Shown here: positions 1-64,000 of the stretch, one piece after another
Numbering within the stretch: the stretch's first letter is position 1
Layout: each line of letters starts with the position of its first letter
Source: Deltaproteobacteria bacterium
Lineage (GTDB): Bacteria; Myxococcota_A; UBA9042; DTJE01
Assembly (NCBI GenBank): GCA_029555025.1
Contig: JAKPTZ010000115.1
Coordinates: 24,898-88,897, forward strand
Length of the DNA: 64,000 nt
Direction of reading: 5' to 3'
The notes under the pieces: generated by a model
What the model saw: the letters and a program-made list of their open reading frames with translations, nothing else
Told to the model about the DNA's origin: nothing
Databases searched by the model: none
Translations under genes and position numbers: made by a program

Positions 1-1468
1 CGTTATTCAGAACGTCAATCGTCACGATGGCGTCAATATCCAGGATTCTTGCCTGCGTGCGCCCACCAAGCCGGAGAGCGGCGATCGCCTTGAATTCCCG
101 GGCGAAGTCATCGAACTCGGTCATCTTCAGCGACAGTCCCGCGGCCATCGGGTGTCCACCGTTTCGAAGCAGCATTCGATCCAGTTCCGCAAGTGCCGCG
201 CCCAGGTCGAAACCCTCGACGCTTCGACCAGAACCGGTTGCGATGCCCCCGTCTATAGAAAGGACGATTGAAGGGACGCGGAACTCCTCGACCAGCCGCG
301 CGGCGACGATGCCGAGCACGCCGGGGTGCCATCCCTCACCAGCAGCCACGATGGCAAAAGAGTCTTCCGTTCGCTCCGAAAGGACAGCGCGGCGGGCTTC
401 CTCAAGAACCTGGGCGCCGACTTCACGTCGCAGTGAATTGTCAACGTTGAGCCTGTCGGCCCATGCGGCGGCCTCTCGGTCGTCGCCCGCGACCAGCAGG
501 CTGAGGCTGGTGTCGGGGTGGCTCATGCGCCCGGACGCGTTAAGTCGAGGGGCCATCCTGAAGCTGATGCTTCCGGAGGTGATCGGGCCCCGGATCTCGG
601 AAACCGACCTGAGGGCCGCGATACCCGGTCTTGGCGCCCCGTTCATGCGCTCCAGGCCGGCCCGGACAAGAATCCGGTTGTCCTGAAGAAGCGGCATGAC
701 GTCGGCGACGGTTCCGATTGCGACCAGATCAAGGAACTGCCGGATGTCGGGCCCCGGAGCCGCAAGCCGGCCAGTGTCGATCATGTGTCTGCGGAGCGCC
801 CCGCAGAAGTAGAACGATATCCCGACCGCGGCGAGATCCTTGAACGGGAACGGACAGTCGTGCCGATGAGGATCAACGACGGCAACCGCCCGGGGCAGGA
901 CGGTTCCCGGCATGTGGTGATCCAGGATGACCAGATCCATTCCCAGGGATCCGGCGAATTCAACCGCATCGACCGCCTTGATGCCGCAATCGACGCAGAT
1001 GACGAGCCTGGTTCCCGACGCCGCGAGTTCGGCCAGCCGTTCCGTGTTCAGTCCATATCCGTCGGCTTCCCGATCCGGAAGAAAGGTCCGGGCATCAAGG
1101 CCCAGTTCCGCCAGGAAAAGCTTAAGGAGCGCCGTCGAGGTCATTCCGTCGGCGTCGTAGTCGCCATATATGCAGGTCGATTCGCGCATGGCGATCGCCT
1201 GGGCCACGCGTGCCGCGGCCGCTTCCATGTCCTTGAACAGGAACGGGTTGTTCAGTCGGGACAGGGAAGGATCCAGGAACGCGGAAATTTCAGCGTCGGA
1301 AACCAGCCCCCTGGCAAGCACGATTGAGGCGAGCGTCGGTGAAAGCCCGAATTCCGATTGGAGGCGGCCGACGGCTTTGGAGTCCGGCCCGAAAAATCTC
1401 CAGGAGTGGCTGATTGCGGGCTCATCCGGCATGGCCGGGATAGGTGGTGTTTCCCGCTCTATTGGCAT
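1..1468 (-). CDS. recJ: Single-stranded-DNA-specific exonuclease RecJ. The C-terminal part runs off the window; the N-terminus lies at 1468.
   Basis: Reverse-complement translation of ~60-160 reads ...GGHPMAAGLSLKMTEFDDFAREFKAIAALRLGGRTQARILDIDAIVTIDVLNN, which carries the RecJ DHHA1 GGGH-x-AAG motif. The frame (codon ends at 160 and 1468, both = 1 mod 3) is continuous with an ATG at 1466-1468 that overlaps the secF stop (TGATG). It is absent from the ORF track because no stop lies inside the window. All plus-strand ORFs here are Ala/Arg/Ser-rich shadow frames. Confidence 0.55.
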   Translation of the reverse strand, partial: MPIERETPPIPAMPDEPAISHSWRFFGPDSKAVGRLQSEFGLSPTLASIVLARGLVSDAEISAFLDPSLSRLNNPFLFKDMEAAAARVAQAIAMRESTCIYGDYDADGMTSTALLKLFLAELGLDARTFLPDREADGYGLNTERLAELAASGTRLVICVDCGIKAVDAVEFAGSLGMDLVILDHHMPGTVLPRAVAVVDPHRHDCPFPFKDLAAVGISFYFCGALRRHMIDTGRLAAPGPDIRQFLDLVAIGTVADVMPLLQDNRILVRAGLERMNGAPRPGIAALRSVSEIRGPITSGSISFRMAPRLNASGRMSHPDTSLSLLVAGDDREAAAWADRLNVDNSLRREVGAQVLEEARRAVLSERTEDSFAIVAAGEGWHPGVLGIVAARLVEEFRVPSIVLSIDGGIATGSGRSVEGFDLGAALAELDRMLLRNGGHPMAAGLSLKMTEFDDFAREFKAIAALRLGGRTQARILDIDAIVTIDVLNN

Positions 1469-2778
1469 CAGACTTTTGCGGTGAGGCGGTTCCTGCGCAG
1501 GTACTTGTCGAGAACCAGCGTCAGCGGTGCCGCGACGAAGATCGATGAATACGTTCCAATCAGGATGCCCGTGAGCAGCACGAATGCGAAGTCGGAGGTC
1601 GTTCCGCCGCCCAGAAGCCAGATCGAAAGAACCGTAAGCAGGGTGGTTCCGGAGGTGATAATGGTTCTGGACAAGGTCTCGTTCAGTGCGACGTTGATAT
1701 GCGTCCTGAGGTCGTTGCCGCGACCCTTGCCGATGTTTTCACGGATTCGGTCATAAACGATGATGGTGTCGTTGATGTCGTAACCGATGAGTGTCAGCAG
1801 CGCCGCCACGATCGGCAGAGTGAACTTGACGCCGAAGACGATCATCAGGGCCATGACGATGATGACGTCGTGAACGATGCACAGGATCGCGCCCGGGGCG
1901 AATTTCATGTCGAAGCGGATCGCGATGTAGATGAGGATGCCGATGACGGCGTAGAACAGGGCCAGCATGGCGGTGTTGAACAGTTCGTGTCCGACGGACG
2001 GGCTCACCGATGCGGTCGATATGACGCTTACGAACTTGTCCCCGAACTCGGAAGCCATGCGATCCGAGACCATGTCCTTGATGGCCTGGACTTCAACGAT
2101 GAACCGCGAATCCGAAATGCCCGCAATCCTGCGGGTCGCGTCCGTCTCGACCTTTTCGGCCTCGGCCTTCATGTCGACGTCCGAAGACGAAAGAAGCAGA
2201 TCCTTTTCGCGAAGCATGTCGGCGCGGATCCGTTCCTCCTTGTCGGAAATGACGGAAACGTGCTCGTGGCCGTTGGCCGCGAAGACCTTGCCGATCTCGG
2301 TCATGGCGGCATCGCGTGGCCACTCGTTGTTCAGGTACAGGTAGAACTTGTCTCCAGCCTCGAAGGGCGACTCGACAACGGTGCCCTTGCCGAAATGCAT
2401 CTCAATCTTCTTCGACAGCGCCAGCTTGTCGGTGGGAGAAAGCAGGCTTGGCAGTTCGGTGAAGATCTGGAATTTGACAGTATCCGAAGAGCCGCCGGAA
2501 CCGACGTCGAAGTCCTGAACCTCGACCTGGCTGCCCTTGATGCTGGTGTTGCTCTGCACCAGTTCATCGACGACCTTCTTGATGGTGTCGCGGTCGATGT
2601 TGCCGTCGGCCTTGAACTCGGTGATGATCTTCGTTCCGCCCTTGAAGTCGATGCCCTGATCGAATCCGACACCGAAAATGATGCCGAGGGAGACGACCAC
2701 TGCAACGATGGATCCCGCGACGAAGTAGCGGGCAAGTCTCATGAAATCGATTTCGGAACCCGGTTTGATAAATTCCAT
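1468..2778 (-). CDS. secF: Protein-export membrane protein SecF (436 aa, with a long periplasmic insertion)
   Basis: SecD/SecF-family C-terminal TM bundle (…LIYIAIRFDMKFAPGAILCIVHDVIIVMALM…GYDINDTIIVYDRIREN…). Sits immediately downstream of secD in the conserved yajC-secD-secF order. Confidence 0.9.
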   Translation of the reverse strand: MEFIKPGSEIDFMRLARYFVAGSIVAVVVSLGIIFGVGFDQGIDFKGGTKIITEFKADGNIDRDTIKKVVDELVQSNTSIKGSQVEVQDFDVGSGGSSDTVKFQIFTELPSLLSPTDKLALSKKIEMHFGKGTVVESPFEAGDKFYLYLNNEWPRDAAMTEIGKVFAANGHEHVSVISDKEERIRADMLREKDLLLSSSDVDMKAEAEKVETDATRRIAGISDSRFIVEVQAIKDMVSDRMASEFGDKFVSVISTASVSPSVGHELFNTAMLALFYAVIGILIYIAIRFDMKFAPGAILCIVHDVIIVMALMIVFGVKFTLPIVAALLTLIGYDINDTIIVYDRIRENIGKGRGNDLRTHINVALNETLSRTIITSGTTLLTVLSIWLLGGGTTSDFAFVLLTGILIGTYSSIFVAAPLTLVLDKYLRRNRLTAKV

Positions 2779-2793
2779 GCTATTGCTCCCGCC

Positions 2794-4647
2794 TTAGATG
2801 CCCGTTGAAATCTGACTGGGGCGGAACTTGTCCAGGTACCAGTCGTAAATAATGCGTGTCACGAACACCTGGGTCAGGAATGTGACAGCGATGCCGATGA
2901 GCAGCGTGACCGAGAATCCATAGACAGGTCCGCTCGAGAAGTTCAGAAGGATGACGCCGGCAATGGCCGTGGTGATGTTGCCGTCGAAAATTGCGGTGAA
3001 GGCACGGCTGTAGGCAGCCTCGACGACTGCCCGCGGGCCTTTGCCCAGGCGCATTTCCTCGCGCATGCGTTCCAGAATCAGGACGTTCGCGTCAACCGCC
3101 ATGCCGATGGTGAGCACGATACCGGCAAGACCGGGCATCGTGAGCGCGGCGTTGAAGCCGACCAGAATGGCGAGCGTGAAAAGGACGTTAAGAAGCAGTC
3201 CGATATCCGCGATGATTCCACCGGCGCGGTAGTAAACAACCATGAAGACGAAAACCGATATGATGCCGACGAGCAGCGCCACGATACCGGAATCGATAGT
3301 GTCCTGACCGAGGGAAGGTCCGACCTCGAAGTCGTGAACCTTGTGAACCGGGGCCTTGTAGGCTCCGTGCGTCAGAACGGTCACGAGAGACTGCGCGTCG
3401 GCGAGGATCTCGTTCGCCGCCCGGGCTCCGCCAAGCGAAATCCTGGCACGCCCGCCACCGATCTTTTCCTTGATCACCGGTGCCGAATTGACTTCCTCGT
3501 CAAGCATGATCGCCATGTACTCGCCGACGTTGGCCGCGGTGACCTGCTCGAACGCCTTTGCCCCCTGGCTGTCGAATTCGATGCTGACCGACGGCTCGCC
3601 TGTCGTTTCAAACTGAACCATGGCCTGGGTCAGGTGGTCGCCGGTGACGTCCGCCCGTGAAAACAGGTAATGGGTGCGGAAGAAGCGCCTGCGAACCTGA
3701 TTGCCGTCGCGATCCTCGACCAGTTCGTAACCGACCAGGTGATCGTCGTCAACGTGAAGCGTCTTGACGAACGAGATGAGCGCGTTTTTCGCGAGCGCGT
3801 CGCCCTTGCCCCTTGTCAGGCCGGCTTCGGCCGCCACGAAGAACTGGCCGGTGGTCGTATCCTGATCAAGTCGGAGCAGGTTGCCCTTCTCAGGGAACTT
3901 CTGCTGAAATTCGACCAGCTTCGCTGAATTGTTCTGGAAGAAGTTAACGGCCGTCTCGCTGCGATCGACGATGCGGAACGCCAGGCGCGCGGTCTGCCCG
4001 ATACGTTCCCTGACCGCGGTCAACTGGGTTCCCTTGACGCCGGGGAGCTGGATGTCGATATCCGTGTCCCCATTTTTTCGGACGTCCGGCTCGACCAGTC
4101 CGAATGCCTCGACGCGCTGGCGAATGACATCGACGGTCTGGTTGACGACTTCGTCCCGGATCTGGGCCACCCTCTGTTCCGACATCTTCAGAACGACGGC
4201 ATTTCCCGACGGAACCTGCCTGACCAGGTCGGGGCGGGCCTCGCGGACCATTTCGTTCGTAACGACATCGACGTCGTCTTCATTCGTGAAAGTGATCTGA
4301 AGGGAATCGAAATCGTAGCGTTCGACAGTGAAAAGCGCGGCGAGTTCGGCCTTCTGCTGATCCGTCAGGTTTTCCGCGTCCATTCCTTTTTCGGACGCCA
4401 GCCCTTCGGTGACCACCCCGGCAATCACGTCCCTGGCCCGCAGCATGTTGTCGCTGATGGCCTTCTTGTAATCGACGGTGTAGCGGAGTTCAAGGCCGCC
4501 CTGAAGGTCGAGACCGAAGGACAGGCTCTTCTTCAGAGGATTCCATGACGGATTAGAGTCGCCCAGCAGCGTCGGCGATATGTAAATCAACGCCAGCGTT
4601 GCCAGTGCTGCCACGAGGAGCAGCTTCCACATTTTCCACTTGTTCAT
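2794..4647 (-). CDS. secD: Protein-export membrane protein SecD
   Basis: 617 aa. N-terminal signal-anchor, a large periplasmic domain and a C-terminal 6-TM SecD/SecF domain (…LDLQGGLELRY…, …GPSLGQDTIDSG…). Lies between yajC and secF. Confidence 0.9.
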   Translation of the reverse strand: MNKWKMWKLLLVAALATLALIYISPTLLGDSNPSWNPLKKSLSFGLDLQGGLELRYTVDYKKAISDNMLRARDVIAGVVTEGLASEKGMDAENLTDQQKAELAALFTVERYDFDSLQITFTNEDDVDVVTNEMVREARPDLVRQVPSGNAVVLKMSEQRVAQIRDEVVNQTVDVIRQRVEAFGLVEPDVRKNGDTDIDIQLPGVKGTQLTAVRERIGQTARLAFRIVDRSETAVNFFQNNSAKLVEFQQKFPEKGNLLRLDQDTTTGQFFVAAEAGLTRGKGDALAKNALISFVKTLHVDDDHLVGYELVEDRDGNQVRRRFFRTHYLFSRADVTGDHLTQAMVQFETTGEPSVSIEFDSQGAKAFEQVTAANVGEYMAIMLDEEVNSAPVIKEKIGGGRARISLGGARAANEILADAQSLVTVLTHGAYKAPVHKVHDFEVGPSLGQDTIDSGIVALLVGIISVFVFMVVYYRAGGIIADIGLLLNVLFTLAILVGFNAALTMPGLAGIVLTIGMAVDANVLILERMREEMRLGKGPRAVVEAAYSRAFTAIFDGNITTAIAGVILLNFSSGPVYGFSVTLLIGIAVTFLTQVFVTRIIYDWYLDKFRPSQISTGI

Positions 4648-4706
4648 TCAGGACCCCCAGGCATACCGGTGGCTGGAAAGGCCACCGGGGGTGATCAACA
4701 AAGACA

Positions 4707-5105
4707 TCACTCCGGTTTATCGGTCTCGGCCGATTCCGTGAAGTGGCTGACAACCTGGTTCTTGACGATGCGGACGCGGACGTCCCTGGCCAGTTCCAGA
4801 GTCACGACGTCACCGGTCATGGTGACGATTCTTCCAATGAGACCTGCCGCAGTGACGACCTTGTCACCGTTCTTCAGCGAGGCAAGGAATTCTTCCTGCT
4901 TTTTCCGCTGCTTCTGCTGCGGGCGGATAATCAGCAGCCAGAATATCAGGATCATCACGCCGAAGAAAATCAGAGTCTGCCACCACTGGCCGCCCTGTCC
5001 ACCACCGAGAAGTCCACCCTGAGCCTGGGCGGGTTCGGCCGGTGCCGACGGGGTGGTTACCGGGGCCGTCTGGGCAACGCGCAAAACACTGGTAATGAAT
5101 GACAT
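4707..5105 (-). CDS. yajC: Preprotein translocase subunit YajC
   Basis: The ORF 4707..5150 contains a YajC core (TM helix IFFGVMILIFWLLIIRPQQKQRKK followed by …KNGDKVVTAAGLIGRIV…). An internal ATG at 5105 is preceded by GGAGG with 4-nt spacing on the minus strand, so the start is placed there. Confidence 0.8.
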   Translation of the reverse strand: MSFITSVLRVAQTAPVTTPSAPAEPAQAQGGLLGGGQGGQWWQTLIFFGVMILIFWLLIIRPQQKQRKKQEEFLASLKNGDKVVTAAGLIGRIVTMTGDVVTLELARDVRVRIVKNQVVSHFTESAETDKPE

Positions 5106-5319
5106 GAAACCTCCGTCCACAAAACGGACGCAGTCTTGTAGCAGAAACATCTTGAATCGTCAATCACATATACTTTCGACACGACTTGACTTCCCAGGCC
5201 CGGGCGGATAGTTTTTGCGGCACGTGCCGACCGCGATCCGGATCGCTTCCGGGATTTGCCGGGACGCCCTTTGATGGCCTTCGGTTCCCATCCGCAACGG
5301 CCAGGAGGTTACAGACAGC

Positions 5320-5916
5320 ATGGAAACTGGTTGCCCGGAAAGGGAAGAAAAGGGTGAGCAGGGCTCGCCGGCCGTCCAGGCCAGGCTTTTCGACAACAGA
5401 ACCATTGTTTTCGGATCGGAGGTTTCTCCGAAAACGGCGACCGCCTTGATCGAGCAGTTGCTTGCGATGGATGCGGCCGATCCGGCCGCACCGATCACAC
5501 TGTTCCTCAACTCTCCGGGAGGCGAGGTCAATTCCGGTTTCGCCATCTACGACGTAATCCGGTTCATCCGCCCTCCGGTCAGGATAGTGTGTACCGGGCT
5601 TTCGGCCAGCATAGCGGCGATCATTCTGCTTGCCGCCAGGCCCGAGCACAGGCTTGCCATGGCGAACGCCAGGCTTTTGCTTCACCAGCCGCTTTACAGT
5701 GGCGATGTAATCGGTCCCGCATCGGATCTTGAAATAACCGCGAACGAGATTCTGAAGTCGCGCGCCCGGATCAATTCGATAATCGCGTCGGCAACCGGTC
5801 GCGACCCTGATCAGGTTGGCGAAGACACCCAGCGGGATTTCTGGTTGACGGCCCCGGAGGCCGTGGAATACGGACTCGTTTCAAGAATCGTGTCGAGTTT
5901 TTCCGAACTGGGCTGA
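5320..5916 (+). CDS. clpP: ATP-dependent Clp protease proteolytic subunit ClpP. Carries the catalytic triad but has a truncated, atypical N-terminus.
   Basis: Aligns with ClpP: Ser in CTGLSASIAAIILL (equivalent to GQAASMG), His in LLLHQP, Asp in ASDLEI, and C-terminal RDFWLTAPEAVEYGLV. An AGGAGG RBS lies upstream. There is no adjacent clpX. It is divergent from yajC. Confidence 0.8.
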   Translation: METGCPEREEKGEQGSPAVQARLFDNRTIVFGSEVSPKTATALIEQLLAMDAADPAAPITLFLNSPGGEVNSGFAIYDVIRFIRPPVRIVCTGLSASIAAIILLAARPEHRLAMANARLLLHQPLYSGDVIGPASDLEITANEILKSRARINSIIASATGRDPDQVGEDTQRDFWLTAPEAVEYGLVSRIVSSFSELG

Positions 5917-5927
5917 CAGGCCCTGTT

Positions 5928-7280
5928 TCATCTGAAAAGTCCCAGCTTTCCAACAAGATTGGCAGCGACCTGCCTGCCCGGGACGAGCGGATGCGCCGTC
6001 AGCGCATCGATCGCCAGTTCGACCGCCCGCGCATTTTCGCCCCGCATCGCCGCGGTAACCGACTGGACGGCCAGCCTTTCGTATTCCTTGACCCTGACGG
6101 TCAGCGTAGCGTCGGCGGCCGGCATCCTGGCGTGTCGTCCAGGGATGATTCCGGCCGACCCAACGGTGCAGTCGGTTTCCACCACGTCATCGTCGTCCAG
6201 CTCCGGAATCGAGCCGCCATTCCGGACATTGAGCGCCATAAGCCGACCGTTCGTGGACGCCGACGACGCCAGGAGTTCCATCGCGACTTCGGCGTATCCG
6301 CCGATTTCCGTCTCAAGGTATTGAAGGGCCTCCGCCATGGTTGACGGCCCCGGCGTGCCGTGCCTGTGGCCCAGCGCATACGACATATACGTGTCGTTGC
6401 GGGAGAAGAGATATCTGGCGTAGTGGATGGTCTTTTCCCGCGATCCCATTCCGGGAAGGCTTTCAAGCAGTTCGGAGTTGCTTCGAAGAACGGCCTCGCC
6501 CCTGGTCAACGGTTCCGCGGCCATGGCTGCCAGGGCCTGATCCGCCCGAAGATAGTAGAAAAGATATTCGACCGGCACAGCCCCTGTCACGGCTGTCTCC
6601 TCCGCGTGCCAGGGGACTGTCCGTTCAAGAAACTCCCTGTCGGCCAGCGCCGCCGAAAGTATGTCCCGACCGCCGGCGGTAACCTTCCTGGTCCAGGACA
6701 GATGGTTCAATCCCCCGACTTCGAAGACAACGTCATGAAACGGGATCCCCGCCCATCCAGCGGCCTTCCTCGCCGCGCCCGTCGCCGAATCGCAGATGCC
6801 GACGGCCCTGTCGTGACCCTGATCGATCAGTGCCTGGGTCACCATGCCGGCCGGGTTCGTGAAGATGACCGGAAGGTACCCGGGGGCCAGCCTCTCGGCC
6901 AATTCGCAGTAACCCGTGACCGCCGGGATCGTCCTGGTCGCGAATGCGAGGCCCGCAGGCCCGGTCGTTTCCTGGCCAATGACTCCAAGGTCAAGGCAGG
7001 CCCTTTCATCAAGTGCCCGCTGCTTCTCGAAGCCGGGCCGAATCGTAAGGATCATGGCCTGGCAGCCTTCAATCGCGTCGCTCGCGCCGGAGGCGATCCG
7101 GAACGGCACGCTGGCGCCCAGGAACGCACACAGTTCAAGTCCGACCGGCATCAGCGCCTTGATGCGATCCGGACGTATGTCGAAAAGTGTTACCTCGTCG
7201 AAAGAGAAACCCGACCTGGCCACCGACGCCATCATCAGAGGAAGGCGGCTTGAGCCCGCACCGACGATACATAGTTTCAT
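5928..7280 (-). CDS. Glycoside hydrolase family 4 (NAD+/Mn2+-dependent 6-phospho-glucosidase-like)
   Basis: Starts MKLCIVGAGSSRLP, the GH4 Rossmann N-terminus (MKIxxIGGGS). The length fits GH4. The ATG at 7280 has a GGAG RBS. The upstream 39 codons of the ORF 5928..7397 run into the nadK 3' region and are probably not translated. Confidence 0.7.
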   Translation of the reverse strand: MKLCIVGAGSSRLPLMMASVARSGFSFDEVTLFDIRPDRIKALMPVGLELCAFLGASVPFRIASGASDAIEGCQAMILTIRPGFEKQRALDERACLDLGVIGQETTGPAGLAFATRTIPAVTGYCELAERLAPGYLPVIFTNPAGMVTQALIDQGHDRAVGICDSATGAARKAAGWAGIPFHDVVFEVGGLNHLSWTRKVTAGGRDILSAALADREFLERTVPWHAEETAVTGAVPVEYLFYYLRADQALAAMAAEPLTRGEAVLRSNSELLESLPGMGSREKTIHYARYLFSRNDTYMSYALGHRHGTPGPSTMAEALQYLETEIGGYAEVAMELLASSASTNGRLMALNVRNGGSIPELDDDDVVETDCTVGSAGIIPGRHARMPAADATLTVRVKEYERLAVQSVTAAMRGENARAVELAIDALTAHPLVPGRQVAANLVGKLGLFR

Positions 7281-7308
7281 TGGGTACTCCACCCCACGGG
7301 GTCGCAAA

Positions 7309-8175
7309 TCACCTGAAAAGCAGAAGCGGAGGGCCGTCGGGCGTAACCGTGATTCTGCTGCCGAAATCAACGGGAACCGCCGTTCGCCGGCCGTCAAGGT
7401 AAACCCCGGATCGAATCATGCGTGACTGCAAGACGATGCCTTCATCCCCCAGCATTCCGGAAACAAGCCGGTATCTGATCGAGTCCGGACGGCACCCGAA
7501 TGGTTCCCGGACAAGGTACTGCAGCCGGGTATCCTGCAGATCCTGAATCGAACCGCCCGCAGAGAGCATGGCGCCTGTTGAGCCGGCCGCCGTCGAGATC
7601 CAGACCCCCGAGCTCTTGTGGGTTTCGGACACCCCGGCCACCGTAATGACGTACCTGGATGTCGCCGACGGCACGACGTTGGCGAAAAGCACGTCGTTAA
7701 GGGCCGGCTGCGGGTGCCTTCTGCCGTCGATCGTGACGAAGGCGCGGGTCAGGCTTGCGGGCTGCTTCCGGTCGGAAAGGACAAGTTCCAGCAGCGACGG
7801 AAATCCTTCGGAGGTCGTGGCGCAGAAATGGCCGAAACTTGTCGATGGGGACGAGTTGACCGCCAGCAGCGGGGTGTTTCGGATGAACCTCGCGATGTCC
7901 AGGACGGTTCCGTCGCCGCCGACCGCAATCACGAGGTCGAATTTCTTCGACACGTTGTTTCTTCTGCGGGCGTGCGTGACTTCGATCCCGGCCTGCTCGA
8001 GTGTCCGCTTCACAACGGAAATCGTTTCAACAGTCTTGCGGTGTCCCGGTTCCTCGTCCGCCACCAGCGGATCCCCGGCATCAAGCAGCCGCTTCAGGGG
8101 CTGTGTCGCGTGCATGGATCTGCCCACGTCCATCAGCGTCGTCTTGGTGGCAAGCAGAACCCTTGAAATCTTCAT
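7309..8175 (-). CDS. nadK: NAD+ kinase
   Basis: GGDGT motif (DLVIAVGGDGTVLD), NAD-kinase fold, length 288 aa. The start abuts the stop of the upstream Lon-like gene (3-nt gap). Confidence 0.85.
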   Translation of the reverse strand: MKISRVLLATKTTLMDVGRSMHATQPLKRLLDAGDPLVADEEPGHRKTVETISVVKRTLEQAGIEVTHARRRNNVSKKFDLVIAVGGDGTVLDIARFIRNTPLLAVNSSPSTSFGHFCATTSEGFPSLLELVLSDRKQPASLTRAFVTIDGRRHPQPALNDVLFANVVPSATSRYVITVAGVSETHKSSGVWISTAAGSTGAMLSAGGSIQDLQDTRLQYLVREPFGCRPDSIRYRLVSGMLGDEGIVLQSRMIRSGVYLDGRRTAVPVDFGSRITVTPDGPPLLLFR

Positions 8176-8177
8176 CG

Positions 8178-10610
8178 TCAGGTCGTTTTCCGCTTTCCGG
8201 CCTTTCCAGGTCGGTCCCGTTCGGGCTTTTCCTTCTCGCTCATCGCCTTGACCGCAGCGTCGGTCGCGGCGAAAACCGAACCTTTTTCCCAGGTTCCGTC
8301 TTCCTGCCTGGTTCCGGCCGGCAAGCCGGTCATGATTTCGACCACTTCCTCGATGCGGCGAGCCGCCCAGATGTTGAAGCGTCGTTTCCTGACGGCCTCC
8401 TCGACCTCCGGTTCCAGAACCAGGTTGCGCTGGTTCGCGGCAGGAATGATCACACCCTGGCGTCCGGTCAGTCCGCGTTCACTGCAAATCTTGAAAAAGC
8501 CCTCGATCTTCTCGTTGACGCCACCGACCGCCTGCACGTCTCCGGTCTGGTTCAGGCTTCCGGTGACGGCGACGTCCTGCCTCAGCGGAATCCGGGAAAG
8601 CGAGGACAGAACCGCGCAGAATTCCGCGCATGAAGCCGAGTCCCCGTCGATGCGTCCGTACGACTGTTCGACCGTCAGGCTGACCGTGATGCCGGGAACG
8701 CGATTCTTTGCGAACATGTCGCCCAGAAGGCCGGAAATGATGAGGACGGCCTTGTTGAAGGTGTTTCCGGAAAGCCTTGCCTCGCGTTCGACGTTGATGA
8801 TTCCGGCGGAACCCCGGAATGATTTGGCGGTGATCCTCAGAGGCATCCCGAAAGTCTGGTCGGCCATCTGATAAACGGCAAGTCCGTTGATGACGCCGGG
8901 AATCGCGCCCTCGGAATCGATGATGACGGTTCCGTTCAGGACCATCTCGACGCCCTTGTCCCAGGAGAGCGAAACGCGATCCTTGCGCTGGCGGCGCGCG
9001 GCGATGATGTGCCTGGCGTCGATGATTGCCGATCCTTCCTGGCGTGCCAGGTGATCCGCCTCGATCAGCAGGTTCAGAACCAGATTGAACTGAAGCGTGA
9101 GTCTGTCGGACGCGTCGGCCATCCGCATGGAGTATTCGATCACGTCCGCGACGCCGGCCGACGAAACGGGAAGCAGTCCGTCACGTTCACTGGTCGTGGC
9201 TATGAACCTTGCATATTCCTGGAGCATGTCGTCGGAAACGGCGACTTCCGAGTCGAACTCCGCCTTGATCTGGAAGGCTTTTCCAAATTCCTCGTCTGCC
9301 TCGTGCAGAAGCTGGTACAGGAAATTGCTGCCTACCAGGATTACCTTGCAGGACATCGGGATCGGATTCGGCCGGATGGTCGTGGTAGGCAGGAACTGGT
9401 AGGCCTCGCCCATCTCGGCAATCTCCAGCAGCCTTTGACGCAGCACGGTCTTCAAGGCCTCCCACGCAAACGGATACGACACCAGTTCCCGGGTATGCAG
9501 AATCAGGAATCCGCCGTTTGCCCGAAGCAGAGAGCCAGCCTTGATCATCGTGAAATCGGTTGAATAGATGCCGTTTTCAACGCGCTTCTCGATGCGCCCG
9601 ACAAGGTTGTGGTAAGTCGGGGTGTTTTCGAAGACGACCGGCGCGCCCCTGACTTCGGAGTTGTCCACCAGCAGGTTGACCTTGTATTCGGTCATTGCCG
9701 CTTCGATGAGTTGTTTGGTCATGCCGTCGTCGGAGTCCTCGGCCAGGAATCGCGGGATGTTTTCAAGAATGCTGGCCCTGACCGCCTCCAGGTGGGCTAT
9801 CACTTCCGGACAAGATGAGTATTCGGCCAGCAGGGCCTTCATCGACTCATCCATCGTTTCGGCACACAGGCGGTTGTTGGCCACCTGAACCTTCGCATGG
9901 ACAATCTGCTCCGCTTCCTTGTTCTTTTCGAAAAACGCCGCGATTGCAGGCTCGATTGCCCTGCGGTTTTCATCGATGGTCTTCTTCTGGGCGTCCGAAA
10001 GCTTCGCGTATTCCTTGTTGCTGATGGCCTCGCCGTCAACCACGGGTATGGTGACCAGGCCTTCCTTTGTCTGCTTCACCTGGAAGTTGTTCCTGCCTGC
10101 CACCTCGTCCAGCCGTTCGAAGGCCTCGTTTTCGATGGCCAGTCCCTCGTTCAGGATTTCCTGAAGCGTTTCCTGGTGTTTCTGGGTGTGAAAGGCCCTG
10201 GGCAGGTTCTTCTTCAGCGAAGAAATGAACTCGTCCATCTGACCGCGGAACTGAAGCCCCTTGCCTGCCGGCAGGCTGAAAACCCTTGGGGTTTCGGGGT
10301 GCTTGAAGTTATTGACCATGCACCAGTCGGGGGGCGTGGGCATCTGCCTGGATGCCTCATCGACAAGTCTTTTGAGAAGGCTCGACTTGCCGGTTCCGGA
10401 GGCACCTGAAACGTAGATGTTGAAGTTTCGCTTCTGGATCGAAAGGCCGAGTTCGAGAGCTTTCTGGGCCCGGGCCTGCTCAACGACCCCGACAAGCTTC
10501 TCGACGTGCCTTGTGCTCCGGAACTTGAATATGGAAGGGTTGATGTGGCGATGTACCTGCTTCCAGCCCAGGCGGCAGTCTTTTTCAGCGGACGGTTTTT
10601 TCGCGGCCAT
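8178..10610 (-). CDS. Lon-like protease (LonB/BrxL-like): N-terminal AAA+ P-loop domain plus C-terminal S16 Lon protease domain
   Basis: Walker A NIYVSGASGTGKSSLLKRL. Lon catalytic Ser in GRIDGDSASCAEF (equivalent to DGPSAG) and Lys in VGGVNEKIEGF. The putative Walker B region reads GGFLILHTRE, with no canonical hhhhDE. Confidence 0.8.
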   Translation of the reverse strand: MAAKKPSAEKDCRLGWKQVHRHINPSIFKFRSTRHVEKLVGVVEQARAQKALELGLSIQKRNFNIYVSGASGTGKSSLLKRLVDEASRQMPTPPDWCMVNNFKHPETPRVFSLPAGKGLQFRGQMDEFISSLKKNLPRAFHTQKHQETLQEILNEGLAIENEAFERLDEVAGRNNFQVKQTKEGLVTIPVVDGEAISNKEYAKLSDAQKKTIDENRRAIEPAIAAFFEKNKEAEQIVHAKVQVANNRLCAETMDESMKALLAEYSSCPEVIAHLEAVRASILENIPRFLAEDSDDGMTKQLIEAAMTEYKVNLLVDNSEVRGAPVVFENTPTYHNLVGRIEKRVENGIYSTDFTMIKAGSLLRANGGFLILHTRELVSYPFAWEALKTVLRQRLLEIAEMGEAYQFLPTTTIRPNPIPMSCKVILVGSNFLYQLLHEADEEFGKAFQIKAEFDSEVAVSDDMLQEYARFIATTSERDGLLPVSSAGVADVIEYSMRMADASDRLTLQFNLVLNLLIEADHLARQEGSAIIDARHIIAARRQRKDRVSLSWDKGVEMVLNGTVIIDSEGAIPGVINGLAVYQMADQTFGMPLRITAKSFRGSAGIINVEREARLSGNTFNKAVLIISGLLGDMFAKNRVPGITVSLTVEQSYGRIDGDSASCAEFCAVLSSLSRIPLRQDVAVTGSLNQTGDVQAVGGVNEKIEGFFKICSERGLTGRQGVIIPAANQRNLVLEPEVEEAVRKRRFNIWAARRIEEVVEIMTGLPAGTRQEDGTWEKGSVFAATDAAVKAMSEKEKPERDRPGKAGKRKTT

Positions 10611-10692
10611 CGTCTGGCTCCAGAACGGTTTCGCGAAAGCCTATCACGATTGACGGAAAGCGGGGGACTCTCAAAGTTTGCCTTCCGGGGGA

Positions 10693-12318
10693 TCACCTTG
10701 CGGAGCCCTGACGGAGTTCAGGTGGAAGGTATCGCGAAAAGGCCCCGGCACCGGAGTTGGAACCGAAGCTTGCCCCCGATTCCAGCCCGCTTCCGGCGGT
10801 GGCCTTGACAGCGACCCCGCCGCGGGAGGCGTCGGTGACCGTCCAGTTCCTGCCGCCGATGATGACGTCGGCACCGGCGGCCGTCCTGGCCGACACCATG
10901 CCGACGGTGCGCCCTGTCCCCGCATCCACGACTTTGATCGAGGCGGAGTCGGCGATATTGGAGTGTATGCGTCCCCGTTCGCCCATGTCCATCAATCTTG
11001 ACGAGGCCCGAAGCACTTCGCCGGCGCTTTCGTCCAGGAAGCCTTCGGTACGCAGGTGATCGACGATCGCGTCGATGACCGGGCCAGGTGCGACGGGGTC
11101 AAGGATTCTTCGGATCGTGGCGCGTCGAAGTCCCTTTCTGTTTTCAAACAGAAGGGAAAATATCTGCTGAACCGCGACCGACAGGTCTGGCAGCCTTTCT
11201 GACTGCGGGAATGCCTGTTCGACGACGTCATTCATCAGCATCGCGAATCTTCCTTCATCCCCCGGTCCGTCCGGAACGAATATGGCCCTCATGCCGTCGC
11301 GCCGCCTGCAACCGCGGCCGACCCTCTGCTGGAGCGATGCGACCGTTTCGGGCGCTCCGAACAGAACGACTGCATCGACGTCACCGATATCGACCCCGAG
11401 TTCCATGGTGGATGTCGAGACCAGGATGCCTGCCTCGAAGTACCTGAAAGCCTTTTCAACGTCCTCGCGTTCCCGGCGGGCGAGGCTGGCGTGGTGCACC
11501 ATGACTCTCTCGGCCGGCCACGGGCCCGTCCTGAGCACCAGGGCCGCGGTTTCCTCGGTCTTCTTCCTGGTGTTGCAGAATATTATGGCCTTCGTGAGCC
11601 GTTCCGAACGCAGAAGCGCGAGTGCGGACGGGATGTCGGGGGACACCGTGGCATCCAGAGGCCTTCTTCTGTCATCCCGAACGACCTCGGGCCTTTCACC
11701 GAAAAGTCGCGTTCCCAGGCCGGCGGGATCCCCGACGGTCGCCGTTACGGCAATCAGCCGGGGCCTGGCCGCCGACCGTTTCATCTGAATCCGTCGAATC
11801 AGTATCCGCAACTGGTCGCCGCGCGCGGTACCGTCCATCAGGTGCGCCTCGTCGATGACGATCGCGTGAAGGTTGTCGAAAGCCGCCGGATGGCGGCAAA
11901 GCAGCGAATCGAAAGACTCCGGCGTCGTAATCAGGAGGTCGGTGTGATCCCTTCCAACCGGTGAAGGGCGGTCGCCGGTCCTGACCCGGCTGCTCATCTT
12001 CATTGCCGCGGCCGGCTCGCGAACGCGGTTTTCGATGTCGTTAGCCAGCGCCCTGGTGGGAACGATGTACAGAATGCCAACCTGCGGACGGGGATCTTCA
12101 ATGGCGGCCATTTCCTCGAAAAGCGGGGCGAGCACGGCCTCGGTCTTGCCGGAAGCGGCGGGCGCGACAACGACGGCATCCCGCCCCGAGGCAATGACCG
12201 GAATCGCAAGTTCCTGGATCCCGGTAAGGTTGCCGAAGCGGGCCAGAAATGCCGGAAACGCGCGCGGAAGGGATCTGGCGGCATCCATCCGGCTGAATCT
12301 GTCGATGCCCGGTTTCAA
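10693..12318 (-). CDS. Lhr-like (BrxHI-like) DEAD/DEAH-box superfamily-2 helicase
   Basis: Motif I VAPAASGKTEA, motif II VIDEAHLM, motif VI QRVGRGCRR. 541 aa, so shorter than canonical Lhr. ATGA start/stop overlap with the upstream ATPase gene. Confidence 0.8.
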   Translation of the reverse strand: MKPGIDRFSRMDAARSLPRAFPAFLARFGNLTGIQELAIPVIASGRDAVVVAPAASGKTEAVLAPLFEEMAAIEDPRPQVGILYIVPTRALANDIENRVREPAAAMKMSSRVRTGDRPSPVGRDHTDLLITTPESFDSLLCRHPAAFDNLHAIVIDEAHLMDGTARGDQLRILIRRIQMKRSAARPRLIAVTATVGDPAGLGTRLFGERPEVVRDDRRRPLDATVSPDIPSALALLRSERLTKAIIFCNTRKKTEETAALVLRTGPWPAERVMVHHASLARREREDVEKAFRYFEAGILVSTSTMELGVDIGDVDAVVLFGAPETVASLQQRVGRGCRRRDGMRAIFVPDGPGDEGRFAMLMNDVVEQAFPQSERLPDLSVAVQQIFSLLFENRKGLRRATIRRILDPVAPGPVIDAIVDHLRTEGFLDESAGEVLRASSRLMDMGERGRIHSNIADSASIKVVDAGTGRTVGMVSARTAAGADVIIGGRNWTVTDASRGGVAVKATAGSGLESGASFGSNSGAGAFSRYLPPELRQGSAR

Positions 12319-13811
12319 ATCGCGTCGCCTTCGCCACCGGAAACGACCATCTGTTCCACGTCGCCATCGGGATAGAAGCGGACGTAGTCGAGGGCTTCGA
12401 TCACGGACTTGATGAACGTTCTGGTCGATTGTATCCGGTCGGCCGTGTACAGCAGCCTGAACAGCCTGTCCTGGCGCTTCTTCTCCAGTTTCACGCCGTA
12501 CGTGGTGTCATAAGTGCGGCATATCCTGCGGAAAAGCTCGCGAAGCTGATCCATTGAAAGGACATCGACCTGGACCCTTGTAATCGTTTCCCTGGTCCGG
12601 CTGAATTCATCCTGGAGCGTGCCCGGAGTAAGCGCGAACGCGACCTTCAGGGCACCGGGAATTCCGGTGGTGTATCTGACGGGGTGATGTGCCGAGTATA
12701 TCAGGCCGGATACCGCGCCCTGGATTGTTTCGGCTCGAATGAGTTCCTCGTCCATGAGTACGTCGTCATCGTTGGCTGTAAGGACAAGCCCGCGGAAGAA
12801 GTTCATTCCGCGCTGGGCCTGGTATCGGTACATTACGCTTCCGGCCACTTCCGCCTCGTCCAGAAGAACCAGCAGGCCCATCATTCCAAGGACTTCCGAT
12901 GCTGCCCTGGCAGTTGCCGAAAGTATGTTGCAGTAGATGTTGGCACAGGTCGAGTAATCGTAAAGCGTCTTCTTGCGCCCGATCCGGCCTTCCCCGCGGG
13001 CTTCGATGAAGTCCCATTCTTCCTCGGTAAGTCCTGGCCTTTCGTGCGGCTCCTCCTCCTGGAGCCGCTCCAGGACGCTTGCAAAAAGCCAGTGGTCGCC
13101 AAGGACATCCCGCCAGCCCGGCCGGGACGCCACTTCACGCCAGAATCCACGGAAGTTCAACACCCGGTCATCAACGACGGCCTTGAATCCGGTGACCAGA
13201 TGCCGGTAAGCCTTCTTGGGAAAAGCTGCCGATGCCTCGGATGGATCGAAACCCGCCATGGCGACCGCGTAGCCCAGTTGCTCCGCTTCGCCCGCCAGGA
13301 ATCGCAGCAGGTGGCTCTTGCCCGCGCCGTAGGCCCCTTCCACCAGGGCTGCGCCCTCGGCATGGTCGTGAAGGAATTCCATCAGTTGCCCGACTTCATC
13401 CTTGCGCCCGACCGTCCACTCCCCGATCGATGAAGATGGCACGATCCCAAGCCTGAAGGCCTCTATAGCCATGCTTGCACTGACCGGCCGGTTTTCCGGC
13501 AGCATTCGATACACCGGAGCCCGATGTTTCCTGGCTCCTGCAGGTTCCTCGCTCGCTGGAGCCTGTCCCCCAAGCAGGCGGAGGATTGCGTCAAGGGATG
13601 TGCTGGAGGGTGCCGTCGATCGAACAGCCGGAGCCTCGTCTTCGACGAGCTTCAGCCCTTCACCGGCACGGACAAGTTCCCGCGCCGGGATCCACAGGCT
13701 GTAAACCCCGAAGTTGACACGGAATTCAAATCCGCCAATCCGTGAACCAAGCACCGTGCCGTCGCCATATGTGGCATGCGTCACGGCATCGCCCTTTTCG
13801 AACCTATTCAT
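12315..13811 (-). CDS. BrxD/DUF2791-like P-loop ATPase with an N-terminal UvrD/PcrA-C-terminal-like Tudor motif
   Basis: Walker A GAYGAGKSHLLRFL and Walker B LLVLLDEAE. The N-terminus reads MNRFEKGDAVTHATYGDGTVLG, the G-D-x-V-x-H-x-x-(F/Y)-G-x-G-x-V motif of the UvrD/PcrA C-terminal Tudor-like domain. Paralogous to the next gene. The start is ambiguous: ATG at 13811 (2 nt after the upstream stop) or 13832. Confidence 0.7.
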   Translation of the reverse strand: MNRFEKGDAVTHATYGDGTVLGSRIGGFEFRVNFGVYSLWIPARELVRAGEGLKLVEDEAPAVRSTAPSSTSLDAILRLLGGQAPASEEPAGARKHRAPVYRMLPENRPVSASMAIEAFRLGIVPSSSIGEWTVGRKDEVGQLMEFLHDHAEGAALVEGAYGAGKSHLLRFLAGEAEQLGYAVAMAGFDPSEASAAFPKKAYRHLVTGFKAVVDDRVLNFRGFWREVASRPGWRDVLGDHWLFASVLERLQEEEPHERPGLTEEEWDFIEARGEGRIGRKKTLYDYSTCANIYCNILSATARAASEVLGMMGLLVLLDEAEVAGSVMYRYQAQRGMNFFRGLVLTANDDDVLMDEELIRAETIQGAVSGLIYSAHHPVRYTTGIPGALKVAFALTPGTLQDEFSRTRETITRVQVDVLSMDQLRELFRRICRTYDTTYGVKLEKKRQDRLFRLLYTADRIQSTRTFIKSVIEALDYVRFYPDGDVEQMVVSGGEGDAI

Positions 13812-15093
13812 AGATATCGTCCGGGTCGGCATCTTCGCCGGGCGAAAGCATTCGCGTGGCGAATTCCTCGTCGATCACGGTGTCCGGTTCGAACCGCAGC
13901 GCGTGCATTGCCCGCACGACGGCCTGGACGAACATTCTCTTGTACCCTATGTCGCCAAAGGCGCGTTCGGCGGTCGCATCCGCGAGAACCCTTACCAGAT
14001 TGCGGGTCTGATCGGCCGGCATGCGGAACTGGTAGGCGTTTTCATAGACGCCGCACAGTTTTCTTCCGATGTCGTTCATCAAGGTCTTCGGATCCCTTGC
14101 GATTCGATCAAGCCGGACTTTGACGCCGGTGGGGTTCGTGTAGTCGAATACCGTCTGAATTCTCTGGCGAAGCGCTTCGTAAGCCGGAGATCGGCCCTCG
14201 GTCAGGAACTGCTCGTTTGGAATGGCATAAAAGACCATCGTGTTCGCGAACGAGGAAGCCCCGCACTGATCAACCATCTCGCGCAGGTTGGCCAGCATCA
14301 GTTCCTTCTGCTTGGAAGTCATCGAGCCGGCCTGTTCGGCCTCGTCGAACAGGATGATGATGCCGCCGAAGCGCAGGTTCCGAACCCACGTCACCAGTGA
14401 TCTGATCGTGGCGAACGCCTGGGATCTGTCAATCGGCTGCAGAACCCCTCCAGCCTTGTGCGACAGCCGATCCCAGCCATCGACGGTAAGGTACTGCAGC
14501 ATTGCGTCGAACTGATCCTGGTCATTGCGGGTCAACGCTTCAATGGCAAGTCGGACGGCCTTCCCGAAATTCGGGTTTTCGCAGCCACGAACCGAATCGG
14601 CCGCAATTGCCCTGATGCGATCTTCCAGTTGTTCGCCGGCGATGCCTTCCTCTTCGGCGATGGCGGTCTTCATGTCGTGATAGACCGCCTTGATGAAGGC
14701 GCCGAGCCCGCGCTCCCCGCCGGTCAGGAGTTCATCCGGCGTCAGTGGACGCATCAGGTTGACCGCGATGGACTTGTAAACCATGTCCAGGCGGTGGAAC
14801 GGCGACGATTCCGCCGAAAGCGGGCAGTATGTGACCAGGTAGTCATGACGCCAGGCAAGCTCGCGGACGCTGTACAGGAAGTGTGTCTTGCCGCCGCCAT
14901 ACGTTCCGACGACGACTTTGAACGACGACCCGCCTTCGCGGACGAATGACTTGAGGTAATCGTCCTCGATCACCTTCAGGTACCCGTCAAGGCCCGAGGA
15001 AAAGAACTGGAAACCCCATTCGGGCGGGGTTCCGGACGAACCGACCACTTCGATAATGTGGCGGGCCTGCCTGGCGGTCAGGTTGTCAACCAT
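13804..15093 (-). CDS. BrxD/DUF2791-like P-loop ATPase (paralog)
   Basis: Walker A VVVGTYGGGKTHFLYSV and Walker B IIILFDEAEQ. Starts MVDNLTARQARHIIEVVGSSG. The ATG at 15093 has a GGGAG RBS. The longer ORF to 15243 would overlap the upstream gene by 118 nt. Confidence 0.7.
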   Translation of the reverse strand: MVDNLTARQARHIIEVVGSSGTPPEWGFQFFSSGLDGYLKVIEDDYLKSFVREGGSSFKVVVGTYGGGKTHFLYSVRELAWRHDYLVTYCPLSAESSPFHRLDMVYKSIAVNLMRPLTPDELLTGGERGLGAFIKAVYHDMKTAIAEEEGIAGEQLEDRIRAIAADSVRGCENPNFGKAVRLAIEALTRNDQDQFDAMLQYLTVDGWDRLSHKAGGVLQPIDRSQAFATIRSLVTWVRNLRFGGIIILFDEAEQAGSMTSKQKELMLANLREMVDQCGASSFANTMVFYAIPNEQFLTEGRSPAYEALRQRIQTVFDYTNPTGVKVRLDRIARDPKTLMNDIGRKLCGVYENAYQFRMPADQTRNLVRVLADATAERAFGDIGYKRMFVQAVVRAMHALRFEPDTVIDEEFATRMLSPGEDADPDDIYE

Positions 15094-15124
15094 CTGAAAT
15101 CTCCCGTTCCTGAGTCGTCCAAAC

Positions 15125-15988
15125 TCAGGCAGTAACCTTAACAAACCGGAGCGTTGCGAAGTTAACGCCCTCAAGGATTCCAGGTCTCGGCACCCAGAGG
15201 TGATCCCCGGCATTCCTTGTCTGGGACATCGTCGCCACGTCAAGCCTCAGTTCCATTCCCCGGATGATCCGGTTTCTGAGCCTTGACAGATCCGCCGCGA
15301 ATTCCACCCTTCCGTACGACCTGAAGGTCTCCTTTCGCGGATCAATCAGGAAGGCCGGCTTCTGGCGCATAAAGGCGATTTCCGGGATCAGCGACGTGAC
15401 CGGCACGCGGCCCCCGGACTCGGCACCGGTGCGTATCACGGCCAGCCGGTAAGCCTTTTCAAGTTCGGCAAGGAAAGCCGGCTCGTCGAAAGAATCCGGA
15501 AAGAGCCTGCCGTTCTGTTCCCGGATCTGCGCGCAGATGTCTTCGGGATCCAGAGAAGCCGCCGCCAGCCTGTATTTGCCGGGTCCAAGCCATATGGTGC
15601 ACAGGCCCTTTGAACCGAATGTGAATTCCAGCGAGAAAGGCCCGGCCGTCAGCGTGGGAAGGTTTCCGGACACCTTGAAGTCTTCTTCGTTCAGGCGTTT
15701 TGCGACCGCTCCCGCAAGCAGCGCCTTCTCGCGATCAAGGCGGCTGCGGGATTCCGACAGCGTCGCCGCAATCGCCGCCTTCATTGCCGCGGCGCCCGTT
15801 TCCAGCCCGGCGATGTCCCCGATTGCCCGCAACGCCCTTTCGGCCATGTCGATTGATGATGCCAGGTTCCCCTTGCGGTGTTCCCTGGAGAATTCCTCAA
15901 CCGACTTTCCGGCGTTGGCGGCAGCCTTGATGGCCTTCAGGAACGTCTTGACCTGTTCTTCCATGGGCTTCCCCCGGGGTTGCTTCAT
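15125..15988 (-). CDS. Hypothetical protein (287 aa), first gene of the ATPase/helicase/protease operon
   Basis: Long ORF on the coding strand of the operon. No motif recognised. A 31-nt gap separates it from the downstream ATPase. Confidence 0.5.
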   Translation of the reverse strand: MKQPRGKPMEEQVKTFLKAIKAAANAGKSVEEFSREHRKGNLASSIDMAERALRAIGDIAGLETGAAAMKAAIAATLSESRSRLDREKALLAGAVAKRLNEEDFKVSGNLPTLTAGPFSLEFTFGSKGLCTIWLGPGKYRLAAASLDPEDICAQIREQNGRLFPDSFDEPAFLAELEKAYRLAVIRTGAESGGRVPVTSLIPEIAFMRQKPAFLIDPRKETFRSYGRVEFAADLSRLRNRIIRGMELRLDVATMSQTRNAGDHLWVPRPGILEGVNFATLRFVKVTA

Positions 15989-16074
15989 CCGATCCGGGTC
16001 GCCCCGGCCGCGCAGTATTATAAGGCCAAATCAATTTATGGCGATTGAAAGCGTGTAACCTGTCGGGAACTTCG

Positions 16075-17076
16075 TCAGCGCGCGGCCTCGCGGGACAGGA
16101 GGTCTTTCCATTGATCACCGAAGAGTCCATCCAGCATCCTGCGGAAATCGCCCGGAAGCGGGGCGGTGATATCCATCTGTTGTCCGGTGACGGGGTGGGC
16201 GAAGCGAATGTTCCAGGCATGAAGGGCATGACGCTTGATCATTTCCAGGGCGGCCACCTCGGATTCGGGGCGGCTTCCCCTGCGGGGCCATCCGCGGCCA
16301 TAGACGCGATCGCCGACAATCGGGTGCCCGGCCTCGGACAGGTGAACCCTTATTTGATGTGTTCTTCCGGTCATCGGTTTGGCCGCCACGAGCGCGCACA
16401 GGTTGGCGCGCATAAGCGTCCGGTATCCGGTCACCGCGTCGCGGCCGTCGCGCACGCGCCCGGTGAACTGGCGTCTGTCCCCGGTTCGTCTGCCGAAGGA
16501 TGTCTCGATGAGTCCCTGGTCGTCGATGCCTGGTCCAAGCACCACGGCCAGGTACGTCTTGTTGATTGTGCGCTCGCGGAACATGTCCCCGAGAAGTTCG
16601 TGTGTGTGATTGTCCCTTGCGACGATCATCACGCCCGAAGTGTCCTTGTCCAGCCGGTGTACTATTCCCGGCCTGTCCGGTCCGCCGAAGTTCGAAAATG
16701 TGCGGCCGGACGCCAGGAGCTGGTTCACAAGTGTTCCCGAGCCGTGTCCCGCGCCCGGGTGAACGACCAGTCCGGCCCGCTTGTTGATCACCATCAGGAA
16801 TTCATCCTCGAAAAGGATTTCCAGTTCCGGGCCACCGTGTTCGGGAGCGGGACCGGCATGGTCGGACGGCGGCGGCGGAGTCAGTTCCACCTGCATTCCG
16901 GCTGCAAGCCTGAAGCCTGCCGGTCGTTGCCTTCCGTTGACCAGCGCCGCCCCGTTCTTGATCAATTTCTGGGCGAGCGACCTGGAGATGGCGGGGAATC
17001 TGGCCGCGATGACCATGTCAAGCCTTGCGCCGTTTTCGTGATCCCCCGTTTCAAATCGCAGCAGATCTTCTTTCAT
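16075..17076 (-). CDS. rluD: RluA-family 23S rRNA pseudouridine synthase (RluD-like)
   Basis: N-terminal S4 domain (RLDMVIAARFPAISRSLAQKLIKNGAALVNG) and the catalytic HRLDKDTSGVMIVA motif. Confidence 0.85.
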   Translation of the reverse strand: MKEDLLRFETGDHENGARLDMVIAARFPAISRSLAQKLIKNGAALVNGRQRPAGFRLAAGMQVELTPPPPSDHAGPAPEHGGPELEILFEDEFLMVINKRAGLVVHPGAGHGSGTLVNQLLASGRTFSNFGGPDRPGIVHRLDKDTSGVMIVARDNHTHELLGDMFRERTINKTYLAVVLGPGIDDQGLIETSFGRRTGDRRQFTGRVRDGRDAVTGYRTLMRANLCALVAAKPMTGRTHQIRVHLSEAGHPIVGDRVYGRGWPRRGSRPESEVAALEMIKRHALHAWNIRFAHPVTGQQMDITAPLPGDFRRMLDGLFGDQWKDLLSREAAR

Positions 17077-17309
17077 CGGCCAAATCCGGGTTGTCCATTT
17101 TCGGACAAGTGAAAAAGTACGTCGCGGATTGTAACATGGATCCGTCCGGGCCGGGCCGGACGCCTTCGCGCGCCATGCCGTCAGCCAGAGTGCCGGCCCT
17201 TGTCTGGCGGCGCGTTTCGGGCGATCATGCCGGCTGAAGCGGTCTGAATGTTGTGCGGGGATTGTCTGCCGGGCGTCGCAAGTCGATCGCCGGGCATCGG
17301 AGATTCCAG

Positions 17310-20300
17310 ATGCGAACCGGGTCTTCCGGGATGTTGCCGGTCGTTGCGATGGCGTGTCTATTTGTGTCGTCGTGCGGCAGCCATGTGGAGAAGGCCGATA
17401 TCGGGGGCTCCTGCCGGGAAGACTCCGATTGTCAATCCGCCCTCTGTTTCGCAGACGTATGCATCGATCCCCTGGCGGACCAGGATTGGGACGGTCTTTC
17501 GGCGGGCGATGAAGTTGAAATCGGGCTGGATCCGTTTCACCCGGACAGTGATCGCGACGGCATTCCCGACGGCCTGGAAGTGGGCCCCGAGCTTGCGACT
17601 CCGGCGGATTATGACGGGGACGGCGTCATCGACGCTCTTGAGTCCGCTTTTTCGGATTCTGACGGGGACTGCCTTCCGGATCAGTATGATCCTCTCGATG
17701 CGCTCGGGCCGGCCGGCTCAAGTCAGATGGTGCCGGTGCTGTGCATGACAGCCGGGGTCTGCGGGGCCGCAATGAACACCATTGTCGCTACCTGCGACGG
17801 CTCGAAGGTAACGTGCAGCTATGAAGGCGTGCCAGGCTGGAACGCCGCGGAATGGATGTGTGACGGAAAGGACAACAACTGCGACGGTCGAACCGACGAA
17901 GGTTTTCTTCACGAAGGCTTGTCCATCGGACTTCCCTGCCTTGGGGCAGGAAGTTGTGGCCCGGGTATCGTCGAGTGCGATGACTCGGGCTTTTCGACCA
18001 GGTGTTCGTCAAACCCCGGCGCTTCTGGCGACAGATCCATGCCCGAGGTGTGCGACGGTCTCGACAACGATTGCGACGGCTTGACCGACAACGGCATGTC
18101 GTGGAAGGGCGTGCCCCTCGGGGAACGTTGTGACGGCGAAGGCGAGTGCGGCATCGGCAAGGTCGAATGCCTGGCCGACAGGACGGCTTCCTGTTCAACC
18201 ATGAAGGGTGGAAGTCACGAACAGATCCAGGAGGAATCCTGTGACAACCTTGACAACGACTGTGATGGACGAACCGACGAGACATTTTTCGGCAACGCTT
18301 CCGAACTGTGCGTTCCCCGCGGCGTCTGCGCCCTGTTCCCCAACATGATTTCGTTGAAGTGCGAGCAGGGGATCCTGAAATGCGACTTCAGTGCTGTGCC
18401 TGGGTATTCGGGAAGTTCCGAGATGTTCTGTGATGGACAGGATGACGATTGCGACGGGCTGGTTGACGAGGAACTGTCGTTCGCGGTGACCGAACCTGGC
18501 GCCGTGATAAGGCTTCCCGGCCAGTCCTGCGGTTCGGGCGCCTGTGCCGGCGGGGTCGTCACGTGCTCGCCGAGTTCGATGTCCGGCATGTGTTCCACCA
18601 CGCCCCTTGCCGCGCCGGAGAAGTGCGATGGAATCGATGACGACTGCGACGGGTACATAGACAACGGTTTCGCCCTGAGTTGGAAGCCGGCGCTTGAAAC
18701 CATCATGGACAGGGAGCCGCAGGCGCTTGTTTCGTCGCGGATGGCCGTGGTCGAGTATTCCCTGGAGGATCCGCCTGAACCAGGTGAACCGCCTGCCGGC
18801 ATATATGTATGCGGCGGGGCCGTTGGAAGTCCTGAGAACGGTTCGTCCGGGATTTCAAGGCGTTGCTGGCTGTACAGCTTTGATTCGCATCGTTTCGATC
18901 GACTTCCCGACGGGCCCGAAGTCGATTCGGGGGCGATGGTTCATGACAGGGCGGGCGGAAGCCTGCTGATGGTGGGTCGTCTGTTCGCGTCCGGCGAAGT
19001 CGCCGTTTTCCGGATGAACGGAATCGATTTCGGATGGAGCAGGCTGCCCTGGGAACTGGAAAGTGGCGAGGTTCTTGCCGCCGGAGTGGATCCGGTTGAA
19101 AACACCCTGAATATCCTCACGAATGGTGATTCCGGGCTTCTGGTGAGCATGGTCGGGCTGTCCGATGGCTCCGTCCTGACCGTTCAGGCGGGCGAGCGCG
19201 TCTCTGCCGGCTCCTTTGCCGCCGGTTCGCCCTCCGGGGGGTTTGTCCTGTTTCATGCCTGCAACGAGCTTGCCGGCACTGTGGTCGAACATGTCTCGCC
19301 GGACGGGCAGGTCAACGGGCTGCCGCTTGCAGGACAGAGTCCATGCATGTCCTTCGGCGCGGCGGTCATGCCGATCCCGGGACGCATCGTCGCGATTGAG
19401 GGCAGGGCACTTGACGGCTCGGTCCAGGCCACAAGGGAATTCCTGCTGGGCGATGACCTGTGGCACCACGAAAGGATCACGGTTCCCGGCGGCCAGGGAT
19501 CCGTCATGCATCCCGCGATGGCCTCCTCTGGCGACACCGTCTATGCATTTTCCGGGGAGTATGGTGATGGAGGGGCACTGCGGCGTGTGATCCGGCTGGA
19601 TCGCGAATCGACGGAATGGCTGGTTGACAGCTTCGTAAGCGGTCCATCTCCCAGGGCGGGCGGCGTTGCGTTCGTTTCGCGCCTGACGGCGGCGGCCTAT
19701 TTCATTGGCGGCTATTCGGATGAACCGGGCGGGCCTCAGCCAGTCCAGGATGTGTGGAAGATTGATCTGGTCAATCCGCGGATTGGACAGATTGCGGTGT
19801 CGGGCGAACCAGGGGCGGTTATAGGTGCTGCTGCGGCCATCAATGATTCCGGCCAGACCGCCTACATTTTCGGGGGGCTCGATTCGCCGCCGGGGCCCGA
19901 CTCCAGGCCGGTTAGCAGGTTCCTTCGGTTCAACTGCATTCAGTCGAGGTTTGATTCGATTCAGTCGGGGGAAGGCGGTCCGACGGCACGTTATGGACAC
20001 TCGCTTGTCTGGGCCGGTGACAGGTTGCTTCTTTACGGCGGCCTGAACGACACCGGTTTCCTTTCCGATCTCTGGTCCTGGGCTCCGGACGAAGGCTGGA
20101 TCTTCATTGGATATTTCGAACTCAGCTATGGCCACCAGGCGTTCTGGGACAATCCCGGCAAGCGCATGCTGGTCGTCGGGGGCAGGCCAGGTGGGGGCCT
20201 TCGCGCATACTATCCCGCCACATCCACGTGGAAAAGCCTGCTGTCCGGGGTTCTGTTCGATTCGTATGAAGGCCACGGCTGGTTTGACGAGCAATCCGGC

Positions 20301-20522
20301 AGCGTGCTTTATCTTTCATCGACATCCAGCGACGCGGTGGTCGTGACTTTCCTTGAAGACGGGCTTGTCGATCAGGTCATCCCCGGACTGCAGCCGGATT
20401 TGATCGATGCGTTCGTGGTTTATGATCCGTTCGGGCGCCGGGCCATGATGCTCGGTGGCAGGGATCCCTCGAACGGGACCGTCGGAACCGTTTCGCAAAT
20501 CGATCAGTCCTGCGGGCGATGA
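17310..20522 (+). CDS. Large lipoprotein with MopE-like putative metal-binding CxDxxDNDCDG repeats, DxDxDG calcium-type motifs and C-terminal Kelch/beta-propeller repeats
   Basis: Lipoprotein signal (…MLPVVAMACLFVSSCG). At least 5 copies of C-D-G-x-D-N-(D/N)-C-D-G-x-(T/V/I)-D-(E/N) (CDGKDNNCDGRTDEGF, CDGLDNDCDGLTDNG, CDNLDNDCDGRTDETF, CDGQDDDCDGLVDEE, CDGIDDDCDGYIDNGF). C-terminal Kelch-like YGHSLVWAGDRLLLYGGLNDTGFLSDLWSW. Start chosen at ATG 17310; ATG 17331 is an alternative. Confidence 0.75.
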   Translation: MRTGSSGMLPVVAMACLFVSSCGSHVEKADIGGSCREDSDCQSALCFADVCIDPLADQDWDGLSAGDEVEIGLDPFHPDSDRDGIPDGLEVGPELATPADYDGDGVIDALESAFSDSDGDCLPDQYDPLDALGPAGSSQMVPVLCMTAGVCGAAMNTIVATCDGSKVTCSYEGVPGWNAAEWMCDGKDNNCDGRTDEGFLHEGLSIGLPCLGAGSCGPGIVECDDSGFSTRCSSNPGASGDRSMPEVCDGLDNDCDGLTDNGMSWKGVPLGERCDGEGECGIGKVECLADRTASCSTMKGGSHEQIQEESCDNLDNDCDGRTDETFFGNASELCVPRGVCALFPNMISLKCEQGILKCDFSAVPGYSGSSEMFCDGQDDDCDGLVDEELSFAVTEPGAVIRLPGQSCGSGACAGGVVTCSPSSMSGMCSTTPLAAPEKCDGIDDDCDGYIDNGFALSWKPALETIMDREPQALVSSRMAVVEYSLEDPPEPGEPPAGIYVCGGAVGSPENGSSGISRRCWLYSFDSHRFDRLPDGPEVDSGAMVHDRAGGSLLMVGRLFASGEVAVFRMNGIDFGWSRLPWELESGEVLAAGVDPVENTLNILTNGDSGLLVSMVGLSDGSVLTVQAGERVSAGSFAAGSPSGGFVLFHACNELAGTVVEHVSPDGQVNGLPLAGQSPCMSFGAAVMPIPGRIVAIEGRALDGSVQATREFLLGDDLWHHERITVPGGQGSVMHPAMASSGDTVYAFSGEYGDGGALRRVIRLDRESTEWLVDSFVSGPSPRAGGVAFVSRLTAAAYFIGGYSDEPGGPQPVQDVWKIDLVNPRIGQIAVSGEPGAVIGAAAAINDSGQTAYIFGGLDSPPGPDSRPVSRFLRFNCIQSRFDSIQSGEGGPTARYGHSLVWAGDRLLLYGGLNDTGFLSDLWSWAPDEGWIFIGYFELSYGHQAFWDNPGKRMLVVGGRPGGGLRAYYPATSTWKSLLSGVLFDSYEGHGWFDEQSGSVLYLSSTSSDAVVVTFLEDGLVDQVIPGLQPDLIDAFVVYDPFGRRAMMLGGRDPSNGTVGTVSQIDQSCGR

Positions 20523-21565
20523 ATCCAGCACAGCAGTTGCTGCAAAGCCTGATCCACCGAACCCTTCATCGCGACCCGGCCCTTGATGAAAAGCGCGGCG
20601 CCGCCCGGAGTTCCAACGATTGCCGCATCGGCGCCTGCGGCTTCGCCCGGACCGTTCACCACGCATCCCATTACGGCGATAACCAGTTCCGGCGGTTCAC
20701 GGCTTGCGTCCAGTCCCTCAAGGGCCGCCTCGATTCCAGCCGCGATCGATTCGGTGTCCAGGCATGCCCTGCCGCAGGTCGGGCATGCCCGAACCTGAAT
20801 GCCCGGTTTCCGGAGGCCGATTGATTCCAGAATCTGCCTGGCGACCTTGACTTCGGGTAATGGCGAACCTGCAAGCGAAACCCTGATCGTGTCCCCGATT
20901 CCCCGGGAAAGCAGGGCGGCGATGACCGCGGCGGATCGAACCGCCCCCGAGGCCGGTGTGCCGGATTCCGTGACGCCTACATGAAGCGGGACGTCCAGCC
21001 GGGATGCCGCAAGTTCGCAAGCAAGCATGGTTACTGTCGGCGAACTGGACTTCACCGATACAACGATGTCCTCAACCCCCAGTTCCCGCATGTCCGAAAC
21101 GGCCCGCGTGGCAGCTTCGACCAGCACGGTCGCCGGATCTCCGGTTGCCGCCGCCAGGTCCTCGGGAAGGGAGCCCGAGTTGATCCCGATTCTTACGGGG
21201 GTTCCCGTGTCCAGAAGGGCCGCCGCCGTCTCGCGCAGGGCCGCTTTCCCCTTCAGGGTTCCCGGATTGATTCTGATCTTGTCGATGTGGCCGCACATGG
21301 CGATGGCGACCCTGTGATCGAAATGCACATCCGCCACCAGAGGAATGCCGGCCGTCATTTCCCTGACCCTGATGGCCGCCGGCACTGCGTCAAGGCGCGG
21401 AACCGATATCCGGACAATGTCGCACCCGGCAGCGTGCAACTGACGAACCTGAGCGGTTACCGCGTCATGGTCATAGGGATCGGCGTTGCACATGCTCTGG
21501 ATCGATATCGGGGCCCCCCCGCCCATCTCAATTCCGCCGATGTTCACCGTCCTTGTCGAACCCAT
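20504..21565 (-). CDS. ispG: 4-hydroxy-3-methylbut-2-en-1-yl diphosphate synthase IspG (GcpE)
   Basis: …GGIEMGGGAPISIQSMCN…, TIM-barrel plus 4Fe-4S domain (CPTCGRAC, equivalent to CPSC). ATG at 21565 with a GAGGT RBS. Confidence 0.85.
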   Translation of the reverse strand: MGSTRTVNIGGIEMGGGAPISIQSMCNADPYDHDAVTAQVRQLHAAGCDIVRISVPRLDAVPAAIRVREMTAGIPLVADVHFDHRVAIAMCGHIDKIRINPGTLKGKAALRETAAALLDTGTPVRIGINSGSLPEDLAAATGDPATVLVEAATRAVSDMRELGVEDIVVSVKSSSPTVTMLACELAASRLDVPLHVGVTESGTPASGAVRSAAVIAALLSRGIGDTIRVSLAGSPLPEVKVARQILESIGLRKPGIQVRACPTCGRACLDTESIAAGIEAALEGLDASREPPELVIAVMGCVVNGPGEAAGADAAIVGTPGGAALFIKGRVAMKGSVDQALQQLLCWIHRPQD

Positions 21566-21688
21566 CTGAAGACCTCGTGGCGTCAGTCCGACGCATGATC
21601 GGTTCGGCCAATCGTATATCATTTTGCCGGTTGCGTGCCCGCCCCCGACTGGAATATGCTGACCGGTGCCTCATCATCGGGGGCTTTC

Positions 21689-22381
21689 ATGCGCGGTCCC
21701 GCGGTTATCTTCGACCTTGACGACACGCTCTATCCCTCGAATTCATTCGTGGCCGGCGGCATTCGCGCGGTTGCTGTCCTGCTCCGGGATGACGGATTCA
21801 CCGATCCCGATCCTTGCGATGTCCTGATGGAGGTTCTCGAGACCGAAGGTCCATTTTCCCTTTTCGACTCGGCATTTGCACGTCTTGGAGTCCGAAGGAC
21901 GCCTGAACTGGTTTCCAGGCTGGTCGCGGCGTTTCGTGCCCACAGTCCGTCCATATCGCCGTACCCCGGCATCGTTGACCTGCTTTGCTCACTTCGAAAT
22001 CACGGCGTTGGCCTTGGGCTTGTTACCGACGGTTATCCCCAGGTCCAGAGATCCAAGTGGACCGCTCTTGGGCTCGGGCACCTCTTTGACGCGGTGGTTT
22101 TTTGCCGGGACATCGACGGAGGCGACCATCCAAAGCCTGATCCCTTCCCTTTCGCCAGGGCCCACCACCTTCTCGGGGAACCTGATTCCGTTGTCTTCGT
22201 CGGTGACAATCCGTCGGCCGATTTTCCGGCTCCCGATGCTTTTGGCTGGCGCACCGTAAGGGTGTGCTGGCCCGAAGCGACGCACATCCTTGACGGGGAC
22301 ACCGTAATAAACAGGCCGGTTGCCCGAAATGCGGCCGAGCTGCGGGCTATCCTTTCAAGAATCCTCGATTTTCCGTCCTGA
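21689..22381 (+). CDS. HAD-superfamily hydrolase
   Basis: Motif I VIFDLDDTLYP lies right after the ATG at 21689. Motif III …GLVTDG… and motif IV VFVGDNPSAD. Confidence 0.7.
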   Translation: MRGPAVIFDLDDTLYPSNSFVAGGIRAVAVLLRDDGFTDPDPCDVLMEVLETEGPFSLFDSAFARLGVRRTPELVSRLVAAFRAHSPSISPYPGIVDLLCSLRNHGVGLGLVTDGYPQVQRSKWTALGLGHLFDAVVFCRDIDGGDHPKPDPFPFARAHHLLGEPDSVVFVGDNPSADFPAPDAFGWRTVRVCWPEATHILDGDTVINRPVARNAAELRAILSRILDFPS

Positions 22382-22419
22382 TCCGGATCGGTTGACCTGA
22401 AAAGGTTGTGGAATGGCAA

Positions 22420-23958
22420 TCAGTCCTCGACCGGCAATGGATCGGTGAACGCGGAGAATCCGGGATTCGCGACGGAGCACATGGTGAAGGTTGCCCGATA
22501 GTCAAGGTTGCCGGAAATCTGGATTGGTCTTTTGAGGCTTTCGGTCGATGTCACGAAAACCTCCCGGTCAATCAGGTGCTGCTGGGTCGCGGCGGTAAGC
22601 GGCTGGCCTGATGAATCGCGGATGGCCGTCCCGACAAATGACAGGAAGCGCCCGGACGGGGAAAGCGACATGCTGTCCGGCGACACCGAAATCATTTCCG
22701 GCGCCCCAACCTTTGGAAAGTCCGTGATCTTTCTGAATATGTCCGTAAGATTCGCGTCCGTGCCGATGTCGCTGACGGAGAATGCCAGGATGTTGGTCCA
22801 TGTCTTCCCGGGGGCGCCGTCACAGGTCGATGCCGCGGCGACGATCAGTTCCCGGCCGTCGCGGGAAAGCAGCAGGGGCTGCATGATCGAGGTGTACGGC
22901 CAGTCCCTGTTCAGGTTGTAACATGCGTTTGAAGCGTATCGCGACGGAGTCCTGACCAGCGTCACCGATTCAATTGAACCACTTTCCACGTCCATCTTCG
23001 CCAGCCGGAGTTCGCGCGCGTCGAAGACGTGGGCGAACAGCAGGGTTCGCCCATCCGCTGAAAGGATCGCCGGGATGTCGTCCGAAAGCTGGGGGGCATC
23101 CTGGGAATACATGCACTTGCCCTGAAGGTCAATCGCCTGGCACACCGGTACGCCGGCCTTTCTAAGGCCTGCCTTTTCGTTGAACAGGTAAAATGTCAGG
23201 GATTCAAGTTCCAGATTCTGCAGAACCAGCGTGACACCGTCCGCGCCGAGCCTGAACCTTCCGGTGTAGTTGGAGCTGCCCGCAAGATCCGGCCCCGGGA
23301 ACTCAAACAACTCCTGGATTTCAAAAACGGGATCATCAAGGTCGATCCGACCGAAGCGATAGCAGGTCCGTATTCCGCCATCCTTTGATTCGCAATCATT
23401 TTTTACCCTGGAAACGTAAAGTGACCTTCCCGAAAAGACTGCCTGGCGAACGGCCGGGATCGGCTGCTCCGTAACGATTGTCGGTTGTCCTGTCTCATCG
23501 ATGGCGATAAGCCTGGCGTCCTGTCCCGGTGTGCCGACGCCCGTTGTCGTCGCCACGAGCAGGAAGTTGAGGGCGGGTTCCGTCACGCAGCCCAGGGAGC
23601 AGTCGAGTCCCAGAGGGGCGAGGATCCTTGCGTTAACCTGGAAGTTGTCCTTCCATGCCGGGAAGCCGGGCTGCCCCTCGCCGTCGAGCGGGTTGGAAAT
23701 CCCGAGGTCGCCGGGCCTGTCGCCCGCCGTGGCCGCGTATCCGTAGATAACGCGAAAGTCTTCATCGACCTCGACCGGATCAAGGTTCGGAATGTCAGGG
23801 CCGGCGTCGGTAATCACGGTGTCCGTATCGCCGCCGACATCGCTTTCCGATTCCTGCCCGGCGCACCACGGGGCCGAAACAAGAGTGGCCGTGGCAAGCA
23901 GGAATGTCGGCCATGACGCGACCCTGCGGCCCGAAACGGTGGCAATGCGCTTCCTCAT
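22420..23958 (-). CDS. Secreted hypothetical protein (probable beta-propeller)
   Basis: Signal peptide MRKRIATVSGRRVASWPTFLLATATLVSAPWCAGQ. Approximately 510 aa with no catalytic motif recognised. Confidence 0.5.
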   Translation of the reverse strand: MRKRIATVSGRRVASWPTFLLATATLVSAPWCAGQESESDVGGDTDTVITDAGPDIPNLDPVEVDEDFRVIYGYAATAGDRPGDLGISNPLDGEGQPGFPAWKDNFQVNARILAPLGLDCSLGCVTEPALNFLLVATTTGVGTPGQDARLIAIDETGQPTIVTEQPIPAVRQAVFSGRSLYVSRVKNDCESKDGGIRTCYRFGRIDLDDPVFEIQELFEFPGPDLAGSSNYTGRFRLGADGVTLVLQNLELESLTFYLFNEKAGLRKAGVPVCQAIDLQGKCMYSQDAPQLSDDIPAILSADGRTLLFAHVFDARELRLAKMDVESGSIESVTLVRTPSRYASNACYNLNRDWPYTSIMQPLLLSRDGRELIVAAASTCDGAPGKTWTNILAFSVSDIGTDANLTDIFRKITDFPKVGAPEMISVSPDSMSLSPSGRFLSFVGTAIRDSSGQPLTAATQQHLIDREVFVTSTESLKRPIQISGNLDYRATFTMCSVANPGFSAFTDPLPVED

Positions 23959-24053
23959 CCGGTCATGCTCCGCGCAATTCAAGGTCAATCTTACCGTTGT
24001 TTGCCATTTGAGTTCCATCTGAAAGGTGATATAATATCGACCCTTTTTCCCCT

Positions 24054-25583
24054 TTGGCCTTGCGCCTGGCACTGGAGTTTATGACCCTTAACATCACTGA
24101 ACTTGAATCGGTTATCCCGGAGATTCAACTTGCCGTTCGCGGTTCCATTCTTACGGGTGTCGAAAGTCCCGATCAATGGACCTGCATTCTTTCCTTCTCC
24201 AGCGTTGACGGCGGGCCCGTGAAGCGGGTCTTCTTCTCAAGGCGTCCCAGGCTGACCAGGTTAAACCTGCTTCCGGACGGCTGGACCTCGCCCGCGCAGA
24301 ACATCGGTCGCCGGTCAATCGAGGCCGTAAAGTTCGTCGATGCCGTCTCCCGTGCATTGAAGGGCGCCGAGGCGGGTCCGATGAGGACCCGTTTCCGTGA
24401 CCGGGTCGTTTCGATGGAAATGTATCTGCCGAAGGATTCGGGCCGTTCGGACGGGTCGGATGACCAGCCGGTCAGGATGTTCCTGCTTTTCGAATGCACC
24501 GGAATGCATGCGAATCTGTTTCTTCTCGATGAGAGGCAGGTCATTCAGGCAGTGTTCGGGCGTTCGACGTCGCGCAGGCGTCCCCTGGACGTCGGCTGCA
24601 GGTACCAGCAGCCCGCCGAAATCGAAGGGCCCAGGCCTGTCGGGCGGCGTGTCGATGTGATGCGCTTCGTAAGGTCGGACATGTCCCTGGGACATCAGAT
24701 AAGCGAAATGTACGATCCCCTGGATCAGGTTGACGACCGCAAGCGCGAGCTTTCCTCGCTTGCCGAGGAACTGTCGTTCGTGGTCGAGGAAAGGCGCAAG
24801 GTTGCGGAGTCGGTTCGCAGGGATCTGGCCGAGCCGGTTCGTCCGGGGCGGCCTGCGGATCTTCCAGAGCGTCTGCGGGAACGGCTTGACCGCGTCGATT
24901 CAGAGGTGCGCGAGCTTCAGGAACTGCTTCATGGCGTACGCAAGGGCGACGTCAGCGTTTTTGATCGCGCGACGGAACTTGTTACAGAGTACCGCGCGAA
25001 GATCCAGGAAATCGAGCGTCGCAGGGCTGAACGTCCGGCCCGTCCCGACTGGAGGCCGCGTGAAGGCGGATACCAGCGCCGCGACGACTCGCCGCGTCCA
25101 CCCAGGGAAGGCGGTTACAAGCCGCGCGAAGCCGGACACCAGCGCCGCGACGATTCGCCGCGTCCACCCAGGGAAGGCGGTTACAAGCCGCGTGAAGGCG
25201 GATACCAGCGCCGCGAAGATTCGCCGCGTCCACCCAGGGAAGGCGGTTACAAGCCTCGTGAAGGCGGATACCAGCGCCGCGACGATTCGCCGCGTCCACC
25301 CAGGGAAGGCGGATACAAGCCTCGTGAAGGCGGATACCAGCGCCGCGACGATTCGCCGCGTCCACCCAGGGAAGGCGGTTACAAGCCACGCGAAGGCGGA
25401 TACCAGCGCCGCGACGATTCGCCGCGTCCACCCAGGGAAGGCGGTTACAAGCCACGCGAAGGCGGATACCAGCGCCGCGACGACTCGCCGCGTCCACCCA
25501 GGGAAGGTGGTTACAAGCCGCGCGACGGCGGCGCTCGCGGAACGCGGTCGGCTTCGGGCCGCACCGTCAGGCGGTCAAAGTGA
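24054..25583 (+). CDS. NFACT-N/FbpA-like domain protein with a coiled coil and a C-terminal 7x 22-aa R/G/Y/P-rich tandem repeat
   Basis: N-terminal …LLFECTGMHANLFLLDERQVIQAVFGRS… resembles the NFACT-N (RqcH/FbpA) domain. The C-terminus is 7 copies of REGGYQRRDDSPRPPREGGYKP. Confidence 0.6.
   Translation: MALRLALEFMTLNITELESVIPEIQLAVRGSILTGVESPDQWTCILSFSSVDGGPVKRVFFSRRPRLTRLNLLPDGWTSPAQNIGRRSIEAVKFVDAVSRALKGAEAGPMRTRFRDRVVSMEMYLPKDSGRSDGSDDQPVRMFLLFECTGMHANLFLLDERQVIQAVFGRSTSRRRPLDVGCRYQQPAEIEGPRPVGRRVDVMRFVRSDMSLGHQISEMYDPLDQVDDRKRELSSLAEELSFVVEERRKVAESVRRDLAEPVRPGRPADLPERLRERLDRVDSEVRELQELLHGVRKGDVSVFDRATELVTEYRAKIQEIERRRAERPARPDWRPREGGYQRRDDSPRPPREGGYKPREAGHQRRDDSPRPPREGGYKPREGGYQRREDSPRPPREGGYKPREGGYQRRDDSPRPPREGGYKPREGGYQRRDDSPRPPREGGYKPREGGYQRRDDSPRPPREGGYKPREGGYQRRDDSPRPPREGGYKPRDGGARGTRSASGRTVRRSK
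25058..25520. repeat. Seven near-perfect 66-bp direct tandem repeats (coding, inside the 24054..25583 gene)
   Basis: Unit ccagcgccgcgacgattcgccgcgtccacccagggaaggcggttacaagccgcgtgaaggcggata is repeated head-to-tail. Only a few substitutions occur between copies. Confidence 0.85.
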
Positions 25584-25629
25584 CCACGTCATCTCCGATT
25601 GATCTTTTTTTTATTAATTTCAGTTTGAA

Positions 25630-26160
25630 TCAGTCGAGGGTCTGCCAGGACTTTCCAAGCGTTCCGTGCTTCACGGAAGTCCGCCGGCTTTCACCGTCCG
25701 GCCCCTTCAGAAGCAGGAAGTAGGTCACGTCAAGGCCATTCCTGCCCTGGCGGGCCTGGCTCGTCGTCACGCTTCCGGTCCAGTTCGCGTACTTGCCGCC
25801 GAGCAGTTTGACCGCGGCACCCTTCGGCACGATTGAAGCGGGCGCGACTGGTGTTGCCGAGCGTGAACCCTTTCTTCGGCGAACTACCGTCTTGTGGCCG
25901 GCAGTCGCCAGGTTGTCGATTGTCAGGAATTTTGATGCCGATTTGGAAAGGCCGCAGTCGGCAAGGGCATCAAGGAAGCTGGATTCTCCATGCGCGCCTT
26001 TGAGGAAGTCGATCAGGTTCCTGATTATCCGGCTTTTGGATCTTCTGGCCTCCGAAAGTTCGGTGAACTGCGCGTCGATGACATTGAAGTCCTCGATGTG
26101 CTTCTTCAGATCCTTCAGATAGACGTCGGCGATGGTGCTTTCAGGAGTATCGGGTTTCAT
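25630..26160 (-). CDS. Hypothetical protein
   Basis: ORF 25630..26211. The internal ATG at 26160 has a GGGGA RBS. No recognised domain. Confidence 0.4.
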   Translation of the reverse strand: MKPDTPESTIADVYLKDLKKHIEDFNVIDAQFTELSEARRSKSRIIRNLIDFLKGAHGESSFLDALADCGLSKSASKFLTIDNLATAGHKTVVRRRKGSRSATPVAPASIVPKGAAVKLLGGKYANWTGSVTTSQARQGRNGLDVTYFLLLKGPDGESRRTSVKHGTLGKSWQTLD

Positions 26161-26251
26161 CAATATTCCCCACGTGAGAAGTCGTTGTCGTGGCGGCCGG
26201 TTGCCGCGCATCCTGAATCATATTCTATTGGCTGACCGTTGATGTCTGTAT

Positions 26252-26370
26252 ATGTCAATTTTACAACTGCTTGGATTGACAACAGTATCACAGGCGGTCA
26301 ACTGTTTACCGTCCGGTCTGATTGACGGTTTGTTTACATTTGCATAACAAGGGTGAAGGTCGATTGACTG
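26252..26370. promoter_or_regulatory. AT-rich intergenic region with three direct GATTGAC repeats plus inverted TTGAC/GTCAA copies. Putative operator/promoter region for the trans-sulfuration gene at 26470.
   Basis: GATTGAC at 26273, 26320 and 26362 (spacings 47 and 42 nt). tgtcaatt at ~26252 and ggtcaactg at ~26296. The region is markedly AT-rich compared with the window. Confidence 0.3.
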
Positions 26371-26469
26371 TGGGTTGTATTCCGGACTATTCTTCGGGCG
26401 GGAGCCCCATGCCGATCAAGGCGCGTTGCCATTGATTTCGCGGGGGTGTGAAGTCATCTGGAGGTTTTC

Positions 26470-27792
26470 ATGGACGGTTCCGGCGGCGGCCAGGGAAAAG
26501 GCGGGGACAGGGGCATCGGCAGCAGGCGCGCAACCAGGCTCATCCATGGTCGTTCGCAGTCGAGCATGTGGGAATACAGTCATCATGCGATTCCACCGAT
26601 CACCGCATCCACGACCTTCAGGCTTTCTTCGGTTTCCCGCGGGCAGAAGGGTTTCCTTGCTTTCGGCAGCCCGGATCTGGGCCATGGCGAAAGTCCGACC
26701 TACATCTATGACAGGCTTGACGAACCGACCACATCGATGCTGGAAGAAGTGCTGGCCGACGGGGAAGGCGGGGATCGCGCCGTCGCGTTCGCCTGCGGCA
26801 TGTCGGCGATCTCCTCGACTCTGATGGCCTGTTGTTCCGTCGGACAGTCAATCGTGGCACACCCGGTCATGTATGGGTGTACTTACAGCCTGTTGACCAA
26901 ACAACTCCCCAGGTTCGGAATCACGACGGTTTTTGCCGACATGAGGGATCCTGAAGCGATCCGACTGGCGATTACGGCCGATACAAGGGTCGTGTATTTC
27001 GAGACCCCGGCCAATCCGACGCTTGAGTGCATCGACATCCAGAACGTCGCCACGGTGGTCGGCGCCATAAACGCCGCCCGTCCGGTGGAACAGAGGGTCA
27101 GGATTGTCGTTGACAACACCTTCCAGACGCTGTGGGGACAGCGTCCAATCGAGTCCGGCGCCGATATCGTGGTGGCAAGCCTTACCAAGAACGTCGGGGG
27201 CTTCGGCGTCGATATGGGTGGCGTTGCGGTCGTTCCCCGGGAACTTTGCGGGCCACTGAAGGGGATTCGCAAGGATTTTGGCGGAGTACTTCCACCGGCG
27301 TCCGCCTGGGATTTCCAGGTTTACGGGCTTTCGACCCTTCCCGTCCGCCTTGCCAGGCAGGTGCAGACGTCCCGGGCCGTGGCCGAATTCCTTGCGTCGC
27401 ACCCGGCTGTCAGCAGGGTTTCCTATCCCGGTCTTCCTGATTATGAATTCAGGGAAATCGCGGAAAAGCAGATGCGGACGCCCGAGGGCGAGTTCTGTCC
27501 CGGTCACATGATTTATTTCGAGCTGGCCGGCGATCCCGAAATCTCCGCGAATCGTCGGGAAAGGTTCATCAACTACCTTGCCGAGCACGCCTACTCGATT
27601 ATGCTGGCTGTCAGTCTCGGCATGACCAAGACCTTGATCGAGGCCCCCGGACTGATGACGCACTCGTCGTTTGATCCAGAAACACAGATGAAGCTTGGCA
27701 TTCATCCCGGCGGAATCAGGCTGGCAATCGGACTGGAAGACGCCCGCGACGTGATTTCGGATCTTTCAGAGGCCCTCGAGAATTCAATTTGA
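26470..27792 (+). CDS. Cys/Met-metabolism PLP-dependent enzyme (O-acetylhomoserine sulfhydrylase / cystathionine gamma-synthase/lyase family)
   Basis: N-terminal TRLIHGRS…HAIPPITASTTF. PLP-lysine motif VVASLTKNVGG. Length ~440 aa, typical of MetY. Confidence 0.8.
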   Translation: MDGSGGGQGKGGDRGIGSRRATRLIHGRSQSSMWEYSHHAIPPITASTTFRLSSVSRGQKGFLAFGSPDLGHGESPTYIYDRLDEPTTSMLEEVLADGEGGDRAVAFACGMSAISSTLMACCSVGQSIVAHPVMYGCTYSLLTKQLPRFGITTVFADMRDPEAIRLAITADTRVVYFETPANPTLECIDIQNVATVVGAINAARPVEQRVRIVVDNTFQTLWGQRPIESGADIVVASLTKNVGGFGVDMGGVAVVPRELCGPLKGIRKDFGGVLPPASAWDFQVYGLSTLPVRLARQVQTSRAVAEFLASHPAVSRVSYPGLPDYEFREIAEKQMRTPEGEFCPGHMIYFELAGDPEISANRRERFINYLAEHAYSIMLAVSLGMTKTLIEAPGLMTHSSFDPETQMKLGIHPGGIRLAIGLEDARDVISDLSEALENSI

Positions 27793-27910
27793 AGCATTGC
27801 CGTTCAGGCGTTGAACATACCGACGAATCCAGTGAAGATGCGGTCGGGGAACCGAAACGGCCTGGCGCCCGGCATGAAGGCACCCACAAACGCGGAAATT
27901 GTCGCTTAAG

Positions 27911-27983
27911 CGACCCCAACGGGAGTCGAACCCGTGTCGCGGGCGTGAAAGGCCCGTGTCCTAGACCACTAGACGATGGGGTC
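27911..27983 (-). tRNA. tRNA-Glu (anticodon TTC)
   Basis: Minus-strand sequence GACCCCATCGTCTAGTGGTCTAGGACACGGGCCTTTCACGCCCGCGACACGGGTTCGACTCCCGTTGGGGTCG. Cloverleaf with a 7-bp acceptor stem and anticodon loop CTTTCAC. Near-identical architecture to E. coli tRNA-Glu. Confidence 0.85.
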
Positions 27984-27995
27984 ACGGAAAAAAAG

Positions 27996-28068
27996 TGAGC
28001 CCAGCGAGATTTGAACTCGCGACCAACGGCTTAAAAGGCCGCTGCTCTACCGGCTGAGCTATGGGCCC
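27996..28068 (-). tRNA. tRNA-Lys (anticodon TTT)
   Basis: Minus-strand sequence GGGCCCATAGCTCAGCCGGTAGAGCAGCGGCCTTTTAAGCCGTTGGTCGCGAGTTCAAATCTCGCTGGGCTCA. Anticodon loop CTTTTAA. Resembles E. coli tRNA-Lys. Confidence 0.85.
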
Positions 28069-28138
28069 AGCAACGAAACGCGGGATATGGTATTTGCTGG
28101 GTCGAATTGTGTCAATGGAATTTTTCTGCAACAACGAA

Positions 28139-29533
28139 TTATTCTTCGTCGCCAAGTCCGTATTTTGCCAGTTTGTACCTGATCGACCTGAAGCTGATGC
28201 CCAGAAGGTCGGCAGCATTCTTGCGCACCCCGCCACATCGGGACAGCGCGTCGAGCAGCAGCCGCCTTTCAATGTCGGCCAGCAGCGCTTCCAGATCCAT
28301 TCCGTCCTCGGGAACCCTGAAGATGGAATCCTGCTGACTCCTGTCCGACCTGGATGATGTTCGGAGGCCTTCCGGAAGCGCGTCGGGGGTGATCCTGTCG
28401 TCAGAGGCGAACGTCATCGCATGCTCGACGATGTTTTCAAGTTCGCGCACGTTGCCCTTGAATTCGTGGGCGGAAAGGATGTCCATGACTTCCGGCGAGA
28501 CTCCCCTGATATCGTCCCGTCCAAGCTCCTTGCGGTACTTCTCGATGAAGTGCATGACAAGAACCGGGATATCCTCGCGTCGCTCCCGAAGGGGCGGAAG
28601 GTGGAGGCCGATGACGTTAAGCCGGTAGAACAGGTCTTCGCGGAAGGCGCCAGCCTGCACAAGTTGGGAAAGATCACGGTTGGTGGCAGCGACGACCCTG
28701 GTATCGACGGAGATTTCCTGCACCCCCCCGACCATTCGGATCTTGTGATCCTGCAGGAATCGAAGGAGCTTCACCTGCATGGCCAGGGACAATTCGCCGA
28801 TTTCGTCAAGGAATATGGTTCCGCCGTCGGCCGACTCGAACAGGCCGTGTCTGGTCGCGTGGGCACCGGTAAACGCGCCCTTGACGTGCCCGAAGAGCTC
28901 CGATTCCATCAACTGGTCGGGAATCGCGCCGCAGTTCACAACCACGAACGGCTTGTCCTTCCGGTTCGAGTTGAAGTGAACGGCGCGCGCGACCAGTTCC
29001 TTGCCGGTTCCGGATTCACCGGTAATCAGGACGCTGGTCTTGGTCGGCGCGACCTTGATGATCTTTTCGAATACCTTGTGCATCGTCTGGGACTTGCCGA
29101 CGATGTGGGCGAAGCTGTACTTGTCAGACAGCGCGATCCGCAGCCGGATGTTTTCCAGCGACAGATTGCGTCGCTCCAGGGCTTTCTGCAGGGTGATGCT
29201 GATTTCTTCGAGCTTGAACGGCTTGCCGATGTAGTCGAAGGCGCCCCTGCGCATGGCGTCGATTGCGGTTTCGACTGTCGAGAAGGCCGTCATCATGATG
29301 ACTTCGGTCTGGGGCGAATGTTCCTTCACGAACGTAAGAATTTCGAGTCCGGTCACCGCACCAAGGCGCAGATCGGTCAGAACCAGGTCGAATTCATCCT
29401 CGGATGCGACCAGTTTCAGGGCCTTGTCGCCTTCCCCGCAGACCGTCACGTCGTGACCGCTCTTGTTCAGGAACATCCGCAGGACTTCGCGCAGCGACTG
29501 GTCGTCCTCGACTACCAGAATGCGGGCCATCAT
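28139..29533 (-). CDS. Sigma-54-dependent Fis-family response regulator (NtrC-type enhancer-binding protein)
   Basis: REC domain (ILVVEDDQSLREV…DLVLTDLRLG). Sigma-54 AAA+ domain (VLITGESGTGKELVARAVH, GAFTGA GAFTGA-motif, …FLDEIGEL…, FREDLFYRLNV). C-terminal Fis-type HTH. Confidence 0.9.
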   Translation of the reverse strand: MMARILVVEDDQSLREVLRMFLNKSGHDVTVCGEGDKALKLVASEDEFDLVLTDLRLGAVTGLEILTFVKEHSPQTEVIMMTAFSTVETAIDAMRRGAFDYIGKPFKLEEISITLQKALERRNLSLENIRLRIALSDKYSFAHIVGKSQTMHKVFEKIIKVAPTKTSVLITGESGTGKELVARAVHFNSNRKDKPFVVVNCGAIPDQLMESELFGHVKGAFTGAHATRHGLFESADGGTIFLDEIGELSLAMQVKLLRFLQDHKIRMVGGVQEISVDTRVVAATNRDLSQLVQAGAFREDLFYRLNVIGLHLPPLRERREDIPVLVMHFIEKYRKELGRDDIRGVSPEVMDILSAHEFKGNVRELENIVEHAMTFASDDRITPDALPEGLRTSSRSDRSQQDSIFRVPEDGMDLEALLADIERRLLLDALSRCGGVRKNAADLLGISFRSIRYKLAKYGLGDEE

Positions 29534-29572
29534 TCCTCCAGGGGCGTGTCATGCGACGGTTTGTGTGGTTTG

Positions 29573-29644
<72 letters not shown>

Positions 29645-29917
29645 CGCAGTCACCAAAGCGAGGGATAAATTACATTCCGCGCATGCCTGCTGTCAAGAGA
29701 TTTTTGCGTGGCGAACGACTACTGGCGTGGAGTTATTGAAGGACGCGGTGCGTGCTTCCGGATACGCCCCCGCTTGCGGCGCCGCCAACCAGGTAGATGT
29801 ATCCGAAGGCACGGGTCAGTCCGTAATAGCCCGGCCTTCATTCCGGCCTCAAGATGTCCGTTGACACCATGCGTTACATGGAAGAATCTTTACACAGTCT
29901 TAATCAGGGGTGTCCCC

Positions 29918-31516
29918 ATGGCCTGCAAAGAGATTGACAGGGAACGTCAGGTGCTGGTGTCCATGAATCCGGCTACTTTCGAGACTCTTGGAGAGGTTCA
30001 TCTTTGTTCGGCCGACGAGGTCAGGGGCGCCGTCGATTCCGCGCAGGCGGCGTTTCCCGGGTGGGCGGCCCTTACGGTCCGTGAAAGGGCCGGGTACCTG
30101 CTGAAGGCACGCGATTACATGCTCGAGCATGCCGACGAGATAGCGATGCTGATTTCCCGCGAAAATGGCAAGCCGCTTTCCGAGGCCCTGAATGCCGAGG
30201 TGCTTGTCGCTTCGGAACTGATCACCCGCTATGCGGCCAGGGCCCCCGAACTTCTGCGGGATCGTCCTATTGAACTCGGCAATCCAATGATGAATTTTCT
30301 GAAGGAATCCAGGCTGGTCTATCGTCCGCTTGGCGTCATTTCGGTGGTTTCGCCGTGGAACTATCCGTTCTCCATTCCGATTGGCGGCCTTGTCTTTTCG
30401 CTTATCACAGGTAACACGGTGGTCTTCAAACCGGCCTCTGACGTCGCCATGGTCGGAATGAAGATTGACGAAATCCTCAATGTCGGCGGTCAGTTGCCAA
30501 AGGGTGTCCTTAACACGGTCATCGCATCAGGGCGCACCATCGGCGAAACCCTGTTTTCGCCGCCAGTCCGCAGGATAGTCTTCACGGGAAGTACGGAAGT
30601 CGGCCGGACAATCCAGGGAATCGCCGCGAAGAACTTCATTCCGACCTCGATGGAACTTGGCGGCAAGGATCCGATGGTGGTGCTTGAAGACGCCGACCTC
30701 GACCTTGCGACGTCTGGGGCGGTCTGGGGCGCCTTCACCAACTGCGGCCAGGTATGCGCCTCGGTCGAGCGTGTGTATGTCGCGAAAAAGATTTACGACA
30801 GGTTCGTCGAAATGGTCGTGCGGAAGACGCGGGCCCTTCGGGTCGGTGTCGGCCAGTCGTACGACATTGATATCGGCGCGATGGCGAACGAGGAACAGTA
30901 CAACCAGGTCCTGGACCACATCAGGGAAGCCGTCGAGATGGGGGCGAAGATTGAATGCGGCGGAAAGAGGCCGGAAGGCGCCGGGCCGGGCTATTTCATC
31001 GAGCCGACGGTGCTGACGAACGTCACGCACGACATGAAGGCCGTGCGGGATGAGACCTTCGGCCCGCTGATGCCGATCATCCCGTTCGATACCGTCGATG
31101 AAGCGGTTCGGATGGCGAATGATTCCGTCTATGGGCTCTGCGCGTCGGTCTGGACGAAGGATCGCCGTCTGGGGCGCGAGGTGGCGAAGCGCATCGAATC
31201 CGGAACGGTGGCGGTCAATGACGCCGTCTTCACTTTTGCCCTGGTCGAGACCCCGTGGCAGGGAATGAAGGAGTCCGGCGTCGGCCGTTCGCATTCCGAC
31301 GAGGGGCTGCTCGAGTTCGTATTTCCGCAGCACATCAACGAGGACAGGTCTCCCGGATTCATGCGCCGCAGGATGTGGTGGTTCCCGTACTCAGAGCATT
31401 CCTACAACCTTCTGAAGTCGGCCATGCACGCTTTCGCCAACATGGCGAAATTCCCGTCCCTGGGATGGCAGGTCATGACAAAGAAGTCCTACCGCAACAT
31501 GTTCCTGAAGGACTAG
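29918..31516 (+). CDS. NAD(P)-dependent aldehyde dehydrogenase
   Basis: ALDH motifs VSPWNYPF, ELGGKDP and EETFGP-like ETFGP, and catalytic Cys in FTNCGQVCASVERVYV. ATG at 29918 with an AGGGG RBS. The upstream part of ORF 29708.. is in-frame read-through. Confidence 0.85.
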   Translation: MACKEIDRERQVLVSMNPATFETLGEVHLCSADEVRGAVDSAQAAFPGWAALTVRERAGYLLKARDYMLEHADEIAMLISRENGKPLSEALNAEVLVASELITRYAARAPELLRDRPIELGNPMMNFLKESRLVYRPLGVISVVSPWNYPFSIPIGGLVFSLITGNTVVFKPASDVAMVGMKIDEILNVGGQLPKGVLNTVIASGRTIGETLFSPPVRRIVFTGSTEVGRTIQGIAAKNFIPTSMELGGKDPMVVLEDADLDLATSGAVWGAFTNCGQVCASVERVYVAKKIYDRFVEMVVRKTRALRVGVGQSYDIDIGAMANEEQYNQVLDHIREAVEMGAKIECGGKRPEGAGPGYFIEPTVLTNVTHDMKAVRDETFGPLMPIIPFDTVDEAVRMANDSVYGLCASVWTKDRRLGREVAKRIESGTVAVNDAVFTFALVETPWQGMKESGVGRSHSDEGLLEFVFPQHINEDRSPGFMRRRMWWFPYSEHSYNLLKSAMHAFANMAKFPSLGWQVMTKKSYRNMFLKD

Positions 31517-31549
31517 TCCGGATTTTCGGTAATATCCGGTGGTCGTCTG

Positions 31550-33742
31550 ATGAATGAACGCGCAATGAACGAACTTCAAGAGATCCGATCGTTGACGTCG
31601 GGATACATGCCGGGCGCCGATCTGCAAAGGGTCGAGGATGTCCTTGAACTGGCGCGGGTCGAATCCGGCGGCGATCCGTCGGTGCTTGCTGCCGCGATGC
31701 GGATTGTTCGACCGGTGTGCCGTTTGAAGCTGGACGTGCCGTCGATATGCGCCGCCATCGCGCTGGCAATGCCGCCCGGGCCGGACGGCGGTCCATCCAC
31801 GCGTGGCCTGGACGAGGATTCGGCGCGCCTGGCCGAGGGCGTCATCGGTCTTGGTCGTTTCCAACTCCTTTCCAGCAAGTCCGGGCAGGCGGAGGCATTC
31901 AAGAGGATGCTGGTCGCGCTTGCCGGCGACATCCGCGTGTTGCTGGTCAAGATGGCCATGCGCCTGGCGGAGCTTCACCAGACCTCGGACGATCCAGGGG
32001 CCGAGCAGATCCGGGTCGCCGAGGAAGCGATGATGATTTACGGCCCGCTGGCGGAAAGGATGGGTATTTCCTGGCTGCGGACCGAGATCGAGGACGAGGC
32101 GTTCCGCGTCATGAGGCCGACCGAATACGCTTCCCTGAAGCTGGCGGCGGATCGGCGTCTGGCCGAGCGGCAGGAATTCATCGCGGGCGTCGTCGGGCGG
32201 CTTCAGGCGATGATCGTTCAGGGCGGGCTGGCGGGGTTCGAGGTTTTTGGACGCCAGAAGAACCTTTACGGCATCTGGAAGAAGATGCAGATCCAGGGCA
32301 TCGAGCTTGAACAGGTCTATGATTTCGTGGCCTTCCGCGTGATCGTGCAGAAGCCGGGCGACTGCTGGCAGGTGCTTGGGCTGGTTCACGATACATGGAC
32401 GCCCATTCCGGCGCGCTTCAAGGATTTCATCAACGTTCCAAAGCCGAACGGCTACCGGTCGCTTCATACGTCGGTATTCGGCCCGCTTGGCGAGCCGATG
32501 GAAATCCAGATCCGTACATGGGAAATGCATCGCGAGGCAGAGTCGGGAATCGCCGCGCATTGGTCGTACAAGGAGTCGGGCCGAATCGAGGTTCGGGATT
32601 CCGAGCGCCTGGGCTGGATGAAGCAGGTTGTTGAATGGGCCCGCGAGATTCAGTCGGGCCGTGAGACCGAGCAGGGGCCGCTGATCGAGGAAGCGCGGGA
32701 AGGACTGCTGGTCGATCAGGTGTTCGTGTTCACCCCGCAGGGCGACCTCAGGGTTCTTCGGCAGGGGGCCACCTGCCTGGATTTCGCGTACGACGTTCAT
32801 ACCGAGGTCGGTCATTCGTGCACCGGCGTGCGGGTTAACGGCCGGCTGGTGCCGTTGTCAACCGAACTGGTTTCAGGAGACGTGGTCGAGGTGATGACGT
32901 CCAGGACGGCCAGGCCCCGCAGGGACTGGCTGAATTTCGTGGTTTCGTCCAAGGCCAGGGCGAAGATACGAAGCTGGTTCCTGGAACAGGACAGGCGCGA
33001 GGCGCTCGAGGTCGGCCGCCAGCTCCTGGAAAAGGAGTTCCGTCGGGCCGGCGCCCATGTAGTCAAGTATTTCAAGGAACTGCTTCTTGACGAAGAAAAG
33101 GGCCGGAAGGTTGCCGAGTCTTTCCGCATCGGAAGCCGTGACGAACTCATCAGGGCGGTCGGTCACGGTCGCGTGTCGGCGGCCGATGTCGTAAAGGCGG
33201 TTGTTCCAGTCGCCGCCCCGGGGGTTCCCGAACCGGAAAGGCCCGAAATCCTTCCGAAGAAGCTGCGCAGTCCGACTGGGATTGAGGTTGACGGGATTGA
33301 CGGCATGATGGTGCACATTGCGCGTTGCTGCAACCCGATCCCGGGCGACGGAATTGTCGGATACGTCACCAGGGGAAGGGGGGTGACAATTCACACGGTT
33401 TCCTGCCGGTCGGTTCTGGACGGTGATCCGGAGAGGGTGCTTCCGGCAACCTGGAACAGTGGCTCTGGCGGTACCTTCAACGTGCCGGTAAGGATTACGG
33501 TGCGCGATGTCCCGGGCATTCTGGCCGGCGTCACCACCGAGATCGGCAGGCAGGGCGCGAACATCGCCGGGGTCTCGACGAAGCGGGACGACAGTGGATT
33601 GCAGCAGGTTGACGTGGTTCTGCAGGTTGCCGATCAGTCCATGCTGGACGGAATCGTCCGTTCGGTTCGACGGCTGCGCGGGGTCGTCGAGGTCATGCGG
33701 GTTCGCGGGCCCGGTGTCTCGGCGGTCGCCGAACGGCGCTGA
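31550..33742 (+). CDS. relA: RelA/SpoT-family (p)ppGpp synthetase, probably hydrolase-inactive (RelA-type)
   Basis: Synthetase core …YRSLHTSVFGPLGEPMEIQIRTWEMHREAESGIAAHWSYKE. TGS domain (FVFTPQGDLRVLRQGATCLDFAYDVHTEVG). C-terminal ACT (VRITVRDVPGILAGVTTEIG). No recognisable HD His-Asp pair in the N-terminal region. Confidence 0.85.
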   Translation: MNERAMNELQEIRSLTSGYMPGADLQRVEDVLELARVESGGDPSVLAAAMRIVRPVCRLKLDVPSICAAIALAMPPGPDGGPSTRGLDEDSARLAEGVIGLGRFQLLSSKSGQAEAFKRMLVALAGDIRVLLVKMAMRLAELHQTSDDPGAEQIRVAEEAMMIYGPLAERMGISWLRTEIEDEAFRVMRPTEYASLKLAADRRLAERQEFIAGVVGRLQAMIVQGGLAGFEVFGRQKNLYGIWKKMQIQGIELEQVYDFVAFRVIVQKPGDCWQVLGLVHDTWTPIPARFKDFINVPKPNGYRSLHTSVFGPLGEPMEIQIRTWEMHREAESGIAAHWSYKESGRIEVRDSERLGWMKQVVEWAREIQSGRETEQGPLIEEAREGLLVDQVFVFTPQGDLRVLRQGATCLDFAYDVHTEVGHSCTGVRVNGRLVPLSTELVSGDVVEVMTSRTARPRRDWLNFVVSSKARAKIRSWFLEQDRREALEVGRQLLEKEFRRAGAHVVKYFKELLLDEEKGRKVAESFRIGSRDELIRAVGHGRVSAADVVKAVVPVAAPGVPEPERPEILPKKLRSPTGIEVDGIDGMMVHIARCCNPIPGDGIVGYVTRGRGVTIHTVSCRSVLDGDPERVLPATWNSGSGGTFNVPVRITVRDVPGILAGVTTEIGRQGANIAGVSTKRDDSGLQQVDVVLQVADQSMLDGIVRSVRRLRGVVEVMRVRGPGVSAVAERR

Positions 33743-33834
33743 CTCCCGCATTCCTCGATTATCAGCAAGCTTTTGGGATTTATAGAAGTGGTCCGTTTGT
33801 GTACAATACACCGGACCGGATTTCGGGGTCATAA

Positions 33835-36567
33835 ATGAAGCGTTTTCAATATGTCATCTGTCTGACCTTTGCGGTGTCTGGATTTGCCGGCTGCGGTGGC
33901 GGCAATCAGATTGGCGACGTGGTCGGGGATGTTCCGGACGAGGATAGGATTGTCGAGTTGGACGTCACGCATGACGAAGGTCAGCCTGACGAAGGCAGGG
34001 ACATCGGAAGGGACGAAGGCGAGCCTGGCGATTCCGTGGATGACCGCTTCGTGGATGATTCCGACGTAAACGGCGATATCGACGACATCGACGGCGGTGA
34101 CGAGTCCGGGGGCGATACCCCTGAAACGGACGGGTGCCCCGGCGAGACGTGCGAGCCGTGCCCGGACGACGGCCTGTTCTGCACCGAGGAGTATCGCGAT
34201 TCGCTGGGCGAATGCCAGATTCGCGTGAAGCCCGAATTCTGCATGATTGGCGGCGAATGCCTTTTCGAGAACCAGCCTTCCCCCGATGACATGTGCCTGG
34301 CTTGCAGGCCGGCCGTCAGCGGTTCCGAGTATTCCCCCGCGGAAGGGATGCCGTGCGACGACGCGGATCCGTGCACTGCCGGCGACACCTGCGATGCGGA
34401 CGGCATTTGCCAGCCGGGCGCCGGTTTCGGATGCGATGACGACAACGAGTGCACCATCGACCGTTGCGACCCCAATTTCGGATGCACGAACACCCCGCGG
34501 GCTTCCACGTGCGACGACCACGATTCGTGCACGTACCAGGATCAGTGCAATGTCCAGACCGGCGTCTGCAAGGGTTTCCCGGTCAACTGCAACGATGGTA
34601 ACGAATGCACCCGTGACTATTGCGATTCGTTCGACGGTTGTCAGCACGAGCCCATTTCGAAGGCTTGCAACGACTTCGACGGGTGCACCTTGAATGATAT
34701 GTGCAATGAAGACGGCGTCTGCCAGGGCACTCCGATGGACTGTTCGGACGGTATTGAATGCACCGTCGATTCCTGCATGTCCGGCGTCTGCCTGAACGAC
34801 TGGCATTACGGCCCGTGCAACGACGGCGACATGTGCACGGATAACGACTTCTGCAATGGTTATCACGAGTGTGCCGGCATCCCGAAGACATCATGCGACG
34901 ATTACAACGTCTGCACCACGGACTACTGCGACCCGGCGGTCGGATGCGTGAACGAATTCAATACGGTCGAGTGCGAGCCCGATTCGGCATGCGAGATAAA
35001 CGGCGTGTGCGCCGGCGGCGTGTGCGTCGGCCAGCCAAGGAACTGTGACAAGGGCAATCCGTGCATGATCTATTCGTGCAATCCGGACACGGGCTGCAAG
35101 GAAATTCCGACAACCGGCGTGTGTGACGACCACAACGCATGCACCATCAACGAAAATTGTTCGACCGGAGCATGCATTCCGCCTGAAGGGCCGGCCGGCG
35201 TCACGAACTGCGACGACTTGAACGACTGCACCGTTGACAACTGCGTTCCGGCCGTCGGTTGCGTGCATACCCCGCAGGAAGGCGAATGCCAGGATCCGAA
35301 TCCGTGCAGCCTGACCGGAACCGGTTTCTGCAGGAACGGCGAGTGCATTTCGAACGTCAGGGACTGCGATGACAACCAGCCGTGCACGCTCGACACGTGC
35401 GACGGCGCGGGCAACTGCATCCATCCGCCGATTTCGGGATTCTGCGATGACGGCAATCATTGCACGTTCGACGAGGTCTGCATCGGCGGCGACTGCATCG
35501 AGGGAAAGAAGGTAGATTGCAACGACTCAAACGTATGCACGCTGGACGAATGCAACCCGGATTACGGATGTGTCTATACGCCGACCGGCGGTTCGTGTTC
35601 CGACGGTGACGTCTGCACCATCAACGACGGGTGCGCAAACGGCACCTGCGTCGGGACGGTCAGGGCATGCGAGGACTACAACGTCTGCACCGACAACGGC
35701 TGCAACAAGACTTCGGGATGCTTCTTCACGCCGAATTCGGTGGAATGCGACGACTTCAACATCTGCACATTCGACGACATCTGCGGCGCCGGTGAATGTC
35801 ACGGCGTGTCGGTGTTCGAGGATCCGGCGACCAAGGCCGCGACTTTGACTTATGGCGTCAACGGCAATCTCGGCCAGGGCGTCGATGTTGATGACGACCC
35901 GTCCACATGCGCGCCGAAGGGCAGTTGCGTCCAGGGTATCGACAACGCGTTTTCCAGGCTGCACTGGCTGTTCAACACCGAGATGTTGAACGCGTCGTCG
36001 GACGGCTCGTGGTCGCTGCTGCTGGAACACGACGGGTTGAAGGTGAACGGCACTGCGTATAACCTGAACCTTTACTGGGGCGCCAGGATTGACCCGGTGA
36101 CCTGTGACCCGACGACTTCCGGATGCAACTACGGCGTCTATACGTCGTCGTTGTCGCCAACCTGCGGGCCGCTTGACGTGTTCGACAACGCGGTGATCAA
36201 CGGCACGAAGCTGAAGGCGGGGGGTGCCACTTACGAAGTCCCGGTCAGCATCGTCTTCGGCGACACCAGGCGCGAACTGGTGCTTTACCGGGCCAAGGTC
36301 ACTGCCAACGTGTCGCTTGCGGGCGGCAAGGTCGTTGGCGGGGCCGGCGCGCTTGGCGGGGCATTCGTTGTCCAGCAGTTGGTCGAAGCGCTTGAATCGA
36401 TGCCGGAAAGCGCGTTCCTGCCGCGTTACAACAAGGAAATCATTCTTGCGTATATCGACATATACCTGAAGCCGGACATCGATCTTGACGGTGACGGAAC
36501 CGATGAGTCGGTTTCCGTCGGAATGCCGTTTTCGATTGTGACAGGTCACCTCATTGGCCCGATTTAA
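33835..36567 (+). CDS. Large lipoprotein composed of ~20 Myxococcus-type cysteine-rich repeats (C-x-D-x-N-x-C-T-x-D-x-C)
   Basis: Lipobox FAVSGFAGCGG. Repeats such as CNDGNECTRDYCDSFDGCQHEP, CDDYNVCTTDYCDPAVGCVNEF and CDDHNACTINENCSTGAC reiterate through ~600 aa. Acidic D/E-rich linker after the signal. Confidence 0.8.
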   Translation: MKRFQYVICLTFAVSGFAGCGGGNQIGDVVGDVPDEDRIVELDVTHDEGQPDEGRDIGRDEGEPGDSVDDRFVDDSDVNGDIDDIDGGDESGGDTPETDGCPGETCEPCPDDGLFCTEEYRDSLGECQIRVKPEFCMIGGECLFENQPSPDDMCLACRPAVSGSEYSPAEGMPCDDADPCTAGDTCDADGICQPGAGFGCDDDNECTIDRCDPNFGCTNTPRASTCDDHDSCTYQDQCNVQTGVCKGFPVNCNDGNECTRDYCDSFDGCQHEPISKACNDFDGCTLNDMCNEDGVCQGTPMDCSDGIECTVDSCMSGVCLNDWHYGPCNDGDMCTDNDFCNGYHECAGIPKTSCDDYNVCTTDYCDPAVGCVNEFNTVECEPDSACEINGVCAGGVCVGQPRNCDKGNPCMIYSCNPDTGCKEIPTTGVCDDHNACTINENCSTGACIPPEGPAGVTNCDDLNDCTVDNCVPAVGCVHTPQEGECQDPNPCSLTGTGFCRNGECISNVRDCDDNQPCTLDTCDGAGNCIHPPISGFCDDGNHCTFDEVCIGGDCIEGKKVDCNDSNVCTLDECNPDYGCVYTPTGGSCSDGDVCTINDGCANGTCVGTVRACEDYNVCTDNGCNKTSGCFFTPNSVECDDFNICTFDDICGAGECHGVSVFEDPATKAATLTYGVNGNLGQGVDVDDDPSTCAPKGSCVQGIDNAFSRLHWLFNTEMLNASSDGSWSLLLEHDGLKVNGTAYNLNLYWGARIDPVTCDPTTSGCNYGVYTSSLSPTCGPLDVFDNAVINGTKLKAGGATYEVPVSIVFGDTRRELVLYRAKVTANVSLAGGKVVGGAGALGGAFVVQQLVEALESMPESAFLPRYNKEIILAYIDIYLKPDIDLDGDGTDESVSVGMPFSIVTGHLIGPI

Positions 36568-37201
36568 GTTTCGGCGCAAGCCGTCAGTGGGGGTTGCATT
36601 GCGAGTCCAGAACGGATCAATCCTGGCTGTTCTGCCTTTGCTGGCGGTCATCGGGGCGTCGTGCGGCGGCAGTTCGGACGCCGATCTTGTCGAGGCTGCC
36701 TTTCTGGAGTTCCAGACCGGGCTTGCCGAGGCCAAGGGCGACGTACTCTGGGGCATCGTCGATGATTCCACCAGGACTTACTTCGAGGAACTGGCCAAGT
36801 CGATTCGCGAAACCTGTCGTCTTGTATCCGAGGCCTACCCTTCGGACGATCGCGCGGCAACGCTGCGATCCGTCGGCGGGGACATCCTGGCGTCGGCACG
36901 GGATGGAAAATCCCTGTTTGTTTATATGCTTGACGCGAGAAGGCTGGTTCCACCGAAGGATCCAGATTCCGCGAAGGTCCTGGAGATCAAGTTGAACGGC
37001 CGGGATGCGACCGTTGTGACCAGATCCGGCGAGGTCGTCGCATTTGCCAGGAACGCCGACGGCAAGTGGGGAACCAGGATGTTCCTGGAGGCCTTCCGGG
37101 AACTGCCGGCGATTGCCACGCTTAAGGACAACATACGGACGGCCCACGAGAACTGCCGGATGCTTGGAATCGACGTTGACGCTTACGTCACCGGCAAATG
37201 A
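36554..37201 (+). CDS. Hypothetical lipoprotein
   Basis: …ILAVLPLLAVIGASCGGSSD signal/lipobox. The true start is probably an in-frame GTG/TTG just upstream of the hydrophobic segment. The annotated ATG overlaps the preceding gene. Confidence 0.45.
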   Translation: MARFKFRRKPSVGVALRVQNGSILAVLPLLAVIGASCGGSSDADLVEAAFLEFQTGLAEAKGDVLWGIVDDSTRTYFEELAKSIRETCRLVSEAYPSDDRAATLRSVGGDILASARDGKSLFVYMLDARRLVPPKDPDSAKVLEIKLNGRDATVVTRSGEVVAFARNADGKWGTRMFLEAFRELPAIATLKDNIRTAHENCRMLGIDVDAYVTGK

Positions 37202-37231
37202 CGTCACGTCGCGTCGGGGCGGTATATCCAG

Positions 37232-38146
37232 TTGCAAAAGCCTTCATGCCTGCGACAGGGCGACACCGTAAGAATCATCGCCCCGGCTTCCCCCTTTTCA
37301 CGCCAGAAGTTCATGGCCGGTGTCACGATTCTTCGCGAGCTTGGGTTGAAGCCGGTCTGGCGTGACGACATCTTTTCTTCCTGCGATTATCTGGCCGGGG
37401 ACGATGCCCGTCGCGCCGGTGAAATGGTTCAGGCCTTTCGCGACCCTGACAGCGCCGCGGTCTTCCCTGCCCGGGGCGGGTTCGGGTGTGCCAGGACGTG
37501 CATCGCGATCGGAAACGAAGTCGAATTGCCGCCAAAACTGCTGGTCGGGTTTTCGGACATCACCGCGCTTCATGCATTTTTTGGTCGCAAGGGTGTTGTC
37601 ACCATTCATGGCCCGAACGTCACGACGCTGCCTTCGATGGAACCGGACACGCTTGAGCAGTATCGCAGAACCATCTTCGGCCTGGATCGTGGAAGGGATC
37701 AGGCATGGGACGGGCTTCGCCCCGTTACCCCGGGCAGGGCCGCGGGCAGCGTGCTTGCGGCGAATCTCACCGTTCTCGTTTCCCTGGCCGGGACGTCGCT
37801 TATGCCTGACCTTCGAGGCAGGATCCTGGTGCTGGAAGACCTGAACGAAAAGCCGTACAGGCTTGACAGGATGCTGTTCCAGCTTTCCCTTCAGCCGGGC
37901 TTCGGTCAGGTCGCCGCCGTCGTTTTCGGCGATTTCATGCTGGAAGGCGACGATATCCCCCTGTTTGAAAGGACGGTGGCAGGATTTGCGGGCAGGTGGG
38001 GCGTCCCCGTGGTGACCGGCTTCCCGCTGGGTCACGGGCGGGCCAACGACTGTATCGGGGAAGGTGTCGATGCCGAGCTCGACGCCGCCGACGGCCGGCT
38101 GGTTGCCCGGGCGCCGGTCAGCCCCCGGGGGCCGGTGAATTCATGA
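37232..38146 (+). CDS. ldcA: LD-carboxypeptidase (peptidase S66, LdcA/MccF-like)
   Basis: N-terminal GDTVRIIAPASP, nucleophile region GFSDITALH and the C-terminal His/Glu region. ATGA overlap with the next gene. Confidence 0.8.
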   Translation: MQKPSCLRQGDTVRIIAPASPFSRQKFMAGVTILRELGLKPVWRDDIFSSCDYLAGDDARRAGEMVQAFRDPDSAAVFPARGGFGCARTCIAIGNEVELPPKLLVGFSDITALHAFFGRKGVVTIHGPNVTTLPSMEPDTLEQYRRTIFGLDRGRDQAWDGLRPVTPGRAAGSVLAANLTVLVSLAGTSLMPDLRGRILVLEDLNEKPYRLDRMLFQLSLQPGFGQVAAVVFGDFMLEGDDIPLFERTVAGFAGRWGVPVVTGFPLGHGRANDCIGEGVDAELDAADGRLVARAPVSPRGPVNS

Positions 38147-39285
38147 AGTTCGACGAAGTCGCGACGATACTTCAGTCGTTCACTGGTGTCGCTTGTCCGG
38201 GATATGCCTTCGAGGCCAGGCGGAACGGTGACGTCCTGGCCCGCATCTGCGGCGGCTTTTCGGCTGGCATCGGGTGTGGCGGGCGCAAGCCTGTTGACGA
38301 GGAAACGGTTTTCGACCTGGCGTCCCTGACCAAGCCCCTTTCGACGGCGCTGCTTGTGGCGATTCTTTGCGATCGCGATGCAGTCGTTCTTTCGACCACG
38401 CTTGACGACTTTTTCGGCGCGGATGACCTGGGCCACCAGTTGTCAGCCGGACAGATGTCGGCATGGCGGTCATGCGACGTTTCGGCCCTTCTGGGCCATC
38501 GTGCCGGATTCGTTCCATGGCTTCCTTTCGCGCGTGAACTTTCGGCCAGCCTGGGCATTTCGGCGGCTGGAAGTCCGCAGGCCGAGTCGGGCGTTATTCG
38601 GATGGCCCTGGACTCGCTGCCGGTGGAACCGTCCGATCGTATCGTCTATAGCGATGTCGGTTATATCCTGCTGGGCATGATCCTTGGCAGGGTCAGCGGC
38701 CGAAAAATCGCCGGGCTCTTTCATGACCTTGTGGCCGGGGAACTGGGGCTTGGTTCAACCGGATTCAGGCCGATTGTTCCCGTTGTCGGTTCGGTCCCGT
38801 CCGATGCCCGGTTTGCGGCAACAGCCTGGTGCGGAATGCGGGGGCGGATCCTGCAGGGCGAGGTGCATGACGACAATGCCTGGTTCCTTGGCGGCGCGGC
38901 CGGCCATGCCGGACTGTTTTCGACGATTTTCGGGACCGCATCGTTGGTCGATGAATGGATTAAGGCCATTCAGGGGCGATCCGCAATCCTTGGCAGGGAC
39001 ACGGCAAGACGGTTCGTGTTCGATGATTTCGGGCCTCGGGACGCGCTTCGCACACCCGGTTTCGACAGGCCGGCGGCCATCGGATCGAACGCGGGCGACC
39101 ATGCCCCGGCAGGCACCGTCGGTCACCTTGGATTCACGGGGACCTCTTTCTGGTTTGATCGAGATTCCGGCTTGTCGATTACCCTTCTTACGAACCGGGT
39201 AAACCCGGAAATGCATGGGCGCAAGGATGAAATCAAGGCCATGCGCAGGGCCGTCTATGATGCGGCCTGGAAGGCGCTTGCGTGA
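38143..39285 (+). CDS. Beta-lactamase-family serine hydrolase (class C/esterase/PBP-like)
   Basis: S-x-x-K motif in FDLASLTKPLSTALL, within a beta-lactamase-like fold, ~380 aa. ATG at 38143 overlaps the ldcA stop. Confidence 0.7.
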   Translation: MKFDEVATILQSFTGVACPGYAFEARRNGDVLARICGGFSAGIGCGGRKPVDEETVFDLASLTKPLSTALLVAILCDRDAVVLSTTLDDFFGADDLGHQLSAGQMSAWRSCDVSALLGHRAGFVPWLPFARELSASLGISAAGSPQAESGVIRMALDSLPVEPSDRIVYSDVGYILLGMILGRVSGRKIAGLFHDLVAGELGLGSTGFRPIVPVVGSVPSDARFAATAWCGMRGRILQGEVHDDNAWFLGGAAGHAGLFSTIFGTASLVDEWIKAIQGRSAILGRDTARRFVFDDFGPRDALRTPGFDRPAAIGSNAGDHAPAGTVGHLGFTGTSFWFDRDSGLSITLLTNRVNPEMHGRKDEIKAMRRAVYDAAWKALA

Positions 39286-40853
39286 TCTGAAACGGCGTTT
39301 TTCCCCGTGGCCCCAAGTCCCCTGAATATCTGGCCGGAAAGGCCGCGTCCCGTTGTCGAGAGCGTGCGATAGACGATATTCGGTGCAAGCACCGATGTGA
39401 ATCTTGCCCCGGCCCTTTTCAGGGCGTGACCGTCCCTTCCTCCGGCGCGGGCGTACCTTGCGGCGCGCCGAACGATCGCAAGCGGCGAATAAATCTGCGA
39501 AATCATGCGTGAGTACGCGGTCTCCAGATCCAGCGCGTTCAGTCGATCCGGCTTGATGACGACGTGCGTGATGTCATAAAGCGACCAGTCGTCGCAAAGA
39601 ATGCGTTCGTCCCGATGAAGCTGGTAAAAAAGCGGTGTTCCGGGATAAGGGGTAAGGACGCTGACCTGTGGAATATCGACATGCCGCTCGATGAAGTCCA
39701 GGGTCGGCTGGAAGGTCTCGGGGCCATGTCCGTCAAGGCCCATTATGAAGCAGCCGATATTCGATATCCCGTGGTCGTGCAGAACTTCAAGCGATCTTGC
39801 GTAAGTATCTGATTTCATGCTCGCCTTTCCAAGTCGTCCCAGGCCTGCCGGGCTCACCGTCTCAAGGCCGACAAGAAGGGTGTGACAACCGGACTCGGCC
39901 ATCATCGCAACAAGGCCGGGATCCTGGCCGACCGTGATTTCCCCCTGTCCGACCCACGTGATTCCAAGAGGCTTCAGGGCCAGAAAAAGGCTGCGCGCAT
40001 ATCGGGTGTCCCGGATGCCGTTTCTGTGGTCGCTGTCCGAGACGATGTTGTTGTCGGTGAAGAACACGGTCTGGTCGGGGCCGATGACTCCATTTGCCTT
40101 CAGCGTCCGGATTTCGTCCGCAATTTCGGCCACCGGCCGGTGGCGCCTTGCCGCGCCCTGGAACCTGGTCGTCGAGCAGAAAGCGCATGCGTTCCTGCAG
40201 CCGCGACTTGTCTGCACCGGCACGACCCACTGGGCGTATGGAACCGCTTTTCCCGTCCGCCTGGTTCTTCCCGGACCTTTCACAAGGGGGGTAACCCCGA
40301 GTTCCCACGCCGGAACCGGCAGCCCTTCAAGCGTGGTTCCGTGCCCACCGTCATAGATTGGTGCAGGCGTTCCGGAGTCGTAGTCGTCAAGCATCCGGCC
40401 AAGGATCGTCTCGGCTTCCCCCCGTGCCACAGAGTCCGCGTGGGCAAGGCATTCTTCCGGCATGACCGAAGGGTGGATGCCGCCCATGACCACCTTCACG
40501 CCAAAGTGCCTTGCACGATCGGCGACACGGAAAGTCGCCGGTGCGTTCGATGTCGAAACGGTGAACATCGCCATATCGACGTCCCAGTTCCAGCCGGAAA
40601 AGCCTGCCTCCGGTTCGTCGACAAGGATGTACTCGCGCCTGATTCCCCGGGCGGCATCGGCCTTGCCGCACAGTGCTGCAATGTATGGAAGCGCCATTGC
40701 CGGCATGTACGTCCGGCCTTTTCCGGCCTTGACCAGCCTTCCGATGCGCGAAAGCCCGAGAACGGGCGACAGCGCCGTTACAAGCGCCGACGGCGCGAAT
40801 TCAACGTCCTGGCTGCCCCTGACCCTTACGATTGCGATTTTTTTCAATTTCAT
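39255..40853 (-). CDS. B12-binding-domain radical SAM protein
   Basis: CxxxCxxC in VQTSRGCRNACAFCSTTRF. An N-terminal Rossmann-like cobalamin-binding-type region precedes the radical SAM core. ATG at 40853 with an AGGGGA RBS. Confidence 0.75.
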   Translation of the reverse strand: MKLKKIAIVRVRGSQDVEFAPSALVTALSPVLGLSRIGRLVKAGKGRTYMPAMALPYIAALCGKADAARGIRREYILVDEPEAGFSGWNWDVDMAMFTVSTSNAPATFRVADRARHFGVKVVMGGIHPSVMPEECLAHADSVARGEAETILGRMLDDYDSGTPAPIYDGGHGTTLEGLPVPAWELGVTPLVKGPGRTRRTGKAVPYAQWVVPVQTSRGCRNACAFCSTTRFQGAARRHRPVAEIADEIRTLKANGVIGPDQTVFFTDNNIVSDSDHRNGIRDTRYARSLFLALKPLGITWVGQGEITVGQDPGLVAMMAESGCHTLLVGLETVSPAGLGRLGKASMKSDTYARSLEVLHDHGISNIGCFIMGLDGHGPETFQPTLDFIERHVDIPQVSVLTPYPGTPLFYQLHRDERILCDDWSLYDITHVVIKPDRLNALDLETAYSRMISQIYSPLAIVRRAARYARAGGRDGHALKRAGARFTSVLAPNIVYRTLSTTGRGLSGQIFRGLGATGKNAVSDHASAFQAAS

Positions 40854-40996
40854 GATGACATCCCCTGTGCGTGGTGGTCCTTGCCGCCACGACCGCGTCA
40901 ATGGCGGTCGAGTCCATGTACAGAGTCTGGATCTTCGATGTCATCGACGTGTCACGGGATGTCCGGATTGTGCGCGATGGCGGACGGATCCGCGGC

Positions 40997-41707
40997 TTAT
41001 GGCCTGCCGCCGGGCCTGAACATGTATCCGGCACCGAATACCGTCACGAAGAATTCAGGGTCGGTCGGGTCGGTTTCAAGGCTGGCCCTGATTGCCCGGA
41101 TGAAGTTATCGACGGTCCGTTCGGTTCCCTCGTAGTCCCATCCCCAGACCGCCTTCAGGATCTGGTCCCTTGAAAAGACGTGATCGGGATGGGTTGCCAG
41201 GAACATCGCGAGATCGAATTCCCTGGCCGACATTTCCTTCGGGATTCCAGCCTTCTGCGCGGTTCGCGACGCGGGATCAAGCACGACGTCCTTGAATGTC
41301 ACAGGTCTTGCCGCGTGTTCGGCGCGTTCCAGTCGAAGGCGCCGCAGCAGGGCGTTGACCCGGGCCACAAGCTCCCGAACCGAGAACGGCTTCGTCATGT
41401 AATCGTCGGCGCCCAGGCCAAGTCCGCGCACCTTGTCTTCGTCGGTTCCCCTGGCGGTCAGCATCATGATCCGGAGTTCAAGGCCGGCGCGCCTGATTTC
41501 TGCCAGGACGTCGAATCCGTTCATTCCCGGAAGACCCACGTCAAGGATCACAAGATCGGGACGTTCGCTGAAGGCAAGGGTCAGGCCCTTGTCACCGTCC
41601 CGGGCGATCAGCACGTCGAAGCCTTCGTACTTCAGGTTGTGGACAAGGCCCATCGCCAGCGATGCGTCGTCCTCGATAACCAGGATCTTTTCAAGTTGCG
41701 GTTTCAT
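40997..41707 (-). CDS. OmpR/PhoB-family response regulator
   Basis: REC domain (ILVIEDDASL…DLVILDVGLPGMNG…) plus a winged-helix trans_reg_C domain (…YMTKPFSVRELVARV…). ATGA overlap with the upstream kinase. Confidence 0.9.
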   Translation of the reverse strand: MKPQLEKILVIEDDASLAMGLVHNLKYEGFDVLIARDGDKGLTLAFSERPDLVILDVGLPGMNGFDVLAEIRRAGLELRIMMLTARGTDEDKVRGLGLGADDYMTKPFSVRELVARVNALLRRLRLERAEHAARPVTFKDVVLDPASRTAQKAGIPKEMSAREFDLAMFLATHPDHVFSRDQILKAVWGWDYEGTERTVDNFIRAIRASLETDPTDPEFFVTVFGAGYMFRPGGRP

Positions 41708-42768
41708 TCATGTTCACCGTGGCCCTGGCAAGCAGCGGTTTCGCCGCTGTCGGCCTGGTGCGCCGGAAGCGTCAACCTGAAGGTTGCCCCGCCCCCCGGA
41801 GTGTCTTCAACGGTCACAATCCCGCCGGACGCCCGGGCGAATCCGCGAACTATCGACAGGCCGAGCCCCAGTCCGGGAACGTCGGTCTGGCTTGCGGCCT
41901 TTCCGCGGCAGAAGCGGTCGAAAATCATGCTGGTCTCGTCAGACGCCACCCCGGGGCCCTGGTCGGCAACCGAAATGACGACCTCGCCGAACGGCGCAAG
42001 GACTTCGTGAAGCCGGACACCGGGAAAGAAAACCTCGATTCCGACGCGCACCGGCTTTTCGTGATTCGCCCGTCCGTGCGTAAGGGCATTTGAGACCATG
42101 TTGACGACTGCCCCGGCAAACGCGTCGAAATCGACCGATACGTTGTCATTGCATGGGCCTTTGATGTCATGCGCCGCAAGAAGGACGACCGAATCCCTTG
42201 TGGCCGGGGACGCCAGGATTCCGGCCAGCGCGTTTTTGACAAGTTCCGATGCGCACCCGCTTGTCGCCGCGTTGGGGGCGGCCTTTCCCGATTCCCGGTC
42301 CGCCGACAGTTCGTAACCGACCGCCTTTTCCACCAGCGACGAAAGACGGCGCGATTCGATCTCCAGCATCTGCAGAAATTCGCGGCGTTCGTCTTCCGAA
42401 TGGAACCTTTCGTCCCTCAGGGTTTCGATGCCCATCCGGATGGATGCCATCGGGGTGCGCAGTTCATGGCTGACGAACGCGATGAAGTCGGCCTGGGCCC
42501 GCGCCATCCTGTTCTGACGAAGAAGAAGCCCCAGGCTGGTGAACGTGCCGGCGATGACGGCAAGACCCATCACGATGACAAGGACGCCAAGCGCGATGTC
42601 CCCGGCCTGGCGCCAGAACACAAGGACAAGTATGCCTGCCACCGCGGATCCGGCGGCTGGAAGCAGCACGGATCCGAAAAGCAGCCACGGAATCGCCCTT
42701 ATGACGGCAGCCCTGAAAGCACCGGCCATGCCATACCCCCGCCAGCAATCATCCCGCACCGATGTCAT
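41704..42768 (-). CDS. Sensor histidine kinase (2 TM, HisKA + HATPase_c)
   Basis: H-box FVSHELRTPMASIRM. N, G1 and G2 boxes (…NALTHG…, DQGPGV, GLGLGLSIV). Alternative start ATG at 42729. Confidence 0.85.
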   Translation of the reverse strand: MTSVRDDCWRGYGMAGAFRAAVIRAIPWLLFGSVLLPAAGSAVAGILVLVFWRQAGDIALGVLVIVMGLAVIAGTFTSLGLLLRQNRMARAQADFIAFVSHELRTPMASIRMGIETLRDERFHSEDERREFLQMLEIESRRLSSLVEKAVGYELSADRESGKAAPNAATSGCASELVKNALAGILASPATRDSVVLLAAHDIKGPCNDNVSVDFDAFAGAVVNMVSNALTHGRANHEKPVRVGIEVFFPGVRLHEVLAPFGEVVISVADQGPGVASDETSMIFDRFCRGKAASQTDVPGLGLGLSIVRGFARASGGIVTVEDTPGGGATFRLTLPAHQADSGETAACQGHGEHE

Positions 42769-42837
42769 GCAATTGTAACCGGGCCGGCGGAAATGCCGTA
42801 GTGCGGAGCTTCAGGGATTGGGGCAGGAGTGCTGAAC

Positions 42838-42942
42838 CGCTGCGGGCGGATGTAATCCGCCCATACAGGGACAGTCGTGCCAGGCGCTGCGGGCGGATGT
42901 AATCCGCCCATACAAGGCGTACGGGCGAATGAAAATTCGCCC
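42838..42942. repeat. Two 30-bp direct repeats, each an imperfect hairpin, plus a third palindrome, in the divergent intergenic region between the histidine kinase and the CNNM-family gene
   Basis: cgctgcgggcggatgtaatccgcccataca at 42838-42867 and again at 42885-42914 (stem GGGCGGAT/ATCCGCCC around loop GTAA). Then gggcgaatgaaaattcgccc at 42923-42942. Confidence 0.8.
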
Positions 42943-42964
42943 GGGGCGGTGACGTTGACCGCTG

Positions 42965-44329
42965 GTGCCTGACGGTGATAGCATTGACACGACTGAGTAC
43001 GGGGGCAGCCTGCAACGCGTGGGCCCTACTGAATTTCAACTTCTTGTCGTTTTTATCCTGATCCTGCTTTCCGCGCTGGCATCGGCCACCGAGACCGCAT
43101 TGTTGTCCCTTGGGCAGGCCGACATTCATGCCATTCTGAAGGTGGAAAAGCGCAGGTCGCGCATGCTCGCCTGGTGGGATGAAGACCCGAACCGGGTGTT
43201 GACGGCCATCCTTATCACAAACAACCTGATTAACATCCTGGCCTCGTCGCTGGCGACCGGCATTACGCAGGACTACCTGCACCGGATGGGCGTCGATGCC
43301 TCGATTGGACTTGGTGTCGCGGTGGCGGTCGGCGTCATGACGTTCATGATCGTGATGTTTGGCGAAGTAGTGCCGAAGACGTTCGCCAGGAACAATCCCA
43401 GGTCGATGCTGCCTTTCCTTCCTTTGATGTGGCTTCTTTGCAAGTTGTTTTCGATGCCGGCACTGGCCCTGCAGCGCGCCAGCAGTCGTTTCATCAGGGC
43501 GGTCGGCGGGTCGGTCGACAACCGTGAAAAGGTGACCGAGGCCCAGATCGATTCGCTTATCCGCATCGGGGCCGAGCAGGGCTCGCTGGCCGGCGAAACC
43601 GGCGACCTTCTTTCGTCGGTGATGGAATTTTCGGAAACCCGATCCATGGAAATCATGGTTCCAAGAACCGACGTCGTGGCGTTCGAAGTCAACGATTCCC
43701 TTCAGGAAGTGCTTCGCGTGATGAACGAGCAGAAGTACTCGCGCTATCCGGTCTATGAGGAAGACCTGGACACTATACTGGGCATCCTCACCACCAAGGA
43801 CGTGCTCGAGTTCCTGTCGAAAGGCCCCGAGGGCAAGTTCAGCGTCCGCGAAATGGCCATGCGCCACAAGGCGATGATATTCCCGGAAGTGATCAAGATT
43901 GGCGCGCTGCTGAAGGATATGCAGAAGGAGCGCGTGCAGATGGCCTTCGCGTTCGACGAGTTTGGCGGGATGGCCGGCATCGTGACCGTCGAGGACATTG
44001 TCGAGGAAATCGTCGGCGAGATCTGGGATGAACACGAAAAGGCCGAGGAGCCGGTCAAGTCTTCGGCCGATGGATCCTGGATCGTCAAGGGCAGGGCGGC
44101 CGTCGAGGAACTTGCCGAGGAAACGGGCATCGAGATTCCCGATCAGGATCTGTACGAGACGGTCGGGGGAATGGTGATGACCCTGGCCGGCAAGGTTCCG
44201 TTGAAGGGCGACAGGGTTTCCTTTGCCGGTTTCGAGTTCGAGGTGCTGGATCGAACCAGGACCAGGGTGATATGCCTTTCGGTTCGAAAGGTTCCGGACA
44301 CCGGACAGGATCCGGATGAGCAGGACTGA
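42965..44329 (+). CDS. CNNM/TlyC-family membrane protein (DUF21 + CBS pair + CorC_HlyC)
   Basis: N-terminal 4-TM DUF21 region, tandem CBS (…RYPVYEEDLDTILGILTTKDVLEF…) and a C-terminal CorC/HlyC transporter-associated domain. Confidence 0.8.
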   Translation: MPDGDSIDTTEYGGSLQRVGPTEFQLLVVFILILLSALASATETALLSLGQADIHAILKVEKRRSRMLAWWDEDPNRVLTAILITNNLINILASSLATGITQDYLHRMGVDASIGLGVAVAVGVMTFMIVMFGEVVPKTFARNNPRSMLPFLPLMWLLCKLFSMPALALQRASSRFIRAVGGSVDNREKVTEAQIDSLIRIGAEQGSLAGETGDLLSSVMEFSETRSMEIMVPRTDVVAFEVNDSLQEVLRVMNEQKYSRYPVYEEDLDTILGILTTKDVLEFLSKGPEGKFSVREMAMRHKAMIFPEVIKIGALLKDMQKERVQMAFAFDEFGGMAGIVTVEDIVEEIVGEIWDEHEKAEEPVKSSADGSWIVKGRAAVEELAEETGIEIPDQDLYETVGGMVMTLAGKVPLKGDRVSFAGFEFEVLDRTRTRVICLSVRKVPDTGQDPDEQD

Positions 44330-44380
44330 CGGCGGCGTCGCGGGGGCGGGCCGCATCTTTCATTTTCTTCCTGGTGAATC

Positions 44381-45697
44381 ATGAAAGTCGGTGTTATCGG
44401 TACCGGGTATGTTGGGCTTGTGCTTGGCGCGGGGCTTGCCGAAACCGGGAATCACGTCATCTGCGGCGATATTGATGCCGAAAAGATCCGGATTCTTAAC
44501 GAGGGCGGCATCCCGATATGGGAGCCCGGCCTTGACGGCATGGTGCTGCGTAATCGCGAAAAAGGCCGGTTGCGCTTCACGACGGACATCCAGGGGCTTG
44601 TCCGGGACTCCACCGTCGTGTTCATTGCAGTCGGAACCCCACCGCAGGAAGACGGAAGCGCCGATCTTCACCATGTGCTGGGGTGCGCGCAGACGATTGC
44701 CACGACGATGGACGGTTATCGACTGATTGTGGTCAAGTCAACGGTGCCGGTCGGGACGTGCGACAAGGTTCGCGATATTGTTGCCGCAAACACGACACAT
44801 CCGTTCGATATCGCGTCCAATCCGGAATTCCTGAAGGAGGGGGATGCGATCCAGGACATGATGAAGCCCGATCGCATCGTGTGCGGCGTCGATTCGCCGC
44901 GTGCCCGTGAGCTTCTGGAAGACGTCTATCAGACGTTCATGAGAACCGGAAATCCAATCCTTTTCATGGACGTGAAATCGTCCGAAATGACCAAATACGC
45001 CAGCAACGCAATGCTCGCGACCAGGATTTCCTTCATGAACGAGATGGCCGCCCTCTGTGATTCGCTGGGTGCCGATATCGACTGCGTTCGGCGCGGGATG
45101 GGCGCGGATCCCAGGATTGGTTCGAAATTCCTTTTTGCCGGCGTGGGATACGGTGGATCGTGTTTTCCCAAGGACGTAAAGGCCCTGGCATCGACCGGCC
45201 GTGAATGCGGTCTTCCCATGAAGGTGCTCAACGCGGTCGAGGAAGTGAACGCGGCGCAGAAGAGGCTTCTTGTGGAAAAAGTCGTCGGTCATTTCGGGCC
45301 GGATCTTTCCGGGTTGAAGCTGGCGGTCTGGGGGTTGGCCTTCAAGCCGAATACCGACGACATGCGCGAGGCCCCGTCGATTGAAGTGATTTCAGGTCTT
45401 ACGGAGTTGGGCGCGACCGTTTCGGCTTACGACCCCGTTGCTTTGACGACTGCGGCACGTGTTCCGGAAATTGGCGGCAATCGAGGCTGCACGATAGTGA
45501 CGACATGCGCCGAGGACGCCCTCGACGGCGCGGACGCGCTTCTTCTGGTGACTGAATGGGGCGAGTTCAGGAATCCGGATTTCGACGAACTGAAACGTCG
45601 AATGAAGGGTAACGTCATCTTTGACGGGCGAAACATATTCGATTCGTGCCGCGTCAGGGATGCCGGGTTCCGTTATTACAGCATCGGCCGCCCCTGA
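44381..45697 (+). CDS. ugd: UDP-glucose 6-dehydrogenase
   Basis: N-terminal MKVGVIGTGYVGLV NAD-binding motif. Catalytic region GGSCFPKD. UDPG/GDP-mannose dehydrogenase family, 438 aa. Confidence 0.9.
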   Translation: MKVGVIGTGYVGLVLGAGLAETGNHVICGDIDAEKIRILNEGGIPIWEPGLDGMVLRNREKGRLRFTTDIQGLVRDSTVVFIAVGTPPQEDGSADLHHVLGCAQTIATTMDGYRLIVVKSTVPVGTCDKVRDIVAANTTHPFDIASNPEFLKEGDAIQDMMKPDRIVCGVDSPRARELLEDVYQTFMRTGNPILFMDVKSSEMTKYASNAMLATRISFMNEMAALCDSLGADIDCVRRGMGADPRIGSKFLFAGVGYGGSCFPKDVKALASTGRECGLPMKVLNAVEEVNAAQKRLLVEKVVGHFGPDLSGLKLAVWGLAFKPNTDDMREAPSIEVISGLTELGATVSAYDPVALTTAARVPEIGGNRGCTIVTTCAEDALDGADALLLVTEWGEFRNPDFDELKRRMKGNVIFDGRNIFDSCRVRDAGFRYYSIGRP

Positions 45698-45835
45698 CAT
45701 ATCCTGAAATCTGTTCACCCCCGGCCGGGCATTACTCCAGCTCGACGATTCCTGATTCCAGTCCGTGAAGACGGTTTGAAACGACTTAAGTGGCCGGGAT
45801 TACACAGGGATGCGATTTGGATCGGGCCGGTGCGG

Positions 45836-48800
45836 TTACTGGCAGGCGGCGACGCCCATTCCGGCGAAGTAGTTGTTGCCGTAGCTGGTCCACTGGAGGG
45901 CCGGGTCGAACACGTCGTTGATGATTGTATCCGGAACGCGCACGGATCTGCACAGGGTGTCGTCAGCCGTCGTAGGCCCAGGCGTTGTTCCCCATTCGGT
46001 TCCAGGGTCGAAGCCGACCTGCCCGAACGAGTCGATGACCTCGCCGTCGCAGCGCAGGACAACCGCGTCGTCCCCGTTGAACTGAAGCACGGTGCCGGCG
46101 ACCTGGTCGCAGTTCGGAAGCGCCGTCGCGTCCAGGCCGCTGTGGCAGACGACCCAGGTGTCCCCGGCCGCAAGTGACGATGCGGTCAGGTTGATCGTGT
46201 ATCCGACCGTTGAAGCCCCGTTCTGGTATCCGGTAATGGTGCAAGAGGTCAGGTCGGTTGCAACGGTGCCGATGTTCAGGATCTCGATGAACTTGTTGCT
46301 GCTGGAACCTTCCCCGTATTCGCTGAAGATCAACTGCGGCGGGGGCGTGCAGATGTCGGTTGTGGCGCATTCGGTTTCGTCGCAGTCGGATATGCCGTCG
46401 AGATCGTTGTCCAGGCCGTCGGAACAGCACGCATCGGTGGCCTTTTCATGTCCGTCCTGGTAACAGGCGTCCGAACATTCGTACGTTCCAAGTCCAAGAT
46501 AGTTGTCGGCCGCGAAGTGAATCCAGCCCGCTGTCGGAATGAAGGCATCGTCGCGCACCCTGTCGCCGACCGAAACATAGCATTCCCGACGCATGGTCGT
46601 GTCAACAGTGGTCTTCCCGGAGTCATCCCAGCCACCGGCGCCGGGATCGGTGCCGATCTGGCCGAATACGTCCATCAGGGAGTTTTCGCACCTAAGGACG
46701 ATCGTGTCGTTGCCGTTGACCGAGAAGAGGCCTGACAGGGCGTCGCAGTATGGCGCCAGCGCAAGGTCGGCGTCGTCGTCGCAAACGACCCATGTGTCGC
46801 GGTCATGCAATATTCCGTCACGCGCGATCGCCATCGCGTAAGCCATTTCCGATGTTCCGTCGGGGTATCCCTCGAGGACGCAATTGTTCAGCATCACGTC
46901 GCGTCCCGACAGGTTGGTGATTTCAATCGCATTGTTGACCCCGGTGCCTTCCACGTATTCGCTGATCACCAGGTTGGGGGCGTCGTTGGCGACAATCATC
47001 CGTCCAGCCTGGTTATCCTGGTCGAAGCCGGTGTCCGAACCGTCAAGGTCGCACAGGGTCCATGAACGGCCGCTGTCGGCGCTGAAACGGATGGCGAAGT
47101 CGTATTCGCCGGCAGTCGTCGGCAGGAAAAGGTTGTAGTAGTAAGTATCGGCGTCCTCGTACGGGGAATTGTTTCCCAGGCCGACGAATGCTGCCGTCCA
47201 GGACCATGTGTCGGGAGAACTGCCCTTCGGGCCATATCCGACTTCGGCCTTGACCGCTGGCGGGTTGTCGTTGCCTGTGGTCACATCCGTCATGCCCGCC
47301 TCGATGATCCAGCCGAAAACCTGGAAATAGGTTCCGGTCTGGGAGATGAACGGCGAGTCGGCCTTCAACTGGCAGAAATCAACCGGTTCCTGGCATACGG
47401 GATCGTCGTCGCAGTCGGAATCGTCGCAGTCGGTTACCCCGTCGTTGTCCTCGTCCGTGCCATCATCACAGTCGGTTTCCTCGGTCGGTTCGATGCAGTA
47501 AGGATCAGTCGCGCAGTCCGGGTCGTTGCAGTCGGTCTGGAGGTCGCCGTCGTTGTCCGCGTGGTCGTCGCATGCGGTTTCGACCCCGGCGGTCACAACG
47601 ATCGAACCGGTGGTCGCCGCCGAGTAGCCGTCGATGGTGCCGGCCGGTTCAAGATCCGCGTAAGTCCACGTGTCGCCGCCGTCGGTGCTGAAACGGAACG
47701 CGTAGTCGAAGGTTCCGACCGGAACGTCGTCGAAGGAAACCCCGTACCTGTCGTCCGAACCGTCAATGTCGTCGAAATAGACCGCGTCGTACCAGGACCA
47801 CAGGATATGTCCGTCGGGGTTGCTGCCGTCAGGGCCCCATCCACCCTGGGCCATCACTCCCAGGCCCTGGCCCGCGACGTTGGTGATGCCCTGCACGAAT
47901 ACCCTGCCGAAAAGTACTTCAGGGATCTCGGCGAAGACCCAGGCGCCGGTGCCGGGCATCATGACGGCCGCGTACCCGATGACCGGCGGCAGGCATTCGA
48001 CCGCCTCGTCGCAGTCGGGATCCATGCAGTCCTTCAGTCCGTCAAGATCGTCGTCATTCAGGTTGTCGCAACAGGTTTCCCTGCCACCCACATGGCATGC
48101 CTGGGCGCAGAGGTTTGAACCAAGATCCAGGAAGGAGTCCCGCGGGAAAGACCACCATTCGAGCCCGGGATCGAACTCGTTCGAAAGGTCGGTGTCCCCG
48201 AAGATTACATCACAATGACGGCGCAGGGTGTGTCCGACGCTGGTGACTTCGCCCGTTCCCCATCCCGAGGCGCCCGGGTTTTCCCCGCGCCGGCCGAACG
48301 AATCCATCAGCTTGTCTTCGCACGTCAGGCTGATTGTGTCGTTGCCGTTGAAATTCAAGAGGGATCTGAATTCGTCACAGTAAGGGGTAAGGTCGGTCGA
48401 GACCCCGGTCTGGCACATCACATAGGACGCCGCATCCTGAAGAACGCCGTCCTCGACATTGAAGATGGTCGATGGGCTGACCGCCCCGTCGGTGTAAATG
48501 GATATCGCGCAGTTCTCAAGGTTGAGGTCACGGCCGCTCAGGTTCAGCAACTCGATCGCCTTGTCGTTCCCCGTGCCGTCAACGTATTCGGTGATGAGCA
48601 CGATCGGATCCGACACGATTTCCAGCTTGCCGGCGTCCGCCACGTCGTATCCGTCGTCGGTTCCGTCAAGATCGCAGTACTTCCAGGAATATCCGCCGTC
48701 GGCCGAGAACCTGAAAGCCATATCGTAATGGCCTTCATCCGCGACCGGCACCACGAATGAATACCGGTAGCTGTCGGCGTCGTCCCTTCCGCTCAGGTTG

Positions 48801-51199
48801 CTTGCGGTCGGAGAAGCGTTGTCCCATGTCCAGTCGTTGCCGGGAATCGAGTCCGCCGGGCCGTAGCCGTACTGTCCAACCAGGCCGGCCGGGTTGTCGT
48901 TGCCGTTCGTGACATCGGTCTTGCCAGCGACGAAGACGTACCCGATGGCGTTGACCGTCATTCCCGTGGAACCGCGAACCATGGCCGGCTCGAAAGTCCT
49001 GCACCAGTCAACCGGAATGAAGCAGGTCTCGGTCGCCTTGCAATCCGGATCGTCGCAGTCGGCAAGGCCGTCACGATCCGAGTCAAAGGTGTTGGCGCAG
49101 CAGGTTTCCTTTTCGTTGGCATAGCAGTCGCCCTCACACAGCCGGAATCCGAATCCCTGCCACACATCCTGGGGAAGGGACATCCATTCCACGGCTTTGA
49201 AGGCCGTTGCCGCGGCGCCGGTGCCGGCGGTGACCGAGCAGTCACGACGCAGCGTGTGATTCAGGGTGGTCAGCGGCTCGATTCCCCAGCGGTCGCCTGG
49301 ATCCACGCCAATGACGCCGAAGACGTCCTGAACCGCTTCACCGCACTTGAGTTCGATTGCATCGTCACCGTTGAAGTTGAGCCGGCTTGAAAGCAGGTCG
49401 CAGAATACGGCGGAGCCGGCCGCAAGTGCATCGTGGCAGACTGTGAACATCGCGCCCGGGGCAAGATCAAGAGCCGGCAGCGTGATGACGCTGCTGGTCG
49501 TCAAGGCACCGTTGAAGAACACCGACACGGTGCATTCGCCCAGCGGTGCCGGGAAAGCCCCCGCGTTGATGATTTCGATTGCCTTGTTGTTGCCGGATCC
49601 TTCCATGTATTCCGAAATCAGCAGTTGGTGCGGCGGCTTGATGGTGATGCTTCCGGCATTTTCGGCCGCGTATCCGTTGTCGCTGCCATCGGTGTCGCAG
49701 TAAATCCACGTTGCGCCGTCGTCGCCCGATACCCTGAACGCGAAGTCGCGGGCCAGCGACATGTCGGTGATGGCCGGAACGGTCACGACACCGTTCCAGA
49801 TGTCCGAAGACGCATCGACCGCGTCCATGTCGGGGGTTGCCGGAAGCCAGTCACCCCAGGCGAATCCGGTCGGATCGCCAGCATCCGGCCCAATCCCATA
49901 CTGAACATGTACCTTTGGATGGGCATCGTATTTGTCCGTCGTGTCGGTGATTCCGGGCGCCGTCACCTTGACGACCGCGGTGAACGTGTCCCCGGAAGGT
50001 CCGGTATGGGTGGTTGGCGATTCAACGATGCAGGAAACATTATCGACCGGGCATACGAATTTGCAGGATTCCTCCTCGCAGTCGGTTTTGCCGTTTTCGT
50101 CGTTGTCCATCTCGTCTTCGCAGCACGTCTCGAACCGGGCAAGACAGGATCCTTCCATGCAGTAATCGCCGCCGGTGCAGTCGTTTCCGTCGTTGCAAAG
50201 GGAATCGACCAGGTTTTCGTGAACGCATCCGGTTTCCGTGTCGCAAAGATCGCTGGTGCATTCGTTGCCGTCGTCGCAATCAATGTCGGTTCCGGCAGAG
50301 CATGAACCGTTCAGGCAGAAATCGTTTTCGGTGCAGGCGTTTCCATCCTGGCAGGCCCCGTCGTTGAAGACCATCGTGCAACCGGCCTGGGCATCGCAGG
50401 CATTATCAGTGCAGACGTTGCCGTCATCGCACAGAAGCGCGTCCGGCACCCCGACGCATTCGCCGTCGGCGCATGAGTCGCCTGTCGTGCAATCGACGCC
50501 ATCCTGGCAGGGTTCGCCCTGGTGGATGCTGATGTTGATGCAGTCGCCGGTTTCAGGATCGCAGCCGACAGTCCGGCAGAAAAGGCCGAGGGTATCTTCG
50601 CAGACCGGGATGGTTTCTGCCGGAATGTGGCAGACAGAAGGTGTCACGGCCAGGTTGCACCTGTACGAACCGTTGCACTTGTTTTTGTCGTCGTACCACG
50701 CGCAGTCGCTGTCAGTGCTGCAGTTGCAGTTGTTCTGGCCCGGCTGGCAGACGTGATCCGCATCGCACTTGTCGTCTATGGTGCAAAGGTCGCCGTCCTC
50801 GCATGTCGCGTCCGCTTCAAGCCAGACACGAACACACGCGCACCGGTCGCAGGATGCCCTCTCACACAGGCCGAGGTCGTCGAACGCATCCTCGCATTCC
50901 TCATCCTGCGTGCATTCGCACACTTCGGGCATTTCAAGGGGGACATCGGTGACGCCCTCGTCCGGCACGTCCTGGACTGCATCGGGATCGATCGTTTCCT
51001 GGAAAATTTCTTCCCTGGGCTCGTCGCCGGTGTCCGGAATCAGGATTTCCGGCGCGGTGTCCAACTGGACATCCGGCATAACGTCATCACCCGGAAGTTC
51101 GGATACATCCGGCTGACCGCCGCCGCCGCCGCATGAAAGCAGCATTGAAGCAAGGATGAGCGCGGTGACTCTGGCTGTTGATTTCATCTGTTCCCCCAA
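45836..51199 (-). CDS. Giant (1787 aa) lipoprotein: N-terminal Myxococcus cysteine-rich repeats, then four lamin-tail-domain (LTD) modules interspersed with thrombospondin-type-3-like/DxDxDG acidic Cys motifs
   Basis: Lipobox LLSCGGGGG. Cysteine-rich repeats (CDDGNVCTDNACDAQAGC, CDDGNECTSDLCDTETGC). LTD signatures LLISEYMEGSGNNKAIEIIN, VLITEYVDGTGNDKAIELLNLSGRD, LVISEYVEGTGVNNAIEITNLSGRD and LIFSEYGEGSSSNKFIEILNIG. Acidic CDDHADNDGDLQTDCNDPDCATD-type motifs. Confidence 0.8.
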   Translation of the reverse strand: MGEQMKSTARVTALILASMLLSCGGGGGQPDVSELPGDDVMPDVQLDTAPEILIPDTGDEPREEIFQETIDPDAVQDVPDEGVTDVPLEMPEVCECTQDEECEDAFDDLGLCERASCDRCACVRVWLEADATCEDGDLCTIDDKCDADHVCQPGQNNCNCSTDSDCAWYDDKNKCNGSYRCNLAVTPSVCHIPAETIPVCEDTLGLFCRTVGCDPETGDCINISIHQGEPCQDGVDCTTGDSCADGECVGVPDALLCDDGNVCTDNACDAQAGCTMVFNDGACQDGNACTENDFCLNGSCSAGTDIDCDDGNECTSDLCDTETGCVHENLVDSLCNDGNDCTGGDYCMEGSCLARFETCCEDEMDNDENGKTDCEEESCKFVCPVDNVSCIVESPTTHTGPSGDTFTAVVKVTAPGITDTTDKYDAHPKVHVQYGIGPDAGDPTGFAWGDWLPATPDMDAVDASSDIWNGVVTVPAITDMSLARDFAFRVSGDDGATWIYCDTDGSDNGYAAENAGSITIKPPHQLLISEYMEGSGNNKAIEIINAGAFPAPLGECTVSVFFNGALTTSSVITLPALDLAPGAMFTVCHDALAAGSAVFCDLLSSRLNFNGDDAIELKCGEAVQDVFGVIGVDPGDRWGIEPLTTLNHTLRRDCSVTAGTGAAATAFKAVEWMSLPQDVWQGFGFRLCEGDCYANEKETCCANTFDSDRDGLADCDDPDCKATETCFIPVDWCRTFEPAMVRGSTGMTVNAIGYVFVAGKTDVTNGNDNPAGLVGQYGYGPADSIPGNDWTWDNASPTASNLSGRDDADSYRYSFVVPVADEGHYDMAFRFSADGGYSWKYCDLDGTDDGYDVADAGKLEIVSDPIVLITEYVDGTGNDKAIELLNLSGRDLNLENCAISIYTDGAVSPSTIFNVEDGVLQDAASYVMCQTGVSTDLTPYCDEFRSLLNFNGNDTISLTCEDKLMDSFGRRGENPGASGWGTGEVTSVGHTLRRHCDVIFGDTDLSNEFDPGLEWWSFPRDSFLDLGSNLCAQACHVGGRETCCDNLNDDDLDGLKDCMDPDCDEAVECLPPVIGYAAVMMPGTGAWVFAEIPEVLFGRVFVQGITNVAGQGLGVMAQGGWGPDGSNPDGHILWSWYDAVYFDDIDGSDDRYGVSFDDVPVGTFDYAFRFSTDGGDTWTYADLEPAGTIDGYSAATTGSIVVTAGVETACDDHADNDGDLQTDCNDPDCATDPYCIEPTEETDCDDGTDEDNDGVTDCDDSDCDDDPVCQEPVDFCQLKADSPFISQTGTYFQVFGWIIEAGMTDVTTGNDNPPAVKAEVGYGPKGSSPDTWSWTAAFVGLGNNSPYEDADTYYYNLFLPTTAGEYDFAIRFSADSGRSWTLCDLDGSDTGFDQDNQAGRMIVANDAPNLVISEYVEGTGVNNAIEITNLSGRDVMLNNCVLEGYPDGTSEMAYAMAIARDGILHDRDTWVVCDDDADLALAPYCDALSGLFSVNGNDTIVLRCENSLMDVFGQIGTDPGAGGWDDSGKTTVDTTMRRECYVSVGDRVRDDAFIPTAGWIHFAADNYLGLGTYECSDACYQDGHEKATDACCSDGLDNDLDGISDCDETECATTDICTPPPQLIFSEYGEGSSSNKFIEILNIGTVATDLTSCTITGYQNGASTVGYTINLTASSLAAGDTWVVCHSGLDATALPNCDQVAGTVLQFNGDDAVVLRCDGEVIDSFGQVGFDPGTEWGTTPGPTTADDTLCRSVRVPDTIINDVFDPALQWTSYGNNYFAGMGVAACQ

Positions 51200-51318
51200 A
51201 AGATTTCCACAATGACCAGAGGATGATAACCCCGTGCACGCGCGCGTTCAACAACGGCGGGGAAAAATGCGTTGATCTCGGCAGGCTTGCGATACGGAAG
51301 TAGTTCGGGGTGAGCCGG

Positions 51319-51726
51319 TCAGCGCCTTCCCTGAAGTGCCCTGGAAGCAAGCCTGGTCACTGATTCCTCGGGATCCTCGGCCGCAAGCCTGGCAAGTTCG
51401 GCGCGTATCTGGGGAACATCGCGCAGCGGCCTCATGCAGCGGACGGCGAACATCCTTACCGCGACGGCCTCGTCCCTGGAAAGAACCTTCAGTATTCCGA
51501 TTTTTTCAAACAGGGGCTGTCTTTGAAGGATTTCACGCGCCTGGGCTGGGCGCTTGTCCGCCAGGGCGGCCGACACCCGATTCAGGGATTCGCCCTTGAA
51601 GCTGACGTGGAACATGGCGATGCGATCCAGGCTTGTCTCGTGCCACCAATAGACCGCGTATCCGGCCCCCGCGCAGATTGCGAAGAAAAGCAGGATCAAA
51701 GCCATCTGTCTGTTGCTGACCGTCAT
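51319..51726 (-). CDS. Hypothetical small membrane protein
   Basis: N-terminal TM helix (MALILLFFAICAGAGYAVYWW). Start is the internal ATG at 51726. Confidence 0.4.
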   Translation of the reverse strand: MTVSNRQMALILLFFAICAGAGYAVYWWHETSLDRIAMFHVSFKGESLNRVSAALADKRPAQAREILQRQPLFEKIGILKVLSRDEAVAVRMFAVRCMRPLRDVPQIRAELARLAAEDPEESVTRLASRALQGRR

Positions 51727-51860
51727 CCCAGCAGCCTCCGTCGGCGCGCGCATTATAGCAGCACGATGCGTTCGTGTTCAAATCACCGGTGCCGGTCAAA
51801 GGCGGTTGGGCGGTACGTCACTTTGTCATGATGTTCGATGTGCGTGCAGAATAGGTTGCC

Positions 51861-53255
51861 ATGATGCGCCCTTATTACAGCATTGCCGCGGTTTTTTTGA
51901 TGTTCCTGGCCGGGGCCGCGCATGCTTCCCAGAATCCGGGGTCCGACAAGTCGGCCAAATCCGGTTCGAGTGAATCCGAATGGGGTCGGCCCTTTGCCGA
52001 ACTCCAGTTTTCCGGGGTCGCCGGCGGCAGCCACGAATCATGGCGAGCCGGTTTTGACTTCGCGCTTTCCGGCGGCAGGGATGGTTTCGAGGTATCCGTA
52101 ATCGCGCCGATACGTTTCGATCCGGACGGCTTTCGGATGCGGGAATGGGATGAGCCGAACGACTTCGGCCGTCTTCTGTCCAGATTCGGCTGGACCGACA
52201 GAACCGGTCAATTCGATGTTTCCATCAAACCAGTCCAGAATTTCAACCTGGGCATGGGTAACCTTGTTTCCATGTTCAACGGAGTCATCGACGGGGATCA
52301 TTTCAGAACCGGAGTCAGCGCCAGACTTCACTGGGATGTTGCTGGCGGAGACCTGTTTCTTGACGGTGTCGCCGGGCCGTCCGTGATCGGCGGTCGGGTC
52401 TATTTCAGGCCGCTGTGGTTCGTCGATCGATCGGGACAGATCGGGCGGCTTGAGATCGGTGCTTCGTTTGCCGGCGATATCAACGCACCTTCAAACCTGG
52501 GAGCGTCCACCCCGGAAAACCCGACGTCATCGGTTCCCGGTCCGAACGGCCTGGTTGCGACCGACCCCTCGCCGTTGACCGCCTGGTCGATCGATGTTTC
52601 CTGGCCGGTTCGGCCGGCGCGGGCCATCCAGATAAAGCCCTGGGCGTCATGGTCAAGGATCGGATGGTCGGATGCATCCCACGTCGGCCTTGAACTCGCG
52701 TTCAACATCAGGTCGAAGGTCGTCCTTACCGTGACAGGCCGGTACGACTTCATGGAATCCGGGTTCGTGACCGGTTATTTCGACAATATCTACATGGCCG
52801 ATCGATACGACTTCAATGCCTTCAGGGACGCGGCGGAAGGTCCGGTGTCCAAGAGGGTAGTCACCGGGACATCACGTCCCGCGAGGCATGGGGGCGCATT
52901 TGGAGTGATGGTCGGCTGGGATCCCTGGCTGACGACGTGGATCGGTGCCGACGTCGATCAGTACGGGGCATTTTCCAGGATTCGCGCGGGCCTGACGGTC
53001 AAGGTGCCGGACAGGCTCCTTCTGACCGGAACCGTCTATGCAAGGGGATTCGGGATTGACGGCCGCCAGCGCCTGGCGGACAGGATCTTCTGTTCCGTGG
53101 CCGCCGACGTCACCGTCTGGAAGTACATCGGTGTGTTCGCCCTCTACTCCCGGGATCTGTTCGTTCCCGACTCCGGTTCCGATCGCTTCAGGTACGTTTC
53201 CGGAAATACCGGCCTGGCCGGAGTACGCTTTTCATTTGGACTGCTGAAGGATTGA
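51861..53255 (+). CDS. Hypothetical secreted/outer-membrane protein
   Basis: Signal peptide MMRPYYSIAAVFLMFLAGAAHA. Beta-strand-rich sequence ending in an aromatic-rich C-terminus. No catalytic motif. Confidence 0.5.
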   Translation: MMRPYYSIAAVFLMFLAGAAHASQNPGSDKSAKSGSSESEWGRPFAELQFSGVAGGSHESWRAGFDFALSGGRDGFEVSVIAPIRFDPDGFRMREWDEPNDFGRLLSRFGWTDRTGQFDVSIKPVQNFNLGMGNLVSMFNGVIDGDHFRTGVSARLHWDVAGGDLFLDGVAGPSVIGGRVYFRPLWFVDRSGQIGRLEIGASFAGDINAPSNLGASTPENPTSSVPGPNGLVATDPSPLTAWSIDVSWPVRPARAIQIKPWASWSRIGWSDASHVGLELAFNIRSKVVLTVTGRYDFMESGFVTGYFDNIYMADRYDFNAFRDAAEGPVSKRVVTGTSRPARHGGAFGVMVGWDPWLTTWIGADVDQYGAFSRIRAGLTVKVPDRLLLTGTVYARGFGIDGRQRLADRIFCSVAADVTVWKYIGVFALYSRDLFVPDSGSDRFRYVSGNTGLAGVRFSFGLLKD

Positions 53256-55061
53256 CGGCCATTCACCCCCGGCAGGCGCCCATTCCCAGATCTGGCGCCC
53301 GGCAATCTGGCGAACAAGCCGCAGACCGTCGGCGCGCGGCATTTTTCCAAGTTGCATCTCGCGTGGCCCGTAAAGAATCCACCTGATTCCGGCGTTGTTC
53401 AGGAAGCCGGCCGTCCGCGCCTCATCCGGTTCATCGGAATAAAACCAGCGCACAAGGGCGGCCTTTTCCTGATACCGCGTCGAAAGGAACCACTGGCCGA
53501 CAAACACAGGCTTCCCGGCTTTCCACGGAACAATCTGGGCATCGAAAGGGTCGCACAGGACCCCACCGTCCGGAAGCGTTTCAAGTTCCTTCAGGAGTGC
53601 AAGGTGATCCTTTCCGGCCCGCGCCGCCGTCCTTGTCGCCGTCGGGTTGACGTCCAGCACCAGCCCCGCGGCCGAATTCAGCGACGCCAGAACCACGAAG
53701 GCGGCAATGGCGCCGCCCGGCCATGAAGTCCGCCCGCCCGCCGCCTGCCGCCTTTGAACCAGGGCGAACAGTCCGGCAATCTGCAGGATCAGGAATGGAA
53801 CCAGGAACGAAAACTGAAATTTCACCCCGGTCACAAACGGGTTGGCCATCATCGCGAAACCGGTGACGAACCACAGCAGCAGCCATCGCATGACGTGGCG
53901 ATCAATCGTGTTGCGGCGCATCACCAACCCCAGCGGAAGCAGCATCCACGGTCCATAGACTATCGGATAGATTATCGGGGGATAGCCCAGCTTCCACAGA
54001 CCGGTCTGTGCGTTTGACGCCGCGACCACCGGATCCTGCTGGGACCAGGTGATGAAGACGGCCACCAGTGCCGGTCCGGCGAGCGCCGGCAAGTTGATGA
54101 ACAGCGACCTTTTAAGGCTGGTGCCCATCGGCGGAACGACCACCGCGACAGCGACCAGCAAGCCCCAGACGATTGCCGAATATGGGTGTATGAACCACAG
54201 TGCCGCGAACACCATTCCGCGAACCACTCCGGGCAGAAAATCGGCCGGTTTCGAGACGGTGTCCATGCTTCCGACTCGATGATCCCCGGTCTGCGCGCGA
54301 ATCCTGGCAAGCTCGGCCGATCTGTCGGCATTCTTCACCGCGGCCTGTTCAAGCCACCTGATTTCCAAAAGGATCATCAGGGTAATCAGTGTCATCGGGA
54401 TCGCCCAGACAAGGTTGGTCGAAGCCCAGAACACGCTGAAATTCCAGGGGTTGTCAATGAAATTGACCCAGTCCAGCCCGGTCGATGCCATCCTGTCCCG
54501 GAAGAATGGACGGACAAGCCAGTCCAGCCCGCCGGCAAAGAGAACAAATGCGTGGGCCGCGACGGCCTTCCTGCCTTCCTTGAAGACGGCCTGGACAAGT
54601 TTCCACAGCACCAGGCAGAAAGCGGCCAGAACCAGCAGCCGGAGTCCGTGCCATACAACCGGGTCGGGAAGGCCGGTGATGCCCCTGACCGCGCCCGCGA
54701 TAACCAGGCCGACCATCAGGAATCGTCCGTCCTGCCTGGCGGTGGTAAATAAATTTTTTGTCAGCAGCGACCCGTCGCGGGCGGTCTGGGTCGAATACAT
54801 CATATAGGCGAAATGGTCGGTCGGAAGATGCCTGAACCCCAGGAAGGATGAACTTGAATCGTGGGTTCCTGCAAGGGGGGCAGCGCAGATCCAGGCCTGG
54901 GCGATGATGAACGTGGCCGAAAGCGCCAGGGCGATATTACGGTACCGACGGGGAGAGGCCACTGTTACCCCCTGCCTGGTTTGCTGCATCGGTGCCGGTC
55001 GGTTCGGTCGAACCGGAATCGAGGCCCGAAAGTATTTCGTCCGCAGCATCCTGGTTGCCAA
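53232..55061 (-). CDS. Polytopic integral membrane protein (≥10 TM) with a C-terminal soluble domain
   Basis: Many hydrophobic helices with a periplasmic-looking C-terminal ~150 aa. First gene-distal member of the MMPL cluster. The N-terminal 40 codons overlap the upstream gene, so the real start is probably internal. Confidence 0.5.
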   Translation of the reverse strand: MATRMLRTKYFRASIPVRPNRPAPMQQTRQGVTVASPRRYRNIALALSATFIIAQAWICAAPLAGTHDSSSSFLGFRHLPTDHFAYMMYSTQTARDGSLLTKNLFTTARQDGRFLMVGLVIAGAVRGITGLPDPVVWHGLRLLVLAAFCLVLWKLVQAVFKEGRKAVAAHAFVLFAGGLDWLVRPFFRDRMASTGLDWVNFIDNPWNFSVFWASTNLVWAIPMTLITLMILLEIRWLEQAAVKNADRSAELARIRAQTGDHRVGSMDTVSKPADFLPGVVRGMVFAALWFIHPYSAIVWGLLVAVAVVVPPMGTSLKRSLFINLPALAGPALVAVFITWSQQDPVVAASNAQTGLWKLGYPPIIYPIVYGPWMLLPLGLVMRRNTIDRHVMRWLLLWFVTGFAMMANPFVTGVKFQFSFLVPFLILQIAGLFALVQRRQAAGGRTSWPGGAIAAFVVLASLNSAAGLVLDVNPTATRTAARAGKDHLALLKELETLPDGGVLCDPFDAQIVPWKAGKPVFVGQWFLSTRYQEKAALVRWFYSDEPDEARTAGFLNNAGIRWILYGPREMQLGKMPRADGLRLVRQIAGRQIWEWAPAGGEWPSILQQSK

Positions 55062-55875
55062 TCTGGTTCAGAAGATCGCTCAGGTCGCGAATCCAGGCCT
55101 GGTGCCTGATCCCCCAGCTTCCGGCCCTCAGGGAATCCGCCGCGGCTTTCGCAATCTCAAGCGCGGAGTCCTCGTCCTCGTCGGCTTCCCAGAGGCCCCT
55201 GGCAAGATAAATCCGGTTCGGCGGATAATCGGGAAACTGCTCGACTGCCTTGCGAAGCATCTCGATTCCCTTTTCGGGATCGCCGATTCCGGCCGGCCAC
55301 GGCGGCGCCTTGATCAGGAGGTAACCCATGGTCCGCAGGGGCCCGCCGCTGTCGAGTTCCGGCGCCTCGCGCACGGCCCTGCCAAGGTGGCGCTGAAGTC
55401 TTCCCAGATACTTCATTGCGGTCAGAATGCTGTCACGAACCGCGATTCCAAGGTTGATCGAGTAGTAATACGATGTCGCAGGGTCGATGGCCAGTCCTGT
55501 TCCCATCGAGTATTCGGCCCACGCGACGCCTTCCCAGGCAAGCGACTTCCTGCGTTCGTCACCGGCTGCCCCCGCCGGGCTGGATTCCGCAAGGAGGCTG
55601 CAAATCCGGGATGCCGTCAGCGCCTCGTGCGCACGGGGCTGCCTTTCGGGCGGCTGCATGTTCCTGACTGCCTGCAGGGCGCAACGCAACTGATCCTGGC
55701 CTGCCGTCAACGGATCCGTCCTGTCACGGGTCAGTGCTTCTTCGTTCCCGGGACAATCGTCCGGAAGATCAAGTTTGAAAAGGTTGCCTTTGTAGGCCGG
55801 GCTGCAGCCGGCGAGGAAAAGAACCGTGACGGAGAAGATGAACAGAACGGCGTGCCTTCCGGGAGCTATTTCCAC
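54937..55875 (-). CDS. Lipoprotein with TPR-like helical repeats
   Basis: Lipobox VTVLFLAGCSP. Helical repeat character. 10-nt overlap with the upstream gene. Confidence 0.5.
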   Translation of the reverse strand: MEIAPGRHAVLFIFSVTVLFLAGCSPAYKGNLFKLDLPDDCPGNEEALTRDRTDPLTAGQDQLRCALQAVRNMQPPERQPRAHEALTASRICSLLAESSPAGAAGDERRKSLAWEGVAWAEYSMGTGLAIDPATSYYYSINLGIAVRDSILTAMKYLGRLQRHLGRAVREAPELDSGGPLRTMGYLLIKAPPWPAGIGDPEKGIEMLRKAVEQFPDYPPNRIYLARGLWEADEDEDSALEIAKAAADSLRAGSWGIRHQAWIRDLSDLLNQIGNQDAADEILSGLDSGSTEPTGTDAANQAGGNSGLSPSVP

Positions 55876-56681
55876 AGTCCTCTCGCCTCGTTAAGGAGAG
55901 CGTTGTCGGCTTTGACGAATCCGGAAATTCCAAACAGCTTGCAGAACTGCTTTCCTTCCTTGTCGTCGCAGAATCTTTCCATGGTCCTGATGAAACCTTC
56001 CCGATCCTTCGCCGTGGTCTTTGCCTTGCTGGCAACCAGAGGCATGATCGGCAGGGCCTTCGATGTGAAGATTACTTCAAGGTCGCGTGCCCAGTCCAGA
56101 GACTTTGACGCGTTGAACTGCTGCTCGGTCACCAGCACGGCGTCAATCTTGCTTCCGGTCAGGTCGCGCAGTGCCTTGATCGAGCCGCGCGCCTTTTCCG
56201 CGACGAACGAGGAAAGCGGGTATTTCCCGGCCAGAACGACCTTCTCGACGAACGCGGGCTCGGCCAGCGGCGTGCCGCTGATCTTTTTTCCCTTCAGTTC
56301 GTCCATCGTCTTGAACGTGCCCTTGCGGACAAGGACGCGGAATGTTTCCGTCGTCTTGCCGTCCATCTTCGGCTGGACGACCGGCTCGAGGCCTTCCGGG
56401 TTCTGAAGCAGGAATCCAAGCGAGACGATGGCGTAGTCGGGCTTTGCGGCCATCAGGGCGCCACACTTCGTCATGTCCGAAGTGAACTCGGAAGTGAACG
56501 AGCCGGAATCCCAGCCCGACATCTTCTCCATCACGCGCAGCATCTGGTCGGTGGCCGGTTTGGCGTCGGCCTCGCGGACGCTGCCGCCGGGATAGCAAAG
56601 GACAAGTGTCTTTCCGGCTGCCGGGACACAAGCCGCGACCGCAATCAACGCAACAATGGATGCCGTGAAAAACCTGTTCAT
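55866..56681 (-). CDS. Periplasmic (substrate-binding-protein-like) protein co-operonic with the MMPL transporter
   Basis: Signal peptide MNRFFTASIVALIAVAACVPAAG. ATG at 56681 is 3 nt after the MMPL stop. The longer ORF to 56747 overlaps the MMPL gene. Confidence 0.5.
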   Translation of the reverse strand: MNRFFTASIVALIAVAACVPAAGKTLVLCYPGGSVREADAKPATDQMLRVMEKMSGWDSGSFTSEFTSDMTKCGALMAAKPDYAIVSLGFLLQNPEGLEPVVQPKMDGKTTETFRVLVRKGTFKTMDELKGKKISGTPLAEPAFVEKVVLAGKYPLSSFVAEKARGSIKALRDLTGSKIDAVLVTEQQFNASKSLDWARDLEVIFTSKALPIMPLVASKAKTTAKDREGFIRTMERFCDDKEGKQFCKLFGISGFVKADNALLNEARGLWK

Positions 56682-59467
56682 TTCTTTCTCCTGTCGGTCA
56701 GTTGTGCCATCAGCGGCGCAAGCAGAAGCGCGCACGCAAGGCAGCATGCAAGGCCGATCGTAACACCCAGGCCAAGCGTCGAGATGCCCCTGTATTCGGC
56801 AAGCGAAAGGGCACCGATACCGGCTATCGTGGTCAACGCAGCCACAAGTATAGGAATTCCCGCGACGCGGATGATCTGCCAGGGTCCGTACTGGCGCATT
56901 TCATCGAACCGGTGGGCGAACCAGATGCCGTAATCCAGCGCCAGCGCCATCAGCAGCGGCAGGGCGATGATATTCGCGTAGTTGTACATGTAGCCATGAG
57001 TCTTGTTCAGGATTGCCAGGATTCCCAGCATGATTCCCTCGCCAATCAGAAGCGGAAGAGAGGCGACGAGGAAGACCGGGATGCTGCGCAGAACCAGCAT
57101 CAGGAATGCCATCGCAACAATAATCGCCAGGGCCGTGCCGCTGAAGAAGCTTGAACGCGCAAGCTCCGCCTGGACGTTGTGCGTGGTCGGGAAACCGGTC
57201 GCCGCCGGGTTGATTTCGTAGATGTCCTTCATCAGGCGCTGAAGGAACGAAATGTTATAGACGGAATCGGCCGGATAGACGTAGGTGGCGATACTTCCGT
57301 CATTTCCGAAGAACCTTGAACGAAGGTTGTCGGGAAGATCAGTCGGTTCCAGAACCTTGGCGTCCTTCCACTTCGCCAGTTCCCGAAGCATGTATCTGGC
57401 GTCCCCGACGATCGCGGTCAGGAAAGCCTGGTTAGCCGTCCCCGCCTTCTCCGGATCTGCCTGGAGCCTTTCGATGATCCTGGCAAGGCGATCCCGGACG
57501 CCGTCGATGGCCCCGACCAGATCGGCATGTCCGGCGCTGGAGGCTGATTCCTGGTAATCGTCAATCATGTCCATAACCTTTTCAAGGATTGCCGCAATCC
57601 GCAGCGGCGCGCCGTTTTCCGGCAGCACGAAGTTCTTTTCGTCCATGATGTATCTGGCCACGTCCGATTCCGACAGGATTCGGCCGACCTTGCGGGCGGG
57701 TTCCACCCTTTCTGCCGCATCGGACGGGAAGAACTGCATCGGGCTCTGCACCTTGGCAACGGTGTTCAGCTTCTGGGCCTTATCGCCGATCTCGCGAGCT
57801 TCCTCCTGGGTCTTCGCCACAAGGATGACGACTTCCGACTGGTAATCGCTTTCCTTGACCATCCGTTTGGAATAGATCGCGGTTTCCGAATCCGCTGGCA
57901 GCATGTTAAGGACGTCGTAATCAAACGGCAGGTTGATGCCCTTGTAGGCACCGACTGCGGCGAGAATGACGGCCACCGTGACGATTGCCGCCGCGATCGG
58001 CTTCGGGATTTTCTTTCCCGGGTCGTCCTTTCCTTCCATGCCGGTGTCCTGTCCGAGTGCCTCGGCAGGCCTCGGCTTCAGCAGCGCGAACAGCGCTGGA
58101 AGCAGGGTGAACGTCGAAATCTGGACGGTTGCCACGCCGCACAGGGCAACGATTCCCAGTTCTGAAAATCCGGTGAATTCAACGGTTCCAAGTGCCCCGA
58201 ACACCATCATCGAAGCAAGTCCGGAAGTCACGACCGGTCGGGCCGAAGCCCCGGTTCCGACGCGGATGGCGTCCATCAGCGGCAGTCCGCGCTTCATCTC
58301 CTCGATGATCCGCGATGAGATGAAAACCCCGTAGTCAACGCCAAGCCCGAACAGCACCGCCGTGAAGGCGGTGGTAACCATGTTCATGTGGCCGACGGTG
58401 AAGTACATCATCGAGAAGGCCCAGACCGACCCGAAGCCCATGGCGCCGAATACGACCAGTCCGCGGCGGAACGAACGCATGACGAAAGTGATGATCAGAA
58501 GGATCAATATGCCTGCGCCGGCGATTGTCCAGGTGACGCCCTTCTGGATGTAGCTGAATTCCTCGTAGATTGTGGCAGGCATTCCGGCAAGGCCCGTCGT
58601 CGGAACCGCGCGTCCGGCCGCCTTCCATTCCGCCTTCAGCGCGTCGTTGGTTGATCTTACGTTCTCATAGAAAGGCTTGATTGCGGTGAATTCCTCGGAG
58701 CCGATGGCCTTTCGTACGAACACGAAAAGCATCGAACCGTCGTGGGAATCGTAGAAGCCGTTGCCGGTGACCATCTTGCGTGCTTCCGGCTGATCGGCCA
58801 GCATCTTTTCCCACGCGATCCTGGTCGCCTTGCTGTCCGGTTCAAGCCAGCGCAGCCATTCGTCCAGGAAGAACTGCATGCCGTTCAGTGAAGCTCTGGC
58901 CGAATCCATGTCGATTTCGCCCATCGGGATGGCCGGGGGCTCCTCGAAATAGCGGTTGGCCGCGTCAAGCGCCTCGTCCAGGCTTGACGGCATCTTTCCA
59001 TCCATCGACAGGAGTCCGTCCATGAATGTCGCAGCCTTGTCGAACTGCTCGTGGGGAAGGATGGTGTATGCATGGGAAACGAAAAAGTTCAGGTCAAGAC
59101 GGCTGTCGGCGGCGGACACCTCGGGAAGCTCTTCAAGTCGGGACGCCAGTTCCGCGGCGTACTTCTCCAGTTCCGGCCGTTCGATGCCTTCGATTGCGAT
59201 TATCAGGTCCGAGGCGGCGCCGAAGTTTTCCATGTAGTGTTCGAAACGTTCAACTTCCGGGCTGGTTCTGTCCAGCAGCGCCGTGCGTGATGTAAGGAAA
59301 GGCATCTGGCTCAGCAGATAGAGGGACAGCGCGCACAGGGCCAGGCCTATACCCACAAATACAAGTGGACGTCTCGAGGAGGCCGCGGCAATCGTCTGGA
59401 AAAAATGCTCGAATCGCTTTTCGAAATTCTTCAACATGTTAAGACCTGGGCGAGTTAATAATTTCAA
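56678..59467 (-). CDS. MMPL/RND-superfamily exporter (HpnN-like, 2 x 6 TM with two periplasmic loops)
   Basis: 929 aa. Two repeated 6-TM bundles (…GIDYGVFISSRIIEE…, …ALALDYGIWFAHRFDE…), each preceded by a large periplasmic domain. This is the MMPL topology. Confidence 0.8.
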   Translation of the reverse strand: MKLLTRPGLNMLKNFEKRFEHFFQTIAAASSRRPLVFVGIGLALCALSLYLLSQMPFLTSRTALLDRTSPEVERFEHYMENFGAASDLIIAIEGIERPELEKYAAELASRLEELPEVSAADSRLDLNFFVSHAYTILPHEQFDKAATFMDGLLSMDGKMPSSLDEALDAANRYFEEPPAIPMGEIDMDSARASLNGMQFFLDEWLRWLEPDSKATRIAWEKMLADQPEARKMVTGNGFYDSHDGSMLFVFVRKAIGSEEFTAIKPFYENVRSTNDALKAEWKAAGRAVPTTGLAGMPATIYEEFSYIQKGVTWTIAGAGILILLIITFVMRSFRRGLVVFGAMGFGSVWAFSMMYFTVGHMNMVTTAFTAVLFGLGVDYGVFISSRIIEEMKRGLPLMDAIRVGTGASARPVVTSGLASMMVFGALGTVEFTGFSELGIVALCGVATVQISTFTLLPALFALLKPRPAEALGQDTGMEGKDDPGKKIPKPIAAAIVTVAVILAAVGAYKGINLPFDYDVLNMLPADSETAIYSKRMVKESDYQSEVVILVAKTQEEAREIGDKAQKLNTVAKVQSPMQFFPSDAAERVEPARKVGRILSESDVARYIMDEKNFVLPENGAPLRIAAILEKVMDMIDDYQESASSAGHADLVGAIDGVRDRLARIIERLQADPEKAGTANQAFLTAIVGDARYMLRELAKWKDAKVLEPTDLPDNLRSRFFGNDGSIATYVYPADSVYNISFLQRLMKDIYEINPAATGFPTTHNVQAELARSSFFSGTALAIIVAMAFLMLVLRSIPVFLVASLPLLIGEGIMLGILAILNKTHGYMYNYANIIALPLLMALALDYGIWFAHRFDEMRQYGPWQIIRVAGIPILVAALTTIAGIGALSLAEYRGISTLGLGVTIGLACCLACALLLAPLMAQLTDRRKK

Positions 59468-59689
59468 ATGGTTGTGCGACCTGCCGTGTTCATTGAACCG
59501 ATCCGGCAGGTCGGAATTCGGTGCAGATTGTCACCGTTCTGGCGGTCGAAAGTCAAGGAAGGCACCCCCAGTCCGGTCAGCGCCATCAAAGGCCATATCG
59601 ACCCTGACCATGTTAGTCCCCGAAATCACTTGTTGACTGGCGTCGGCATGCAAAATACCCTCTTCCGGGTCTTTGTCCTGGAGCAGATG

Positions 59690-61492
59690 ATGCGACATCA
59701 CCCCCTTCCAACGCTTCTGATTCCCCTGATGATGATGGCCGCCTGCGGTTCCGCCGGTTCAAGCCCGGATCTGGCCGGGGATGTCCCCGACGTGGGCGTG
59801 CCCGATTCGATCCAGGGAGACTTGATGCCGGACGATCCCGGCGGGCCGGACGTTCCGGTCGTTTCCGACGCATCCGATGCCGTCGAGCCGGTCGATTCAC
59901 TTGACGCGGTCGATGCCGCCGATTCGGTCGGGGATGAGGGCGCTCCGTTCGACTTCAGGGTTCGGTGGAATGCGCCGGCCGGTCCGTGGCCGGTCTGCGA
60001 CGAGGTGGCTGGAACATCGAAGACGCTGGCCGCCAAGGCCGCCTATTACGACTGGATCGGGCCGAAGCTGCACCAGGAACCGAAGTCCGGATCGCACGAA
60101 GACACCGCAAGGATGTACAACGTGGATTGTGACGGCCCGGTACCGGTGGAAATCGTGCCGGACGACCAGTTGCCGAACTGCGTTCTTCGCAGCAGCGAGA
60201 ACAACGGGCTGTGGACGTCGATGTACGTTGCGTCCCAGTGCTTCAGGTACGGCGCGACCGGGGATGCGGAAGCACTTGCAAATGCGCTGCGCACCCTGAA
60301 GGGCACGTACGAGTTGATGCAGATCACCGGGCGTCCCGGTCTTTACGCCCGCGAGGCTTCGGATCCCGGGATCGCCCCAATCCAGACTTGTCCCGAAGAC
60401 CCGATGGAGTACCGACCGCCCGAGGAAGGCACCAGGAAGGGCAATTACTGGGTGAAGGTCGATACCGACGGGTGCATGCTGGATTACCACTCGGACTCGG
60501 CGGAATGGGTGAAGCACCCGGATGTCTGCACGGACGTCAAATATGCCGGGCGCTGCTGGAAGCGCAACGTGTCCAAGGATGAATACAGCGGCCATGCATA
60601 CGCGGCCGGCGTGTGCGCCAAGGTTGTCGATGATCCCGCCGTTCGCGGGCTGGCGACCGAAATCCTTTCGAAGATTGCGCATCATCTTAAGGACAATGCC
60701 TACTGGCTGACAGATTACGACGGTCTCGAGACCAGGTACGGTTCGATCCATGCCATGTCCCTTGACCACATCCCGGGTTTCAACGCGAAGCTGGCGCTTG
60801 TCTGGGTCAAGTCGGCCGCGATGGCATCAGGCGAGCAGGAACTGATTGACGAATACTATAAGTGCCTTCTCCAGTCCGACGGCGAACTGCGGTGTATCGA
60901 AAGGGAGACCGAATTCCCGGTCGATTACACCACCTTCCTGGACGAACTCGGGTTGAAGATTGGTTGCCAGACCAACTTCGACAACGTCAGCATGATGATG
61001 CTTGCGTACCTGAACGAGATCTGGTTCGAGCCGTCGAAGGCGGAGCGTGCGCGTTTCCGTGCCCTGTTCGAACAGGCCAGTCGAGGCCCGGATACCGATG
61101 ACAGGGACATCTGGTCGATGAAGGTGCCCTTTTACAATTTCATGATCGCCGCGGCCGAAGGCGATGAAGCGATGACCGCGGAACGAAGGAACCTTATCGA
61201 GTCCATGGTCAACGATGGAATCTGCGTCCTCAAGAATTTCCAGGAAACCCAGATCGAGCGAGATGAAGACACCACCGTGCTTGAATCGGTGTGCGAGTCC
61301 GACCGCCACGGTTCGTTGATTGACGGCATAGTTCCAATCGAGGATCGCTGTCCGGCGACGTTTGAATGGTGGGGCGACCCTTCATCGGTTGAAAAGTGCA
61401 GCTTCAACCCGAACGTCGCCGACAACCCGGCCGGCTTCCTTGCCCCTTACTGGATGGGGCGATACTTCGGGTTCATTTCGGAAGACATGTGA
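59690..61492 (+). CDS. Secreted lipoprotein of unknown function with C-terminal …APYWMGRYFGFISEDM (paralog A)
   Basis: Lipobox LIPLMMMAACGS. D/P-rich linker. Globular domain homologous to the next gene. The upstream ATG at 59648 is an alternative start. Confidence 0.6.
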   Translation: MRHHPLPTLLIPLMMMAACGSAGSSPDLAGDVPDVGVPDSIQGDLMPDDPGGPDVPVVSDASDAVEPVDSLDAVDAADSVGDEGAPFDFRVRWNAPAGPWPVCDEVAGTSKTLAAKAAYYDWIGPKLHQEPKSGSHEDTARMYNVDCDGPVPVEIVPDDQLPNCVLRSSENNGLWTSMYVASQCFRYGATGDAEALANALRTLKGTYELMQITGRPGLYAREASDPGIAPIQTCPEDPMEYRPPEEGTRKGNYWVKVDTDGCMLDYHSDSAEWVKHPDVCTDVKYAGRCWKRNVSKDEYSGHAYAAGVCAKVVDDPAVRGLATEILSKIAHHLKDNAYWLTDYDGLETRYGSIHAMSLDHIPGFNAKLALVWVKSAAMASGEQELIDEYYKCLLQSDGELRCIERETEFPVDYTTFLDELGLKIGCQTNFDNVSMMMLAYLNEIWFEPSKAERARFRALFEQASRGPDTDDRDIWSMKVPFYNFMIAAAEGDEAMTAERRNLIESMVNDGICVLKNFQETQIERDEDTTVLESVCESDRHGSLIDGIVPIEDRCPATFEWWGDPSSVEKCSFNPNVADNPAGFLAPYWMGRYFGFISEDM

Positions 61493-61549
61493 CGCCGGCC
61501 TTTTTCCGGCGCGTGTCCGTCCTGGCATTCAATGACGCTGGAGGTACCA

Positions 61550-63391
61550 ATGTTCAGGTTTGGCCCGTCGGTTGCCGCGATTGTAGCTACCCTTGTCCTT
61601 GGCTGTTCCGGCGGGCCTGGAAACCCGGATGCGGTTGAACCGGACGATGTCCCGGGCGACATTTCCGGCGATGACGTTCCTTCGGTTCCCGACACCGGTA
61701 ATCCAGCGGATGCGTTCGATGCCGGTTCGGATTCGGAGCCGGGCGATCTTCCGCGAAATGACGGCCAGGAAGTCGCCATCCCTGATGATGGCTCATCTGA
61801 AGATGTCCCGGTTCTGCCCGAGCTGGTTCTTACAAGGACAGTCGTGCCCGTCGTGGATGCCGGCTTGTCATTGAACCATGCCCTCGAAGCGACGGGTGGC
61901 CAGCCGCCTTATTCAGACTGGACCATAGTGAAGGGGAGCCTGCCTGCCGGCGTCGAACTGGATGCCGAAACGGGGATCATTTCAGGGGTGCCTTCGGAAA
62001 GGGGGTTTTCCTGGTTTGTCGTCGAGGTTGGTGACTCGGCCGGCAACCGCGCCTCCGAGCTCTTCGGCATCCGGGTCGGGGATCCCGTTTCGACAGGCCC
62101 GCTGCGCGAAAGGGCGGACGCATACCAGGCCGTCTATGAAGCCAGGCACGACTGGGGCGGCTTCAGCTACAACTGCAACACGCCCGACGATCCGGACGGC
62201 AACCTGCGCCTGACTACCCTTGGCGACGCGACTTTCCAGTCTGGTCAGTGCACGATGGCGATGGCTTACAGGGACGCGGTCGAACGTACCCAGCAGACTT
62301 CGGCTTACCTGAAGAAGCAGGTTGACGGCTGGCGGTTTTTCCAGAACCTGACGGGTGTTCCGGGGCTTATCGGAAGAAGCTGGGGCAAGGTCGATTATCC
62401 GTGGGAAGACAACCACCACCGTGACGGATTCTGGCCGGACAACCCGGATTCGCACAGTTACCGCGCCGAAGGCGATTACGAAGGGTACATATGGGTTGGC
62501 GATGTCAGTCGGGATCAGGCAAGCGGCGCCGTGCTCGGTGTCGCGGCCGCGTACGACCTGGCCGACGACCCGGAGACGAAGGCGACCGCGGCCGCCTTTC
62601 TTACCGATCTGGTCGATCATGTCTGGGAAAACAATCTCGATTTCAAGGACAGGAACGACAAGCCGCCAAGGTACGGGAACATCGACGGCGACAACTTCGA
62701 AGGCTGGCCGTATCCAAACGGCCTGAACGCGGCGTGCTCGCTTGCATGGTTCAGGATCGCGGCACACGTGGCCGAGGCTGAAGGGCTCGACGATGCGGGC
62801 CGGTTCCGCGAAAGGTACCAGGAACTGGTGTCTCGCGGGTATATCGGATACATGCGCGACTACATGTGGGTTTATGACGGATACAACACGAAGCACTACA
62901 ACACTTACATGGCGTATGAAAATCTTTTCCATCTGGCACGTCTTGAAGACGACCCCGTTCTTGGCCCCCAGATCGACGACATCTTCCGGGACACGCTGTG
63001 GCTGAACCTGGACGACAACACGCCGAACCGCAAGGGCGTGAAGGAAGGAAATCCGGTCAAGACCACATGGTACCTGTATTCGACCGGGGATCGGGATCCG
63101 GTTGCCCTCTGGGATGCGCTCTGGCAGGTAGTCGTCTTCCCGGACGCGCCGCTTCGCGACCGTTACGTGAAAAACAGCGACGACCCTGAAATCGTGGTCA
63201 ACCCGGATGAGCCGACGGAATCCCTTTACCCGCTTCCTTCAAACCGGCTTCAGCCCGACATGGTCATCTGGCACCGCAGCACGTTCCTTCTGGACGGCGG
63301 AGTCGATTCGGGCGAGGAAAGAACCGGTTGCGATTACCTTCTGCCTTACTGGATGGGGCGTTACTACGGCTGGATCGATGCGGCCTGGTGA
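61550..63391 (+). CDS. Secreted lipoprotein of unknown function with C-terminal …LPYWMGRYYGWIDAAW (paralog B)
   Basis: GGAGG RBS 6 nt before ATG 61550. Lipobox LVLGCSG. D/P/S-rich linker. Domain alignable with paralog A (e.g. SGAVLGVAAAYDLADDPETKATAAAFLTDLVDHV vs SGHAYAAGVCAKVVDDPAVRGLATEILSKIAHHL), and both share the C-terminal YWMGRY motif. Confidence 0.65.
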   Translation: MFRFGPSVAAIVATLVLGCSGGPGNPDAVEPDDVPGDISGDDVPSVPDTGNPADAFDAGSDSEPGDLPRNDGQEVAIPDDGSSEDVPVLPELVLTRTVVPVVDAGLSLNHALEATGGQPPYSDWTIVKGSLPAGVELDAETGIISGVPSERGFSWFVVEVGDSAGNRASELFGIRVGDPVSTGPLRERADAYQAVYEARHDWGGFSYNCNTPDDPDGNLRLTTLGDATFQSGQCTMAMAYRDAVERTQQTSAYLKKQVDGWRFFQNLTGVPGLIGRSWGKVDYPWEDNHHRDGFWPDNPDSHSYRAEGDYEGYIWVGDVSRDQASGAVLGVAAAYDLADDPETKATAAAFLTDLVDHVWENNLDFKDRNDKPPRYGNIDGDNFEGWPYPNGLNAACSLAWFRIAAHVAEAEGLDDAGRFRERYQELVSRGYIGYMRDYMWVYDGYNTKHYNTYMAYENLFHLARLEDDPVLGPQIDDIFRDTLWLNLDDNTPNRKGVKEGNPVKTTWYLYSTGDRDPVALWDALWQVVVFPDAPLRDRYVKNSDDPEIVVNPDEPTESLYPLPSNRLQPDMVIWHRSTFLLDGGVDSGEERTGCDYLLPYWMGRYYGWIDAAW

Positions 63392-63467
63392 TGGCACGCC
63401 CCAGCATGGATCCCGCTTCAACGCACATGTATAATGAACCGATTCTTTACAATACAAGGGGTCGCCC

Positions 63468-64000
63468 ATGGACAGAGTCCTGCCTTTCGAAGTGTCTCCG
63501 GCTTCCGCCCGTGTCGCGCTGACTTCACGTCATCGGCCACGCAACTGCGTCTGGGAACTGACCCTTGACTGCAACCTGAACTGCGTTCATTGCGGTTCGT
63601 CGGCCGGCAGGGCACGCCACGCCGAGCTTTCGACCGAAGAGGCCCTCGACGTGGTTCGGCAGCTTCGGGATCTGGGCTGCGAACTGGTGACGCTTTCCGG
63701 CGGCGAGCCGCTTCTGCGGCCTGACTGGTTTGAAATCGCCCGCGCGATTGCCGATTCCGGAATGTACGTCAACATGGTCACCAACGGCCTGCTGGTTGAC
63801 GACGAGGTCGCCGCGAAGATATCGCGTTCCGGGATGTGCAACGTTGGCGTAAGCATCGACGGGCCGCGTGACGTGCACGACAGGATCCGCGCCCCCGGAT
63901 CGTTCGACAAGTCGATGGCCGGCATCCGGACGCTGGTGAAAAACGGCGTCAGCGTCGGCGTGATGACCACAATCAACCGCTGGAACATGGCCAGGCTCGA
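63468..64000 (+). CDS. Radical SAM / SPASM-type maturase (PqqE/anSME/MftC-like). N-terminal part only; runs off the window.
   Basis: MDRVLPFEV…CVWELTLDCNLNCVHCGSSAG (CxxxCxxC). Then GGEPLLRPDW and …MVTNGLLV…, typical of the SPASM-maturase subfamily. AAGGGG RBS. Not in the ORF track because it has no stop inside the window. Confidence 0.65.
   Translation, partial: MDRVLPFEVSPASARVALTSRHRPRNCVWELTLDCNLNCVHCGSSAGRARHAELSTEEALDVVRQLRDLGCELVTLSGGEPLLRPDWFEIARAIADSGMYVNMVTNGLLVDDEVAAKISRSGMCNVGVSIDGPRDVHDRIRAPGSFDKSMAGIRTLVKNGVSVGVMTTINRWNMARL

Follow-up and report, generated by a model that had tools for sequence, protein, structure and literature searches.

Several described systems join a BrxD-like ATPase to a helicase. 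In BREX types 2 and 6, an ATPase of the DUF2791/BrxD type and the Lhr-like SF2 helicase BrxHI have been called a "tightly linked dyad," and it has been proposed that BrxD loads or activates BrxHI (PMC12839542). This pair is accompanied by PglX, PglZ, BrxC, and PglW, and only one ATPase is present, canonical BrxD being described without extra domains. The Shango system (SngA-SngB-SngC), which has been shown experimentally to be anti-phage, follows a stand-alone plan of a small TerB-like first protein (SngA), a BrxD-like ATPase, and a DEAD/DEAH helicase, with neither a modification enzyme nor an obvious nuclease. The helicase loaders ORC/Cdc6 and Cdt1 are also among the closest known systems.

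The locus analyzed here lies in a 64-kb window (the whole stretch of DNA that was analyzed) and contains a four-gene module with the same linkage of a DUF2791/BrxD-type ATPase to an Lhr-like SF2 helicase. BrxD and BrxHI gave the best PADLOC and Pfam matches, and SngB and SngC ranked second in PADLOC. The module shares the stand-alone plan of Shango and likewise lacks a modification enzyme and an obvious nuclease. It differs from BREX types 2 and 6 in the absence of PglX, PglZ, BrxC, and PglW, in the presence of two ATPases, one with a putative Tudor domain, and in the addition of a conserved 279-aa first gene; moreover, its helicase is shorter, and ATPase 1 falls below the NCBIfam cut-off for BrxD. 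In comparison to Shango, it comprises four genes instead of three, its ATPase is duplicated, and it is closer to BrxD/BrxHI. Taken together, our analysis suggests that the module is a stand-alone relative of BrxD-BrxHI and SngB-SngC with a probable role in helicase-loading nucleic acid surveillance and a presumed function in defence.

Layout of the locus

Five minus-strand genes are located at positions 8178 to 15988. The ORFs were present as described in the initial annotation, and the flanking genes that it had named, rluD on one side and nadK on the other, were both found. Gene 1, which belongs to an unmodelled family (15125-15964, 279 aa), is followed by ATPase 1 (gene 2; 13804-15093, 429 aa), ATPase 2 (gene 3; 12315-13832, 505 aa), the helicase (gene 4; 10693-12318, 541 aa), and the Lon-like protease gene lonC (8178-10610, 810 aa). 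The NAD kinase gene nadK (7309-8175), also on the minus strand, starts 2 nt past the lonC stop. For gene 1, a start at 15988 (287 aa) was rejected because homologues begin at the second Met, at 15964. A 479-aa TTG ORF for ATPase 1 was discarded as an over-extension, and the 429-aa form was preferred.

Gene 1 and ATPase 1 are separated by 31 nt, ATPase 1 overlaps ATPase 2 by 29 nt, ATPase 2 overlaps the helicase gene by 4 nt, and 82 nt separate the helicase gene from lonC. The genes had been described as packed with 2- to 80-nt spacers or ATGA overlaps. The packing is indeed tight; however, the sole 2-nt spacer of the region is the one between lonC and nadK (8178/8175). Since the tight packing runs on into nadK, it does not delimit a five-gene unit. 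The spacer between rluD and gene 1 contains a promoter-like site on the minus strand (TCGCCA-16-TATAAT, 16017-16044). This is a pattern match only, agreeing with the consensus at 10 of 12 positions, and the consensus scan yielded 3 sites in the region against 1.8 expected. Between the helicase gene and lonC, the same type of scan detected neither a promoter nor a terminator, and Rfam and tRNA searches gave no match inside or adjoining the region. The GC content of the region resembles that of its flanks.

Components and distribution of the ATPase-helicase module

ATPase 1 is an ORC/Cdc6-type AAA+ protein that matched Pfam PF10923 (BrxC_BrxD) over its full length (residues 7 to 410, 3.7e-38) as well as the PADLOC models of BrxD (9.4e-37) and SngB (2.3e-14). 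The Walker A (GGGKTH) and Walker B (FDEAE) motifs are intact, and their residues are invariant in the family alignment (A1). Identities of 45 to 50% were found between phyla and domains, and a search for PDB relatives returned none. ATPase 2 is a more divergent BrxD-like AAA+ protein, for which the PF10923 match was limited to residues 121 to 213 (4.9e-15; PADLOC BrxD, 7.6e-11). Its Walker A (GAGKSH) and Walker B (LLDEAE) motifs were conserved in 21 family members. Both proteins exceeded the threshold of the broad Pfam family, in agreement with their initial assignment to BrxD/DUF2791, while their scores against the NCBIfam BREX_BrxD equivalog (NF033438) stayed below the cut-off of 350 bits (125.7 bits for ATPase 1 and 41.5 bits for ATPase 2).

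A Pfam scan of the first 120 residues of ATPase 2 gave no match; the relationship of this part was seen only when a custom profile was compared to PDB sequences. The N terminus (residues about 11 to 55; 13668-13802, minus strand) carries the motif GDxVxHxxYGxGTV...W...EL, which is conserved in members from both bacteria and archaea and was recovered by a regular-expression search in no fewer than 50 of 85 ORFs. In the PDB, all eight top-ranking matches of the profile (A5) were to the C-terminal Tudor or RNA polymerase interaction domain of UvrD/PcrA, namely, 7egs_B (1e-3), 6yi2_A (1.1e-3), and 5dma_A (6e-3), followed by 9dqs, 1qhh, 7egt, 1pjr, and 4c2t, with E-values ranging from 1e-3 to 0.3. 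Each of these matches is weak, and it is their consistency that identifies the segment, at the level of sequence, as a UvrD/PcrA-type Tudor domain.

The helicase is a short Lhr/BrxHI-like SF2 protein of the DEAH type with the motifs ASGKTEA and VIDEAH (Pfam DEAD, 3.9e-31; Helicase_C, 2.6e-19). It matched positions 21 to 519 of the 698-position PADLOC BrxHI model (2.3e-73), the C-terminal part being absent, and also matched SngC (2.6e-56). The best PDB relatives were the Lhr core (5v9x), MrfA/YprA (6znp), and Lhr (7lhl), which places the protein among the Lhr/MrfA-type SF2 helicases. The pairing of a BrxD-like ATPase with an Lhr-like (BrxHI) helicase, as initially annotated, is supported by the PF10923 and BrxHI matches.

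The gene 1 product had no match in Pfam, NCBIfam, or PADLOC. Its predicted fold consists of an N-terminal three-helix bundle, a β-sheet, and a C-terminal domain that is predicted with confidence to be winged-helix-like. Relationships to TerB/SngA and to BrxA/BrxB were rejected, as no HMM matches were obtained and the folds differ. A word-indexed search with 24 matches gave the impression that gene 1 is limited to one clade; however, phmmer on the fetched loci and an exhaustive search expanded the family to ~700 representatives. Gene 1 had been taken for an extra unknown gene of the operon, but in the related loci it universally opens the module.

The order gene 1-ATPase 1-ATPase 2-helicase is repeated at about 80 loci, drawn from archaea and many phyla of bacteria, and most of these loci keep it. 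ATPase 2 always follows ATPase 1, and the helicase follows ATPase 2 in most loci; in one locus (L006) the two are fused. Carriers include Myxococcota, Desulfobacterales, Nitrospinae, Gemmatimonadota, Acidobacteriota, Chloroflexi, Planctomycetota, Poribacteria, Cloacimonadota, and archaea of the Methanosarcinales/ANME group. The distribution is rare and patchy, with 198 relatives among 185,579 species genomes scanned, and nearest-neighbour identities cross phyla and domains: a Cloacimonadota and a Methanoperedens member share 73% identity versus 55% for two Dehalococcoidia. By these comparisons, the module has spread horizontally among bacteria and archaea. No copy was found on PLSDB plasmids, GenBank phages, or IMG/VR viral contigs.

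Some loci are accompanied by restriction-modification (RM), SNF2, DRT, or GajB genes. The neighbours include a type I RM system with an OLD-family gene in L005 and an Eco57I-like methyltransferase with SNF2-PLD in L006, and mad2-like N6-methyltransferases made up 6 of 104 neighbours. Many loci have housekeeping neighbours, which predominate in large contigs, and a strong defence island association was rejected in favor of a modest one. An apparent neighbour cluster of six loci was an artefact of ABC ATPases (representative ABCE1), and no recurrent fifth gene or effector was found among the neighbours outside Myxococcota. In this Myxococcota lineage, the flanks remain the same (Kelch/MopE and rluD on one side; nadK, GH4, and ClpP on the other) at gene 1 identities of 46 to 64% and rluD identities of 55 to 71%. 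As judged from this synteny and from the flank-like GC content, the module is stably fixed between rluD and lonC-nadK and is vertically inherited in the lineage. Within the clade, it has been lost repeatedly.

The LonC protease and alternative delimitations of the locus

The protease had been regarded as BrxL-like and as a component of the system, and neither view was borne out. BrxL is an MCM-type AAA+ protein that carries DNA-binding domains at its N terminus and whose Lon domain has no Ser-Lys dyad, whereas the window protease displays the architecture of LonC (Pfam LonC_helical, 1.5e-12, with AAA_32, LonB_AAA-LID, and Lon_C). It matched MtaLonC/TTC1975 in the PDB with an E-value of 2e-77; in contrast, the match to PADLOC BrxL (7.3e-4) covered residues 563 to 731, i.e., the Lon domain alone. 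[quoted passage not shown] These features place it in LonC and exclude an identity with BrxL. The Walker A motif, which is degenerate in MtaLonC (GPPSLGKH), is canonical in the window protease (GASGTGKS). The LonC subfamily lacks ATPase activity and carries out ATP-independent proteolysis (PMC3391209).

LonC kept company with nadK rather than with the module. In the metagenome sample, nadK was located downstream of all 10 LonC genes with identity of at least 50%, whether or not the module was present, while LonC genes at identities of 47% or less stood alone. The nadK orthologues carry PF01513. The junction between lonC and nadK is a 4-nt overlap in 8 of 12 loci, and lonC is translationally coupled to nadK. 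From the comparative sequence data, lonC-nadK is an ordinary lineage-specific pair that would adjoin the module by synteny and not by shared function.

The five genes could instead form one ATPase-helicase-protease system, with the Lon-like protease as the effector and BrxL analogue of a methylation-independent defence. This interpretation gains from 12 or more related loci in which lonC lies downstream of the helicase gene in the same orientation, from the retained dyad, and from L021, where lonC directly follows ATPase 2 in another chromosomal context without helicase, rluD, or nadK; the last case leaves room for a functional tie between the module and LonC in this clade. However, lonC was not found in any module locus outside one Myxococcota clade, and even there the two part company: L089, L094, L097, and L098, nested among module-bearing lineages, have lonC-nadK without the module, and L012 and L024 have the module without lonC. 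The gap between helicase and lonC never falls below 33 nt and extends to about 780 nt, while lonC overlaps nadK, and LonC motifs are the same in module-linked and module-free copies. With the assignment to LonC instead of BrxL, these comparative sequence data largely refute the five-gene system, which we consider improbable. A still far less credible origin is a piece split off from a BREX type 2/6 system, with pglX, pglZ, and brxC elsewhere in the genome, as would fit the best scores of the ATPase and helicase against BrxD and BrxHI. Neither the nine ORFs of more than 600 aa nor the 37 non-overlapping ORFs that span the remainder of the 64 kb included a PglX, PglZ, BrxA/B/C, or RM gene, which agrees with the initial annotation. 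BREX core genes, including PglX, PglZ, and BrxC, did not recur among the neighbours of about 60 related loci (25 commonest neighbour families). The score of ATPase 1 against the equivalog model, the two extra conserved genes that are absent from BREX, and an identity of only 26% to the canonical BrxD encoded by a Streptomyces plasmid further oppose an orphan BREX fragment. Since no BREX core accompanies it in the window or as a recurrent neighbour, the module stands alone and does not form the border of a BREX locus. The initial description as stand-alone was right in this respect, except that the protease had been counted in; the order of the four genes is conserved around gene 1 orthologues, which do not always lie beside pglX/pglZ.

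Proposed function of the module

We favor a division of the region into two units, the four-gene ATPase-helicase module (15964-10693) and lonC-nadK (10610-7309), jointly with the following mode of action and a defence purpose, and give this combined reading a probability of roughly 60%. ATPase 1 and ATPase 2 would assemble into a hetero-oligomer, which the winged-helix protein and the Tudor domain may guide to a nucleic acid or nucleoprotein target. Once there, the oligomer would load the 3'-5' helicase or switch it on, and the helicase would unwind or strip the target. The purpose would most probably be interference with foreign DNA, as in Shango. Counting against this proposal, the module core contains no nuclease, toxin, or modification enzyme, the module behaves like a core gene set in this lineage, the neighbours in large contigs are mostly housekeeping genes, with no occurrence on plasmids, on phages, or in IMG/VR, and the individual Tudor matches are weak (E-value of about 1e-3).

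An unlikely alternative is that the module serves housekeeping genome maintenance, at least in this lineage, e.g., transcription-coupled repair or the removal of R-loops or stalled complexes, with the Tudor domain docking on RNA polymerase and the Lhr-like helicase acting there. A stable syntenic place among core genes over deep divergence, native composition, and the lack of an effector or toxin domain are in line with such a role, as are the UvrD/PcrA type of the Tudor domain, the mostly housekeeping neighbours, the absence from phages and plasmids, and the fact that the closest solved helicases, Lhr and MrfA, are repair helicases. However, a rare and patchy occurrence, similarities that cross domains, repeated loss within the clade, and RM genes beside some loci speak against such a function. 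In addition, the characterized relatives (BREX and Shango) are all defence systems, and archaea, which have an RNA polymerase unlike that of bacteria, also retain the Tudor motif. Surveillance with a defence purpose remains our preferred reading. As a more tentative and rather doubtful extension, the module may represent a widespread, unnamed class of helicase-loader-like surveillance systems in bacteria and archaea, in which heteromeric ORC/Cdc6-type ATPases, Tudor docking on transcription or replication complexes, and DNA reading by a winged helix would cause an Lhr-like helicase to be loaded and to dismantle foreign or aberrant nucleoprotein without a nuclease; in one Myxococcota lineage, domestication would have made such a system part of the core genome.

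The analysis removes a false lead, as the Lon-like gene is a LonC paired with nadK and not a BrxL-like effector. Within BREX types 2 and 6, no part is less well understood than BrxD-BrxHI. A minimal self-contained relative, in which the helicase is joined by a winged-helix partner and two ATPases, one with a Tudor domain, and which has no methylase, phosphatase, or nuclease, would offer a simpler system for probing the ATPase-helicase pair alone. Its core genome stability in one lineage versus its sporadic horizontal occurrence elsewhere would provide a natural contrast for the retention and domestication of such a module.

Gene arrangement in the window

The five minus-strand open reading frames (ORFs) of the initial annotation are all present in the window and encode a first protein (15125-15964, 279 aa), ATPase 1 (13804-15093, 429 aa), ATPase 2 (12315-13832, 505 aa), a helicase (10693-12318, 541 aa) and a Lon-like protease (8178-10610, 810 aa). 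The first protein had been given as 287 aa, but its homologues begin at the second Met. The junctions measure +31 nt (first gene to ATPase 1), -29 nt (ATPase 1 to ATPase 2), -4 nt (ATPase 2 to helicase) and +82 nt (helicase to lonC). The 2-nt spacer of the region lies between lonC and nadK (8178/8175), and the tight packing therefore continues into nadK. GC content is uniform across the window, and neither a tRNA nor an Rfam element borders the region. Three tRNA genes (Glu-TTC, Lys-TTT and Gly-GCC; 27910-28068 and 29571-29645) are located about 12 kb from the module, and no integrase or repeat evidence ties them to it.

The remaining window genes are housekeeping genes (SecDF, YajC, GcpE, ClpP, RelA/SpoT, rluD and nadK). 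BREX core and restriction-modification (RM) genes were searched for in the large ORFs and in 37 further ORFs spanning the rest of the window; as had been stated from the sequence, PglX, PglZ, BrxA/B/C and RM genes were absent. Single ORFs outside 7300-17100 gave generic PADLOC matches to a sigma-54 activator (RtcR/PspF-like, 1e-120), a radical SAM protein (pVip model, 1e-17), PDC-S33 (1e-8) and SduA (5e-7), which form no recognisable defence system. Very large repeat proteins are encoded at 17253-20522, 33835-36567 and 45836-51199; they comprise a MopE/Kelch protein (1089 aa), a Dicty_CTDC protein (910 aa) and a Lamin-tail/Dicty_CTDC protein (1787 aa). The Kelch/MopE gene is a conserved rluD neighbour throughout the Myxococcota clade.

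Families of the module proteins

Profile searches with Pfam and PADLOC bore out the proposed BrxD-like and BrxHI/Lhr-like homologies. ATPase 1 matched Pfam BrxC_BrxD over its full length (3.7e-38) and PADLOC BrxD (9e-37), ATPase 2 matched BrxC_BrxD within aa 121-213 (4.9e-15), and both retain Walker A and B. The helicase matched PADLOC BrxHI (2.3e-73) and SngC (2.6e-56), and its nearest relatives are the Lhr core and MrfA. No match was obtained for the first protein in Pfam, NCBIfam or PADLOC. The N terminus of ATPase 2 carries a conserved motif of about 45 aa that is common to bacteria and archaea. When its profile was searched against the PDB, the best eight matches were all to the UvrD/PcrA C-terminal Tudor/RNA-polymerase-interaction domain (E from 1e-3 upward).

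BrxD is classed as an ORC/Cdc6-type protein and has been proposed to load or activate BrxHI; the canonical form is described without an extra domain (PMC12839542), whereas ATPase 2 carries the Tudor domain. Membership in BREX failed because the core genes are absent from the window and because ATPase 1, at 125.7 bits, falls short of the 350-bit BrxD equivalog cut-off. Membership in Shango failed because the module lacks a TerB protein, has four genes and has weaker Sng than Brx scores. PADLOC-DB v2 contains no dedicated model for the module, and neither a stand-alone double-BrxD module nor a Tudor-bearing BrxD is described in the searchable literature, including a 2026 BREX survey.

Conservation of the module and its separation from LonC

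A word-indexed search returned 24 relatives of the first protein. Those at 46-64% identity occupy the same chromosomal place, in the order Kelch/MopE protein, rluD, the five genes, nadK, GH4 and ClpP. An exhaustive profile search yielded 684 cluster representatives, nearly all of about 280 aa. For ATPase 1, more than 570 relatives from different phyla share 45-50% identity with it. A scan with one genome per species retrieved 198 relatives, from which 80 loci were retained and all their ORFs compared with the window's proteins by phmmer. Most of these loci keep the order first gene, ATPase 1, ATPase 2, helicase, in bacteria (Desulfobacterales, Nitrospinae, Gemmatimonadota, Acidobacteriota, Chloroflexi, Planctomycetota/Brocadia, Poribacteria and Cloacimonadota) and in archaea (Methanosarcinales/ANME/Methanoperedens). 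Judged by this gene order, the first protein thus appears to be the universal first gene of the module; in distant phyla it scores 50-150 bits (family alignment A3).

Variants of this arrangement were also found. In one locus (L006, 11227-14124), a single 959-aa protein combines ATPase 2 with the helicase; the fusion locus comes after an Eco57I-like methyltransferase gene and a SNF2-PLD gene. A few Desulfofervidaceae, Syntrophobacter and related loci (L004, L035, L042, L043 and L044) have the ATPase pair alone, with the Tudor motif kept and no first gene or helicase nearby, which suggests that the two ATPases are able to function by themselves or with partner proteins whose genes lie elsewhere. 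ATPase 1 of a 3.7-kb contig binned as Micrarchaeota (L053) is 94% identical to that of Candidatus Brocadia pituitae (L048), more likely through a binning error than recent transfer. The Brocadia locus has a 249-aa SIR2-family gene (14173-14919) 44 nt downstream of the helicase, whose product might be an ordinary sirtuin or else serve as a local effector. In another locus (L073), the module lies with a sulfatase gene on either side (7535-9022 and 14256-15740), the two being paralogues encoded on the opposite strand, an arrangement that looks like an insertion of the module between them.

The protease is a LonC: it has the domains LonC_helical, AAA_32, LonB_AAA-LID and Lon_C, matches MtaLonC/TTC1975 at 2e-77, and contains the Ser-Lys dyad, the LonC-specific insertion CX3GLX(G/E) (CSERGLTG) and a Walker-B-like GFLILHT without acidic residues. 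BrxL was ruled out, as its model matched at 7e-4 and in the Lon domain only. The window LonC and its orthologues have a canonical Walker A (GASGTGKS) and a Walker-B-like Asp-to-His change (L[IV]LH); these motifs differ from those of the biochemically studied MtaLonC and suggest nucleotide binding without hydrolysis.

Among the 80 loci, Lon, NadK and RluD matches were confined to the Myxococcota clade (ATPase 1 at least 58% identical), and LonC homologues at 40-47% identity stand alone in unrelated contexts. Metagenome contigs were then scanned with a LonC alignment, followed by tblastn on the results. nadK followed each of the 10 LonC genes that reached 50% identity, and five of these genes had the module upstream. 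The module was missing upstream of lonC-nadK in L089 (with 9 kb of sequence on that side), L094 (8.5 kb), L097 and L098, and about 70 more distant LonC loci had neither module nor nadK nearby. Module-free loci fell at two positions within the nadK-linked clade of a neighbour-joining LonC tree, and two loci (L012 and L024) carry the module and lack both lonC and nadK. The gap between helicase and lonC is always at least 33 nt, and lonC overlaps nadK by 4 nt in 8 of 12 loci. The gap reaches about 780 nt in L018 (13679-14464) and L019 (14459-15238), where a small gene or regulatory region may be present. The sole locus arguing for a link between module and lonC is L021 (6167-12245), in which lonC comes immediately after ATPase 2; an aminotransferase gene and metK flank this locus, and helicase, rluD and nadK are absent from it. 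The protease, separable across loci, is therefore not part of the conserved module, and the proposed protease-containing BREX-accessory system did not hold.

Possible role of the module

The two ATPases may form a hetero-oligomeric AAA+ pair. The first protein, with its predicted winged-helix-like domain, and the Tudor domain would guide this pair to a target, either a nucleic acid or a nucleoprotein, on which it would load or activate the 3'-5' SF2 helicase. The module includes no nuclease, toxin or modification enzyme, and this lack of an effector counts against a defence role. So do the many housekeeping neighbours, the failure to find the module on plasmids, phages or viral contigs, and its syntenic, vertical inheritance in this lineage at evolutionary rates like those of its flanks. 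The alternative is a role in repair or linked to transcription, which we consider rather unlikely. A defence-like function of a mobile module is favoured by kinship to components of BREX and of Shango, the latter experimentally anti-phage, by rarity (198 relatives in 185,579 species genomes) and by sequence identities that do not follow phylum or domain boundaries. Furthermore, neighbours vary without a recurrent fifth gene, RM or other defence genes adjoin some module loci, and the LonC tree indicates repeated loss within the Myxococcota clade. We put the probability that the module provides defence-like interference at about one half.

Follow-up and report, generated by a model that had tools for sequence, protein, structure and literature searches.

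[quoted passage not shown] The cassette lies in a window of 64 kb, i.e. the whole stretch of DNA that was analysed, and comprises ORF279, a BrxD-like ATPase A, the Tudor-bearing BrxD-like ATPase B and an Lhr/BrxHI-like helicase; it is a widespread, previously undescribed helicase cassette built from known parts. The Tudor domain of B is most likely a flexible recruitment module for this ATPase-helicase machine.

Gene B had been placed at positions 12315-13832, which indeed correspond to a real ORF on the minus strand, for which the ORF listing gives an ATG at 13832 as the start. The start codon is likely the ATG at 13811 (MNRFEKGD...) on the same strand, which yields a gene of 12315-13811. There is an overlap of 8 nt between this ATG and the stop of the gene upstream (ATGAATAG), and the same methionine is the first residue in an identical database protein and in nearly all homologues. 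Because these proteins start at this position, the Tudor-like segment is part of the translated product, and the real start is not located downstream of it. The product of 498 aa consists of the Tudor/SH3-like domain (residues 1-48; 13668..13811, minus strand), supported by AF2, Foldseek, the profile comparison to the PDB and hhalign, a flexible linker and the ORC/Cdc6-type AAA+ ATPase core (12315..13475, minus strand), which was assigned by PF10923, PADLOC and NCBIfam and in which both Walker A (GAYGAGKSH, G159-H167) and Walker B (LLDEAE, D318/E319) are kept. The linker (residues 49-112, about 64 residues; 13476..13667, minus strand) is rich in Pro, Ala and Glu and was recognized by its composition, the alignment and low model confidence, the AF2 confidence of protein B being low beyond residue 50. 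Across 67 homologues, the linker varies in length from 11 to 178 aa with a median of 27 (P 15%, A 12%, E 9%). According to the alignment, it harbors two motifs that are conserved within the clade, GGLRLV (here EGLKLV, residues 51-56) and TSFDAIL (here TSLDAIL, about residues 78-84).

The motif G7-D-A-V-T-H12-A-T-Y15-G16-D-G18-T-V20, on which the original prediction was based, is present in protein B. With the protein B sequence alone, the Pfam family PF21196 (PcrA_UvrD_tudor) reached an E-value of 0.056-0.08 and 13.2-13.7 bits, which is below the gathering cut-off of 23.9 bits, and this sub-threshold match was the only one in single-sequence searches of Pfam and the PDB with residues 1-70; a plasmepsin entry matched in the PDB was rejected as a chance match. 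Since these searches gave nothing significant, family profiles were used. With the 56-aa domain profile, word-indexed searching for homologues gave a single protein and was replaced by an index-free search. The Tudor domain is present in about 80 of 95 homologues of protein B, among which H12, G18 and F34 are invariant, while V10, G16, R24, G27, V32 and W40 are each kept in at least 90%. It is this conservation across homologues, not the single sequence, that brings the PF21196-type match to significance. When a profile of 58 domains was compared to the PDB, the top seven matches were all UvrD/PcrA C-terminal-domain entries (best 7egt_B, E 2.4e-5), and PF21196 was matched at E<1 by 28 of the 58 family members (best E 2.9e-5), compared to 20 for CarD_TRCF_RID (PF02559). 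Alignment to PcrA/UvrD-type Tudors by hhalign gave a probability of 98.2% (E 5e-14) over β1-β3. In a search of 1.84 billion proteins, the Tudor profile retrieved, at E 1.8e-9, a genuine UvrD helicase that carries C-terminal Tudors, and tandem-Tudor proteins above the PF21196 cut-off were retrieved as well. Both the HMMER and the hhalign alignments to PcrA/UvrD Tudors stop after β3, from which we conclude that the β4-β5 half of the domain, which carries K712 and L714 in PcrA, is diverged.

In the AF2 model of the domain (pLDDT 88), about 50 residues form a five-stranded antiparallel Tudor/SH3-like barrel, with strands at residues 9-12, 16-24, 29-33, 38-42 and 46-48. The comparison with the PcrA C-terminal domain that had been suggested at the outset gave a superposition: in Foldseek, the model superposes on the UvrD/PcrA structures 7egt_B, 9dqs, 5dma, 7egs_B and 6yi2 with an rmsd of 1.5-1.9 Å and a target-normalised TM score of 0.55-0.81. 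The Foldseek E-values of this tiny domain are modest (2e-3 to 5e-2), and MutS2 SH3/KOW domains, Mfd, CarD and eukaryotic Tudors score about alike. One might regard the segment as a generic SH3/KOW-like fold that acts as a structural cap and matches the motif by convergence or chance. The sub-threshold Pfam match of the single sequence, the best Foldseek E-values, which belong to a MutS2 SH3-like domain, the many matching Tudor, KOW and PWWP domains that are unrelated, and the MSSS SH3 family, which is matched by 21 of the 58 members, would fit such a view. However, the top profile matches in the PDB being exclusively UvrD/PcrA C-terminal domains, the hhalign E-value, the retrieval of a real UvrD Tudor among 1.84 billion proteins and the invariance of the signature GDxVxHxx(Y/F)GxGxV together with F34 across phyla all speak against a generic fold, which is already disfavoured and which we consider very improbable.

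The domain shares with the PcrA/UvrD Tudor (PF21196; PDB 5DMA, 6YI2, 7EGS, 7EGT, 9DQS) the signature GDxVxHxx(aromatic)GxGxV...F, the five-stranded barrel of about 50 residues, the face made up of His, aromatic and Phe, and the attachment to an NTPase motor via a disordered linker; in the superpositions, the identity is 24-33%. In contrast to PcrA/UvrD, where the domain forms the extreme C-terminus of an SF1 helicase, it is located here at the N-terminus of a PF10923 AAA+ (ORC/Cdc6-like) ATPase, and its β4-β5 region has diverged to an LW(V/I)P motif. The Mfd RID and CarD/CdnL (PF02559) have the same fold and likewise deliver a motor or regulator to RNAP β, but their sequence similarity to the domain is below that of PcrA/UvrD. 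Mfd and CarD contact the β1 lobe through β-sheet augmentation and thus differ in site and mode from PcrA.

The original prediction had proposed that the domain tethers B to RNAP or another partner, which was taken to point to transcription-coupled sensing. Tethering to RNAP is a plausible hypothesis, and such sensing a hypothetical one. The closest characterised relatives, i.e. the PcrA/UvrD C-terminal domain and the CarD/Mfd RID, are binders of RNAP β. The residues H12, Y15, F34 and W40 correspond to PcrA H681, W684, F705 and L714, and they are conserved among 80 homologues (H12 in 80, an aromatic residue at position 15 in 76, F34 in 80 and W40 in 77). In PcrA, mutation of each of H681, W684, K712 and L714 abolishes RNAP pulldown (PMC5397179). 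Two of these four residues have conserved counterparts here, namely H12 for H681 and the aromatic Y15 for W684, and the third position is hydrophobic, with W40 replacing L714. The lysine (Geobacillus K712, B. subtilis K727, E. coli K708) is essential for binding of RNAP and UvrB and forms a pair with the glutamate in the "TGE" motif of RpoB/UvrB. Its position is occupied here by Ser38 in the preferred register or by Leu39 in the alternative one; both are given because the profile alignments end at β3, so that the register of β4 rests on strand position and motif comparison. A lysine is found at neither position in any of the 80 homologues; an arginine is present at the Ser38 position in 15 of them and at the Leu39 position in 7. 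The missing lysine and the diverged β4-β5 speak against RNAP tethering, and owing to them the chemistry of the contact, perhaps even the partner, would differ from PcrA. UvrB, Ku and DNA are further ligands of PcrA/UvrD Tudors (PMC8318588, PMC11975281, 10.1101/2020.07.06.189035), so that the fold alone does not name the partner. In support of a link to transcription, the Tudor profile retrieves fusions of the domain to RNA_pol_A_CTD and Sigma70_r4 domains (P0130, P0128) as well as to ADP-ribosyltransferase giants (P0178, P0169). Neither the PcrA helicase interaction motif, [VIL]-D-x-x-T-G-E-[VIL]-[VILT], nor either of two relaxed versions was detected in the six frames of the 64-kb window. The window holds neither rpoB nor uvrB.

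The same face could alternatively read nucleic acids, with H12, Y15, F34 and W40 together with R24 stacking on bases of ssDNA, RNA or a DNA-RNA hybrid; the Tudor would then provide ATPase B with substrate affinity or sense unusual (phage or damaged) DNA. Such a function would be in line with the E. coli UvrD C-terminal domain, which binds ssDNA and dsDNA with a Kd of 2-4 µM via F681, W709 and Y714 (10.1101/2020.07.06.189035), with the fact that the domain has more conserved aromatics than its PcrA counterpart and lacks the protein-contact lysine, and with the report that canonical BrxD is a stand-alone ATPase without extra domains or a DNA-binding domain of its own (PMC12839542). Yet the DNA binding of the UvrD domain is weak, non-specific and about 25-50x weaker than its RNAP binding (77 nM), the Mfd RID does not bind DNA, and the Tudor has few conserved basic residues other than R24, which makes a role as nucleic-acid reader rather improbable.

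The gene upstream of B encodes ATPase A (13807..15093, minus strand; about 429 aa from MVDNLTARQ), which was assigned by PF10923, PADLOC, NCBIfam and BLASTP. It matches PF10923 over the full profile (4.8e-38) and BrxD in PADLOC (1.3e-36), and it is a paralogue of B (BLASTP E 1e-8, 23% identity). ATPase B matches PF10923 at 4.6e-15 with 55.9 bits (cut-off 22.2), covering profile positions 8-106 of 414 only, and gives BrxD (7e-11) and SngB (2.5e-9) in PADLOC. As anticipated, only one of the two paralogous ATPases carries the Tudor, which is absent from A here and in all 87 related loci. The designation as "BrxD-like" holds at the level of Pfam (PF10923), but does not extend to membership in BREX, since the locus is not a BREX locus; the NCBIfam equivalog BREX_BrxD (NF033438) with its cut-off of 350 bits was not reached by B (41.6 bits) or A (125.7 bits).

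The first cassette gene, ORF279 (15128..15964, minus strand; 279 aa), is predicted to form an N-terminal three-helix bundle and a C-terminal α/β domain (AF2 pLDDT 90). It had no match in the PDB, BFVD, Pfam, PADLOC or NCBIfam, and none of its 24 homologues contains a Pfam domain. A promoter-like site upstream of ORF279 (TCGCCA-16-TATAAT, 16017..16044, minus strand; 10 of 12 matches) came from a consensus scan that found 3 sites compared to 2.1 expected, so that it is supported by its position only. The fourth gene (10693..12288, minus strand) encodes an Lhr/BrxHI-like SF2 (DEAD/DEAH) helicase with PF00270, PF00271 and Cas3-like_C_2 domains, probably starting at MDAARS. Its matches in PADLOC are BrxHI (2.3e-73) and SngC (2.6e-56), and its best NCBIfam match, a ligase-associated DEXH helicase, is below the cut-off. 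Directly downstream lies a LonC/LonB-like AAA+ protease (8178..10610, minus strand; AAA_32, LonB_AAA-LID, LonC_helical and Lon_C domains). It is linked to the cassette in one related locus (L001) and absent from others (L003, L005-L007), and was therefore rejected as a fifth component and attributed to lineage-specific synteny among close relatives.

The cassette was found in 87 unique loci from many bacterial and archaeal phyla (more than 10, including methanogen and ANME archaea), in 64 of which the order is ORF279, A, B, helicase. ORF279 occurs in most of the loci, a helicase follows B in 71, and the Tudor is present on B in 73. The intergenic gaps are short or the genes overlap, and the cassette stays intact while the neighbouring genes vary by lineage. 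Coupling of B to the helicase is supported by single chains in which Tudor, BrxD-like ATPase and DEAD helicase are fused (P0154, P0221). Most of the 14 loci without Tudor still contain the helicase, and in several loci with a Tudor no adjacent helicase is seen, from which we conclude that the Tudor is neither indispensable to the core machine nor tied to the helicase. Loss of the Tudor did not correlate cleanly with loss of a partner gene across these loci; three of the six loci of the Tudor-less clade have no helicase, while other Tudor-less loci retain it.

These data also bear on whether the Tudor acts within the complex, i.e. as an adaptor or autoinhibitor that binds ORF279, A, the helicase or the ATPase of B itself and thereby assembles or restrains the machine. 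The strict confinement of the Tudor to B and its co-inheritance with the cassette would be compatible with this, as would the two linker motifs of the proximal clade, which look like docking elements, and the family-specific invariant residues R24, E29 and W40, which depart from the PcrA consensus. A precedent is the mycobacterial UvrD1 Tudor, which was proposed to autoinhibit unwinding until Ku binds (PMC11975281). However, cassettes without Tudor keep ORF279, A and usually the helicase and show no visible compensating change in size, the [VIL]-D-x-x-T-G-E docking motif of PcrA type is absent from the cassette proteins of the window, whether strict or relaxed, and the long, variable linker fits reach better than a fixed intramolecular contact. 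We thus consider an intra-complex role unlikely, albeit worth keeping in mind.

The cassette shares with the BrxD-BrxHI pair of type 2 (and type 6) BREX the combination of a PF10923 ATPase with an adjacent Lhr/Ski2-like SF2 helicase, and BrxD and BrxHI are its best PADLOC matches, but it encodes two paralogous ATPases instead of one and the additional conserved ORF279. BrxC, PglZ, PglX and PglW genes are absent from the 64-kb window, and the flanks of nine related loci (L001-L010) contain no BrxC/PglY, PglZ, PglX or PglW. With Shango (SngA TerB-like, SngB ATPase, SngC helicase), the cassette has in common that it stands alone and combines a BrxD-related ATPase and a DEAD/DEAH helicase with a small gene in first position. 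In contrast to Shango, it has two ATPases, ORF279 shows no similarity to TerB, the SngB model has no Tudor, and SngB and SngC are only the second-best PADLOC matches behind BrxD and BrxHI. Based on gene content and scores, assignment to BREX as well as to Shango was rejected. The cassette is neighboured by an RluA-type synthase, Lon, NAD kinase, GH4 and SecD, and the rest of the window is housekeeping; among the related loci, the flanks are housekeeping or metabolic, with STAND and PIN neighbours in L007 only, and no copies on plasmids or phages were found.

With the Tudor as a recruitment module, the machine might work as follows. A and B would assemble into an AAA+ hetero-oligomer that gates the helicase on nucleic acid or loads it there, as proposed for BrxD-BrxHI of type 2 BREX; we infer both the hetero-oligomer and the loader role from the operon structure and from the proposal that BrxD, an ORC/Cdc6 AAA+ protein in a tight dyad with BrxHI, is a possible helicase loader (PMC12839542). 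The flexibly tethered Tudor of B would dock the machine on its partner via the H12, Y15, F34, W40 surface, the leading candidate by homology being the β-hairpin on RNA polymerase β (or UvrB). Docking on RNAP would direct the Lhr-like 3'-5' helicase to transcription complexes, in analogy to the PcrA/UvrD Tudor, which acts in cis. The complete proposal, including loading or gating by A and B and docking on RNAP β or UvrB, appears to us evenly poised between being correct and not.

A further-reaching interpretation is that the cassette represents a non-immune, chromosomally stable, transcription-coupled genome-maintenance machine of bacteria and archaea. The ORC/Cdc6-like A+B loader would be brought by the Tudor to stalled or conflicting RNA polymerases and place the Lhr-like helicase there, which would remove R-loops or clear the template. 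We regard this extension as speculative and doubtful. If true, the cassette would be functionally analogous to PcrA/UvrD/Mfd but assembled in trans, and BrxD-BrxHI of type 2 BREX and SngB-SngC of Shango would derive from a helicase-loading repair module and share its mode of action.

Pairs of an ATPase and a helicase recur as BrxD-BrxHI (BREX types 2 and 6) and as SngB-SngC (Shango), and the cassette is a large sister family of these pairs that, in contrast to them, stands alone, has a duplicated ATPase and carries a recognisable recruitment domain. A recent survey pictures BrxD as a bare ATPase without targeting domain (PMC12839542). The Tudor of the cassette belongs to the class of domains that takes PcrA/UvrD to RNA polymerase and UvrB, and with its 50 residues it provides an experimental handle. 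Its partner would reveal the recruitment target of the machine and help to decide whether the original job of the family was defence or transcription-coupled genome maintenance.

The interval 12315-13832 of the original prediction is an open reading frame on the minus strand, whose first ATG lies at 13832. Translation from the next ATG in frame, at 13811, yields a protein beginning with MNRFEKGD and makes the start overlap the upstream gene's stop codon by 8 nt (ATGAATAG); the methionine at 13811 is also the start of an identical 498-aa database protein and of almost all homologues. The spacing from the upstream stop codon to this start, measured in 45 related loci, is usually short, at -38 to about +100 nt. 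Since the start at 13811 agrees with the homologues, the gene overlap and the short spacing, we conclude that the Tudor-like segment at the N-terminus is translated as part of the protein, hereafter protein B (12315-13811, minus strand); a start downstream of this segment is contradicted by the homologue starts and the stop codon overlap.

The segment had been predicted to resemble the C-terminal domain (CTD) of PcrA/UvrD helicases. With the single sequence, PF21196 (PcrA_UvrD_tudor) was the sole Pfam match, which remained below the threshold (E 0.056-0.08, 13 bits versus a cut-off of 23.9), and the best match of the N-terminal segment in the PDB was noise. The domain is, however, a family trait, kept in about 80 of 95 homologues at overall identities as low as 26%, with H12, G18 and F34 invariant and V10, G16, R24, G27, V32 and W40 each conserved in at least 90%. 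A profile built from 58 family Tudor domains (A1) retrieved UvrD/PcrA C-terminal domains as the top seven PDB entries, led by 7egt_B (2.4e-5), 7egs_B (1.2e-3) and 6yi2 (1.4e-3) and followed by 4c2t, 5dma, 9dqs and 1qhh. Comparison of A1 by hhalign with an alignment of PcrA/UvrD-type Tudors (A5), which includes the PDB-verified CTD sequences of Geobacillus PcrA and E. coli UvrD, gave a probability of 98.2% (E 5e-14, 35 columns). AlphaFold2 predicted from A1 a confident five-stranded barrel (pLDDT 88), which Foldseek superimposed on the UvrD/PcrA Tudors of T. thermophilus, M. smegmatis, Geobacillus and E. coli with an rmsd of 1.5-1.9 Å and 24-33% identity; the matches to MutS2, Mfd, CarD and eukaryotic Tudors were poorer or comparable. 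Scanned singly, 28 of the 58 members matched PF21196, 21 the MutS2-associated SH3 family and 20 CarD_TRCF_RID. An index-free A1 search of 1.84 billion representative proteins returned 453 proteins at E<=1e-3; one of them, P0215 (E 1.8e-9), is a UvrD helicase carrying Tudors at its C-terminus, and others are tandem-Tudor proteins above the PF21196 cut-off. The evidence for a PcrA/UvrD-type Tudor in B is thus weak from the single sequence but strong at the level of the family, where profile, profile-profile and structural comparisons agree; the structural part of the original prediction is confirmed.

The Tudor is followed by a Pro/Ala/Glu-rich linker (residues 49-112), which varies between 11 and 178 aa across 67 homologues, and by a BrxD-like AAA+ core (residues 113-498; PF10923; PADLOC BrxD, then SngB) with invariant Walker A and Walker B motifs. 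Two linker motifs are conserved in the proximal clade, namely GGLRLV directly after the Tudor (EGLKLV in B, residues 51-56, 13644-13661, minus strand) and (R)TSFDAIL (TSLDAIL in B, residues about 78-84, about 13560-13580, minus strand), and these may be docking elements.

The upstream neighbour, ATPase A (13807-15093, minus strand), is a paralogue of B, with PF10923 in both and a BLASTP E value of 1e-8, and lacks the Tudor. Downstream of B lies a gene for an Lhr/BrxHI-like DEAD/DEAH helicase (10693-12288, minus strand; PADLOC BrxHI 2.3e-73). Upstream of A, ORF279 (15128-15964, minus strand, 279 aa) matched no Pfam, PADLOC, NCBIfam or PDB family. In its AlphaFold2 model (pLDDT 90), a three-helix bundle at the N-terminus is joined to an α/β C-terminal domain, for which we found no structural relative; the bundle resembles an MIT domain (rmsd 1.3 Å over 70 residues to 2v6y_A), a match that is not significant. 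Between ORF279 and an RluA-type pseudouridine synthase gene, a σ70-like promoter match (TCGCCA-16-TATAAT, 10/12; 16017-16044, minus strand) is well placed to drive the four genes, which is only suggestive given that the scan returned 3 sites versus 2.1 expected.

To follow these genes, six-frame translations of ten metagenomic or genomic contigs (nine distinct after duplicate removal) and of 80 species-representative genome loci were searched with purpose-built HMMs. In 64 of 87 unique loci the genes run ORF279 - A - B - helicase, the exceptions being mostly due to contig ends or an absent helicase. As predicted for the window, the Tudor resides on only one of the two paralogous ATPases, that is, on B in 73 of the 87 loci (eight of them divergent copies recognised by eye) and never on A. 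Carriers include Myxococcota (closest, 58% identity), Desulfobacterota, Nitrospinota, WOR-3, Acidobacteriota, Chloroflexota, Atribacterota, Gemmatimonadota and Planctomycetota as well as the archaea Methanoperedens, ANME-1 and Methanosarcina. The four genes are therefore a conserved and widespread unit. Two proteins, P0154 (959 aa) and P0221 (965 aa), combine Tudor, BrxD-like ATPase and a DEAD/Helicase_C/Cas3-like_C_2 helicase in one polypeptide, and this Rosetta-stone fusion of the third and fourth cassette genes argues that B and the helicase act together. One clade of B (L008, L010, L014) has lost Tudor and linker; it adjoins thrS-infC-rpmI-rplT-pheST, and the adjacent helicase is also lost in three of six loci. 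Two loci (L078, L088) contain an additional A-type ATPase between B and the helicase.

The surroundings of the cassette are housekeeping genes, partly syntenic within lineages (the window and its 72%-identical relative L001; L009 and L010 beside thrS-infC-rpmI-rplT-pheST), and a search for copies on plasmids or phages found none. The helicase gene is followed, 82 nt further downstream, by a gene for a LonC/LonB-like AAA+ protease (8178-10610, minus strand); the link of this protease to the cassette is found only in the window and L001 and not in more distant loci, so that it probably reflects mere synteny rather than membership. The window also encodes very large repeat proteins (17253-20522, plus strand; 33835-36567, plus strand; 45836-51199, minus strand), namely Kelch β-propellers carrying metal-binding motifs of the MopE type, Dicty_CTDC repeats and a lamin-tail-domain protein of 1787 aa, consistent with a Myxococcota-like genome; synteny of the Kelch/MopE gene extends to L001. 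A full-length RelA/SpoT (p)ppGpp synthetase/hydrolase gene (31550-33742, plus strand), about 18 kb away, is probably unrelated to the cassette, although published work has linked ppGpp to UvrD-RNAP backtracking.

BrxD is reported to pair tightly with BrxHI as a dyad and may load or activate it (PMC12839542). A BREX locus is ruled out here, since genes for BrxC, PglZ, PglX and PglW are missing from the window and from the flanks of related loci, and B and A score 41.6 and 125.7 bits with NCBIfam BREX_BrxD, far below the cut-off of 350. Shango is likewise ruled out, as the cassette has no counterpart of its TerB-like SngA and the Sng models score under the Brx models.

The original prediction further proposed that the Tudor tethers B to RNA polymerase for transcription-coupled sensing. 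In Geobacillus PcrA, the exchanges H681A, W684A, K712A and L714A each severely lower RNAP pulldown (PMC5397179). The PcrA Tudor docks on a β-hairpin, [VIL]-D-x-x-T-G-E, of RpoB SI1 and UvrB, whose glutamate is modelled as pairing with a PcrA lysine (K727, B. subtilis numbering) (PMC8318588). For the E. coli CTD, binding was measured at 77 nM to RNAP core and, via aromatic residues, at 2-4 µM to DNA (10.1101/2020.07.06.189035). The Tudor of mycobacterial UvrD1 is implicated in Ku binding and possibly autoinhibition (PMC11975281). In B, the invariant H12 and F34 correspond to H681 and F705, and Y15, aromatic in 76 of 80 homologues, corresponds to W684. The β4 motif of the B family reads x-L-W-(V/I)-P in place of G-I-K-R-L. 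A register pairing S38 with K712 and W40 with L714 is favoured by the repeats of P0128, which keep K-R-W-I, and by distant members with R-L-W-L; pairing L39 with K712 is also possible, as the profile alignments end at β3. In either register, none of the 80 homologues has a lysine at the K712-equivalent position. From the retention of H12, Y15 and F34 we conclude that the docking face is conserved and probably functional, with a chemistry unlike that of PcrA; the sequence does not name the partner. The hairpin motif [VIL]-D-x-x-T-G-E is absent from all frames of the window. Indirect support for a transcription link of this Tudor type comes from the architectures of other A1 matches: P0130 combines three RNA_pol_A_CTD (RNAP α-CTD-like) domains with Sigma70_r4 and five Tudors, P0128 one RNA_pol_A_CTD domain with three Tudors, P0178 and P0260, at about 1,800-2,100 aa, are ADP-ribosyltransferase proteins whose C-terminal Tudors are of the CarD/PcrA type, and P0169 joins Phage_Mu_F, ADP-ribosyltransferase and Tudors. 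Another retrieved protein, P0204, is FtsH-like (AAA/M41) with N-terminal Tudors. Some of these multi-Tudor proteins may be phage products aimed at RNAP. On this mixed evidence, RNAP tethering and transcription-coupled sensing by B are a reasonable hypothesis.

In the mechanism we propose, A and B would combine into a mixed AAA+ assembly for loading or gating the Lhr-like helicase, the flexibly tethered Tudor would recruit this machine to a partner, for which precedent suggests RNAP β or UvrB as candidates, and ORF279 might serve as adaptor or effector. Both defence and genome maintenance are in play as the role of the cassette, whose closest named relatives are defence components despite its housekeeping contexts and the lack of mobile copies. 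In the searchable literature, we found neither the Tudor fusion nor the four-gene cassette described; known parts are newly combined here, inside a widespread, undescribed cassette, and the Tudor fusion gives experiments direct access to the function of BrxD/BrxHI-type modules.
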